64,000 bases of DNA from Anthoceros angustus (lineage: Eukaryota > Plantae > Anthocerotophyta). Below are positions 1 to 64,000 of this stretch, piece by piece. The stretch covers positions 434,001 to 498,000 of the forward strand of contig MU008154.1 in assembly GCA_010909165.1 (NCBI GenBank). The letters are read 5' to 3'. Position 1 is the stretch's first letter, and every line of letters starts with the position of its first letter. The notes under the pieces were generated by a model. That model did not search any database. It saw only the letters and a program-made list of their open reading frames with translations, and had not been told where the DNA came from. Both the position numbers and the translations under genes were made by a program.

Positions 1-99
1 CATATTTCAATCTCATGCCTTCAATCAAGTTGGGTGCAGTTGGAGTGCGCATCGTTTTGAGCAGCAGATCACTCACTCCACCACGATCACGTCAGTCTC

Positions 100-1010
100 T
101 TCTTACGGAAGAAAGGAAACCAAGGCACTTACTTTTGGATCCCAAATATAGACAAATTTGTAGCCATCCCCTATGCCCTCATCCAGGTAGACACGTCTAC
201 TGCATTGTCATTGCTGAAAATGTGGGAAGCTGCCGAAGTCAAGCTACTCTCAATTACTCAAGGAGGACTCCCGGGCTGTGTGGACCAGTAATCCCCCAAG
301 GCTCACTCTTCTAGGTACCTTCCAGATGAGGTTCTGGCTATCTCTAGTTCAGAGGTAGGTTTTTGCTGCATGAATACCATGACCTCCTTAGGAAAAGGAA
401 CGTGAGGAATGAAAACTTGGAGGCAAACCAGAGTAGGGGCGAGAGAAGCAGATCCTTCCCATCTTACGAAGAAATCAACTTGGTTCTCAACTCGTAGAAA
501 AATAGGTACCGGCTTCTAAGATTGACACAACTGGGATCAGCGTCCACTTCCTTCCGCACCCTGAGACATACGTGCTAGTCTTTGGTATACTGTAACAATG
601 GCTAACACATAGGTAAAGTTGAAAACGAGTATTACCTTTGGTTGAAACAACTTGGCAAGCTGATGTTGACTGCATCCAGGGTATTGAGATTCGAGCTGGC
701 CAAAAAGGAAGATCAATCTTAGAACCAACGGCAACTTTCTGCAATATAAAACAAAAATTGATCCTTTAAACAAGTCAATTGGACATACTTTTTCCCGTAT
801 TGTATTTGAGGCACTAAGTCGAGGCTTGATTAGTGTTTCTAATAGAATTTATGGTGACAAGCCATGGTCGAGGACAAAAGAGGCACTTACTATATAAGTG
901 GGCTCGTAGATCGCCTTCACCCATGTACTCTTGTAGAAGAATTGGTAATTTCGCTTCCTCACAATACCCAATAAGTGAAACCAATTTCTTGTACTGCAAT
1001 ATTAAGACAT
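100..1010 (-). pseudogene. Degenerate receptor-like kinase domain remnant
   Basis: ORF 814-999 reads KKLVSLIGYCEE..LLQEYMGEGDLRAHLY (RLK/Pelle subdomains IV-V). Further along the minus strand are eroded GRYLEE* and GVLLE* traces with stop codons. Confidence 0.5.
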
Positions 1011-1764
1011 GAGATTGATCTACTAAACAAAGACAAATAACTCGTCAGGCTAAGCCTACACAGAATCCTGCAGGGAATATCTACTCCTTCATCCTGAATG
1101 CAAAGTTTCTTCAAGCAAATAAGGCTTGTGAGTTTGAGGATGCCTGCAACATGTACAAATCCCTGAAATAAGTCCTGCTAGGAATGTCTACTCCTTCATC
1201 TTGAAAGAAATGTTTATTGAGGATGCCTGCAACATCCAACAAGAGTGCAGTTCATTCAGAGAGATTCTAGCATAGTAGCATTTCCAAGCTCTCTTACGAT
1301 GCTCTTGCTCTTGCCCGACTGCGCATGTAGCCATGGACGCACGTGTCGGCAATGGCCACCAACTGACACTCTTCACCGCGGTCTTTCTTTCTACGGGATA
1401 GAGGGCCACATGATCCCTTCCTCTTCTACCCTATTATCTCTACCGCAGCTAGTTGGGACTGCTAGCCACAGGTGAGGCTGCTCGGCAGGGCAGCACAGAG
1501 AGAAGAGGTGCGGATCCCACGTCGGTCTTCCTAGAGGCACAAGTACCAATCTGTTGCACCACTTGCTATGTGCAGGCCCGCGGTGCTGCATTGCGTTGCA
1601 TGAAGATCGGCTGCTACAGTGGACAAAACGAACGTGACGAGCGTGGTATACTCGGAGCAAGGGGTCCATTACTCGCATGGAGTTGGTTCTGTCCGTACCT
1701 TCGGCAGATGGACTGTGTGACTGTGGTACCCATACGACATGATCTCAATGCCTATCTGAAGCCT

Positions 1765-2118
1765 ATGTTTGGCAAGCCATGCTGAGATGAAGTGTGGGCA
1801 TTCTTGAAGGTTTTGAACAATATGACTGCGGCAAACGCTGTCGCCTCAAGACCAAGGGACTATGCCGTGGAGAGTATACTATCTTGGCCCCCCAATCACT
1901 TGCCCATGGATGCTCGACGGCAGGCTCGGGATTCCGGATACAGAGGTTGGCAGTACTTTGAGATCCTTTCCAAAGTACACCTTTGTATCAGGACATAAAG
2001 TACCGCCAACCCTCTGTATCCGGAATCCTGAGCCTGCGACATGGAGCTTGCGACAATGATAGTGCCCACAACCCTTAAGAATGCCCACACTTCATTCGGG
2101 CGTGGCTTGCCATAGATA
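1765..2118. repeat. Imperfect fold-back (inverted repeat) centred near 1978
   Basis: 1921-1960 caggctcgggattccggatacagagg pairs with 1995-2034, and 1765-1842 tggcaagcca..atgaagtgtgggcattctt pairs with 2036-2118. The left arm has an extra ~78 nt. Confidence 0.65.
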
Positions 2119-2498
2119 GATTTCATTTAGACCCTAAGATCATGTCATATGGTACCACAGCCACAAAGTCCGTCTCCCGAAAGTACGCACACATCCAGCC
2201 CCATGCAAGTAATGGACCTCCCGAATGTACGCACACATCCAACTCGACGTAGGCCGGCTAGACAGCCTCATATGCATGTACTGAGCACTGGGGGTGTCTC
2301 CACCGATGACGTTACACGACATGCACAACTTGCCTGCCAAGGTTAATAACATATCTAGTCACCATGACATGCAAAACTAGTGTCCTACCAGGCTTTACAA
2401 CATATATAGTACCGTGACCACAAAACCGAGTAGGTAACTCGTGTGACAAGCTTGAGGCAACCCACTCGCATTGCCCATGTCACACTCAACACTGATAT

Positions 2499-3999
2499 GA
2501 GCAATTGTATGGTGTACAGGAGCACTGCATATATAGCCTTGGGGCTTGGCGTAATCTCGAGGATATATAACCTTAGTCTCGAGCCGTATCCTATGTACTA
2601 TATACTAAGATAAAAGTAGAAAAAGCTTGAATTTGTACCGTGACATGCATGTCACGGTACGTACGGATTCAAGCTTTTTCTATTTTATCTCAGCATATAT
2701 GCCTGCAGGCTATGAGAAAATTAAAAGGAAGACTTGCAATCACTTAAAGTCTATCGTCTCGGATGGGCCCAGGGTATATATGTATCTGCTTCCTCTCTGG
2801 ATGCATTGCACAGGACGATACCGATGCACTTGAGGTTTCAACTTTTTGACAGCCGAAGAGGGTAGACACTGTCTCGCATTGAAGTCCCCTACAGTGTCTA
2901 ATCTGATCCAAAAGCTCGTGGGAGCCAAGAAAGGGCAATAACTTCTGATTTTGGACTTGCGGAGGAGAGGAGCTGAGGGTGCATACAAAGCCCAGTATGT
3001 AAATACATATACGAGATGCCACGGACTCCAGAGTGTGCATTGCGAGGTTGACTTGATTCAATATTACAGACGGTCCACCACTAACTCTCGCGCCGTGGAG
3101 ATCGCTATCTCCAACGAGGAGATTCCTCTGTTTGAGATCACAAAGCCAGAGGTTCACACCAAGCTTGAGTATGATCCCCATATCATGCTTGTTGACCGAG
3201 CTCTTGTTACCTTTTTTTTTTTTTTCCCCCTTGGGCCTTTTACTTTCACTGAGCAATTGTATGGTGTCTGGGAGCACGCATATATAGCCTTGGGGCTTGG
3301 CGTAATCTCGAGGATATATAACCTTAGTCTCGAGCCGTATCCTATGTACTATATACTAAGATAAAAGTAGAAAAAGCTTGAATTTGTACCGTGACATGCA
3401 TGTCACGCATACGTCTGATTCAAGCTTTTTCTATTTTATCTCGACATATATACTGCAGCTATGAGAAAATTAAAAGGAAGACTTGCAATCACTTAAAGTC
3501 TATCTCGGATGGGCCGGTATATATGTATCTACTTCCTCTCTGGATGCATTGCACAGGACGATACCGATGCACTTGAGGTTTCAACTTTTTGACAGCCGAA
3601 GAGGGTAGACACATCGCATCAAGTCCCCTCATGTCTAATCTGATCCAAAAGCTCGTGGGAGCCAAGAAAGGGCAATAACTTCTGATTTTGGACTTGCGGA
3701 GGAGAGGAGCTGAGGGTGCATACAAAGCCCAGTATGTAAATACATATACGAGATGCCACCAGACTCCAGAGTGTGCATTGCGAGGTTGACTTGATTCAAT
3801 ATTACAGACGACTGTCCACCACTAACTCTCTCGCACTTCGTGGAGATCGCTATCTCCAACGAGGAGATTCCTCTGTTTGAGATCACAAAGCCAGAGGTTC
3901 ACACCAAGCTTGAGTATGATCCCCATATCATGCTTGTTGACCAGGGCTCTTGTTACCTTTTTTTTTTTTTTGGGCCTTTTACTTTCACTGAAGCAATTG
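2499..3999. repeat. Tandem duplication, unit ~750 bp (2499-3250 / 3251-3999)
   Basis: Both units start gagcaattgtatggtg. The junction sits on shared gcaattg, and the second unit has many small deletions. Confidence 0.88.
2597..2700. repeat. ~100-bp hairpin with a perfect 26-bp palindromic core (degenerate copy at ~3350-3450)
   Basis: gtaccgtgacatgcatgtcacggtac (2635-2660) is self-complementary and is flanked by tagaaaaagcttgaat / attcaagctttttcta. Confidence 0.85.
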
Positions 4000-4270
4000 C
4001 TTCAAACGACTAAATCTCGGTTTATTGCATGCGTTACCTGTCTTGTCTTCGTGGGCTCATATGTGGTGGGTAGGTTGGCCAAGGAAGGTACGAGCAGATT
4101 GAAGCACTCTTGTTTGCATACTCGTTTGGCATCATGGATAGAGTCCAGCTTGTACCACTGCTCAAGACCTATCTGGAGGAAGCAAGGAAGACAGCTCAAT
4201 CAATACTCAAAAGAGGCAACAACTGAGCAGCTGCTCAAGCAGAGTAGGCAACTGGGTTCGATTAAAATGT
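3940..4270 (+). pseudogene. Diverged fragment of the FRIGIDA-like gene (intron 1 end plus exon 2), source at ~55195-55495
   Basis: gcgttacctgtcttgtcttcgtgggctca..gtaccactgctcaagacctatctg..gcaaggaagacagctcaatc aligns to 55195-55495 with scattered substitutions and frameshifts. Confidence 0.85.
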
Positions 4271-5040
4271 GCTAACTTCAGCTAAAGATGGATTGTCTAC
4301 AATCAACGAATTCATTGAATGGGGTTGAATTACGGTTTGAATTATATGGTTTTTTCGAGCTCGTCAGATTAGCCGGAGGTATATTCCAGGCTGCTTGTCT
4401 TGTGCACAGGATTCTATTGTTGTGTTTTGTGTCGTGATTCTGAGCTGTTGCTACTGAAATGTATCTGACCTTTCCGGGGTTCTATGGGTGATATCTTCTC
4501 CAGTCTTGTCGTGACAGTTCCAGTCTTGTCAGTTCTGTCATGGCTATATATGAATCTGTTGGTCGCAGGCGATTCAAAATTATAATTGGCTGAAAATGAT
4601 TATCGGCATAGATGCCCTGATGACGTGTTGGCCCTGTATTAGTTGAATCACTTGGTTTCCGTCATCTTTATGGTTTAGTCCAACAGCTTGGATGGTTGTC
4701 TTCCAAGCCTTTATTTTGGATTTCATAGGTTGAAATCAAGGAATAGCTCTCGGCATGAGTGTACGTAAAATAAGCTTTTAGGTTGCATACACTGCTATAT
4801 AAATTATCCAATTTTGGTTTTATGTCGTATGAATTATGCCGTATAAATTATAATAGTAATTATATTATATTATTATAAACTAATCATATAATTCCATTGT
4901 AAATTAGTTGATCATTACATAAATATTATAAAAACATAATATTCAAATGACTCTTTTTTCGGTTCTTGCAACATAAAACAAAAATCCATCGTTCAAAAAA
5001 ATCCCGTAGTTTTCCCAAAGCGCATTTGGGCACTCAATTC

Positions 5041-5270
5041 AGACTTGATTAGTGTTACTAAGAGAAATTCCAAGAAAGGACTATGGCCGACCTGGAATTT
5101 ATGGTGACAAGCCATGGCTGAGGGCAAAAGAGACACTATACAAGTGGGCTCATAGATCGCTTTCATACACATACTTTTGTAGAAGAATTAGTAATTTCGC
5201 TTCCTCAAAATACGTAGTAAGTGAAACCACTTTTTTGTAATGCACCATTAAACATTAGATCGATCTAACA
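5041..5270 (-). pseudogene. Second, more decayed copy of the RLK fragment at ~826-1030
   Basis: Shares gaatttatggtgacaagccatgg and ttgtagaagaatt..taatttcgcttcctca with 826-1030 in the same orientation. Confidence 0.65.
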
Positions 5271-6427
5271 ACACTTTTTTTAGGTTCTTGCACTACTAGA
5301 GGAGGGTAACTTTTCCAAAGGGGGTGTTTTTGAGTTTTGACAAGTACAATGCTCTAACAATGTCTAACATTGAACATTGTGAACTACGTTGTAAATTACA
5401 TGAGATATACTTATTGATTTATGTTACTGAGTGTGATTACTAATTACGATAAGTATGTTTAGTATCCCTTATTATGATGTGGCATATTCATTGTGCACAG
5501 TCATTGTAAAATAAGAAGTTATGTTACTTTTATATGATTTATATTAATTACAAATAATTTTTAATATAAACTTATTGACCTGGCCTGTTCATTGTAAATG
5601 ATGTTATAAATTACTAAAATGAAAAGTCATTTTTAGATTTATAGTTTCTATGAACTTATCAATATTTAAAAATTATATTTGAGTTATATTAATTAAAAAT
5701 TATTTTTGATTGTGAACTTGCTTATGCGACATGTTCATTGTAAATCAATAAAACATATTCGAAATGACGTAGGTCTAACCTCTGGTTCCACTAGGTTCAG
5801 GATCGTCCTCACACTAGGATGATAAAGTGATTCAGAATATATTTTAGACCTACCAGACCTTTATATGCGTATTTTTCGATTCTCGAAGAGTCCACCAGCT
5901 ACCAAGAGGTAGCTGCCATGGGTCGCTGTGGGATCACTTGTTGGTGGGATGTAGGAGGAAGTCTGGAGACTTGTAAGCCGCAGAAAGCATGCTGTTGTAT
6001 CTGTAGGAGTCGCATTCCAGTACGCATTTTGTGTTGGGATACCATCTACCGGGCCGATCTTGTGACCTGGTACATGCCTCCTGTAGGCATCTTGTTGTGG
6101 AGGACTCGCGCAGCTGTCTGTGAGCTGGCCATTTGCAACGGGTCTTGTTCTTGTGGGGATCGGGACTGGGTGCCAGAACAAAGGCTAAAGACCCCGTGAG
6201 CCCAACGTGAATGGCCCACGGGTCTTGTTCTGGTGAGAATCGGCAATAAAGCCAGGACGGAGGCGGAGGCGGAGGCTACAAAGAGAACCCGGAACTGACA
6301 TCCGTGAGCCCACTGCAAATGGCCCGCTCACAGAGATCGGGATCAAGGATCTCCCTCTTATCATACCCACTCATTAATCACAATTTAAATGTCAGTTCCG
6401 AATTTCCTTGTAGCCTCCGTCCTGTCG

Positions 6428-8720
6428 TTAGTGCCGATCCCCACAAGAACACGACCCGTCCAGGAAATGATGCACACGGTGCGCATCTCTTACAACGATC
6501 TCTCGCTTCTCCAGGTGTGACAGGATCTTGGTGCTGCTGTGGCAGTCATTGCACATCCGGAGGTTCTTGGTTACTACCAAAGTTGTGCCACCGGGAGTGT
6601 TCAGGAGACCATAAGCCAAGGCCAGTTTCTCAGCATGTCCACACAGTGCATCTTCCTTGTCACTGTCAGACATAGCCTTCAGCACGACTTCTGTCAGAGG
6701 AACATGGCCCCCTTCGTCCTTCACACGAGAGTTCATGCTCCTCAACGCTGATGAAATATCAGGCCTCTCCTCTCCAACAGTGAACTCGTGCACTTCATCC
6801 TTCACTTCGATGCATGCCTTGGCGGGCTTCTTCCAAGCAGCTGCCGACTTTCTCAGCATCTCTATCGTGTCTACATCCTTCCACCTGCCAGCTTTGGCAT
6901 AAATGCTTCCTAAGGCTACATAGGCAGCTGCGTTTCCTGGTTCCAATGCTGTCAGACGGTCAAAACATCTCCTTCCCCGCTCTATGTCACTGTAGCTTTT
7001 ACAAGAACTTAGCAAGGATGTCCATCCGACAAACTCGCTCTCAAAAGGCATGGTCCGCAGCATACTTTCTGCCTCGTCCAGATGGCCTGACCGCCCAAGA
7101 AGATCAACCATGCAGTTGTAGTGAGAATCTGTCTAGCAATGCCCTGCTCCTCCACCATCATCTTGAAATACCTCTGCCCCTCCTTCAGCAAGCCTTCATG
7201 ACAACACGCCACCAGCAGAGAAACAAAGGTAGCAGCGTTGGGCTTCACACCTTGATGCAACATCTCTTCAAAGCACCGTATTGCTGCCTTACCCTCACCA
7301 TGTTTGGCATAACCATTCAGCAAAGCAGTCCATGCCACCACATCTCTGGTTGCCAATCTGGCAAACACTCCACGAGCATCCTCTAGACTCCGCATTTTGC
7401 ATACATATCTACCAAACAGCTACCAACTAGTATATCACCGTCCAGTCCCTTTCTCTCAATCAAAGAATGTAGCTGCTTCCCTTGATGTAAAGCTGCAACA
7501 CTCCCACAGGCCTTCAAGAGGCATATAAAGGTAGCACGATCAGCCGCCTCAAGGCCCTCCTGTTGCATGCTTCTATAGAGTTTAAGGGCTTCTGGACCGA
7601 GCTCATGCTGCACGTACCCTGAGATCAGGGCAGTCCACGCGACCACGTCTTTCGTGGCCATGCTGTCAAAAACGCTGCGAGCGTCCTCCAAGCTCCCGCA
7701 TTTGGCATACATGTCTATCAGGCAACTCCCTACAAACATGTCAGGGCAATCCACACTCCGCATAATGTCAGCATGTACCTCCTTGCCGGAAACCAGATCT
7801 GCTGCAGCGGCACATGCTTTGAGCACTGCCACGAACACGTAATCGTTGGGCTTCACTGCCGAAAATCCCATCTGTCTGTACAGGCGGACAGCCCGAGCCG
7901 GCTGCCCATGGTCAGCATGCGCCTTGATAATGGAAGCCCACACAAACGCATTGGCTACACCCAGGTTGCCAAACACCTGCCTCGCTTCCTCCAACATGGC
8001 ATGAGAAGCATACATGCGAATAATATGGTTCGCCAAAACGGGTCGGCCATTCCCACTCTGCAGAATTAGGTCATGAACACGCCTGCCAACGACCAAATCC
8101 TTCTCAGCTAAGCACCTCTTAACCACAGGATAGAGAAGGGAACTGTCGACATGACACCCTCGACGCACCAAGACATTCAACGCATCCACCACCTCAGCAA
8201 GCCCTCCGTTTCCACACAGCATGCCCCCTGCCACCACGTCCAAGCCCCCTTCACGGCCAGCTGCCGTGTCGAATCCCGAGCTGGAGGCCGTCCCATCCCA
8301 AATGGCCAGCTGCGAATCCAGCCAGCCAGGCTTGTGACGATTGTTCACCCACAGGGCCTTCTTCGACCCCTTGTGCCGGAAATCCGGATGGCGGGGACTT
8401 CTCTTTTCCTTCCTGTTGTCCCACCACTGCGCCGGATCCGAGAAGAAGGCCTGCCACAGCAGCTCCTGCCTCTCCTTCGATGTCAATCCTTGATGCCCAA
8501 CCCCTGCTCCTGTCACACAGATGAACCCATCCTCAATCCACAATCTCTGCTTGGGTACAGCATCATGCTTGTCATTCATCCACACCGCATCTTGCTCAAC
8601 CCTCAAACTGCCCCCGTACGCTAGCGCAAACTTGGTTTGCAGCACAGGGCTGGCAGCCATCACGCGTCCATCATGCCTGCCCACATTTCCCCGAAAATAA
8701 TCTTCGGATGTAGCACCCAC
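6428..8720 (-). CDS. PLS-class PPR protein with E1-E2-DYW:KP (DRH-type) deaminase domain and N-terminal OSB-like PDF motif; copy 1, frameshifts probably consensus errors
   Basis: Three overlapping ORFs (7383-8720, 7009-7395, 6428-7111) give an L-S-P-L-S-P-L-S-P2-L2-S2-E1-E2 array, WKKPAKACIEV (KP box), HAEKLA, CNDCH and terminal SCSCGDRH*. The ORF start is GTG; the first in-frame ATG gives MAASPVLQ. No introns. Confidence 0.92.
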
Positions 8721-9834
8721 GACGTAGGTTACTAGTATCTACCTTAGACTATATTATGTAGGTAGGTACCTATATATAAATACATATATGGCATGCTTTC
8801 ATATTATATACTTTTTATATAAATTAATATTATTTAGTTATTTATATATTAATATATTTCATTTATGTTCCTCTCAGTTTTCAGACAAGTGTTCTCGAAA
8901 ATATTAGGCATGCTAAACGTATTTATGTAAGGCGTGGGTTGGCATATTTCATGCTCAAACAAATTCCTTCTCAGCTAAGCACCTCTTAACCACAGGATAG
9001 AGAAGGAACTGTCGACATGACACCCTCGACGCACCAAGACATTCAACGCATCCACCACCTCAGCAAGCCTCCGTTTCCACACAGCATGCCCCTGCCACCA
9101 CGTCCAAGCCCCTTCACGGCCAGCTGCCGTGTCGAATGAGCTGGAGGCCGTCCCATCCCAAATGGCCAGCTGCGAATCCAGCCAGCCAGGCTTGTGACGA
9201 TTGTTCACCCACAGGGCCTTCTTCGACCCCTTGTGCCGGAAATCCGGATGGCGGGGACTTCTCTTTTCCTTCCTGTTGTCCCACCACTGCGCCGGATCCG
9301 AGAAGAAGGCCTGCCACAGCAGCTCCTGCCTCTCCTTCGATGTCAATCCTTGATGCCCAACCCCTGCTCCTGTCACACAGATGAACCCATCCTCAATCCA
9401 CAATCTCTGCTTGGGTACAGCATCATGCTTGTCATTCATCCACACCGCATCTTGCTCAACCTCAAACTGCCCCGTACGCTAGCGCAAACTTGGTTTGCAG
9501 CACAGGGCTGGCAGCCATCACGCGTCCATCATGCCTGCCCACATTTCCCCGAAAATAATCTTCGGATGTAGCACCACGACGTAGGTTACTAGTATCTACC
9601 TTAGACTATATTATGTAGGTAGGTACCTATATATAAATACATATATGGCATGCTTTCATATTATATACTTTTTATATAAATTAATATTATTTAGTTATTT
9701 ATATATTAATATATTTCATTTATGTTCCTCTCCAGTTTTCAGACAAGTGTTCTCGAAAATATTAGGCATGCTAAACGTATTTATGTAAGGCGTGGGTTGG
9801 CATATTTCATGCTCAAACAAATTCTGCCTTCTCA
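8099..9834. repeat. Tandem duplication of the PPR 5' half plus promoter, unit ~867 bp; second copy is a truncated PPR/PDF fragment (8975-9445)
   Basis: Junction at 8966-8973 on shared ccttctca. The duplication is absent from the right-arm copy. Confidence 0.88.
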
Positions 9835-9840
9835 TATTTT

Positions 9841-10458
9841 ATGTTCTTCAAGATGGCGAGACCTAGCGTTGTTTCCTTGTTGGCCTTGGCCCGAGAGATC
9901 CGAAGACGTGCTAACTCTGGTAGGGATGAATTTAGACTTGATTGCCTTAAGGTGGCTAGATTGAGGGTGGAAGTAGCGGTGCGTCTTGAGGTGGCTCGAT
10001 GGAAGATGGGCAGTTGCGTCGCCCGGAAGCCTAGATTGAAGGTGTTGCTTCTTTCTTCCGGCAAGTCATGTATTGACTTGTTGAAGGTTTTGGATGTTGA
10101 AATAGCGAATGAAGAACCTACACCCTTTTGCGATGGTTAAGAATTCTTAATCTAGACCGGGATGCGGCGACAAGACATCATCAAGCATCGAGGATGCTGG
10201 CTGGTCAACTCGATTCTGTGAAGAATCGTGAGGAGGGTGTAGAAAAGCTCGGAAGTTAGTTATTGATGCTAGAGATGAGATGCTTGAAATCAAGAATACC
10301 GCTGTCCAACAAATTGGAACAGTAACGAAAAGCAAGGGCTAGGGCTGCAATGAGGACGAGAAAGGTATCATGTGCTTCAAGGCGCAATCGTTGCTATCCG
10401 TTACATAATTGCCATGGTAGTTGTTCTAAGTGTGAGCCGACTTGACATAGAGGATTAG
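9841..10458 (+). pseudogene. Frameshifted copy of the 213-aa orphan coiled-coil ORF (intact at 59579-60220)
   Basis: Same sequence as the reverse complement of 59579-60220 with several small deletions. Confidence 0.6.
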
Positions 10459-10861
10459 TGACGTCGTTTGGAATGGGTGATGGATGAAAAGGAAAAGAGT
10501 TTGAGAGGTATGCAACTCGTGAAAGATGACTCAAGTCATGATTATTATAGTTTGGTTTTAGTTGTAGTTTTAGTTTTAGACTACCTAGTGAAACCAGATA
10601 TTATGACAATCTATGTACTTGACGGTCATCCGTCCTTTTAGTGGAATTTCTTCAATTCTTCAAACTTGCTCTTATCTCGTCTCACCAACAGTCTGTGTGG
10701 CTTGCGTGCCCTGATCTTCCAACTGTCCGGATGTACGGATTGCATTTTTGTTGTTTGCACTTTCGAGGTCTGAAAAACGTTAAACCCTGAACCCAAGGGT
10801 GGTCTGCTGTAGTCGAGATGAATGCGATAGAGAAGGATTTCAGGGGTTTTCATTGGGCTGC

Positions 10862-10980
10862 AGAGGTTGGATCAGGCGGTGGGGATGATCCGGTCTGCTA
10901 AGGATGCTACAGGGGCGTCGTATGCTTTGCAGGAGCAGCTGGGGTTGTCGGCGGTGCAAGCAGAGGGGTTGCTGGCAATA
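10862..10980 (+). pseudogene. DNA gyrase subunit A exon fragment
   Basis: RLDQAVGMIRSAKDATGASYALQEQLGLSAVQAEGLLAI resembles the GyrA segment LD.VI..IR.......A...L....GLS..QA.AIL. It is preceded by ctgcag (splice-acceptor-like), and no other gyrA sequence was recognised in the window. Confidence 0.6.
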
Positions 10981-11349
10981 AGATGCACGCTGGGTCATTC
11001 ACGGTTTGAACTGAAAAGAGGTGGGGACACGGAATGCCCTGAGGCTGATAGCTGGGCATGCACTGTCAGCAAGGGCTCTGTTGATGAAGTGGCTTTGTGG
11101 CAAGATTGTGGTTGACCGTGTTACTTCTGCTTGCCTTTCTCAAGTCCTGTGCAAGCACTTGTGCGTAACTCACGGGCAGGCAGCTGCACTTGTGCTCAGA
11201 CTGCTTCTCTGAGCTGCGTACAGAAGAATCCATTTTGTACAGTATTGCGTGTTGCAAGAAGCACATTGCTTTCTTAAAAATTGAGTCTGTAAGAGAGGAA
11301 CGTGGAAGTCAATATCGCCCTACAATTACCAGTATCGTCCACTCTTGCT

Positions 11350-12448
11350 TTAAGCACTAGGCAACAGCATAAGCTGCTCGTTGTCTTCTTTCCTGGTGGG
11401 CACACCGCCAACAGGAAGATCAGATGGAGGTACAGTCCTCGACAGATCTCTGGGTACATCAAAATCATCTTGTCCACACCGCTGCTGAGGATGGGCCAGC
11501 AACATGCACATATTCTTGAACAGAAGTCTTGCCAGCCCACTGCTACTCTCGTAGATATAACCATCATGCTCACTTACTCGCTCAAGAGCATCCACTAGAG
11601 CGTCATAAACCTTTTGCGGACAATTGTCACGCGAAGGCTTGTCATGCAGATACATAACATCAAATGTAAACAGGCGTTGATTGTCAGGCCAGGGCAACGT
11701 CATCTCAGGAACAACAGACGATCTGCAGTACACCAGCACCTGGCAACATGTTGCCACCCATCCATTTCACCCATCAGCAACCAGTAGTCACATTGCAATG
11801 CACCACAGAACCACCATATCCAAGAACCAAGGACCGTTTAGACACACTTACCACTCGCAGACTTCTCCCAAGAGAGTGGCAAGCCTTTGCTTCCCCTGCA
11901 ACTGTCCGCAAGAGAGACGTGAGATTGCATCTGAGAGACAATCCATCCGAGCTGAGGCTCTTCACAGAATTGGTAATCACGTCCATGTCATTGGTGAGCT
12001 CATGCTGGTGCTGCCACCACAATGCAAGTTACGTTAGCAACAACACGTCAAGCCATCCCTTCCGATCCGAAGATCCATGGACGGGCATACACACCCAAGA
12101 GGCCTGATGAGCTAGCCGGAGAAACGCAAACCGGTGCTTTGGGTTGATAGCGAGCTTTGCATGCACGAAGAGCAGCAGCGCCTGCTTCACCACTTCCAAC
12201 CGAGTCATTCCTCCTCCCTTCACCCCTTGCGTCCTCATCTCGGAGTCCACCTCTCTGTCCGTGTCCACGCAGAGCACAATATCCTCGTATCGATGCGGCA
12301 TGTGCTGCAGCTCGTAGCGCACTGCGTTTCCCTGCACCCCGCCTCCATCGGGAGCGGGAGCGTCCCCCTGCCCCATGGGTGAAACTGAAAACCTAGTGTG
12401 AGGATCGTTCAAACGCATCGCACGCTCAAAGGCTGCGGGTAGCGACAT
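11350..12448 (-). CDS. BABAM1: BRISC/BRCA1-A complex member 1 (MERIT40/NBA1-like, vWA domain), 3 exons
   Basis: EDIVLCVDTD..RLEVVKQALLLFVHAKLAINPKHRFAF and LFTFDVMYLHDKPSRDNCPQKVYDALVDALERVSEHDGYIYES..HPQQRC match plant BABAM1-like proteins. Intron 1 is 12094-12011 (GT-AG). Start is ATG 12448 or 12376. Confidence 0.9.
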
Positions 12449-12500
12449 CGAATTATTTTGGAAGCTCTCAAATTCTTCTGTCGTCCTATCCTTGCGAGAC

Positions 12501-14284
12501 CTATTCTGCAGTCGGGTGGAGATGCACAGGGATGCACACTTGGTTGCTCTTCTCGGAAACGAAACATGATATGATGTCCCGAAGAGAGATCACCCCCGTC
12601 ACTCGGCGCGTGGAGTCTACCACATATATCCGATGGATTCTCTTTTCAGACACTGTGCGGATGATTTCACCTAAGGTAGCGTCCTCCTCAGTGACAACAG
12701 GCAGTGTCAGGAGAGGACGGTTGGACTCCGTTGGAGCTGAGGTCACAATTTCTATGAAGTCCAGCACTGTCAAGTCCCTGCCAGGGCAAACATCGTTCCA
12801 GTGAGGAGGGGAAAGAAGGATGGAGAAGCAGACGAGTATGTGTTTTGAAAGGAAAACGCATCTGCAATGAAGAAAATGCAGCATTTGGGTGGAGGAAACT
12901 TACTGCCTCCTTGCGAAGAGCTCAGGTTTCAGCAACAAGAAGCAGATGTCCCTGACACTGATGCTGCCCACAATTTCCTGGCTCTGGGAATCAACCACTG
13001 GCAGACCCCCGACTGCCTTATCTCGCATCAACTTGAAAGCCTCCAAAACCAGCCTGTCACTCTCCACGAAGACAACCTGCAAGGCATCAAAATGAAGATG
13101 ACGTGCACACTCATGTGATGAATGACCTTTCAAGCATCATGCAGGATACAGTTCTTGGTGAGGCATTCGACGTGACAATGCATGTCACTAGGCACCTGCT
13201 CAGGAGCCATGCGAGGCAACGCCAGGTCGTGCAGAGGCCTCTCAGCAATTGTATCGAACCAGTCTCGACCCTGGCACTGACAGAGACCACGCACAACTGC
13301 TGACTGAGTGATGAGATTCAGAATTTGAGAGTTGTCCGGTTCCACAACTGGGACACACCGTATCCTGTGTCTGGACATGAGGAGTAGGACTGTCATCATA
13401 GAGTCTTTGGTCCGAACTGGAAAAAAAGGAGCCCATCGGTATGACTCCATAAGCTGCGAGACCTGTTGATGCAGTCCCCCAATGTTTGCAAAGTTAGGCA
13501 CAGCTAGCGAAAGTTAGGACAAAGCATAGAAAAATTTAACAGTCAGAGCACTTGTGCAATGACATACTGTCGTGGACTTGAAAGGCTCCTCTTTCAGAAT
13601 GACATGGTAGAACTCATCTCCCAGGGCATCAGCAGCTGTAGAAGCATCTCTGCCAGTCCCCCTCTCTGCTGCCAGCCCACCTGCCACTGCGGCTCCCACT
13701 GCAGCTGTAGCCAGTCCAGCAACTGCAGCCGGTCCTGTCAGCCCTAGCACCACAGCACCGAGGGCACCAAGCGCTCCAGCCCCCACTCCAGCCATGGTGG
13801 CCGAGCCTGCAGCAATGGCTGCAGCTGCAAGCTCCGCTTGCTCTAACACCCACAGGATCACTGCCCCATAATCGATCATGCCAATGTACCGAGAGGCCCA
13901 GTCGGCGTCGGGAGCCCCTTCTCCAGTTGAGTCCCTCACTGGAGCTGAAAATATGTTCTGCTTGGAAAGAGTGCTCACAGCCTCGGCAATAGTGGCGTCT
14001 GCTGAAACCTCAATCACTGCAACAGAAAGAACGTTTTCAACTCCCACAAGGATAAGTAAGTGAGAGCAGCCTGAACATCAAACCATCCACCCAAGTCTTT
14101 CATCACCAACAGCTCTGGTACCTTCTCCAGATGGGACAGGAGGAAATGAAGACACTGGAATCTTGGCAAACGCAGAGCTCAGCAGCTCTAGTACAGGAGG
14201 TGGGACTCCGACCTCTCCTGCTTCCGTATGCTTCTTCCACAAGCACTCAAATTGTTCTCGGAGGGGCACCTCGGATTCCGCCAT
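12501..14284 (-). CDS. CBS-domain protein, SnRK1 gamma (KING1)-like, multi-exon
   Basis: FAKIPVSSFP, FSAPVRD..WASRYIGMIDY, Ala/Gly-rich hairpin, EEPFKSTTV, RWAPFFPV, LEAFKLMRDKAVGGLPVV, IHRIYVVD..GVISLRDIISCFVSE. Confidence 0.9.
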
Positions 14285-14604
14285 TCTCCTCACCTCAACA
14301 CTACGTGCAAATTGGCACCACCCACAGGCAAATTGGGAACAAGGGAATCCAGCAATCAGGGGTCACTCAACCAAACTGAATGGACACTTTCACAAAATCT
14401 GGGAAGAGCAAAGCACGATCTTCGACAACATATCGTGGCAGCTGAGCAATAGACAAGCCACACGTCGCTATTTGGCCGTGCCTGCGAGCTCCACGTGGCG
14501 TAATTTTGGGAACCGGTACTCTTAGAGACACCTCCTCAGAAGTCAAGTAATCTCTCCGGACGAGGAAAGATAGATGAAAAAAGCGTCCAACAACATAGGA
14601 CATC

Positions 14605-14948
14605 AAAGAAGAAGAACAAGAATTTTATTGAAGTCCACCAAGGACGGATTTCTGTCATGGGACTTGGTACTTAACAACTTGTACTATGGTGTGCCTAAGC
14701 TACTTGCGTCAAGGGTATCTATTTCCTCTAGACACCCCATCTAAGTACCTATCTAAGCGTAGGATGCTTAATAACGATGTTCTTATAAATGTGTGTCTAT
14801 TTGGCCAAATGGCTTAGTGTGTCTATTTGGCCTAAGCCATTTGGACACAGGAGCGTAGGATGCTTAATAACGATGTTCTTATAAATGTGTGTCTATTTGG
14901 CCAAATGGCTTAGTGTGTCTATTTGGCCTAAGCCATTTGGACACAGGA
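14605..14948 (-). mobile_element. 3' end of a non-LTR retroelement (related copies at ~31410-31570 and ~32925-33083), with an internal 96-bp tandem duplication (14757-14948)
   Basis: Three dispersed copies of aagaattttatt.aagtccac.aaggacggatt..ggacttggtacttaac..ctaagccatttgg. On the minus strand each ends AATAAAA followed by a TTC-repeat tail. Confidence 0.6.
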
Positions 14949-15350
14949 GACCCAAGGGTCGCGGTAGCAAGGAGTAAATAAGTTCATGAGGAGCGGTCAT
15001 TAGAAATAGATATGATTAGCATGAAATGATTAATTTCCAAGAGCTTGCTCTCATTGCGGTTACAATTTGAGCTACTTTTTTCTTTGCAAATGTTATTAAA
15101 GGTGTTATTGTTGATTTAAGTAGCTTGTACAATTATTGTACAACTATTGGATTGTGTTTTAGTGAGGCTTAATTAAGATAATATAAAACAAGAAGATATA
15201 ACATCTTCAATCCATTAGAAAGGAACATATTTAGATTTATCCGTACCCATGCATCCACTACGAGTCGACCATAATCATACACTATATAGGCTATGTGGAG
15301 CAAAGGGGAAAAAAAACTGCAATACCTGCTTTCAACTTGGTCCTTGGGCG

Positions 15351-16821
15351 TGCAAATATATCCAAGATTATCTAGGCTATGTGGAGCAAAGGGGGAAAAA
15401 GACCTGCAATTCCTGCTTTCAACTTGGTGCTCGGGTGTGGAAATAAGTATATCCAAGGCCCATTCTCTTCAGTCGGCCCCCCACTAATTGGGAACTCTAT
15501 AAATGGGATTCCTCTCTAAATGGGGCCTCCCATCCTACTCCCTTTAGTTTACAGTGTAAAAAATGGGACTTTTCCCTAAATGGTAACTGGGACCTTTTGA
15601 AACATACATTCATGTTAGTTTCACCTCAATATATGGGATTTTCAGTTTTTTTACTAAAATAAATTTTAAAAAAAGAAAAAGGAATCGATTATTTCATCGC
15701 ACAATAGACTTTTAAGTGTGATTGAAGACTCTTAAGCTAAGCTTTTTCCTTTATGATAGGTAGAGGTTTTTTAATGCTGCTTAGAGAGAGTGCTAGCTTT
15801 TCAGGCAACTATATAGAGAAGTGCTAAAAGTTATTTTTAGTGAAACCTATGAATCAAAATTTAAAATTTCCTTTTTTGAGTATTTTTTATTTTTAAAATT
15901 TATAATATTTTTATTTTTTTTAAATAGGAAAAATGTAATCGGGACACCTCCCTTAATGGGACCTCTAAAGGCACTCCAACCAATCCCAATCAGGGGAGTG
16001 GACTGCTCAATTAAAAAACAAAATTGTGTAGAGCAAAGGGCTAAAAACCCTACAATGGCCGCTCTCAACTTGATCCTCCACCATGCAAATATATCCAAGA
16101 TTATCTAGGCTATGTGGAGCAAAGGGGGAAAAAGACCTGCAATTCCTGCTTTCAACTTGGTGCTCGGGTGTGGAAATAAGTATATCCAAGGCCCATTCTC
16201 TTCAGTCGTCCCCCCACTAATTGGGAACTCTATAAATGGGATTCCTCTCTAAATGGGGCCTCCCATCCTACTCCCTTTAGTTTACAGTGTAAAAAATGGG
16301 ACTTTTCCCTAAATGGTAATCGACCTTTGAAACATACATTCATGTTAGTTTCACCTCAATATATGGGATTTTCAGTTTTTTTACTAAAATAAATTTTAAA
16401 AAAAGAAAAAGGAATCGATTATTTCATCGCACAATAGACTTTTAAGTGTGATTGAAGACTCTTAAGCTAAGCTTTTTCCTTTATGATAGGTAGAGGTTTT
16501 TAATCTTGTAGAGAGTGCTAGGGCAACTATATAGAGAAGTGCTAAAAGTTATTTTTTAGTGAAACCTATGAATCAAAATTTAAAATTTCCTTTTTGAGTA
16601 TTTTTATTTTTAAAATTTATAATATTTTTATTTTTTTTAAATAGGAAAAATGTAATCGGGACACCTCCCTTAATGGGACCTCTAAAGGCACTCCGAACCA
16701 ATCCCAATCAGGGGAGTGGACTGCAGTTCCCGAATTAAGTGTGTAAAAACAAAATTGTGTAGAGCAAAGGGCGAAAAAACCCTACAATGGCCGCTCTCAA
16801 CTTGATCCTCCACCATGCAAA
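15351..16821. repeat. Tandem duplication, unit ~733 bp, containing ~85-bp subrepeats (ct/tt.tgt.gagcaaaggg.aaaaa)
   Basis: 15351-16083 repeats at 16084-16821; junction on shared tgcaaa. Confidence 0.88.
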
Positions 16822-17003
16822 CAAATTTGTCTACGGCCCATTCTCTGTTCCGGAACTGGGTGTATAAAAACAAAATTCCTTGCCATGCATTAACACATGC
16901 ATCTCCTGGGAGTTGAACCCCAATCAAAGACGACAAGTATCCTAACAGTTGGATTACAAACGAAGATGCTTAAGAGTCTTCAATCACACTTAAAAGTCTA
17001 TTG
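16432..17003. mobile_element. MITE-like element with perfect 36-bp terminal inverted repeats
   Basis: caatagacttttaagtgtgattgaagactcttaagc (16432-16467, also 15702-15737) is the exact reverse complement of 16968-17003. No clear target-site duplication. Confidence 0.55.
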
Positions 17004-17089
17004 AAGAGTGATTGAAGACTCTTAAGCATCGTTCTGTGGATGACTCCATCTTTGGGTGACTCCATCCAACAACCCTCTGGAGGGTCAAA

Positions 17090-17350
17090 GGTCAAGGGGG
17101 GACTAGCCGTCGCGATTGTCTACCCTAAAGCTACCTACTACTCCCAAGTGACCTCCCATCATACCGAGGCGATGGGGAACAACCCTTTAGACGGTCCCAA
17201 GTCAAGAGGGACTAGCCTCCACGATTGTCTACCCCCTTCCAGAGGACCCCAGGCTAAGGCGAAACTAGCTCCCGCGATTGTCTACTCCCTTCTAGCATGC
17301 CCCAGGCAAGAGAGACTAGCCCCTGCAATTGTCTACCTTGAAGCTACCTA
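17090..17350. repeat. Four dispersed copies of ACTAGC.n.GATTGTCTAC motif
   Basis: gactagccgtcgcgattgtctaccc, gactagcctccacgattgtctaccc, aactagctcccgcgattgtctactc, gactagcccctgcaattgtctacct. Confidence 0.7.
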
Positions 17351-17774
17351 CTGCTCCCTAGATGTGGGGAATAAGAAATAGCGGACTATAATAGACTTTT
17401 TTTTCTTCTTCTAATCCAATTGAACATGTATGGCCCAATCCTACTTATGGAATATCGCCAACTCTATATAGATTTCTCGAGGATTGATCACTGATCCAAA
17501 GGTGCGAGATGTCTTTTACCAATATAATCTTATTTATTTTAAAATAAAATATACTTGATATATAATATCATAAAAGATATCACATAAAATATAATTACAA
17601 ATATATTTATTATTTATTATATATAATTAATTTTCAAGAAAAAATGAGTTCCCAATGTTGGAGAGTAAAAGATCTAAATCTTAGTCTTGGTAAAGTTTGA
17701 TACTTTTAATTGAGTCCACGATGGCTCCCAAGAAAGAAAGCATGGAATCTAGGATGTGTGAAGGCTAAGTCTAT

Positions 17775-17906
17775 AGAATAGGTAGTAAGAGTTTGGTAGC
17801 TTGTTTGTTTACAAAGGTTGTATCACACACGTTTATCTTTAGAATAGGTAGTAAGAGTTTGGTAGCTTGTTTGTTTACAAAGGTTGTATCACACACGTTT
17901 ATCTTT
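17775..17906. repeat. Perfect 66-bp tandem duplication
   Basis: agaataggtagtaagagtttgg...cacacacgtttatcttt occurs twice. Confidence 0.9.
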
Positions 17907-18195
17907 AATCACGTTTGTATAATCTTGTAAATATGATCTGCATGTGTATTTAGGAGATATGTATTCACATACATCATTATCAATATAAAAGCCTCCTCAA
18001 CATTAAATTAGGATGCCGTAGATGATGTGGTGAGATTAGGGTAGTCTTTCCTTTGACACTTTCACAATAGAACCTTCAAGGTATGTTGAGAAATTCAAAA
18101 ACAAAACCAAGTTTGAGTCCTATAGCTTGCTGATGACTTCAAAGAAAAGTATAAAGTACCTTACTACCAGATGAATATGAAGGCAGTAGTTTAGA

Positions 18196-20268
18196 ATGGA
18201 CCTTTCTCAATACTTTGAATATTCATTGAGAAAATACTATACAAATATACAATTTATTGAAAGAAACTACAATAGTGATGTTCAAATACCACACTGGCCC
18301 AATTACCACATAAAAAGGCTAAGCATAGCTAGAGAAAGACTCCTATATCAAGTAGAAACGAATCTTTTACTTCGAAGTAATAAAACTCAGCTGAAACAAA
18401 TCTTAAAAAAACACCAACCACCTTTAAAATTCCACGAAGCATGGGAGAGATGCAAGAATGCTAGCTATGAATATTGGGCTAGTCTATCCTATGTTCAACA
18501 ATACATACAACAACATTGTAGAAAACTAAAAGAGGATTTAGAACCAAACATAGCTAATTATATTCTTTCCCGTTTCTTTGAAGATAACAAGGAAAGAAGC
18601 ATACGAAAATTAAACTTGCATGTCCCAAATTTAGAAAAAAGAGTGCTAGACATCCAATGTTTTGAAAGTCAAAAGTACAATGAAGAGTGGTTGGAGGCAT
18701 TATTCATGGTGCCCTATTTTGCATTCAATGAAGCAAGTAACACTTTTTTTCTAGAAACGCAAATATTTCCAAAATTTGCTTTAACAATACAATCAATTAA
18801 TCACCAACAAGATTGTATTTCGCAGCAACTTAGAATTAACAACAAAGGAAATAGCAACAACTTAGGGCAAAAAGTGTCTTTTGAAGCTTCTCATTCTAAT
18901 ATCGTACCATTCCTTCACCAAGAAAGAGTTCAACTTCCTTTATCCCAATCAAAGCTGGCAAATGTCAAGTGCACAATAATTTTCACTGAATGTATGGAAC
19001 ATATTGACTTGGAGCATATGTTACAACTACCTGGAAAGTATTTTGTTTTAAATGTGATATCCAAACAAGTTAATAACTTCTTGGAAAAAGCTAATTTGCC
19101 CTCCTTAGATCATTGTAATTGTTATCAAACTTTTCTATCACCCCATTTTAGTGCATCCCTAAAATCAGTTGAAGAATGGACCAATTACGAAAATGCAGCT
19201 ATAATAGTTGAAAATAAATTAAATGGATCTATATTAAATGTGGCTAAAACTTATGGTCATTTGGTGAAATTAAAAAATAGTATACAAGATATAAGTAATT
19301 TAATACAAGAATATTTAAAAGAAATCAGAAATAGATTGAGTGTGTTCACTTTAGAACGTGACATTGCTAATTGGCATCTGGTTTGTGAAGAAAATAATAG
19401 TTTGTTTTGGCCTAACCGTGACATGAAGTGGTCAAAAGGGATTTCACAAGATTGTGGTTTACCTTTGAAGATTATTGATTACAAGCTGAACTTTGCACTT
19501 TTAGCTACTTTTGCACTACACATAGCAGAAATTAAAGATGTAATTGGCTTATCCGACAAGACTTGGGATGAGCACTTAGAAAGACTGACACTATTAGAGA
19601 AGAAATTACATGTAGAAAATTTAGAAAACTTAGTGGAAGTGGAGAAAAATATTGCAATAAAATTGCAAGAAATCTATGAAATCACTTCAGACAATAACAT
19701 GTATGCCTTGTACCTTGAAAGAGATCCAAAAATCAAAGCTGACTTGAGTCTTCATCAAAGAAAGAGTCAACGAGTTGAGAAGCCCATGATGTTCTTATGG
19801 CTTCGTTGTCTTGTGGAAGGCATTCGTCAAAAAATTGAAAGAATCTATTTTTCTTATGAAAAACCAAGTGAAAAAATTTCTTGGTCTAAAAAATTAGAAC
19901 TCATAGCTGAAAATATAGATGGAGTTGCAACTTGGCTAGAAAAGAACAATTTCCCCATGAAAAATTTGTTCATGACGAGCAAATCCCATAGATCTCGTCC
20001 TCCAACCTTTGATACTCAAGTTGAGAAATCTTCCCCCAGCATCGACACAGAAACAATACAATGGCTTGGACATCAGGCTACTAAGGAAGCTACCCTGCCT
20101 GAAATTGCTGAAGCAATCAACGATGAAAAAGTATTTGATAAAGAGCTTCAAAAGAATCACCTTCATCCTTTATTTAATTACACCAACGTCACCAATCGAT
20201 CAGATTACATTACCATGGAAAACCAGAGAGAGTGTTTCCCGGATGTAGACTTGAGGACACAAAAGTGA
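18196..20268 (+). CDS. Hypothetical 690-aa intronless AT-rich ORF, no recognisable domain
   Basis: 2073-bp uninterrupted ATG-started ORF in AT-rich DNA, where chance ORFs are short. Largely helical-looking sequence. Confidence 0.7.
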   Translation: MDLSQYFEYSLRKYYTNIQFIERNYNSDVQIPHWPNYHIKRLSIARERLLYQVETNLLLRSNKTQLKQILKKHQPPLKFHEAWERCKNASYEYWASLSYVQQYIQQHCRKLKEDLEPNIANYILSRFFEDNKERSIRKLNLHVPNLEKRVLDIQCFESQKYNEEWLEALFMVPYFAFNEASNTFFLETQIFPKFALTIQSINHQQDCISQQLRINNKGNSNNLGQKVSFEASHSNIVPFLHQERVQLPLSQSKLANVKCTIIFTECMEHIDLEHMLQLPGKYFVLNVISKQVNNFLEKANLPSLDHCNCYQTFLSPHFSASLKSVEEWTNYENAAIIVENKLNGSILNVAKTYGHLVKLKNSIQDISNLIQEYLKEIRNRLSVFTLERDIANWHLVCEENNSLFWPNRDMKWSKGISQDCGLPLKIIDYKLNFALLATFALHIAEIKDVIGLSDKTWDEHLERLTLLEKKLHVENLENLVEVEKNIAIKLQEIYEITSDNNMYALYLERDPKIKADLSLHQRKSQRVEKPMMFLWLRCLVEGIRQKIERIYFSYEKPSEKISWSKKLELIAENIDGVATWLEKNNFPMKNLFMTSKSHRSRPPTFDTQVEKSSPSIDTETIQWLGHQATKEATLPEIAEAINDEKVFDKELQKNHLHPLFNYTNVTNRSDYITMENQRECFPDVDLRTQK

Positions 20269-20997
20269 TCACCTATATAATTACCAAAATAAGTTGCTTC
20301 AGTTTTCTAGAAGTACAATTTCAAGTTGCAGTATGTGCTTATCAAATGCCCTATACAACACTTGTTTGGGCAAGCACAGTTGTAGACCTACAACAAACCT
20401 ACATATGCCTTTTGACTCATCTACTAAAAAACAAGGCTGACACTTATACACTGATGGCGCGTCGATGCTTGTTGCGAGAGAGCTTCACAGGCCTTTACAA
20501 TATCACCTTATATACAGTGTATCTAGAAATCTCCATTAATCTAATTTCAGTTGCCTTGAAGGACTATTGGATGTTGAAACACGCCAAGTAGTAGCCAGTC
20601 AAAGCTACCCAAGTCTTACATGCAAACACAATTGTATTCAAAGGTGTCAAATGTTTAGGGTGTCCAAAGATATCAAACCCCTAGGTGAGGCTAATGATGC
20701 ACACCTTCTTGTTGAGTTCCACACCTCATACTTCATCAATGGAGATGAACAATTATGTTCCTTCTCAATCACATGTTCAACATCATCTTCCCACAATGGT
20801 TCTTCATTGAATCTAAATCTCATAGTAGCTTTGAAAAAGTTGAGTTCAACATAGTCCTTCCACTTGAAATGCATTGCAAGCTCTTGGCTTGTTTCTCTAG
20901 AAACGCATAGTAAGCTCTTGGCAAAGTAGTGCTTTTGTCTTTCTTGCCATGAAATCGCCCAGTTTTCACTTGAAGAATCCATGAAGCATGAAAGCAC

Positions 20998-21140
20998 AAA
21001 GGACAAGTTGGAGAGTCCTTGGACCATGAAAGCATAAAGGACAAGTTGGAGAATCCTTGGACCATGAAACCACTAGAAAAGCTCTCCACTAAGCCATAGT
21101 AGAAGGAAAGCTCGGTTGGAGAGTCCTTGCACCACGAAAA
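20998..21140. repeat. ~38-bp repeat, two close copies plus one degenerate copy
   Basis: ggacaagttggaga(g/a)tccttggaccatgaaa twice, then gttggagagtccttgcaccacgaaaa. Confidence 0.75.
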
Positions 21141-21784
21141 CACGACTATGTAGTAGAAAGCATTTCACTTGCATCATGCAAGCTACGGTCCTTGGCCTGA
21201 AAGAGAGAGTGAATGAAAGCAGCGCAAGTGTCAAGCCATTTGTGAAGGCTGGCATGGAGTTGAGGCCGGGACGCGTGTCGTGAATCTCCAGCGAGGCAGG
21301 TGACAGGTGGCCAGATTCTAGACGGGGAAAGGGTGGCGGGCAATGTGAACCTCACCCCGCCAATGCCCCAGATATTTCTCGACACGTGGATATCCAAAAG
21401 ATCCAAACAAGCGTGCCATCCGTGCACAAATAGCGAAAGCTTCCATTTTCAGTCGTGAGACGCTGAGAGACGCGCATCGCTGCATTGTCCACACCGTTCC
21501 TTCCTGTTCCTATTCCAGATCCAGATCCTGTTCCTGGTCCTTCCATTTCATCCCATTCCCGCTTCCTCCCCAGTTCCTTCGCAGAACCTTCTGCCTCGCC
21601 CGGCTCGCCCCTCCCGGAACGGCAGGCCGCGGCCGGCTGTGGGCGCCGTGCTCGAATTGTCGTGAGATTCCCGACAGCCCATTTCAGGCCGAGTCGAATC
21701 GAATCGATTCCGGGAAGAGCCCGCATCGGGATCGCTGAGGGCGCTGGTCGGAGGATTCGCCTGGTCTCATCTCCGGGGAGGGGA

Positions 21785-24742
21785 ATGATGCAGGCGCTGC
21801 GGGCGGGATCAGCATCGCAGCTAAGCTTTGTGCGGATACAGCGCCAGCAGGGGCAGAAGGGGCGGGATGCCGGGGGGAGGGCCGTGGTGGTGAGCGCGGC
21901 GGCGTCCAGGAGGCACAGCTCCTGCCCCGGCTGCTGCTCCTCGTCCTCGTCCTCGTCCTCGTCGCGGAGCCTGCGAGGTGGGTTCTTGGCTGGGAGCCCG
22001 CTGCCGCTGCCGCTGCGGGCTGCGAGGGAGATTGGAGAGAGGCCGGGTGAAGCGAGGCGGCGGGCGCGGCCAGGGCGGTGATTGCCACGGACCGCGGGGT
22101 CGGGGTGACGAGGGAATTCGCGCTGGACGGGGCGCCAGGGTGAAGGTGCAGGCGGTCGGGGCCGGGAATGGCGCGCCCGCCCTGGTGGAAGTGCGGGTGG
22201 AGGGCCACTCCGGGGACGCGCTGCTTCTGCACTGGGGCGCCACGGGAGGGGGGTCCCCGGGATGGCTGCTCCCGGACGCCCGCCCCCCCGGGACCTCGGA
22301 CTACAAGGGCAAGGCCCTCCAGACCCGCTTCGGCAAGGACGACGCCGGGCTGTCCCTTAAAATCGAGCTCCCGGACCCCGCGCTCGACGCCCTCGAGTTC
22401 CTCATCAAGGACGAGGCCAAGAACGCCTGGTTCAAGCTCGACGGCGGCAACTTCCGGGTGGAAATCCCCCGCCCGCAGCAGGACGTGAGCCAGATCCAGC
22501 TCCCGGAGGAGCTCGTCCAGGTGCAGGCCTACCTCCGGTGGGAGCGCAGAGGGAAGCAGAGCTACTCCCCGGAGCAGGAGAAGGCGGAGTATGAGGAGGC
22601 CAGGAGAGAGCTCCAGGAGGAGGTCGCGCGGGGGGCCTCCGTCGACGCGCTCAGGAGGAAGCTACTCGGAAACGATGCCGGCGGCGGGAGCAACGGGAAC
22701 GGGGCGGCAGCCGCGGCGGAGAATGGAGCCGCGCCCGACAAGGGAAGCGAGAACGGGAGCGGGAACGGGAGCTCCACGAAGCCGAAGGCGGGGCCCGTGG
22801 CGCATGTGAAGCGGAAGAGCCGGGATCCGGTGGAGCTGATCCAGAAAGTTGGGAAAGGCGGCGGAAAGGCGGCGGCGGCGGCGGCGCCGCCTCCCAGGCA
22901 GCCCACGCCGCTGGAGCTCGGGGCGGAGGTGATGGAGGGGGCGGATCAGGGGAAGGTGGTGCTGAAGAAGGTGTTCAGGTTCGGGGACGGGCAGGAGCTG
23001 CTGGTGTTGGTGACCAATCCTGAAGGGCTTCTGAAGGTGAGGCTGGCCACCAACATCAAGGAGCCTGTGGCTTTGCATTGGGCGTTGTCCAAGGAGCATG
23101 CTCGGGAATGGCTGGCTCCGCCCAAGAAGATTGTTCCTGCAGACTCCAATTTAGGGCCGAGCGCGTGCGAGACGCCCTTCAAATTAGGGTTTGCGGGAGA
23201 TGGTGGGCTGCAGTCGTTGGAGATTCCTGTGGGCGATGGTGGATATGTGGGGATGCCGTTTGTGTTCAGGGTGGGGGGGAATTGGTATAAGGATAATGGG
23301 TCGGATTTTTATGTTTCGTTCCAGGCTGCTGCTGCGAAGGCGGCGGCCAAGGCCGGAGGTGGGGAGGGCACGGCCAAGTCTTTTCTGGATGATGTGGCTG
23401 ACCAGGAGAGCGAGGCGGAGAGGTCGTTGATGCATCGGTACAATATTGCTGCTGGGTTTGCTGAGAGGGCGAAGAGGGAGGGGGAGTTGGCGTTGGCTGG
23501 GTTGTTGGTGTGGCTGAGGTATATGGCCACCAGGCAGCTAACATGGAACAAGAATTATAATGTGAAGCCCAGGGAGATCAGTGCTGCGCAGGATAGGCTG
23601 ACGAATTTGTTGCAGGAGACTTACAGGGAGCAGCCGGAGAATCGGGAGATGGTGAGGTTGATTATGGCGACTGTGGGGAGGGGGGGGCAGGGGGATGTTG
23701 GGCAGCGGATTCGGGATGAGATTCTCGTTATTCAGAGGAATAATGACTGTGCGGGGGGAATGATGGAGGAGTGGCACCAGAAGTTGCATAATAATACGAG
23801 TCCGGATGATGTGGTGATATGCCAGGCGTTGTTGGATCATATTCAGAGTGATTTCAGTGTGGATGTTTACTGGAAGACTCTGACAGATAATGGGATCTCG
23901 AAGCAGAGGTTGGCGAGTTATGACAGGCCGATTGTGTCGGAGCCCAAGTTCAGGCATGATCAAAAGGATGGGCTGGTGCGGGATCTGACTGCCTATATGA
24001 GGACGTTGAAGGCGGTGCATTCCGGGGCGGATTTGGAGTCAGCGATAGAGACTTGTATGGGGTATACTTCAGAGGGAAGGGGTTCATGGGGAGTGAAGAT
24101 TCATCCTATTAGTGGGTTGTCGTCGGATCTGCCTGGGTTGCTGCAGTTTGTGTTGGAGCACGTGGAGGATCAGCAGACTCTGCCGCTGATCGAGGGGTTG
24201 TTGGAGGCGAGGAGGAGCTGCGGCCCACGTTGCAGAATGCTCATGACAGGCTGCGGGATATTATTTTTCTGGACCTGGCGTTAGATTCCACTGTGCGAAC
24301 TGCGGTGGAGCGCGGGTTGGAGTCGTTCAGAAGGCGTCGCCTGCTGATTTGACACTGGTGATCAGTTGGTGGTGGAGAACTTGGCCCTGTCGGTGTCTGA
24401 TAATGAGGAGCTGGTGTATTGTTTGAAGACTGGTATCACATTCTGGAGCTATGCAAAGCTGGGGCAGACCAGTGGGCGTTGAGGGCCAAGGCTGTGCTTG
24501 ACAGGACGAGACTCGTATTAGCCGACAAAGCTGAGCACTATCAGACGATTCTGCAGCCGTCTGCGGAGTATCTGGGTGCCCTTCTGGGGGTGGAGAAGTG
24601 GGCGATTGAGATCTTTACGGAGGAGATGATCCGAGCTGGGTCTGCTGCGTCTCTGTCGCAGTTGGTGAACCAGCTTGATCCTATTCTGCGGAATATTGCA
24701 CATCTTGGGAGTTGGCAGGTTATCAGTCCGGTGGAAGTGCGG
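21785..24742 (+). CDS. GWD1: GWD copy A: N-terminal two-thirds with 1-nt frameshifts
   Basis: ORF 21978-24284 plus adjacent frames; ends at ISPVEVR, where the sequence jumps back to position ~22184. Confidence 0.8.
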
Positions 24743-27700
24743 TGGAGGGCCACTCCGGGGACGCGCTGCTTCTGCACTGGGGCGCCACGGGAGGGGGGTT
24801 CCCGGGATGGCTGCTCCCGGACGCCCGCCCCCCCGGGACCTCGGACTACAAGGGCAAGGCCCTCCAGACCCGCTTCGGCAAGGACGACGCCGGGCTGTCC
24901 CTTAAAATCGAGCTCCCGGACCCCGCGCTCGACGCCCTCGAGTTCCTCATCAAGGACGAGGCCAAGAACGCCTGGTTCAAGCTCGACGGCGGCAACTTCC
25001 GGTGGAAATCCCCGCCCGCAGCAGGACGTGAGCCAGATCCAGCTCCCGGAGGAGCTGCGGCCCACGTTGCAGATGCTCATGACAGGCTGCAGGATATTAT
25101 TTTTCTGGACCTGGCGTTAGATTCCACTGTGCGAACTGCGGTGGAGCGCGGGTTGGAGTCGTTCAGGAAGGCGTCGCCTGCTGATTTGACACTGGTGATC
25201 AGTTGGTGGTGGAGAACTTGGCCCTGTCGGTGTCTGATAATGAGGAGCTGGTGTATTGTTTGAAGACTGGTATCACATTCTGGAGCTATGCAAAGCTGGG
25301 GCAGACCAGTGGGCGTTGAGGGCCAAGGCTGTGCTTGACAGGACGAGACTCGTATTAGCCGACAAAGCTGAGCACTATCAGACGATTCTGCAGCCGTCTG
25401 CGGAGTATGAGGAGGCCAGGAGAGAGCTCCAGGAGGAGGTCGCGCGGGGCCTCCGTCGACGCGCTCAGGAGGAAGCTACTGGAAACGATGCCGGCGGCGG
25501 GAGCAACGGAACGGGGCGGCAGCCGCGGCGGAGAATGGAGCCGCGCCCGACAAGGAAGCGAGAACGGGAGGAACGGAGCTCCACGAAGCCGAAGGCGGGG
25601 CCCGTGGCGCATGTGAAGCGGAAGAGCCGGGATCCGGTGGAGCTGATCCAGAAGTTGGGAAAGGCGGCGGAAAGGCGGCGGCGGCGGCGCCGCCTCCCAG
25701 GCAGCCCACGCCGCTGGAGCTCGGGGCGGAGGTGATGGAGGGGCGGATCAGGAAGGTGGTGCTGAAGAAGGTGTTCAGGTTCGGGGACGGGCAGGAGCTG
25801 CTGGTGTTGGTGACCAATCCTGAAGGGCTTCTGAAGGTGAGGCTGGCCACCAACATCAAGGAGCCTGTGGCTTTGCATTGGGCGTTGTCCAAGGAGCATG
25901 CTCGGGAATGGCTGGCTCCGCCCAAGAAGATTGTTCCTGCAGACTCAATTTAGGGCCGAGCGCGTGCGAGACGCCCTTCAAATTAGGGTTTGCGGGAGAT
26001 GGTGGGCTGCAGTCGTTGGAGATTCCTGTGGGCGATTGAGATCTTTACGGAGGAGATGATCCGAGCTGGGTCTGCTGCGTCTCTGTCGCAGTTGGTGAAC
26101 CAGCTTGATCCTATTCTGCGGAATATTGCACATCTTGGGAGTTGGCAGGTTATCAGTCCGGTGGAAGTGCGGGGCTTTATTGAGGTTGTGGGCGAACTTG
26201 GTGATGTGGAGGATAAGAGGTACAGTAAGCCCACCATCCTGGTTTCAGGAAGGTGAAGGGAGAAGAGGAGATTCCCGATGGTGCTGTTGCAGTTCTCACC
26301 CCTGACATGCCGGATGTGCTTTCGCATGTGTCTGTGCCCGCAATGGCAAGGTGTGCTTCGCCACATGCTTTGATCCAGATGTGCTAGCTGATTTGCGGAA
26401 GAAGAAGGGCAAGGCTATCAGCATTCAGTTGAAAGGTGGCAATCTTGTTTACAGTGAGATATCGGATGCAGACGTGTCCAAGCATGGTGGTGCAGCAGCA
26501 GCTAATGATGCCCCACCACCTCATATAGTTTTGAAGAAGAAGAAGTTTGCCGGGAAGTATGCCATTTCAGCAGATCAGTTCAACCCTGACCTGGTGGGCG
26601 CCAAGTCTCGGAATATCGCTAACTTGAGGGGCAAAGTGCCATCTTGGTAAAATTGCCGACATCTGTGGCTCTGCCGTTTGGGACTTTTGAGAAGGTGCTG
26701 TCTGAGTATCAACCGTGGAGTTGCGGATGAGCTTGCTGCTCTGAACAAGTTGCAGGCTGGCGACTTTCACCGATTGAAGGAGGCCCGAGAGATTTGCTTG
26801 AAGCTGCAACCCCGCCCCAGCTGATTGAGGAGAGCTTAAAGCCACGATGAAGGGCTCCAACATGCCGTGGCCTGGGGATGAGGGTGACAAGAGATGGCAG
26901 CAAGCATGGACGGCCATAAAAGGTGTGGGGATCCAAGTGGAATGAAAGGGCCTACTTCAGCACCAGGAAGGCAGGAATTGATCATTCTGATCTCTGCATG
27001 GCTGTCCTAGTTCAGGAAGTCATTCAAGCAGACTATGCCTTCGTCATCCACACCACCAACCCGGCAAATGGTGATGCATCGGTACAATATTGCTGCTGGT
27101 TGCTGAGAGGGCGAAGAGGGAGGGGAGTTGGCGTTGGCTGGGTTGTTGGAGGCGAGGAGGAGCTGCGGCCCACGTTGCAGAATGCTCATGACAGGCTGCG
27201 GGATATTATTTTTCTGGACCTGGCGTTAGATTCCACTGTGCGAACTGCGGTGGAGCGCGGGTTGGAGTCGTTCAGAAGGCGTCGCCTGCTGATTTGACAC
27301 TGGTGATCAGTTGGTGGTGGAGAACTTGGCCCTGTCGGTGTCTGATAATGAGGAGCTGGTGTATTGTTTGAAAGACTGGTATCACATTCTGGAGCTATGC
27401 AAAGCTGGGGCAGACCAGTGGGCGTTGAGGGCCAAGGCTGTGCTTGACAGGACGAGACTCGTATTAGCCGACAAAGCTGAGCACTATCAGACGATTCTGC
27501 AGCCGTCTGCGGAGTATCTGGGTGCCCTTCTGGGGGTGGAGAAGTGGGCGATTGAGATCTTTACGGAGGAGATGATCCGAGCTGGGTCTGCTGCGTCTCT
27601 GTCGCAGTTGGTGAACCAGCTTGATCCTATTCTGCGGAATATTGCACATCTTGGGAGTTGGCAGGTTATCAGTCCGGTGGAAGTGCGGGGCTTTATTGAG

Positions 27701-30700
27701 GTTGTGGGCGAACTTGGTGATGTGGAGGATAAGAGGTACAGTAAGCCCACCATCCTGGTTTCAGGAAGGTGAAGGGAGAAGAGGAGATTCCCGATGGTGC
27801 TGTTGCAGTTCTCACCCCTGACATGCCGGATGTGCTTTCGCATGTGTCTGTGCGTGCAATGGCAAGGTGTGCTTCGCCACATGCTTTGATCCAGATGTGC
27901 TAGCTGATTTGCGGAAGAAGAAGGGCAAGGCTATCAGCATTCAGTTGAAAGGTGGCAATCTTGTTTACAGTGAGATATCGGATGCAGACGTGTCCAAGCA
28001 TGGTGGTGCAGCAGCAGCTAATGATGCCCCACCACCTCATATAGTTTTGAAGAAGAAGTTTGCCGGGAAGTATGCCATTTCAGCAGATCAGTTCAACCCT
28101 GACCTGGTGGGCGCCAAGTCTCGGAATATCGCTAACTTGAGGGGCAAAGTGCCATCTTGGGTAAAATTGCCGACATCTGTGGCTCTGCCGTTTGGGACTT
28201 TTGAGAAGGTGCTGTCTGAGTATCAACCGTGGAGTTGCGGATGAGCTTGCTGCTCTGAACAAGAATTATAATGTGAAGCCCAGGGAGATCAGTGCTGCGC
28301 AGGATAGGCTGACGAATTTGTTGCAGGAGACTTACAGGGAGCAGCCGGAGAATCGGGAGATGGTGAGGTTGATTATGGCGACTGTGGGGAGGGGGGGGCA
28401 GGGGGATGTTGGGCAGCGGATTCGGGATGAGATTCTCGTTATTCAGAGGAATAATGACTGTGCGGGGGGAATGATGGAGGAGTGGCACCAGAAGTTGCAT
28501 AATAATACGAGTCCGGATGATGTGGTGATATGCCAGGCGTTGTTGGATCATATTCAGAGTGATTTCAGTGTGGATGTTTACTGGAAGACTCTGACAGATA
28601 ATGGGATCTCGAAGCAGAGGTTGGCGAGTTATGACAGGCCGATTGTGTCGGAGCCCAAGTTCAGGCATGATCAAAAGGATGGGCTGGTGCGGGATCTGAC
28701 TGCCTATATGAGGACGTTGAAGGCGGTGCATTCCGGGGCGGATTTGGAGTCAGCGATAGAGACTTGTATGGGGTATACTTCAGAGGGGAAGGGGTTCATG
28801 GGGGGAGTGAAGATTCATCCTATTAGTGGGTTGTCGTCGGATCTGCCTGGGTTGCTGCAGTTTGTGTTGGAGCACGTGGAGGATCAGCAGACTCTGCCGC
28901 TGATCGAGGGGTTGTTGGAGGCGAGGAGGGAGCTGCGGCCCACGTTGCAGAATGCTCATGACAGGCTGCGGGATATTATTTTTCTGGACCTGGCGTTAGA
29001 TTCCACTGTGCGAACTGCGGTGGAGCGCGGGTTGGAGTCGTTCAGGAAGGCGTCGCCTGCTGATTTGACACTGGTGATCAGTTTGGTGGTGGAGAACTTG
29101 GCCCTGTCGGTGTCTGATAATGAGGAGCTGGTGTATTGTTTGAAAGACTGGTATCACATTCTGGAGCTATGCAAAGCTGGGGCAGACCAGTGGGCGTTGA
29201 GGGCCAAGGCTGTGCTTGACAGGACGAGACTCGTATTAGCCGACAAAGCTGAGCACTATCAGACGATTCTGCAGCCGTCTGCGGAGTATCTGGGTGCCCT
29301 TCTGGGGTGGAGAAGTGGGCGATTGAGATCTTTACGGAGGAGATGATCCGAGCTGGGTCTGCTGCGTCTCTGTCGCAGTTGGTGAACCAGCTTGATCCTA
29401 TTCTGCGGAATATTGCACATCTTGGGAGTTGGCAGGTTATCAGTCCGGTGGAAGTGCGGGGCTTTATTGAGGTTGTGGGCGAACTTGGTGATGTGGAGGA
29501 TAAGAGGTACAGTAAGCCCACCATCCTGGTTTCGGGAAGGGTGAAGGGAGAAGAGGAGATTCCCGATGGTGCTGTTGCAGTTCTCACCCCTGACATGCCG
29601 GATGTGCTTTCGCATGTGTCTGTGCGTGCCCGCAATGGCAAGGTGTGCTTCGCCACATGCTTTGATCCAGATGTGCTAGCTGATTTGCGGAAGAAGAAGG
29701 GCAAGGCTATCAGCATTCAGTTGAAAGGTGGCAATCTTGTTTACAGTGAGATATCGGATGCAGACGTGTCCAAGCATGGTGGTGCAGCAGCAGCTAATGA
29801 TGCCCCACCACCTCATATAGTTTTGAAGAAGAAGAAGTTTGCCGGGAAGTATGCCATTTCAGCAGATCAGTTCAACCCTGACCTGGTGGGCGCCAAGTCT
29901 CGGAATATCGCTAACTTGAGGGGCAAAGTGCCATCTTGGGTAAAATTGCCGACATCTGTGGCTCTGCCGTTTGGGACTTTTGAGAAGGTGCTGTCTGAGA
30001 GTATCAACCGTGGAGTTGCGGATGAGCTTGCTGCTCTGAACAAGAAGTTGCAGGCTGGCGACTTTCACCGATTGAAGGAGGCCCGAGAGATTTGCTTGAA
30101 GCTGCAACCCCCGCCCCAGCTGATTGAGGAGCTTAAAGCCACGATGAAGGGCTCCAACATGCCGTGGCCTGGGGATGAGGGTGACAAGAGATGGCAGCAA
30201 GCATGGACGGCCATAAAAAAGGTGTGGGGATCCAAGTGGAATGAAAGGGCCTACTTCAGCACCAGGAAGGCAGGAATTGATCATTCTGATCTCTGCATGG
30301 CTGTCCTAGTTCAGGAAGTCATTCAAGCAGACTATGCCTTCGTCATCCACACCACCAACCCGGCAAATGGTGATGCATCCGAGATCTACGCTGAGGTGGT
30401 GAAGGGTCTCGGGGAGACTCTTGTGGGTGCCTACTCTGGGCGTGCTCTAAGCTTCGTGACGAAGAAGACAGACTTGAAGGCTCCTAAGGTTCTTGGCTAC
30501 CCCAGCAAACGAATAGGCTTGTTCATCAAGCAGTCTGTCATCTTCAGGTCTGATTCAAACGGAGAAGATCTTGAAGGATATGCTGGAGCTGGTTTGTATG
30601 ATAGCGTGCCCATGGATCACGAGGAGGAACGGGTTGTGGATTATTCCACTGACAAGTTGCTGTTGGATGTTGAGTTCCAAAAGCAGATTCTCATGAAGAT

Positions 30701-30809
30701 AGCTGAAGCTGGATCAGCTGTTGAGAAGCTGTTGGGAACTGCTCAAGACATTGAGGGTGTCATCAAGAACGGAGAGTTGTACATTGTCCAAACGAGACCT
30801 CAAATGTAG
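21785..30809 (+). CDS. GWD1: Alpha-glucan water dikinase 1 (GWD/SEX1/R1), intronless; full ORF reconstructable only as a composite of partial copies
   Basis: Transit-peptide-like start MMQALRAGS (21785), two CBM45 modules (LLLHWGA..KALQTRF; VALHWALS..ACETPF), WHQKLHNNTSPDDVVICQA, phospho-His motif PDVLSHVSVRARN, nucleotide-binding C-terminus KVWGSKWNERA..GAGLYDSV..LYIVQTRPQM*. Confidence 0.9.
24730..28265 (+). pseudogene. Scrambled mosaic of internal GWD fragments
   Basis: Seven same-strand jumps between GWD segments at short shared words (see findings), with numerous small deletions. Confidence 0.85.
28257..30809 (+). CDS. GWD1: GWD copy with intact C-terminus (one frameshift near 29305)
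   Basis: ORFs 28192-29346 and 29307-30809. The G-run in cttctggggtgg is one G shorter than at 24582 and 27529. Confidence 0.85.
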
Positions 30810-31021
30810 ATATATTTAATTTATGTAACAGTGTCGTGTGTACTGTATCTTCTCAGACTTCAAAGTTTGTCTGCCGAAGCTGTCACTACATAAATAGTAG
30901 ATATGCGGCCCGAGAGGGCAAGCTTCTCTCAAATCACAGTTCTCTGTTCAAATCGCGCTCTGTCAAATCGCGTTTGTCCGTGTGACCAACAAAGGAGTCA
31001 GCAAGGGTCAAAACGTACGAT

Positions 31022-31102
31022 TGTTGACAATGGGATTCGAACCCATGCCCTTTCGGACCAGAACCTTAATCTGGCGCCTTAGACCAACTCGGCCATGTCA
31101 AC
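31022..31102 (-). tRNA. tRNA-Leu(AAG)
   Basis: Reverse complement GTTGACATGGCCGAGTTGGTCTAAGGCGCCAGATTAAGGTTCTGGTCCGAAAGGGCATGGGTTCGAATCCCATTGTCAACA: 81 nt, AAG anticodon, long variable arm, A and B boxes, followed by a TTTT run. Confidence 0.96.
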
Positions 31103-31912
31103 TGGATACCAACAGGCGGATCTGTAGGAATCTAAAGCAATTCCTCTCTTTGCTACAGCTTATATTCCAGATTCACTTCACGAGCATCGAAAGCCGCAAA
31201 TGCTTGAATCAAGCTGCGTACTGAGAATCAAGGACGTCGGAAAAATTCCCGAAGACGGGAAGAGAAGTGTTAGAAGTGAGCAAGTGAGCTTAACGCTCAG
31301 GACTTGAAAGGTTTGAGGGCTCACCATTTTCATGGAGAAGTCTCAAGACTTTGGCCATAATTCCGAATAAAAGTATACACTCAACGAAAGCAAATCTAAC
31401 AGCCAAACCGAGAAGAAGAATTTTATTTAAGTCCACTAAGGACGGATTTCCGTCATGGGACTTGGTACTTAACTCCCTTTACGCACCTCATCTAAGTACC
31501 GATCTAAGCTCAGGATGCTTAATCGCGAGGTTCTTATAAATGTGTGTCCATTTGGCCTAAGCCATTTGGACCACATTACCACGAGGCAGCATTGGTTGCC
31601 AAAGAAAGGAATTGGTTCTACTGAATTTTGGTTAACTTGTACTGCCTGCCTCCCACTGAAGTCCTGAATTGGTTCAGGAGCTCGGACTGAACCACATTTA
31701 GGTACTCTCAGCCTACTGTAGACCCCTTGCTGTGAAACTCGGAGACACAGCCAATCTTGGAGCAGCTGGTAATCTACACGGCAAAGTTCCCAAGACACTT
31801 TTTTGTTTGGCTCTCCAACTGGCCCATGTGGGATTCTTTGCTGATGTTAGTTGTCCTATTGGCTCTCCTGTGTGCAAATGTGTGCTCATACCCACAAGAT
31901 GCTGCAGCCGAG

Positions 31913-32325
31913 ACGCTGAGGTGGTGAAGGGTCTCAGGAGACTCTTGTGGGTGCCTACTCTGGGCGTGCTCTAAGCGAAGAAGACAGACTTGAAGGCTCC
32001 TAAGGTTCTTGGCTACCCCAGCAAACGAATAGGCTTGTTCATCAAGCAGTCTGTCATCTTCAGGTCTGATTCAAACGGAGAAGATCTTGAAGGATATGCT
32101 GGAGCTGGTTTGTATGATAGCGTGCCCATGGATCACGAGGAGGAACGGGTTGTGGATTATTCCACTGACAAGTTGCTGTTGGATGTTGAGTTCCAAAAGC
32201 AGATTCTCATGAAGATAGCTGAAGCTGGATCAGCTGTTGAGAAGCTGTTGGGAACTGCTCAAGACATTGAGGGTGTCATCAAGAACGGAGAGTTGTACAT
32301 TGTCCAAACGAGACCTCAAATGTAG
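31913..32325 (+). pseudogene. Duplicated GWD 3'-terminal fragment
   Basis: ORF 31990-32325 is identical to the last ~110 aa of 29307-30809. Confidence 0.85.
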
Positions 32326-32537
32326 ATATATTTAATTTATGTAACAGTGTCGTGTGTACTGTATCTTCTCAGACTTCAAAGTTTGTCTGCCGAAGCTGTC
32401 ACTACATAAATAGTAGATATGCGGCCCGAGAGGGCAAGCTTCTCTCAAATCACAGTTCTCTGTTCAAATCGCGCTCTGTCAAATCGCGTTTGTCCGTGTG
32501 ACCAACAAAGGAGTCAGCAAGGGTCAAAACGTACGAT

Positions 32538-32618
32538 TGTTGACAATGGGATTCGAACCCATGCCCTTTCGGACCAGAACCTTAATCTGGCGCCTTAGAC
32601 CAACTCGGCCATGTCAAC
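32538..32618 (-). tRNA. tRNA-Leu(AAG), duplicate copy
   Basis: Identical to 31022-31102. Confidence 0.95.
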
Positions 32619-32924
32619 TGGATACCAACAGGCGGATCTGTAGGAATCTAAAGCAATTCCTCTTTGCTACAGCTTATATTCCAGATTCACTTCACGAGCA
32701 TCGAAAGCCGCAAATGCTTGAATCAAGCTGCGTACTGAGAATCAAGGACGTCGGAAAAATTCCCGAAGACGGGAAGAGAAGTGTTAGAAGTGAGCAAGTG
32801 AGCTTAACGCTCAGGACTTGAAAGGTTTGAGGGCTCACCATTTTCATGGAGAAGTCTCAAGACTTTGGCCATAATTCCGAATAAAGTATACACTCAACGA
32901 AAGCAAATCTAACAGCCAAACCGA

Positions 32925-35110
32925 GAAGAAGAATTTTATTTAAGTCCACTAAGGACGGATTTCCGTCATGGGACTTGGTACTTAACTCCCTTTACGCACC
33001 TCATCTAAGTACCGATCTAAGCTCAGGATGCTTAATCGCGAGGTTCTTATAAATGTGTGTCCATTTGGCCTAAGCCATTTGGACCACATTACCACGAGGC
33101 GTAGCATTGGTTGCCAAAGAAAGGAATTGGTTCTACTGAATTTTGGTTAACTTGTACTGCCTGCCTCCCACTGAAGTCCTGAATTGGTTCAGGAGCTCGG
33201 ACTGAACCACATTTAGGTACTCTCAGCCTACTGTAGACCCCCTTGCTGTGAAACTCGGAGACACAGCCAATCTTGGAGCAGCTGGTAATCTACACGGCAA
33301 AGTTCCCAAGACACTTTTTTGTTTGGCTCTCCAACTGGCCCATGTGGGATTCTTTGCTGATGTTAGTTGTCCTATTGGCTCTCCTGTGTGCAAATGTGTG
33401 CTCATACCCACAAGATGCTGCAGCCGAGGACCCTCTGTTGGCTCAACATCCATCTCATTTTGGAATTTATTTTCCCTCTCTGACTAAGGCAAGCTTATCT
33501 TACAAGCCTCCAGCACCTGCCTTAGACATACATATGCCTGGTTCACCGCGCTCTGCTGCTGATAAACACCGGTACAAGTTGTAGAAGACATGACTCCTGA
33601 TGGGATAGAACTTGAGCAGAATGTCAACATCCAAGAGAAAGGAAAGGAGCTTGAGCCTCTGCCTGGTCCTGTGTCCCTGGAAACAGCTGGCTTGTTTGTC
33701 CATTTCCTCTTGTTGCTCACCATTGTCTGGTGGATCACATAAATGCACTCTTCGTGGAAGCAGTCATGTTTTAGTCACGTGACGTGACCATAGACGTGAC
33801 CAACAGCACGCCCTACACAATTTGAAGCCGGCGCGGAGCTTCTCGAGTTGTCTTAGCGGCAATGCCACCCTGTGGACCAAAGATATCTCGAAACCAAAGA
33901 TGCAGCTCCTGAACACTCTTGCACTCCTGACGGATCGTGATCAGCATAGGATCCATGTCACTCCCTCATCATGCTCTATCCATCTCCGGCCAGGCTCTTG
34001 AGAGACATGCGAATTCCTGTGCAGCTATCAACTTTAAAGAGTGGAGCTCGGGTACCATACAAGTTCCTAGGATAGAAGGATAGATCAGGAAAGTCCTGGT
34101 GGTTCTCCAACTCGCACTCGAGGAAGGCAAAAAGGCATGTCAATGGGGTGAGGAAGTTAGAACCTCCCCGAGATCACAAGATCACGGGCAGGCTCCGACT
34201 CCTTCACCCCATGGACATTGACATGGGGTGATTCAGCCCCTCGTCACCTCGAGGAACCCCAATACTTGCTCCACTCTTGCCAAACACGTAATTCAACACC
34301 GCATGTGTGTAATCCAAAGACAGCATACACCCCAGTAGATTACTGGGGTGGAGCAGACTTGCACGCACAGACTCTGTGCGTGCAAGTCTGCCTGATCAGC
34401 AATCTTGGTAGATGCTTGACACGTTTCAACGACCTCAATCACTACCAAACATGGGTCAAAAAAAAAAGACTTCGCGTTGCATTCACCTTTTTGTTACGAG
34501 GAACGTGCCACCCAGCTTTGCCAAATAGGGTGCAAGGTGATCCACTTTCTTACCCGCCAGGATTAGACGCAACAGCCAGCTTCAAAGTCCCATCACGATG
34601 ACATGGATCAACTGCTGCCCTGACATCCTTGTACATCTGAGGGTAGCTACACAATTCACAACGAACAGGCAAAAGACAATTGAACACATAAATCTGAAGT
34701 CCATACATATTCTTGATCACGTGAACAAGAAGATGACGAGCAACTAAAAACATTTCAAGTACGCTGTCCATATCTCTGTGGTAAATGCAATGGTCCATGC
34801 TTGGCTGGAAGGAAAGCTAGCAACCAGATTTACAATCAGAATTGGAAAGCTTACTTGGAACCCCCACTACACCATCAATGCACAGGACTCTGTGAGCAAA
34901 ACGACAGCACCAGGGGATCGAGGGGTGGCAGTGATGATAGCAGCACAAACAAATGAAAGAATGAGATCCATAATCCGAGGTAGATACATGGCATCTTGTC
35001 TGCGAAGGCATCTTTGAGCTCTACAAGCTGTGCAAAGAGGAATTCTTCTGCTAGAGAAAACAAGCTATCAACAGTTATCGCTCTTCCCTGGAAGCTCTCG
35101 GAAGCCATGT
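32925..35110 (-). mobile_element. Degenerate 5'-truncated L1-like LINE
   Basis: Minus-strand fragments KMPCIYLGL (RT-end P..YLG motif) and ARHLLVHVIKNMYGLQIYVFNCLLP (resembles GR..LIKSVL..LPIY.MS.F.LP) lie in the expected order about 2 kb upstream of the AATAAAA-(TTC)n tail at ~32925. Confidence 0.45.
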
Positions 35111-35309
35111 CAAAGTGGCTTATCCGTTGGGAAAGACCACTTATGGTCAGTGAGCTTCCAGGAATCTAGGACTCAGAACAATTCTTAGCCCGTGGACAAA
35201 AGAGCTATTGGACAATCAGCTCTATGGTAGTTTTAGTAAATTCCAAGATTTTATAAATACCTATTCAAAATATACATCGAAGTTCCCGCACCCCGCACTG
35301 GGATTTGTC

Positions 35310-35410
35310 TATCTGGAGTAACACGCACAGCACAGTCTCGAGTAACCCCGAAGGGCACTATCTGGAGTGACCCGCAGGGCACTATCTGGAGTAACCCGCA
35401 GAGCACTAAC
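35310..35410. repeat. Short ~22-bp tandem repeat (gggcactatctggagtaacccgca-like)
   Basis: atctggagtaac / ctcgagtaaccc / atctggagtgaccc / atctggagtaaccc. Confidence 0.7.
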
Positions 35411-35466
35411 AACAGGTGTTCATAACAGGTAGCCCGTAGGGCCATGAAGCTGGGGGATGCTTACGT

Positions 35467-35926
35467 GGGGAGTTCCAATATGAACTCATGGGGAGTTCCG
35501 ATATGAACTCATGGGGAGTTCCGATATGAACTCATGGGGAGTTCCGATATGAACTCATGGGGAGTTCCGATATGAACTCATGGGGAGTTCCGATATGAAC
35601 TCATGGGGAGTTCCGATATGAACTCATGGGGAGTTCCGATATGAACTCATGGGGAGTTCCGATATGAACTCATGGGGAGTTCCGATATGAACTCATGGGG
35701 AGTTCCGATATGAACTCATGGGGAGTTCCGATATGAACTCATGGGGAGTTCCGATATGAACTCATGGGGAGTTCCGATATGAACTCATGGGGAGTTCCAA
35801 TATGAACTCATGGGGAGTTCCAATATGAACTCATGGGGAGTTCCAATATGAACTCATGGGGAGTTCCAATATGAACTCATGGGGAGTTCCAATATGAACT
35901 CAAGGGGAGTTCCAATACGAACTCAT
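35467..35926. repeat. Minisatellite, 20 x 23 bp (GGGGAGTTCCRATATGAACTCAT)
   Basis: Exact 23-bp period with no spacers; each unit contains the inverted pair GAGTTC/GAACTC. Confidence 0.97.
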
Positions 35927-36470
35927 GTATGGATGTCACTCCTTGAGGGGAGGACACCTCTATGATATTGTCCCGCCTCTTCTCAAGAAAAGACCTGGCA
36001 CCATGTAGCTCCAATCAAGCTTCCATTGCAACAGCTACATACAATGCGCCCCTCGGAATTTCAGGTGTGAATTTCCTCACGCTATTGATTTGTGAGGAAA
36101 ACACCCAAGAAAGGAACATTTGGACGCTGGTCGACTGATCTCCTCAGGATATCCAGGATCTATCAACAAACTTTTTTACTGTGCCATTCATCGTAGGCTA
36201 ATGTTTCAATCATGTCAGGTTTACATAGAGCAAAAAATGTAATCAGTATCAAATCCTTCAGCAACAATGCTCTTCATGACGAGGGACCTGTTACAAAACA
36301 TCTTGTTCCTCGTGTTCACTGGCTCAAGGGACTGTCAGGACAGCTTATGCGGACAGAGATGGAGGGGTGGTTAAGAGTTGCTGAACCAAGAAGTCTCAAG
36401 ACTTTGGCCAAAATTCCGAAGAAAGTGTACACTCTAGGAAAGCAAGCATAGCATCTGATTGCCATAATTC

Positions 36471-37631
36471 TTAATAACTGAACATGGGCACTGGAGGGGA
36501 ATCAGGAGGATCTAGTTCGCTATCCTCAGGCTCCGGGAAGGCCGAGACATATGGCAACTTGTCTTCAGGCGCTGCTACACTGCCCTGGCCGTTCTCCAAC
36601 TGCCCTTCTCCATCACACCCATCTCGGTCCACTACCTCAGTCTCTCCATCCCCGTCCATTCCAGGCTCCCTGTCCGAGGCTCCAGCAACCTCACCTGCTG
36701 CATCATCTTCCTTGCCCTCCTCATCCGGCTTCATCGTTCCATCATCTCCATCAAGAACACCCTCCACCTCATCCACGGGCGGGGGCTTCAACATCTCAAC
36801 CAACTCATGGTGATACACAGGTCCCCGGGACGTGCAGCTCAAGGCGTCATCCAAGCGGCGAGGATTCAGCCTCTCCTCATTCTTGTACTTGGCCTTCACC
36901 TGCCGCCGTGTCCGGCCAGGGAACAGGTGCTCAATCAAGCCGAAATCGGTCCCGAACTGCTCCAACGCCTTGTAGAACCTATCAGTCTCTTCAGGCTTCC
37001 ACCTGTCCACCGGCACGCGGTTGCTGTAGCTGTGGTAGTTCAGCTTGGACGCATTCTCCTCCACCCTAGTGTACCCTTCCCCGTTCCGACCCTCGGTGCC
37101 GTGAGACGATATCACCAGGCTCTCCTCATTGATCACAATCCTTCCATCAATCACCTGCACCTGCGGAGCCACCAGAGCCACAGCCTCCACCCGCTGCGGC
37201 TGCGCATTCCTGACCTGCGCCGCACGCCTATGCGGCGCCGCCTTCTTGGTAGGATCGTCCTTGGCCTTGAGCCTCTCCAGCGCCTCTGCACGCCATATCA
37301 GGTCGCTCATTTTCATCCTCTGCGGGTCCACCCCTTCCGCCTCCATCTGCTTCAAGACCTCCCGCGTGTCCATCCTCTTCCGTTTCTTCTTCCCGCCATC
37401 CTTCGCCGTGGCCTGCTTCTCTTGAGCCGCTGGCTCCGCTTCCTGGCTGGGAGCAGCCTGGCCGCCTCCATCGGGCCGCACCTCTCCCGCATCCCTTTCC
37501 CTCTCAGCATTCCGCAGCGCTGCTGCCGTCGCAGACCTTGTCACCCGCACAGGGTACTTCTTCCTCCCTGCCGTCGGCGCTGCGGCTGTCGCTGCTTCCG
37601 CGGGGGCAGGATCCTCCATCCTCCTCCACAA
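36471..37631 (-). CDS. BDP1: TFIIIB component B'' (Bdp1)-like SANT/Myb-domain protein
   Basis: APQVQVIDGRIVINEESLVI..NYHSYSNRVPVDRWKPEETDRFYKALEQFGTDFGLIEHLFPGRTRRQVKAKYKNEER. First ATG 37619; an upstream exon is not excluded. Confidence 0.85.
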   Translation of the reverse strand: MWRRMEDPAPAEAATAAAPTAGRKKYPVRVTRSATAAALRNAERERDAGEVRPDGGGQAAPSQEAEPAAQEKQATAKDGGKKKRKRMDTREVLKQMEAEGVDPQRMKMSDLIWRAEALERLKAKDDPTKKAAPHRRAAQVRNAQPQRVEAVALVAPQVQVIDGRIVINEESLVISSHGTEGRNGEGYTRVEENASKLNYHSYSNRVPVDRWKPEETDRFYKALEQFGTDFGLIEHLFPGRTRRQVKAKYKNEERLNPRRLDDALSCTSRGPVYHHELVEMLKPPPVDEVEGVLDGDDGTMKPDEEGKEDDAAGEVAGASDREPGMDGDGETEVVDRDGCDGEGQLENGQGSVAAPEDKLPYVSAFPEPEDSELDPPDSPPVPMFSY

Positions 37632-37982
37632 CTGCTGCTTCTAAATCAGGTTTAATCTCCTCTTCCCGCAAGAGGAGCAAGCATTCTATTGGATCCGAAA
37701 GAATCGATCCCAAACCACAGAACAAACCTCCCGGGAACAGCTCCAGCGACTCCGAGGGCCTGACACCACAGCGGGTTTCGGGAACTCGCTAAAACGATCT
37801 TGCTTGCTGCCACCTTCGTTTCCTGATCAAGCAAAGTTCGCCAATTATGTATTCCTCTGGAGCAAGCGATGGTTTCGTATTTCAGATGAACTCGGCGCTA
37901 GAAGCAGAGCCTTCATTAAATATACCAGTACATAAGACTAAGTTACATATATAGGCTAGCTCTGAGCAATAAATATTCCGGA

Positions 37983-40900
37983 TTAGGTCTGTGCAAATCC
38001 CTCAGCGCTCTCGTACTCGCCATGTTCCTCGAAATATGCCACCAGGCGCTTTAGGAAGGGATCCCCCGCAACAGTCTCGCTATCGCACACCACACAGCAT
38101 TGACGACGGGCACGGGTGACAGCAACGTTCATGCGGCGGCTGTCGTTGAGGAAACCCACCTGCAGGCAGACGATGTGGAGGAGAGATGACAAATGGGTCT
38201 TCGGCATGGCGGGAGGAGGATGATGAGAGTGGGATGTTTCGTAAGGTTCGTTACCTCGTGCTTATCGTTGGATCTGACCATGGAGATGATGATGGCTTCC
38301 TTCTCACGTCCCTGGAATCCGTCCACAGTGCTGATCTCGATGTCGACAAGCTTTTTGTCTTCATTTCTCATCGTTCTCAGCATGCCCACCTGCAAAGGCA
38401 GCAACTTCTCAGCTGCAGGTGGCACGATCCAGAAAGGCAGCAGCAGGAGTGATGGAGTGATGGAGTGATGAACACAAACCTGGGCAGAATATGGAGTGAT
38501 GATGCCCACGTCGGAGGCCTTGACACCACTCTCAAGAAGTTTCTTGGCATGTGCCACTGCCACTTTAGCCTCACCCTCGTTCATGTAGCTCTCTGCTTCA
38601 TCCTTGGTCTCCTCCATCCCACACCTGAGTTTAGAAGAGGAAGATTTTGATTGTAAGTTGTCTCGTACAGAAGTTGCGGGACTTCAGAAGTTATGGGACC
38701 ACAGCGGAGATCTTACCCTGCTGTGTCAATGAGAATGAGAGTCGGGTCGGTTGCCGAAGATTGTTTCACTCCTTCCAGATCCCCAAGGCCGTGGTGCCGG
38801 ACACTTGGATGGGCTTCAAGCTGGGACGTTTATAATGTCAGAGTCAGATCAGGGGGAAAAGCATTTCGAAGTCAGCCACAGTACACAAACCTTGTTCTTG
38901 TAGAACTCATGCGAAGACCAGTTCATGATAAGCTCGTGCATCCGATACTGCACTGTGAGCATCATGGTTGCTTCATCCTTGTAGAGATCTGCCAGGCGAG
39001 CAAATAGCGTCCTGCCAAGTCCCTTCTTTTCAGCTTCTGCACTTATTATAGTTGGGGATAATTGCAGATGGTCACCAGCGAGGATACACTTCCGACCCTG
39101 TCCAAGTCACAAGAGCAAACCTCCCTTTATCAGACTAGTCACCGATCAAGTCCCAACAGCATCCTGCATTACCCACAACAGTATTACCTTGAGAAGAGCA
39201 ATCCAGCAAGCAACCTCAAGAGCCTGGGCAGCCTCATCAATCACGACGACATCAAACGTGGTGTCCTTGAGCTGGAAGGAAAGGGCTCCAGTTAGAGTTG
39301 TAAGGATAACACTCGAGTCCTTTATGACATCCGCAACAGCTTGCTGATGCCTTTGACGCTCTTCCTTGGCCAAATCTCGTAGCTCCTTGCGAATGTCTCC
39401 CCGACTCCTCTTATCTTTGGCTTTTAGGAGTTTAGCATTAAGTGCCTGGACGTATCAAAAAGGTGAGGTGAGCTATCCGAAGACCAACACATCTGTGGTC
39501 CAACTCCAAGACCTGTACAGCGACTATAAAGCACACACTACCTTCATCTCCTTTCTCACGTCATTTGCCAAAGCGCTGTTATCTGCTTTCAATACCTGCA
39601 CAACACACAGATTGGGCAACATCAGACCAGTCATTCACACGGATAGTACACGCACATGTGCAAGAGAGGCAGACCTGCGCATCAAGTGCGCTGTCTAAAA
39701 CTTGAGGCAGAAGTCGTGCTGGATGCCCAACTCGCACCAATTTCACTCTGCAACATCATCATCTTCACAGTTAGGAAATTCCTAAGAGCTAGACACTGTC
39801 TCTTGGGGTGAGAGTTCCAGCGGAGGATTTTCCTAATGGACACTGTATCTTCGCAGAGGTACCTAGCAATCATCCTTACTTGTTGCAGAGAAGGCGTTCA
39901 ACAAGATTATCGACAGCAATATTCGAAGCTGCACAGGCGAGCACTTTGCAACCACGTTTCACCTCTTGAAGAATTATCTCCACTACAGCCGTGGTCTTTC
40001 CAGTACCTGGAGGCCCATGGAGCAACACCACGCTACTTGCTTCCAGTGCCTTTCCCACAGCTGCCATCTGCTCTTGCATCGGCAGGTGAAAGACAAAGGA
40101 GGGTACTATAAACGCAGAGCTTGGTAAACTGGCAAACATCAGGGCTCAGCAAATGCTAGCACCAGAATACATTAGAATGAACTCAGAGTCTTGGCAAAAA
40201 AATCTACCTGAGAGTGGTCTAGGTTGCTATTGAAAGGCTTGAATGCAACAGGCTTTTTTGAGAACAAAGGAGGCTGAGAACCAAACAGAATTGGCACCAG
40301 TTCAGCCGCAGGGCCCTTCACTACACCACGGCTTAGCTCTGAAAGTGTTTCTTTCAGCCTCTTATAAGTCACCTGGACATAAAACAACAAAGGTAAGCTT
40401 CGCAATAAAATCGAGTTCCTTACTTACAGCAGTGGTTGAGTTCGACATACTTCATTAGCAACTTTCTCCAGCCGAAGAGGAGAATTTAAACCGTCATCCA
40501 GCAGGTCTTCAACAGCTATTGTAATGGATCCTTCCTGCGATCAATTGTGAGGCATTAGCCCCCCAGCACCCACAGCCAGTTAAAAGAGGGTAGAATGCAA
40601 TAAGGAAGAAAATGCTCACCTTCAGGCGATACACAATTCCTTGGCCCAACGGGGGGCCGGATGAGTCTGCCTTGTTAAGCCGGAGCATCACAACATCATG
40701 CGTGGTGAGCTGATACGAGAAGATTGTAAGTGACTCATACTAGTTCCTGTCATGCAACATTCTTGTGAAGTGAGTCTCCCGTTACCTTATGAGGCGGAAG
40801 TAGATCCCCCCTGTTTGGCTGCAGTTCCACCAGCATCTTGCCGGAAAGCCCTGTCTAAGAACCAAGAGATAGGACGAGGACACTCGTTAGCAAGCACTCT

Positions 40901-41331
40901 ACAACACACCCACACTAAAACAACCTCAAATCAAAACCACCCCTACCTGCACATCCGCACACTTCAAGTTGAGCAAAGCACTCCCCCGTTTCTGAGCAAC
41001 ATCAGGTTTCAGGGCAGCATTTCTGTCCACTGAAGCTGCTATCTCCGCCCCCTGGAATCCCCAGAAAACCAGACTTCAGCCACCACCCATTCTGGGACCA
41101 TCCTTGCTGGAGGGACAAACTCCAGAACAACTGAATGGCATCCATCACCTTCTCAAGTTCAATCAGGGGCATCGTTCTGCTGACAAACATCTCCAACGTG
41201 AGCGCCTCCTCCGTAGCGCCATCAGCCGCTTCCTTCCCATTGCTCTTCTTCTCTTTCCCATCGCTCTTCTTCTCTTTCCCATCGCTCTTTTTCTCTTTCC
41301 CACAGCTTCTAGAGGCCTTGCCGTGAGACAT
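37983..41331 (-). CDS. IGHMBP2: SF1 helicase, DNA-binding protein SMUBP-2/IGHMBP2-like, multi-exon
   Basis: [82 protein letters not shown]. The N-terminus has a KEKKS(D/N)G triple repeat. Confidence 0.93.
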
Positions 41332-41948
41332 GGTGCCTCACTGCCACAACTCACCGACTGCGTCTCCACCCCAAGACATGGACAAGCCTGAACCTCGATA
41401 GGTTCGTGATCTTCCAACCTTCGTTATCTCCCGAAGTAGACAGTGGAGACGTACAACATACCATCATATCAACATCCTTTGCCCTCTCAAACACAGTTTA
41501 GAAACTGCGACGTCTCGATGTGTCACCATGGCTAAAGCTTTCATGAGCATGTGATCAGTAGGATCTCCAGCCATCCTTCCCAAGGGATTTGATCTAGAAA
41601 AGGGCGGCCTTGGAAAGTGTGGAAGCCTAGTCGTAGTTGCACTTAAATCCAGCCTATGGCAGAAATTGAGGGTGCAGTTGCCGGCACCTGCACCTCCTAG
41701 TCGACGAGTTTCCATACACCAGCTCCAGTACTCGGGCTTTTCACTTTCATCCCAAAGAGATTCCCGAGCAAAGCGAACCGCAGGGTGGGCCTGCTTTGAA
41801 GAGTGGTTGTCGGAAGCAGGAGCCCGATTCTGTGTGTTGCCGGACTCGGGCAGGGTAATGAGTGCGCTGCATCTCAGCAGGATCCCTACATCAGGGCTGC
41901 ATGCTCTGTTAAAGGGAGGGGAGCGCGTGGGTGCGGGGGAAGACGATC

Positions 41949-43088
41949 ATGTCGGGACGATTGTCTCCCGGCCGGGCTAGCCCGGTGCACTTACTGGACG
42001 ACGCCTGCCTTGTGCGGATTTTCAGCTTCCTCACTCCCATGCCTGGTGCCGCTCGCTGCCTCCCTCCCAACCCACCGCCCAGCAGTTCTGCTTGGCAAAT
42101 TGGTGCTCCAGCCTTGCCTTTCTCACATGATGCATCTTTTGCGGCCTTGCAGATAGATTCCATGCAGGACGGGTGTGCAGACGGTGGCAAACCCTGGCAT
42201 CGGATCCTCGAATGTGGCTGCGGGTGGGCACTGGACCTGCAGGGTGTCCCGGGGTTTTCTTGAATGTGCAGGATGCGGTTAACGAGGCCAGGTACGGGTA
42301 GCTCAGTTCCTGCAGCTTGGACGGAAGGGAACTGCAGGGTGTACTGGATCTGACCAGCTGCAGTGGATGGCAGGCCTGGGGACACTATCCTGATAGCGTC
42401 GGGAGCAGCTCATGAAGTTGTGAATGTGCATCTTGATAAGCCGTTGTGCTTGGTATGGCTGCTGGTTGCTTGGCATAATCTGAGCTTTCGATCTGGAGCT
42501 TTTGAATGTTGTTCTCACAGAGTTGCTGGTGCGCAGATGGGAGAGGGCGAGTCTCCAGATGACACAATTCTGCAATGCCCCAGGGGAGTTGAAAGGTGCG
42601 TGTGAGCTTGCCTTGCCCTCTGCAGGAGTCAAAAGGACAGGACAGGTAGTGTGGTTGAATGACTCGGTTGTATCTGTTGCAGTGCTCTGGAATTCTCGGC
42701 GAGCTGCAGAGTTGTGAATCTTACAATTCAAGCAGAACTGGGAAGCTGCCTACTTCACCGGAAGGGCCGGCTTACAGTAGAGAGCTGTTTTCTCAAGTGC
42801 GAAGAGCACCCACTGGAGCATCTGTGTTGTCCCATTGTAAGCACCGCTGATGATGAGCTAGAGCTATTTCCCTCAGCCATCACCAAAGGTCGGAGTGATG
42901 TGTCGGTAGTTGAAACTAGGATACAGGGTGGATCTGGTGCAGTGAAAGTCAGTGGAAGCCTACAGCTGCAGGAAGTGAGGGTGATGTATGCGAGAGCTGC
43001 TCTCGTGTTTTGGTTTACTGTTGCCAAGAATCAGACTTTTGCTGAAGTGGACTCTTCCATAGAATCCATACTGCCTTGCAAAGGCTGA
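41949..43088 (+). CDS. SKIP5: F-box protein SKIP5-like, multi-exon
   Basis: LDDACLVRIFSFLTPMP (F-box), RPGDTILIA, AELGSCLLHRKGRLTV, HPLEHLCCPIVSTA, TRIQGG..VRVMY..LVFWF. Confidence 0.88.
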
Positions 43089-43541
43089 AAGAACAGCGCC
43101 TATGGAGTAGTACATGTACAATATAGTAAAGATCGACGAGTAATCGCATGGAGATACTTGAGATAGCAATAGGAGTCTGGCTCGGACCAGCATTGATCTT
43201 CATTCTTTCTTCACAGCATTGATCTTGATTCTTCTTCAAAGTGTAAATTGGCGCACAAGGCATTTCAAGAGTTCATAGACAACCAAACCGTGTTCACCGT
43301 CTGGGGTATAACAAATGGCATGAAGCCCCGCCATCAATCTGCATCCAACTTCCTGCCGATGACGATAGAAGTTAGACGACAATGGAAAGCAAGTACCTAC
43401 TCTCATTCCGACCACGGCAGAAAAATCCTTCCACCTGCAATCGACAGATCTAACCTAAATCCGGAGCCGATGCTTCAAACTATAGTCCTCCAGTCCACCG
43501 TCTCTCTCCAGCAGCAAGGATGGCCTCTTCAACTTCATCAA

Positions 43542-44068
43542 TCAGGGAGCAGCAGAGTGCGCCGCAGGTTCGTACAGGCCGAGCATGTGGCCATCAAGAC
43601 ACCGCACTGACGCAACCTGCAACTCACCAAAATTACTCTGAGCCGGCTCCCTCTCCACACCCAACACACAGACAAAGGAAGGGTTTCTGCAACCCTACCT
43701 TCCCATGACTCAAGTACTTAATAGGCCCATCCAGCTCTGCTCCCAATGTCAAAAGCCTCCTCACAGTCTGGTCCATGTCCTCCACATCGAATGACAGGAA
43801 GGGAGAGTGCCCCTTCACCACTATCCCATCACTGCACCCACAAGCTCCCTCAGTCCTTCTCCTCCCTGCACCCACACACTCCCCTGACCTGACACATCCA
43901 ATGTCCTCACCTCGGCGCTTGCAGGAGACTGATCTTGAAGGGACCAGACTGCAGCTGCGCCCACCTCTGCGTGCATACAGTCACAGCCAAGCCCAAGCCG
44001 TGTGCGTAGAAGCGAGCTGCCTTGGGCACGTCCGTGTGCAACAACACCACGTACCTCAACAACGCCAT
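43542..44068 (-). CDS. Small VOC/glyoxalase-bleomycin-resistance family protein, 3 exons
   Basis: Manual translation: MALLRYVVLLHTDVPKAARFYAHGLG..WAQLQSGP / HSPFLSFDVEDMDQTVRRLLTLGAELDGPIKYLSHGK / VASVRCLDGHMLGLYEP. Confidence 0.85.
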
Positions 44069-44320
44069 GCCACAAAAAACGATGAAACTTGCGTTACGTA
44101 AAGCCTTTCCTCTGAAACAAAACGATGGTTACCAAATTGCAATACAAATATTTCATAAGAGCTAGTTCCGGGGGCCGGGACTCTGGGATGCAGCAGCCCT
44201 GTACGTCCCCGAGGGGAAACTACTTCCAACAAAACATGAAGGACAGTCTAAGCCGGTTGTTTCCCGCCTCGCCTTGCCGGCCCTCCTCTCGCCCTCCTCC
44301 CACTGTGGACGAAGGAAGCC

Positions 44321-46653
44321 ATGAATCTGTGCCTTCTTGGTAGGATGGCAATTATTCCCCACCCTGTGTTGTTGTTGCGATGATCCTGGTTGCTGAAGAA
44401 TGTCGGTGGAAATTGGTCTGTTTTCCTGAAGTCAAGAATCGGCACTGGTTCTTTGTACGCAGATCCTTTCCAGAGTGATTTTCCGGATGTGATTGAGGAA
44501 GGTCTGGAGCACAGGGTGACGCGCTGCATCGCCTTCAATCGGAGGGGAACTCTTCTTGCCGGTTCTTGAATTCGTCACCCTCACCTCCCTTCTTGATTTC
44601 TCACATTTTGCTTGCTTGCAATTAAGCGAGCATTTGGGTTGTGGGCGCCATTGCAGCGGGCTGCCTGGACGGAGTGTGCGTGATCTGGGACTTCGACACC
44701 AGAGGCGTCGCCAAGGAGTTGATTGATCCAGAATGCACCGCGGCCATCACGAGTGTGAGTTGGTCCAAATGTGGCCGCCGCTTGCTGGCTGCTGCAGCCC
44801 ACAAAATGCTCTATCTCTGGGACGTGGCACAAGGCACCAGGATCGCCAGCTTCGCCTTGGAGCAGACGGCCTTGCACGCCCGGCTGCACCCGGGAATGTC
44901 CAAGCCCTGCCTGTGCCTGGCTTGTCCCATTTCCAGTGCTCCAGTTCTTGTGGACCTGGAGGCAGGGAGCATGCATGTGCTTCCTGTGGATGTTCCCGCT
45001 GCGGTAGCCGAAGTGTCCGAGGCACAGGCACAAGCACAAGCACAGGCTCAGGATCAGGCACAGGCACAGGCACAAGTACAGCCTCAGCCTCCCCCTGTGG
45101 CATCGATATCTCAGCACCCTCGTCCCAGTTGCAAGATCACGGAGAGTGGGCTGTACTCGCCGTCTGCAGCAAGCTTCAACAAGAAGGGAGACCTCATCTT
45201 CGTAGGGAATGCTAAGGGAGACATCCTGATTGTGGATGTGAAGACCCGCCAGATCCAGTGCCATGTGCAGGTGCCTGGAGGTGCTTCCATCAGGCAAGTG
45301 GTGTTCAGCCGAAACGGGCTCCACATGCTGACCAACTCCAGTGACAGGATCATCCGGGTGTTCGAGAACCTCATCCCCGCTGGATGCGACCTGCAGGAAT
45401 GGTTTCAGAGCCTAGTGAAGGAGGGGGAGACGGATGACCCCAGGACCAGGGGCCTGCAGTGTCTCCGACTGTCCAAGGAGTTCCAGGAGACGGTGAATCG
45501 GATACACTGGAAATCAGCCTGCTTCAACTGTGACAGCGAGTGTGTTGTGGGGGCATCTGCCAACAAGGCTGAGCACAAGATTCACATCTGGAACAGGAAG
45601 TTCGGACAGCTTGCAAGGATACTGGAATGCCCCAAGGAAGGGCTGGCTGACCTAGCTTGGCATCCCACCCGGCCTATTGTTGCATCTGTGACCATGAACG
45701 GTGTGGTGTATCTCTGGGCCAAGGACTACTCCGAGAACTGGAGTGCATTTGCCCCGGACTTCAAGGAGCTGGAAGAGAACGAGGAGTACGTGGAACGGGA
45801 GGACGAATTTGACATCCTGCCACCCGAGGCTGAGAAGGTAAGAGATGTGTCCACATTTCGGAGGTTTGGTTCAATCCTGGAAGAAGCTCCGACCCACTTT
45901 TCTGGACTGGTTTGGGAGGCAGGTAAAGATCGCTCACGCTCAGGCTCAGGCTCAAGCTCAGGCAGATGATGATGCAGAAATTGACATCGTGACGGCAGAC
46001 AAGGTGGCTGCCTACAGCGAGACCGATGACTCCGATGACGGCTTGTACTTCCTCCCAACAGGCCCGTTGCCAGACGGCCCTGCAGACCAGGTGCCCACCA
46101 ACAAAGCCAGATGCGACACCCCAGACTCCAAGGACTCTCCGCTCTTCGATGCCGATGACGAGTCCAACCCCGGGTCCCCTCACATGCCGCAATCCACAGA
46201 AGGTGACTACCCGCTCATCCTTGCGATGTTGGGTTCCACCTTAAACATCGCCCACAAAACGTTTGGACCCAGTCAGAGGCTCACACCTTGCATCCATCCT
46301 ACTTGATTGCAGAGACAGATGTGGATGCGGATGCCGAAGCGGACGCCGAGGTCGGGCAGGACGGGCGATTGAAGCGGAAGAGGAAGCTGTCCAAGAAGGC
46401 AGCAGAGCTGCAGGCAGACATAGGGAAGAAACCTGTGAGTGTGCGACTGAAAGCTGCAGGCCCAGCCGGTGGGCCGCCCAGGCTGCTAGAGGAAAGCCTG
46501 CACATGGAACAGGTTCTGGCGCTCGCGGCCACGCGGGGTGATGAGGGACAGAGCGGGCGTGAGGGCAACCACATCTGTCACAGCCATTACAAAAGAGTTG
46601 GATGCCAGAGAGCCTCCAATGGCTTGATGGTAGGTGCAACGTTCCGTTTGTGA
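44321..46653 (+). CDS. RBL: WD40 COMPASS subunit RBBP5/Swd1 (plant RBL), multi-exon
   Basis: MNLCLL/DPFQSDFPDVIEE..CIAFNRRGTLLA/AGCLDGVCVIWDFDTRG..DLAWHPTRP..ENWSAFAPDFKELEENEEYVEREDEFD. Confidence 0.92.
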
Positions 46654-48959
46654 CCACATTTCCTCGCTCATGTCTTGACGTTGTCCACTGATCGACCTCC
46701 TCGTGTTTCAAACCGCAGAGATACTTGAACATCGTGGGCAAACGGATTCCGAGGCTAAGACCTGTGGCTGCACTCAACCCTCGCACCCCTGTTCTTCCTC
46801 ACGTTGCTTAGACCCTACACATTGGAGATCCATACCCTCCACGATTCCTATCAAACTACATATGTACCTACACCCTCATACATGCGTAACTTAAGCCCTC
46901 AACTAGGTGGATTCCATCCACATGCGTCAGTTGGCTTACGCAACTATCGCTTAGGTCCATTCTTATATCTAAATTAGCTAGAAACTTTTGTTTGCAATAT
47001 CTAGATTACCTAAAAAACAAGTTCTCCAGCTCTCCATGAAGAAAGTAAGATTGAATAAAATAAAGTTAACTACTAACAGGTCCCAAATATTATATGAAAA
47101 ATAATTTATTATTAAAAATTTATTTATTTATTTATTCTTCTATTGTAGAAATTAATAATGTACAAAATTTACTTACAATGCAGTTTGAAATCTCTATGTA
47201 TAAGGTTTGCTAAACCAAACAAAAAGAATTAGATATTGGTATTTAATGATGATTGATGACAGAATGCAACATATGAGTATCAAGCAAAATGACATTGAAA
47301 ACCCGTGTAGTGAAGTCCCAGAAAATGACGTCATACAAAGTGTTGTCATAGAAAGTATAGAAAGTGAAGTCATACAAAGTGTAACAATCAAAGATTATAT
47401 ACGAAAGTGATATCCACATATAGAGGAACCGTGAAAAGAGAAATTATAAAATGATAAAAATGATACCATGAAAAGTGAATTGTATACCATATCCTATCGG
47501 TGACAGCCGCGCAACTTAATTTATGTCTCACCGTTACATTACCGTTCAGGCCGGTATGGCTGAACGTTTAAGGACTCATTCTCGTCCCAGTGTTCCCTCT
47601 ATCACCCGTGACTTCCTTGCCGCTCTACTCTTGTCGACCTCGTCCGTACCCTGAGGTGCTTGGTTGAAGTTGCATGTCCCGGTGAGTGGGTTGCAGCACC
47701 TCCGCGTTCGCGACCGCCGGTCCGTCCAGTCCAGGCTCTACATGCCCTACCTCGTGACTGGCCTTCCACGGCCGCTCCGGTCTATTGGCCATTGGGGTCC
47801 TGCCCTGGAAGAGGAGGGATCCCGGTTTCTCCACACCTGCACTCACCACCATGCGTTAGGGATCCGTCACCAGAACCTGGATAACTCTCTCCGGGGTAGT
47901 CCGCCCGCTCGGTGACTCGGGACTCGCATTAGTACTGGACTCACAGAAGCTTGCAAGTATAACGCGGCATCAACCCCAAAAGAAAGATCACTTTACTGCA
48001 ATGACAACCCCCTTCTTATACTACGTTTCGAGGTAGTGCCTTCATTACATTCATAAATTGGTCTTGCACCCTTGCCTATCGGGCAAGCAGCATAACCTTG
48101 TTGTTTAACCACTATACCACAACAACAACAACTTTATTAATGTATGCTAAGGATGGAAGGAGTCAAGGACCATGGGACAAAGATAACACATCGTAAAAGA
48201 GGTGAAGTATAGATTTATATGTTCTGAACTTGAAAGACAATAACTATTTGAGATGAGAGAAAAAAAGAAGCAAAAGTACAATGAGTTGGGTTATCTAGCA
48301 AAGTGCTTTTGAACAGACTCATTACTTGAGGTGACTCCATCAAGTTTGCTTATAAAAAGTGATATCATGAAGTGAAATCTAAAATTATTTTGTGAATTCA
48401 TGCGAACACAGGATTGGTGAATATATATATATTCAAATCTATATAATTTGAAAACCATAAAATAATTTTCAGATTTCATTTTTCATATTACTATTATTGT
48501 TATCATTATTATTATTATCATTATTATCATTATTAATAAATAAATATATTATATTATATAATATTCATAGACTAATACTGGATTATTGTATATGTACATA
48601 GTTTATATATTATTTACAGACCATATATACAGATCGTATATATTTATAAATTATATATATAAATTTAAATATATATATTCTAAAATATTTATACGAATGT
48701 AAAATTATATAAAATTTATATAAATACAGGATTTATACCAATAAGAACGCATAAGAGATAATGAGGACATTTGAGTTAGTGAGGACAAAGAATATGAAGA
48801 ACCACATAGGTATAGTCTGTATTATAACTAACTGCCAAGTTCCTTTTCAAATTTTCTTGGTAAAAAAAATAATTAATAAAATAGGAATACATAATGATAA
48901 AAATAAAAATAAAATTTATGGTTGCTTGGTATACGGCTTGTGAAGTAGCTTGGTCTCCT

Positions 48960-49400
48960 AAAGAGGGTTCCTTCAAGCCGGCACGACTAGAAATGGTAGG
49001 TCGGGATTTAAAGTTGTACCTAAGGTCCACGGCATCAATGTGTGTTGATTCATGAGTGGGAGAGTCCTCGATTGCATACTCAAGTTCTTATCTGGTGCAA
49101 GTTCTTATTTTCAGTTACACCATTTTTTGTTGAGGAGTGTATACAATAGTGAGTTGTTGAGCTATATCTTCAGCTCGGCAAAAATCTTCAAATTGACTAG
49201 ATGTGAACTCGCCACTGCTGTCGGAATGTAAGGTTTTGAGTTTCTTATCTGTTAATCTCTCCGTCCAGGTGAAATGATAAGCATCACCTTTGTGATTGAG
49301 GATGTAGATGAGTGTAAGAGTGAGGAGTAGTCGTCGATAAAGGTTAAAAAATTTCTGCTGCGTATGAAGAGGGTGCAGAGATTGGGCCACAAACGTCTAA
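48960..49400 (-). mobile_element. Ty1/Copia remnant (integrase fragment joined to an RNase H C-terminal trace)
   Basis: RNFLTFIDDYS and LKTLHSDSSGEFTSSQFEDFCRAEDIAQQLTIVYTPQQ (rve integrase). HESTHIDAVDLRYNF resembles the Copia RNase H end H.RTKHID.RYHF. Confidence 0.75.
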
Positions 49401-49725
49401 ATGTCTTTGTGAACGAGGGTGCAGAGATTGGGCCACAGTCGTCTAAATGTCCACAAACGTCTAAATGTCTTTGTGAACGAGGGTGCAGAGATTGGGCCAC
49501 AGTCGTCTAAATGTCTTTGTGAACGAGGGTGCAGAGATTGGGCCACAAATGTCTAAATGTCAATATGAACAAGCTCGAGAGGAGATATTGCGGACCATAA
49601 TGATCATTGTGAACAAGCTCGAGAGGTGATATTACAGACCATAAATATCAGTGTGAACAAGCTCGAAAGGTGATATTACGGGCCATAAATGTCTATGTGA
49701 ATAAGCTCGAGAGATGATATTGCCC
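49368..49725. repeat. Two adjacent tandem arrays: 4 x ~47-63 bp and 4 x 44 bp
   Basis: gagggtgcagagattgggccac four times (49368-49560); tgaa(c/t)aagctcga at 49566, 49610, 49654 and 49698. Confidence 0.85.
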
Positions 49726-50357
49726 TACGCGCGGAGATGTTCTGGAAATATAAATATAAACTAACACTAAATCCCTCTCAACGAACATCATTAAATCACA
49801 CTAACATAATCTCAACGTCCTAATTAACTCTTGGGTTTCTTCGAAAGGTAAGAGAAATAGCTTCCCCGTTGAACATACTCTTCACTAGAGAGCCACCCCA
49901 CTTGGAAGAAACACTTGCAAAGTATAGTGATAACCAGTTAGGCCTCCTCCTGTTCTCATACAGGCCACCGTAAGAATTGGGCCGACCTCCCACCTTGCAC
50001 ACCACCCCCTCCGCTGGATGCGGTTTCAAGGCTCTGCAAACTCGTGATACCCAGACCTCGTGTCACATGGGTAAGACATCTACGGGGCTCCATCTCTACC
50101 TTGGTTTATCCTTGGATCATTAACAGGTTTTACAAACATAACAAAGTCATCTCCTGCAGCTTTGAGTTGAGAGTGACCACACCTTCACATGTCGCCCTGA
50201 TTCATATCTGAAAGAGGCAAAGACAGGCACATTTCTTAGCTACCCGGCAAATGAAACGTGAACGACATTCAGTAGACATTACAAACATATTCTCACCCGT
50301 TGTTAAGAAGTTTGGAAAGAGTTTCGCAGTTGCTGCCAGTGACGGGATAAGCACAGC

Positions 50358-50505
50358 AGCAGCATCAATGACCGAGGCCATTTTGGCTATCTGATCCACA
50401 CCAATCGAAAGGGAAGCAGGAACAGTGGCAACAATAACATTGATACGCTGCTTTCCCAGACTCAAATCCACACCTTGACATCTGCATCTTTCCATTATCC
50501 CACCT
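50358..50505 (-). pseudogene. Diverged tandem copy of the last ~50 codons of the 7-TM gene
   Basis: Aligns with 50527-50677 with many substitutions (INVIVATVPASLSIGVDQIAKM vs [22 protein letters not shown]). Confidence 0.8.
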
Positions 50506-50535
50506 GCGAGTGACGGGGTAAGCTCAGTAGCAGCA

Positions 50536-52425
50536 TCATTTACCAAGGCCATTTTGAGCAATCTGACCCACACCAATCGAAAGGGAAGCCGTAACAGTAG
50601 CAACAATAACACTGATAAGCTGCTCCCCAGCCTCAAATCCACAGATAGACATCTGCATCTTTCCGTTATCCCACTTGACAGCTTCAGCGATGAAGGTCAT
50701 CATGTCCACAGCCGTCTTGGCCTTAGCGAGCTCTTCTGCAGACATCCATTTATGGTTCAACCTGATCCTTCTCTGTAAGCTGAGCTTCCAGTGAGCTAAC
50801 GTGGCTCCATGATGGATGCGAGTCAGGTTGACATCTCCACCGGGCCACACCATAAGAGCCAGAAGAAACAGGAAGACGTAGATGCTGAAGGTTACAGTGA
50901 TCAGAACATACAGATCTTCCCTTTTGATACCGGCAAAAAGCCTCAGCCCCACATAGAAAAGCAAGATACCGCAGTAGCAGGCAAAGTAGGTGGTGTAGAA
51001 CTTGATCCTTCTGTGAAATCCAAGACCAAAGTTCTGAGCCATCTGTCGACAAATCCACCAGGCTAAGAGCGTCTCAGGATCTGTGAAATCCACCACAATC
51101 CCAGGCCCAGAGAGGGCTGTGCTGCTGCGGCTGCTACGGCTGCTACGGCTGCCTCGGCTGCCTCGGCTGCCAAGACTGCTGCTACTTACGCCGCTTTGGC
51201 TCCTCCTGGCAGATTTCTCCCCCCTGCCATATCTGTCCCCCATGTACACACCGAACCTAAGAAGCTCATCCAGCTTCTGTGACACATAATGCCGCCTTCT
51301 AAAATCCAACACACCTACCATCATGAACGCCACATTGGACCACATGGTGAAGGCAATGAGAGAACAGTTTGCGAAACCAACCAAGTACTTCGCCCAGACG
51401 GGGCCTGGGAATGCACGGCCACCAAAAATAGAACGCCCAATCTCCGGCAAAGCTCCATGCAGCAGGCCCAACCCCACCGAGCACTTCATCAGATGCTGGC
51501 TCAGTAGCGTGTGCCCCACTCTCCTCAATCTGCTGAGACTGGACGACTGCCACAGAATGTGTGCGGCGTACACATGCACAGGCAGGCGGTCATTGCAGGG
51601 CAGGTCCCCAGACTCAGGTAGCCTCACCCACTGGTCCGCCTCCTTCCATAAACTGAGCGTGGTACCTTCCAGACCTCCGCTCACATCATCCACCATATCC
51701 CTAATCGACTCCATCGACTCCCTCGCATTCTCCAGCTTGAAGAACGAGGGCGACAGCGTCTTGCACCTGGCCGCCGACAGGTACAGCTCGGCCTTCAGCA
51801 CATGCTTGGGAATGGGGTCCCGCCAGGACACAAGCAACGTCCTGCTGTCATGCACGTCCACCGGCACCCTCTTGGTCCGCATCTCCTGCATCTCCATCGG
51901 GGACGTGAATGCATACTTGGTCGCCACCACCGAGTTCCGCAACACCCATAGCACATCCACCAATGCCATTTCATAAAAGAAGCTCCAGCTCCTGGCCCGC
52001 ACCACATACATGGCGTTCACCACATTCAGCACATAAAAGCTCGCCGCCATAAACCACTGCACCACACCCACCACCAACTGCTCCCTGGACGCGAACCCAC
52101 GGTTCACCAGCGCCAGCCACCCCCCTTCCATGTACCATATGAGCGGCGCTGACAGCGGGAAGAAGATGTGATACACCAGCTCCTTGAAAAAGGTGGCCTT
52201 GTGAAACTTCACAACAGCCCTGGCCTCCAGATCTGCCACTTTCAACCTCTGCATCTTCACCTTCACGTCCTCCTCCTCCACCTCCTCCTTCTCCCCCTCC
52301 TCCCCATCCTCCTCCCCAATCCCGCAGCACTGTTGCATGAGCTCCTCATACCTTGCACCGGCATCCCCCTCCTCCCGGCTCCCTCCACCCAGCTGCCCGA
52401 AGAAGTCCCTGCTAACACCTGCCAT
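50536..52425 (-). CDS. Intronless 629-aa seven-transmembrane protein, PHTF-like (candidate 7TM ion-channel superfamily member)
   Basis: Intact ATG ORF with about 7 hydrophobic segments, a long loop after TM2, and motifs [40 protein letters not shown] and a C-terminal SICGF..LISVIV. Confidence in the CDS is high; the family call is moderate. Confidence 0.8.
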   Translation of the reverse strand: [629 protein letters not shown]

Positions 52426-53375
52426 GCGAGCTCCGGCACATCAGCACAAACGCATCCTCCCACAAGACCATCCTTGACGCACCCAGCTCAACCACTCCCT
52501 ATGAGAACCCCTACAGTACGCTCCTCTCCCCTGACGACAGCAGCATCTCATAACCTTAATTTGCATCGGGAATCAATCCTCTAAAAGAGTGCATTTCATT
52601 TTCCCCTGAAACCTTGTCAGCAGTGAGAGAGGTAAACAACACCGAGCAGGAGATGGAGGGGAACATGACGCAGCGGTGGCAGTATGGTAAAACAAGACCA
52701 GGGTTACGGAGCGTGAAAGTTCGTGAAAAAGGTCGGTACCCCTACCTGAAAGTTGGATCCACCTCCAGCGGGCTGCCTCGATCCAGGACTCCAGATGCCC
52801 TGGGTGTGACTCCGATCTCCCATGTGGGAATTGCCAGCTCCCCTCTGCAATCAGCAACGCAACCTGCATCCACCAGACCTGATGATTAACAATTGAAACA
52901 AAAAAAAATTACTTTAGTCAGATCCGACAGCATAGAATTTGATGAAGGTGGGAGACAGCTTCTACGAGCCTGCTCTGCTTTGAGAGACTGAGACAGGCGG
53001 GAGCGCAACATGGATTTTAGCATGTTGGAGGATGTGTGGAAGTTTGGCGGAGGAAGGCGGGCAGTAAAAACACATGGCGAAAATTACGGAGAGGTGAAAG
53101 AGGGTGGAAAAAGTAGGTAGGGTATATAAAGCGTGAAGAGGGGCGGAGGTGGGGGGTGGTAGGTAACTGGGAGCGAGAGCGGTTGCCAGAGCGGGGGAAG
53201 GGAAGGGAGGCGCGCGCGGGCCGGGCCGGCTCCACCGCCCGATGGCCGATCGCACGGTGCAGAGGCAGGTATCGTCTGTTACGGCCGTGGCATTTATCCG
53301 CACGCCAACTTCCTCAGGGGCTACTGCTGCTGCGTTGTTGTTGTTGTTGTGGAGGTGGTGCTAGAGCAGAAAATC

Positions 53376-56109
53376 ATGGCAGGTGCGCTGGCGAGCCTGT
53401 GCTTAGAATCTGCGAATGCAAAGAAGGAACGAGTGCAAAAAGCGTTTGCTGATCTTGAGAGCCACAGAGTAGCCATAGCAGCCTGTACAATAGCATGGAA
53501 AGAGTTGGAAGAACACTTTTCTGAGGTTGAAAGAACGCTGAACAAGCGGTTTGAAGAGCTGGCCAGCAAGGAGAAGGCATTTGAGGCCAAGAGCCAGGAA
53601 TTGCAAGGTGTGCTTGACAGGAGAGACGAGGCTGTGGCTGCCAGAGAGCAGGCTTCGCTGTCGCGGGTGCAAGAACAGAAAGATTCTGCAATTGCGGCCA
53701 TCTTTGAGGAGAAACGCAAATGGACCGAGGAGCGACAGCGGATGGATGCTGAAGCCGCTGCTGCCGCCGCCGCTGCCAAGGCTGCTGCTGCTGCCGCTGC
53801 TGCTGCTGCCTCTGCCAAGGCTGCGCAACTCCCTCCTGCTCTTGTCCGTGAATCACCGCCGATTGTGAGCCATGCTGTGGTGGCAGAGGCCGCCAAGCCC
53901 GAATCCTCCCCGCCTGCTGCTGCTGCTGCTGCTGCTCTGGCCGTGGCCAGCTCTCCTGCCCGCTCTCCTGCCGTTGCTGCCGTGCCGATTGCTGCTCCTA
54001 CCCCTGCCTCCCAGGCCATGGAGGTGGATTTCGCTACACCGAAGCCCGCGGTCATCGCCGCTGACAGCGACCTGCACTCTAAACTGGACGCCATCACCTC
54101 CAATGGGCCTGCAAGCAAGGATGCTGCGGGCGCTGGTAAAACACTAGTTCCTGATGTGAGAGTGCGGCCGCAGCTCAAGTCTCTGTGTGAGAGCATGGAT
54201 GGCGATGGGCTCAGAAAGTACATTGTCGACCACCGGAAGGATGTAGGAGTGTTGCGGGCCGAGTTGCCCTCTGCACTTCAGTGTGCCATTGACCCTGCTC
54301 GTCTAGTTCTGTGTGCCTTGGAGGGATACCACCTCCCAGAGCCCGGCGCCAATTCCAACCAAGGGGCTGACAAGAAGGAGTCCGGGGCATCGGCTAATCG
54401 CCGTGCTTGCATTCTTCTTCTGGAGTGCCTTGCTGTGGTTTTGGCTGATCCCGTGCTAGGAGCGGATCACCCTGTGGTACCCTCTAACATCAAGGATTCA
54501 GCCAAGGAGGTCGCTGACCAATGGAGATCCAAGATGAATGTCCATGGAGATGCCGCGTCTGGCAATTCTTTGGACGCACAGGCCTTTCTGCAGCTTCTGG
54601 CAACGTTTGGTATTGCTCCGGAGTATAATGACGATGAGCTGTGTAAACTGGTCACGGCTGTTGCCCGGCGCAGGCAATCACCTGCGCTCTGCCGCTCCCT
54701 TGGACTATCGGCCAAGATTCCAGGTTGGTGTCCTTTTTCCAAAGTCCGGCTATGGCACAAGCAGGGCCTCTTGGATGGTTCCTCTTTGCCTGTCCTCTGT
54801 AGTAGTGGTGACATCTTTATAGGCTTTGCTATCACAAGGCAACTATAGCCCCTATCATGTTTACTCCTTCCTCTCCTTCCCTTTGGTTCAATCTTGTAGC
54901 TCTCACATCATCCAGGGGTGCTATCACCTTTTTCCTTAAGCCTGTTGTCTGTTCCTGAGACCAGTTCTCAAAACTCGTGGGCCTATTCGGATACCACCCA
55001 GATAGGCTTCCTGAAACCCTCTCTAACCAACTTCATGCCTGCTGCTTTCTGTGCACTGCTTGCTGGTTGTGTCAAGTCCCTGTATTGGACAGTAGATGCA
55101 GCTTGGTTTTGGCCTACGTTGTTGAAATGTTTGAAAAACTTAATGGCTGTCATGGTTCTGACCTTCTGTTGGCGGGAGGCAGGTAAGAAGAATTGTTGAC
55201 CAGGGCTGTTGTTTCTTTTTTTTTCTGTTTTGGCCTCTTACTTTCACTGAAGCAGTTGCTTCAAACAGCTAAAGCTTGGTTTACTGCGTGCGTTACCTGT
55301 CTTGTCTTCGTGGGCTCAGATGTGGTGGACAGGTTGGCCAAGGAAGGTAAGCAGATTGAAGCACTCTCGTTTGCACACTCGTTTGGCATCATGGATAGAG
55401 TCCAGCCTGTACCACTGCTCAAGACCTATCTGAAGGAAGCAAGGAAGACAGCTCAATCGATACTCAAAAGTGGCAACAGCTCAGCAGCTGCTCAGGTTTG
55501 TTGAATCATTATGTTAGTGAACAGTAGCTGGACACATGCGATTGTTCTGCTGAAGTGCTTCTTAAATGGCTGCAGAATGATGCGACAATGAAAGAGCTGG
55601 CTGCCTTGAAATCGGTGCTAAAATGCATTGAAGAGTACCAGCTGGAGTCATCTTATCCATCCTCACCGCTTCAAAAGCGTGTAGTTCAATTGGAAAAGGC
55701 TAAGTCTGACAGGAAAAGGGCTGCTGTTGCCGTCAAGGCTCAGACAAAGCGACCTCGGGCAAGTAGTGGGACTGGAGGGGGTTACGGGGGCTCCAATGTG
55801 ACTGAGAGAAGTTATTATAGATCTTCTGAGAGAAGTCCCTATGGTGGGCTAGGTGTCTCATCCTACAGTATAGCTGCTCAAAGCAACTACGACAGACGTA
55901 GCCAAGCAGCCTATAATTCAGGCTATGCAGGAGGGAGTAGAAGCCCAGTGTCTCTATCCAGCTCTTATCTCTATTCAACAGATGGTCTAGGGTCTCCAGT
56001 ATATGGGTCTGCTGCTTACTCAAATCCCACAGCTACCTATAGCAGCTACCAATTCGGAAGCGGTCTGCCTCCCCCTCCTCCTGCTTATCAAGCATCCTTT
56101 TTGCACTAG
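53376..56109 (+). CDS. FRIGIDA-like protein (FRL3/4 type), 3 exons (53376-54723, 55320-55495, 55576-56109)
   Basis: LCESMDGDGLRKYI..ELPSALQCAIDPARLVL, RRACILLLECL, LDAQAFLQLLATFGI, DVVDRLAKEGKQIEALSFAHSFGI, ELAALKSVLKCIEEYQLE. GT-AG boundaries keep the frame. Confidence 0.92.
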
Positions 56110-58181
56110 GAGTGAAGCTGGGTGAGTAGAGCATTTTCATCCTTGTCCTGTGAAAATCTTGATAATACAGGGGCCAAGGGGGAATGTCTCATGTACCGGA
56201 TTCTCAAGGATTCAACCATTGGAGAACTCTGCTGCTGAAGAAGTCAAACAGTGAGTTTCAACCCTTTGAAGGTTACTCTACAGAGCTGGTGGGGCTGGTT
56301 ACCGAGTAGGATCCGGTGATCCTCTCTGTTCAAGTGGCTACAATTTCTAATTTGTACATTACTTTCGAACTAATACCCATTCAAATGTTTGGCTCTCAAT
56401 GCCATGGCTTACACGATGATGGCCAGAATGCTTGTGAAAGCTCTTTTGCTTAAACTGGGCCCGTCATTTTTTCCAATTTATCTCTGTTGGAAGCAGCATG
56501 TCATTGTGGCTATCACTTCAGAAGTTCTTGATGCTAGGGGGAGGCTGTATGTTTGTTGTGGCGTGGGAATTCAGATTCTGGCTCTCGGCTTTTCGAAGGT
56601 AAAGGGTTTTTTATCCTTCATCGCAACCTCGTGGGGTCTGTGCGCGAGTCAAAATGTTTGTCATACATCTCATGCTTCTTTTGGACAGCATGTTCCAAAC
56701 AAGCCATCATCTGCAGAAAATATTGATGCATTGTGATTTGCTTTTCAAATGACTTGCTGGTTTTCCCCTCACCCTACGGACAGTAGCAACAGTGACTTAG
56801 CCCAAAGGCTTGGCATACAGCCGAAGGTTTTTGGGAGATAAAAGAGTTTGCTTTGTGCTGCCCAACGTCTGCAGCTCTTCATTGCTTTGTGCAGCTGCAT
56901 TACAGAAGCAGTTCATCACGTTGCTACGGTGGGGATTCTAAGCACACATTCTCTCTCTGTGTGCACATATGATACTTAACTGAACGCCACACCCCGTTAC
57001 CCTAATGTGCAACTCCGAATCCCTTCTCTGAATGCCATACCAAGCTTGGTCAGCCTGCTACGAGATGCCGAATGTCCTGATCCTGCCTACCGCTTGCTCC
57101 CTCGTGGCGTGATTTGGTTTACAAACATATACATATCCTCAATCATTAGATTGTGCCAAAATGTTTGCTGCCTTTATCAGGAAAGTGATTATCTGGTTTC
57201 GTAGACCAGCAAGACCTACCTTTCCTGCTCCAAAATGTTAGCAATCTACCGACCTAATACAAATTCGTTTCTGAATTTGATATGCATAGCTATGTGATTG
57301 GATGCTTCGCGATGAAGTGTTTCGTACAGAATTGTTCCGCTGAAGTTAGCTTGCACTGAACACTCCGTGGCTGGAGCGATGGCGCCAGTTTGGCGCTCGT
57401 TGCTGAGGCGGCAGCTGTCCAGAGCAACGGCCAAAGTCTGGGGTCGTGTTCTGGGGCACACTCTGCTCCTTAGCCATGGCCGAGGAGGAGCTAGCATCAT
57501 GTACTAAAGCTATGGCAGCTCACTGCTTCAGGTGCGGCACATCTCTATCGTCTTCTTCTTCTTTCTTTCCCCATAGCTCCCTGTAGATTGTCTCGTCTCT
57601 CCAAGCTGTTGCCTTGATTGTATCTGCTCCATAGCGGTCTGCAGCCAAGGATTATAATGCACCCTTATCCACCTCCATGTGCATTACGGGAACAGAACAA
57701 ACCACAATTTTAAAGAGAGCCTTTATTAGGTAGCATTAGCTTTGCTACGCAGCAAGCCACTGGTTTATTTCTTTTAGAGCAACTGTAGAAAGCTTTATAA
57801 ATGAATATGTTGTTACAGACCAACAAGAGCACGACAAGGGCAGACAAAGACTGCCAACACCATAGCATCAGCAGAGCCCACACTAGACGACCAACCGGGC
57901 ACCGACCGAAAAAAAACAAAGCACAAACCCCTCCAGGTAGCAGACACCGACACCAGACCAAGGCCCGAGACACGGGCCAAAGCGCGAAATGGGCGCCAGA
58001 CACGGGCTTGACTTGATACTTCGTACCTCTGACTTGATACTTCATAGCAATTTTATGAAACTCCTTCGGTTTAGAATCAGCCACCAGCAACCTGTAGATG
58101 AGGGAGGTCGCAACATTGAGAAGGGATTTTGAAGCCAGTGGCGCATGTCATGTGCAGGTAACGCACGCAGTAAACCAAGCT

Positions 58182-58510
58182 TTAGCCGTTTGAAGCAACT
58201 GCTTCAGTGACAGTAAGAGGCCAAAACAGACAAAAAAAAGTAACAGCCCTGGTCCACAAGCATGATATGGGGATCATACTCAAGCTTGGTGTGGACCGCC
58301 GGCTTTGTGATCTCAGACACAGGAATCTCCTCGTCGGAGATAGGGAACTCCACGTCCTCTTCATCGCTTTCCGGCTCCTCCTCGTCACTGGAATTCTCAA
58401 TGCCCTCCATGTCCTCTGCCAGCCCACTGCTACTCTCGTAGATATAACCATCATGCTCACTTACTCGCTCAAGAGCATCCACTAGAGCGTCATGAACCTT
58501 TGCGGACAAT
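58182..58510 (-). other. Chimeric junction: BABAM1 piece + unidentified acidic exon fragment + FRIGIDA-like intron piece
   Basis: 58417-58510 matches 11530-11624 in direct orientation. 58250-58416 encodes EDMEGIENSSDEEE..HTKLEYDPHIMLVD (related copies at ~3095-3200 and ~3840-3940). 58182-58255 matches the reverse complement of ~55195-55270. Confidence 0.8.
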
Positions 58511-58682
58511 CTGTTCCAGAATATGTGCATGTTGCTGGCTCATCCTCAGCAGCGGTGTGGACAAGATGATTTTGATGTACACAGATCTGTCGAGGACTGT
58601 ACCTCCATCTGATGTTCCTGTTGGCGGTGCGCTCACCAGGAAAGAAGACAATGAGCAGCTTATGCTGTTGCCTGGTGCTTAA
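58511..58682 (+). pseudogene. Truncated BABAM1 3' end
   Basis: FQNMCMLLAHPQQRCGQDDFDV..RKEDNEQLMLLPGA*, matching 11350-11523 with a frameshift. Confidence 0.85.
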
Positions 58683-59047
58683 AGCAAGAGTGGACGATAC
58701 TGGTAATTGTAGGGCAAGGCAATATTGACTTCCACGTTCCTCTCTTACAGACTCAATTTTCAAGAAAGCAATATGCTTCTTGCAACACGCAATACTGTAC
58801 AAAATGTATTTTTCTGTACGCAGCTCAGAGAAGCAGTCTCAGCACAAGTGCAGCTGCCTGCCCGTGAGTTACGCACTAGTGCTTGCACAGGACTTCAGAA
58901 AGGCAAGCAGAAGTAGCCCGGTCAAGCACAATCTTGCCACAAAGCCACTTCATCAACAGAGCCCTTGCTGACAGTGCATGCCCAGCTATCAGCCTCAGGG
59001 CATTCCGTGTCCCCACCTCTTTTCAGTTCAAACCGTGAATGACCCAG

Positions 59048-59168
59048 CGTGCATCTTATTGCCAGCAACCCCTCTGCTTGCACCGCCGACAACCCCAGCT
59101 GCTCCTGCAAAGCATGCGACGCCCCTGTAGCATCCTTAGCAGACCGGATCATCCCCACCGCCTGATCC
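59048..59168 (-). pseudogene. gyrA exon fragment, second copy
   Basis: DQAVGMIRSAKDATGASHALQEQLGLSAVQAEGLLAI. Confidence 0.6.
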
Positions 59169-59578
59169 AACCTCTGCAGCCCAATGAAAACCCCTGAAAT
59201 CCTTCTCTATCGCATTCATCTCGACTACAGCAGACCACCCTTGGGTTCAGGGTTTAACGCTTTTCAGACCTCGAAAGTGCAAACAACACAAATGCAATCC
59301 GTACATCCGGACAGTTGGAAGATCAGGGCACGCAAGCCACACAGACTGTTGGTGAGACGAGATAAGAGCAAGTTTGAAGGATTGAAGAAATTCCACTAAA
59401 AGGACGGATGACCGTCAAGTACATAGATTGTCATAATATGTGGATTAAGTAGGTAGTCTAAAACTAAAACTACAACTAAAACCAAACTATAATAATCATG
59501 ACTTGAGTCATCTTTCACGAGTTGCATACCTCTCAAACTCTTTTCCTTTTCATCCATCACCCATTCCAAACGACGTCA

Positions 59579-60220
59579 CTAATCCTCTATGTCAGAAGTC
59601 GTCGGCTCACACTTAGAACAACTACCATGGCAATTATGTAACGGATAGCAACGATTGCGCCTTGAAGCACATGATACCTTTCTCGTCCTCATTGCAGCCC
59701 TAGCCCTTGCTTTTTTCGTTGCCTGTTCCAATTTGTTGGACAGTTGGCGGTATTTACTGATTTCAAGCATCTCATCTCTAGCATCAATAACTAACTTCCG
59801 AGCTTTTTCTACACCCTCCTCACGATTCTTCACAGAATCGAGTTGACCAGCCAGCATCCTCGATGCTTCGATGATGTCTTGTCGCTGCGCATCCTGGTCT
59901 AGATTAAGAATTCTTAACCATCGCAAGAAGGGTGTAGGTTCTTCATTCGCTATTTCAACATCCAAAACCTTCAACAAGTCAATACATGACTTGTGCCGGG
60001 AAGAAAGACGCAACACCTTCAATCTAGGCTTCCGATGACGCAACGCTGCTTCCATCTTCCATCGAGCCACCTCAAGACGCACCGCTACTTCCACCCTCAA
60101 TCTAGCCACCTTAAGGCAATCAAGTCTAAATTCATCCCTACCAGAGTTAGCACGTCTTCGGATCTCTCGGGCCAAGGCCAACAAGGAAACAACGCTAGGT
60201 CTCGCCATCTTGAAGAACAT
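59579..60220 (-). CDS. Hypothetical 213-aa basic coiled-coil protein with a C-terminal Cys cluster, divergent from the PPR gene
   Basis: Intact ATG ORF, R/K/E-rich and helical-looking, ending CASRRNRCYPLHNCHGSCSKC. It shares a ~260-bp AT-rich spacer with the PPR gene. Confidence 0.5.
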   Translation of the reverse strand: MFFKMARPSVVSLLALAREIRRRANSGRDEFRLDCLKVARLRVEVAVRLEVARWKMEAALRHRKPRLKVLRLSSRHKSCIDLLKVLDVEIANEEPTPFLRWLRILNLDQDAQRQDIIEASRMLAGQLDSVKNREEGVEKARKLVIDARDEMLEISKYRQLSNKLEQATKKARARAAMRTRKVSCASRRNRCYPLHNCHGSCSKCEPTTSDIED

Positions 60221-60482
60221 AAAATATGAGAAGGCAGAATTTGTTTGACCATGAAATATGCCAACATACGCCTTACATAAATACGCTTAGCATGCCTAAT
60301 ATTTTCGAGAACACTTGTCTGAAAACTGGAGAGGAACATAAATGAAATATATTAATATATAAATAACTAAATAATATTAATTTGTATAAAAAGTATATAA
60401 TATGAAAGCATGCCTTATATGTATTTTATATAGGTACCTACCTACATAATATAGTCTAAGGTAGATACTAGTAACCTACGTC

Positions 60483-62780
60483 GTGGGTGCTACATCCGAA
60501 GATTATTTTCGGGGAAATGTGGGCAGGCATGATGGACGTGTGATGGCTGCCAGCCCTGTGCTGCAAACCAAGTTTGCGCTAGCGTACGGGGGCAGTTTGA
60601 GGGTTGAGCAAGATGCGGTGTGGATGAATGACAAGCATGATGCTGTACCCAAGCAGAGATTGTGGATTGAGGATGGGTTCATCTGTGTGACAGGAGCAGG
60701 GGTTGGGCATCAAGGATTGACATCGAAGGAGAGGCAGGAGCTGCTGTGGCAGGCCTTCTTCTCGGATCCGGCGCAGTGGTGGGACAACAGGAAGGAAAAG
60801 AGAAGTCCCCGCCATCCGGATTTCCGGCACAAGGGGTCGAAGAAGGCCCTGTGGGTGAACAATCGTCACAAGCCTGGCTGGCTGGATTCGCAGCTGGCCA
60901 TTTGGGATGGGACGGCCTCCAGCTCGGGATCCGAGACGGCAGCTGGCCGTGAAGGGGGCTTGGAGGTGGTGGCAGGGGGCATGCTGTGTGGAAACGGGGG
61001 GCTTGCTGAGGTGGTGGATGCGTTGAATGTCTTGGTGCGTCGAGGGTGTCATGTCGACAGTTCCCTTCTCTATCCTGTGGTTAAGAGGTGCTTAGCTGAG
61101 AAGGATTTGGTCGTTGGCAGGCGTGTTCATGACCTAATTCTGCAGAGTGGGAATGTGGCCGACCCGTTTTTGGCGAACCATATTATTCGCATGTATGCTT
61201 CTCATGCCATGTTGGAGGAAGCGAGGCAGGTGTTTGGCAACCTGGGTGTAGCCAATGCGTTTGTGTGGGCTTCCATTATCAAGGCGCATGCTGACCATGG
61301 GCAGCCGGCTCGGGCTGTCCGCCTGTACAGACAGATGGGATTTTCGGCAGTGAAGCCCAACGATTACGTGTTCGTGGCAGTGCTCAAAGCATGTGCCGCT
61401 GCAGCAGATCTGGTTTCCGGCAAGGAGGTACATGCTGACATTATGCGGAGTGTGGATTGCCCTGACATGTTTGTAGGAGTTGCCTGATAGACATGTATGC
61501 CAATGCGGGAGCTTGGAGGACGCTCGCAGCGTTTTTGACAGCATGGCCACGAAAGATGTGGTCGCGTGGACTGCCCTGATCTCAGGGTACGTGCAGCATG
61601 AGCTCGGTCCAGAAGCCCTTAAACTCTATAGAAGCATGCAACAGGAGGGCCTTGAGGCGGCTGATCGTGCTACCTTTATATGCCTCTTGAAGGCCTGTGG
61701 GAGTGTTGCAGCTTTACATCAAGGGAAGCAGCTACATTCTTTGATTGAGAGAAAGGGACTGGACGGTGATATACTAGTTGGTAGCTGTTTGGTAGATATG
61801 TATGCAAAATGCGGGAGTCTAGAGGATGCTCGTGGAGTGTTTGCCAGATTGGCAACCAGAGATGTGGTGGCATGGACTGCTTTGCTGAATGGTTATGCCA
61901 AACATGGTGAGGTAAGGCAGCAATACGGTGCTTTGAAGAGATGTTGCATCAAGGTGTGAAGCCCAACGCTGCTACCTTTGTTTCTCTGCTGGTGGCGTGT
62001 TGTCATGAAGGCTTGCTGAAGGAGGGGCAGAGGTATTTCAAGATGATGGTGGAGGAGCAGGGCATTGCACCCACAGATTCTCACTACAACTGCATGGTTG
62101 ACCTTCTTGGGCGGTCAGGCCGTCTGGACGAGGCAGAAAGTATGCTGCGGACCATGCCTTTTGAGAGCGAGTTTGTCGGATGGACATCCTTGCTAAGTTC
62201 GTGTAAAAGCTACAGTGACATAGAGCGGGGAAGGAGATGTTTTGACCGTCTGACAGCATTGGAACCAGGAAACGCAGCTGCCTATGTAGCCTTAGGAAGC
62301 ATTTATGCCAAAGCTGGCAGGTGGAAGGATGTAGACACGATAGAGATGCTGAGAAAGTCAGCAGCTGCTTGGAAGAAGCCCGCCAAGGCATGCATCGAAG
62401 TGAAGGATGAAGTGCACGAGTTCACTGTTGGAGAGGAGAGGCCTGATATTTCATCAGCGTTGAGGAGCATGAACTCTCGTGTGAAGGACGAAGGGGGCCA
62501 TGTTCCTCAGACAGAAGTCGTGCTGAAGGCCATGTCTGACAGTGACAAGGAAGATGCACTGTGTGGACATGCTGAGAAACTGGCCTTGGCTTATGGTCTC
62601 CTGAACACTCCCGGTGGCACAACTTTGGTAGTAACCAAGAACCTCCGGATGTGCAATGACTGCCACAGCAGCACCAAGATCCTGTCACACCTGGAGAAGC
62701 GAGAGATCGTTGTAAGAGATGCGCACCGTGTGCATCATTTCCTGGACGGGTCGTGTTCTTGTGGGGATCGGCACCAATGA
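60483..62780 (+). CDS. PDF-motif / PLS-PPR / E1-E2 / DYW:KP protein, copy 2
   Basis: ORFs 60483-61487, 61480-61959 and 61941-62780. Its three 1-nt deletions (~61477, ~61502, ~61912) are all intact in copy 1, so a composite full ORF of ~746 aa from ATG 60543 can be rebuilt. Ends GDRHQ*. Confidence 0.92.
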
Positions 62781-63066
62781 CAGGACGGAGGCTACAAGGA
62801 AATTCGGAACTGACATTTAAATAGTGATTAACGAGTGCGTATGATGAAAGGGAGATCCTTGATCCCGATCTCTGTGAGCGGGCCATTTGCCGTGGGCTCA
62901 CGAATGTCAGTTCCGGGTTCTCTTGTAGCCTCCGTTCTGGCTTTATTGCCGATTTTCACAAGAACGAGATTCGTTGGCCATTCACATTGGGCTCACGGGG
63001 ATGTCAGGGTTTTCTTTAGCCGCCGTTCTGGCGTACCCAGTCCCGATCCCCACAAGAACAAGACCC
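62755..63066 (+). repeat. Inverted copies of the DYW 3' end in the PPR downstream region (mirror at ~6120-6460)
   Basis: 62755-62817 pairs with 62903-62965 (85-nt loop). 63043-63066 is antisense to 62748-62771 at 23 of 24 positions. Confidence 0.85.
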
Positions 63067-63617
63067 CTTGTAAATGGCCCGCCCACAGAGATCGGCTCGA
63101 GTCCTCCACAATGGCATCCCGAGGGTGAACTGCGTAGCTCAACCGGTCACACAAGATGCCTACAGACATGAGGTTACAAGATGCCGGCAGATGGTATCCC
63201 AACACAAAATGCCTACAGGATTGCGATTCCTACAAAAACACCAGCATGATTTTTTCTGCTGCTTACAAGCCTACCAGATTCCCTCCTACATCCTACCAGC
63301 AAGCTGGTCCCAGTGCTACCTATAGCAGCTACCAAAAAGATAGCAGCTACCTTTTTGGCAGCTGCTACAGGTAGCTCTGGGATTTGACGTAGCCCGGATT
63401 ACAGGCTGCTTGGCTACGTCTGTCCACCTACGCCTATATATGTAGATTAATGAGTGGGTATTAGTAAGACGCAAACCTAATGTATGGTGTGAGACAAGGA
63501 GGAAGTGACCGTTGATTACGTGCTGCGAGATTTGGAGAAAAACGACGTGGAGGAGTGTTACATGTACAGAAGAAGGATACAGGCCTCGTGGTGCTGGATG
63601 TTGTTGCATCCAGCACT

Positions 63618-64000
63618 ATGGATGCTGTGGTTGCCGCGGCTGTTGAGGAAATAGCACTGGAAGGACCGTCAGGTTTGCCATTTGGTTGTTGCTTGTGAAA
63701 GTTGTGGCAAATTTGTGTGTTTTCTGTGGAATTGCGGAACCTCAAGGTGCAGGGGCGGCTGCAGGGTGCCCGTTGCCCAAATTATGGGGACTGTTGCAAG
63801 GTGTCGCTGTGAACTCGGAGTTTCCGCTGAATGGGGATGGCAAGCAATTGGTGTGGCAGGCGTTGGTCAATGTGCCGGGTCTGGTTCTGCTTGGCTGGAA
63901 GCTGGGGGAGGAAGAATGTCCTCAGCCAGATCCCGTTCCGGCATCAGGTGCGGCTTTCCAGAATGTGAAGGAGGTGGAGAGGTTGGGTTTGCTGGTTCTG
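63618..64000 (+). CDS. GTF3C1: TFIIIC subunit 1 (B-block binding subunit), 5' end, truncated by the window edge
   Basis: Manual splice (intron 63673-63764, GT-AG) gives MDAVVAAAVEEIALEGPSGCPLPKLWGLLQ..KQLVWQALVNVPGLVL, matching the GTF3C1 N-terminus pattern MD....LDEVALEG..G..L..LW..L...LW.AL...P. Confidence 0.8.

Follow-up and report, generated by a model that had tools for sequence, protein, structure and literature searches.

An OSB-type PDF motif at the N-terminus of a putative DYW:KP editing factor in Anthoceros angustus

PPR-DYW factors are much studied and have been engineered as guide-free RNA base editors, and the KP class is, to our knowledge, the only known U-to-C enzyme. In a stretch of 64,000 nucleotides from Anthoceros angustus, which was analysed as a whole and is referred to here as the window, a gene assigned to this class carries a peptide resembling the PDF motif of OSB proteins ahead of its PPR tract. 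The locus raises the question of whether this peptide is a genuine PDF motif within an intact, transcribed editing factor, whether its presence is tied to the KP domain, and what it might contribute to editing. The preliminary description of the locus knew of no study of such a fusion, and none was found in the open-access literature searched. Relevant papers were returned for the term "PDF motif", none of them about PPR proteins. A 2026 study of OSB evolution (PMC13393729) does not mention PPR, and a survey from the same year that covers domain fusions of editing factors across the plant kingdom (PMC13386178) mentions neither PDF nor OSB. Provisionally, the pairing of PDF and PPR thus appears to be undescribed so far.

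Gene copies, reading frame and transcript

Comparison of the window with itself revealed an inverted duplication of ~5 kb (5908-11524 versus 63333-58510, ~97% identity), each arm of which contains one copy of the gene; over the gene itself, the two inverted copies are ~99% identical. Copy A lies on the forward strand and, taken from its first ATG in frame, runs to the stop codon (60543-62780, based on the ORFs and their translation), and copy B lies on the reverse strand from about 8660 (8720 in the fuller span) to 6428. A third, truncated N-terminal fragment (~9445-8975, reverse strand) results from an 870-bp tandem duplication beside copy B, in which 8094-8966 is repeated at 8960-9824. Beyond these copies, no further PPR genes were found in the window. 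The order of elements encoded by the gene is a disordered N-terminus, the PDF motif, a linker, approximately 10 PLS-type PPR motifs, E1, E2, and a DYW:KP domain of 133 residues.

The region 60741-62780 had been described as a single in-frame ORF, which does not hold for the sequence as assembled: it consists of three ORFs (60483-61487, 61480-61959, and 61941-62780), and the frame of copy B is broken by lesions of its own. The alignment of both copies over 2.5 kb contained 24 substitutions and eight internal indel sites. Compared with copy B, copy A lacks one nucleotide after 61475 (GG vs GGG), 61501 (AA vs AAA), and 61910 (GG vs GGG), and all three of these frame breaks fall inside the PPR tract. 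The lesions of copy B are located at positions matching 61154-55 and 61167 (−2/−1 in a G run and a T run, with the frame restored), 61813 (−1 in a G run), and 62069-72 (−1 plus three substitutions, the missing base being at 62069). With a single exception, all indel sites between the copies reside in homopolymer runs. The differences in the coding sequence comprise seven synonymous and nine non-synonymous changes, numbers too small to infer selection.

For transcript evidence, contigs from four public runs were aligned to 59600-63200. One run (X2) was taken to be RNA by guess; it stems from the same sample as a DNA run (X1), which may be derived from long reads or be the assembly's own source. 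The depth of X2 was zero in the upstream flank (59600-60446), where that of X1 was ~20, and remained steady at ~44 from 60540 to ~63064. This region is tiled by overlapping X2 contigs (60540-61292, 61275-61517, 61502-62101, 62072-62152, 62123-62667, 62652-62890, and 62861-63064), which, beginning at 60540, cross the PDF motif and enter the PPR tract without a gap. Relative to copy A, the only gaps in the listed X2 pieces were a G added after 61475, an A after 61501, and a G after 61910, each of which restores the frame. At 60931, 60935, 60965, 60998, 62201, 62360, 62509, 62531, 62775, and 62778, the X2 letters are those of copy B, and the gap counts of X2 leave no room for the frame-breaking indels of that copy. 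X2 reads G at 61156, by which the stretch "missing" from copy B becomes a run of four G, and such runs are places where the consensus of long reads loses bases. At 61338 and 61364, X2 matches neither genomic copy; as it is B-like and differs from both copies at these sites, part of the RNA could stem from another paralogue. The DNA contigs of X1 contained the additional A at 61501 and the additional G at 61910. They lacked the G at 61475, so copy A may hold one real frameshift. Between the listed X1 pieces and the window, 15 gaps and nine substitutions were counted. Indels in X1 were also observed at places where the frame of the window is open.

At every break site, an uninterrupted frame is consistent with the X2 contigs, whereas X1 disagrees at 61475. 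We conclude from overlapping contigs of a run presumed to be RNA that the species probably has a transcript that is free of introns and frame breaks and joins PDF, PPR, and DYW in a single frame. A single transcript is supported for the PDF motif and the PPR motifs, which share one RNA contig with no intron between them; the gene as a whole is tiled by several contigs, which are compatible with, but no proof of, one full-length molecule. Because X2 is free of the breaks of copy A, has no room for the indels of copy B, and the affected sites are homopolymers, most or all of the frame breaks are probably consensus errors of the assembly. Alternatively, both copies in the window could be real pseudogenes of a formerly PDF-bearing editor, and the RNA could originate from an intact paralogue elsewhere in the genome. 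The broken frames of both copies as assembled, the absence of the G at 61475 from X1, the two X2 positions found in neither copy, and the ratio of seven synonymous to nine non-synonymous differences would fit such a scenario. However, X2 shares the SNPs of copy B at the 10 sites listed above without space for its indels, the lesions are almost confined to homopolymers, and the X1 pieces differ from the window by more indels than substitutions, which is the signature of consensus errors. In addition, the depth of X1 shows no extra paralogue contig of at least 90% likeness at most sites, and we consider a pseudogene pair unlikely.

The PDF motif and the C-terminal domains

The first 64 residues (60543-60734, forward strand) are predicted to be disordered (pLDDT <50 for residues 1-59), are not conserved among the fusion proteins, and presumably represent an organellar presequence. 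They are followed by the PDF motif of 54 residues (60735-60896, forward strand; E 5e-23 with a PDF HMM). This HMM, which has 54 positions and was built from database matches, was run against the six-frame translation of the window and matched three sites only, each with an E-value of ~1e-23. Besides the motif of copy A, these were 8468-8307 on the reverse strand, the motif of copy B, which was also recovered in the alignment and is identical in DNA sequence to that of copy A, and 9328-9167 on the reverse strand in the truncated fragment. All three places at which a PDF-like peptide had been noticed ahead of the first PPR motif were thus recovered.

A Pfam model for PDF does not exist, and the N-terminus did not score with any Pfam model. 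When the first 150 residues were compared exhaustively with 1.84 billion representative proteins by phmmer, 687 matches reached E ≤1e-3 and 228 reached E ≤1e-10; every one of them covers query residues ~80-145. The Pfam SSB domain was present in 46 of the 150 best matches, and 72 of 154 proteins had an SSB-like domain according to a local profile; single proteins among the matches contained as many as 13 stretches matching PDF. By these features, the matches represent the OSB family in the form known from PMC6963530 and PMC4166229. The consensus of 146 aligned motifs was ExLWxxxFxNPxxWWDNRxxKxNPxxPDFKHKxTGEALWLxxxxPxWV, and the motif in the window contains the residues of all 14 invariant or nearly invariant columns (W16, P23, W26, D28, R30, K33, P39, D40, F41, K44, L50, W51, P58, and W60). 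The consensus sequences of PPR-borne and OSB-borne motifs are nearly the same. Since the significant matches include SSB-domain proteins with repeated PDF motifs and the characteristic columns are conserved, the N-terminal segment is, judged by its sequence, genuinely homologous to the PDF motif of OSB proteins, in agreement with the assignment in the preliminary description.

AlphaFold2 predicted the PDF motif as a compact module of a helix, three short strands, and a second helix (mean pLDDT 84). In a model of residues 1-311, the PDF module reached a pLDDT of 75-91 and the PPR helices 80-96. Between them lies a low-complexity linker of ~27 residues (residues 126-152; 60918-60998, forward strand; pLDDT <50), which is predicted to be flexible and varies in length and sequence among homologues. 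The compact module and the low-pLDDT linker preceding the PPR helices indicate that, in the model, the PDF motif forms a domain of its own that is flexibly tethered. Relatives of the module among solved structures were found neither in a sequence profile search of the PDB (0 matches) nor with Foldseek (best E 2.5) or VIA-align wide (best Z 4.2).

The PLS-type tract of ~10 PPR motifs (61002-62063, forward strand) was recognized by the Pfam models PPR, PPR_1, PPR_2, and PPR_3 on all three ORF pieces (for example, Pfam PPR at E 6.5e-22), and its helical repeats were modelled at a pLDDT of 80-96. E1 (62064-62162, forward strand) and E2 (62163-62261, forward strand) were placed together in the region 62064-62261 (Pfam E_motif, E 3.6e-13); their limits were set by eye according to the published PLS nomenclature. 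The C-terminal deaminase-like domain comprises 133 residues (62376-62774, forward strand; Pfam DYW_deaminase, E 3.7e-36). On the same strand, it begins with KPAKA (62376-62390, domain residues 1-5) and contains the HxE...CxxC signature expected downstream of E1/E2 as HAE (62568-62576, residues 65-67) and CNDC (62652-62663, residues 93-96). The Lys88 codon (62637-62639) is the first codon of KNLRM (62637-62651) in the context TKNLRMC, and the domain ends with DRH (62766-62774). Copy B and the RNA contigs terminate with DRH-stop, whereas copy A reads DRHQ-stop. The KP box of the window is KKPAKACIEV, compared with KKEPGRTWIEV in a PG protein of Sphagnum (P0083). KP and PG domains are distinguished by the KP pair, HAE, Lys88, and a length of 132-133 residues; DRH is one of two hornwort KP variants, and Lys88 is essential for U-to-C activity (PMC9478123, PMC11845758). 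With all of these features at their defining positions, the C-terminus is identifiable as a DYW:KP domain of the DRH type, as had been suggested. The link of this class to U-to-C editing, likewise part of the earlier description, is corroborated by designer proteins, which perform U-to-C editing (PMC9478123, PMC11845758). By its residues, the natural protein encoded here would be expected to have the same activity.

Distribution of PDF-PPR fusions

PPR motifs were found in 11 of the best 150 phmmer representatives, in each case with the PDF motif at the N-terminus; the proteins belong to Sphagnum, Diphasiastrum, Ceratopteris, Adiantum, Pteridium, and further assemblies. A word-indexed search with the PDF region of a Sphagnum fallax protein retrieved 93 proteins. 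Every one is a PPR protein, and they originate from species of Sphagnum, from the liverwort Calypogeia fissa, and from the lycophyte Diphasiastrum complanatum. Searches of the same kind gave no match with the PDF region of the window and solely its own shorter isoform with that of Ceratopteris, blanks that are owed to the word index and to limits on length and do not speak for absence. A deaminase signature was present in 39 of the 93 proteins; it was HSE in all 39, a box of the PG type was detected in 26, and the majority had a DYW end. The remaining proteins had no HxE...CxxC signature, and many stop at or near the E motifs. The majority of fusion proteins contain one PDF copy (68/83), fewer have two (12/83) or three (3/83), and the motif starts at a median of residue 54. 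Eleven PDF residues are invariant across the hornwort-type, fern, lycophyte, and moss fusion proteins, and the linker is not conserved. Including the liverwort proteins, the fusion is retained in five groups of this kind.

The occurrence of these proteins bears on two earlier proposals. A specific association of PDF with DYW:KP was rejected: in Sphagnum, Calypogeia, and Diphasiastrum, PLS proteins of the DYW:PG and E types abundantly show the same fusion, and every deaminase-bearing relative among the 39 has the canonical C-to-U motif HSE. The clades with U-to-C editing do not include mosses or liverworts (PMC9478123, PMC4915041). As PDF is present together with canonical types in a moss and a liverwort, groups without U-to-C editing, its pairing with PPR motifs is not special to this reaction. 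The idea that PDF compensates for a short PPR tract was also discarded, as the lengths of the fusion proteins span 444 to 1371 residues.

In a tree of 369 PDF motifs, computed from 59 columns, 210 of the 362 branches stayed open. To explain the PPR label on this tree, 11 changes are needed compared with 15.8 when shuffled, and single and multiple origins of the fusion are both compatible with this result. By sequence comparison, the locus in the window appears to be an ordinary member of a wider PDF-PPR family. PDF-PPR fusions were seen in seed-free plants only, in searches unable to establish absence elsewhere.

Possible role of the PDF motif and comparison with known systems

We consider the gene to be best explained as a transcribed, intron-less nuclear gene encoding an organelle-targeted DYW:KP editor, with PDF as a nucleic-acid-binding helper and frame breaks that are mostly assembly errors, and assign a probability of roughly 55% to this reading as a whole. 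The RNA bound by a PPR tract lies 5' of the edited base, and its most upstream part is contacted by the N-terminal motif. The product of the nuclear gene would be imported into an organelle, where the PPR tract would read the RNA on the upstream side of the target U, which the KP domain, equipped with the HAE...CxxC zinc site and Lys88, would convert to C. The single PDF motif, connected to the front of the tract by a flexible linker of ~27 residues, would most likely bind single-stranded nucleic acid without regard to sequence; it could grip the RNA, or nearby single-stranded DNA, 5' of the PPR footprint and in this way increase affinity or residence time. RNA binding by PDF is an assumption here, given the in vitro preference of OSB1 and OSB2 for ssDNA over RNA (PMC4166229).

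That preference is also the basis for a different proposal, according to which PDF would tether the editor to single-stranded DNA of the nucleoid (transcription bubbles or intermediates of replication and recombination) and thereby couple editing to transcription, instead of providing extra RNA contacts. The sole biochemistry of PDF motifs concerns ssDNA binding, which is preferred over RNA (PMC4166229, PMC6963530) and for which the PDF motif of AtOSB1, the only one known to bind ssDNA, is sufficient by itself (Zaegel 2006, as reviewed in PMC6963530 and PMC4166229). The OSB consensus residues are kept in the PPR-borne motif, and the flexible linker would suit a tether. However, a nucleoid association of PPR-DYW proteins has no support in these data, fusions usually have one PDF copy, and DNA and RNA binding are not separated by the sequence; a nucleoid tether is conceivable but unlikely. 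A role in protein contacts (dimerization, or docking to OSB or other editosome partners) rather than in nucleic acid binding could be derived from the tetrameric state reported for OSB2 (PMC6963530), from the lack of MORF partners in seed-free plants (PMC13386178), and from a fold without a solved relative, so that the structure gives no function. It appears improbable, since the conserved positions are taken by aromatic and basic residues (W, F, K, R), which single-strand binders typically use, and the isolated OSB1 motif binds ssDNA. Finally, it had been speculated that PDF redirects the DYW:KP enzyme to single-stranded DNA, for which ssDNA binding by PDF motifs is the only argument. The same domain occurs on dozens of ordinary C-to-U and E-type PLS proteins, the latter without a deaminase, the PPR tract is an RNA reader, and we know of no DNA editing in these organelles; we attach hardly any credence to this purely speculative idea.

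If PDF acts as a binding helper of the editor, as favoured here, its importance could extend beyond the window. A conserved, folded extra domain at the front of many editors of seed-free plants has apparently been overlooked, and no Pfam model exists for it. As a tentative and rather doubtful generalization, PDF could be an old built-in RNA-binding helper of PLS editors that arose by one early fusion in land plants, was kept in hornworts, liverworts, mosses, lycophytes, and ferns, was lost in seed plants, and is the cis counterpart of the trans-acting MORF/RIP proteins. Aid by PDF could then explain editing without MORF proteins in these plants, a role in editors would be the first function of the motif outside OSB proteins, and weak synthetic PPR editors, both C-to-U and U-to-C, might be improved by adding PDF. 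For the window itself, the yield is modest: an ordinary family member with probable assembly-error breaks, for which the KP-specific link proved wrong.

MORF/RIP proteins are accessory factors said to strengthen the RNA binding of PLS tracts. They are restricted to seed plants (PMC13386178), and, as the PDF-PPR fusions were found here in seed-free plants only, PDF might be their cis-acting counterpart. The analogy would be a functional one, because both are unrelated in sequence and fold and MORF/RIP proteins act in trans. With the OSB proteins (AtOSB1-4), which are nuclear-encoded and organellar, the window protein shares the PDF motif with identical conserved residues. OSBs have a central SSB-like OB fold and a C-terminal PDF motif (median relative start 0.65), often in several copies; the window protein, in contrast, has a single N-terminal PDF motif (relative start ~0.1) before the PPR array, and Pfam matched no SSB domain on any piece of the gene. 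Despite this common domain, it does not belong to the OSBs.

The remainder of the protein corresponds to the hornwort PPR-DYW:KP proteins of the DRH type, the models for the designer editor KP1 (PMC9478123), with which it has the PLS tract, E1, E2, the 133-residue KP domain, the KP box, HAE, Lys88, CxxC, and DRH in common. The descriptions considered here cover the C-terminal part and the PPR motifs and do not mention an N-terminal PDF motif. DYW:KP activity has been shown for consensus designer proteins only. The closest architecture is that of uncharacterized PDF-PLS-(E/DYW:PG) proteins (e.g., CAM6033764.1 and KAJ7517632.1) of Sphagnum, Calypogeia fissa, Diphasiastrum complanatum, Ceratopteris, Adiantum, and Pteridium, some of which have two to three PDF copies. 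Like the window protein, they consist of a presequence, PDF, a short linker, and the first PPR motif in this order, with 35-55% identity in the PDF motif. They differ at the C-terminus, which is either of the canonical C-to-U type (HSE, PG where detected, and mostly DYW) or stops at E2, whereas the protein encoded in the window is of the KP/DRH type.

Duplicated arms around the PPR gene

The two copies of the PDF-PLS-E1-E2-DYW:KP gene, copy A on the plus strand and the inverted copy B on the minus strand, are located in the arms of an inverted segmental duplication of about 5 kb (58510–63333 and 5908–11524, respectively). The arms are ~97% identical and spaced ~47 kb apart. Each carries a second ORF beside the PPR gene on the opposite strand (59579–60220, minus strand, in the arm with copy A); its partner in the arm with copy B is shortened (9841–10140, plus strand). 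An 870-bp tandem duplication (8094–9824), which could be either genuine or an assembly artefact, is found in copy B only and gives rise to an extra truncated N-terminus with a PDF motif.

Further repeats in the window

A G+C-rich block (up to 63%) with a strong G-skew spans positions 22000–30400. It is built from nested repeats of 0.3–1.2 kb each with 97–99% identity, and long ORFs were identified at 21978–24284, 28192–29346, and 29307–30809. A direct tandem duplication of ~1.5 kb with 99% identity follows (30388–31912 and 31913–33428). Further along, 35466–35927 is made up of tandem repeats with a period of 23 bp, recognized as a self-match ladder with a 23-base offset.

RNA contigs and the 3′ flank of copy A

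The contigs of the presumed RNA run X2 differ from both genomic copies and from the DNA contigs (X1) of the same sample at 61338 (A instead of G) and 61364 (C instead of T). The RNA letter at 61338 is common to two related organisms (X3 and X8), that at 61364 to X8. These mismatches could stem from a further paralogue, from variation between strains, or from a mistake in the assembly.

The last codons of copy A recur as inverted copies in its own 3′ flank (62746–63066). One pair of arms (62746–62817 and 62903–62974) is 78% complementary, the other (62748–62774 and 63040–63066) 93%. Because the RNA contigs extend to ~63064, the 3′ UTR could fold back onto the DYW terminus.
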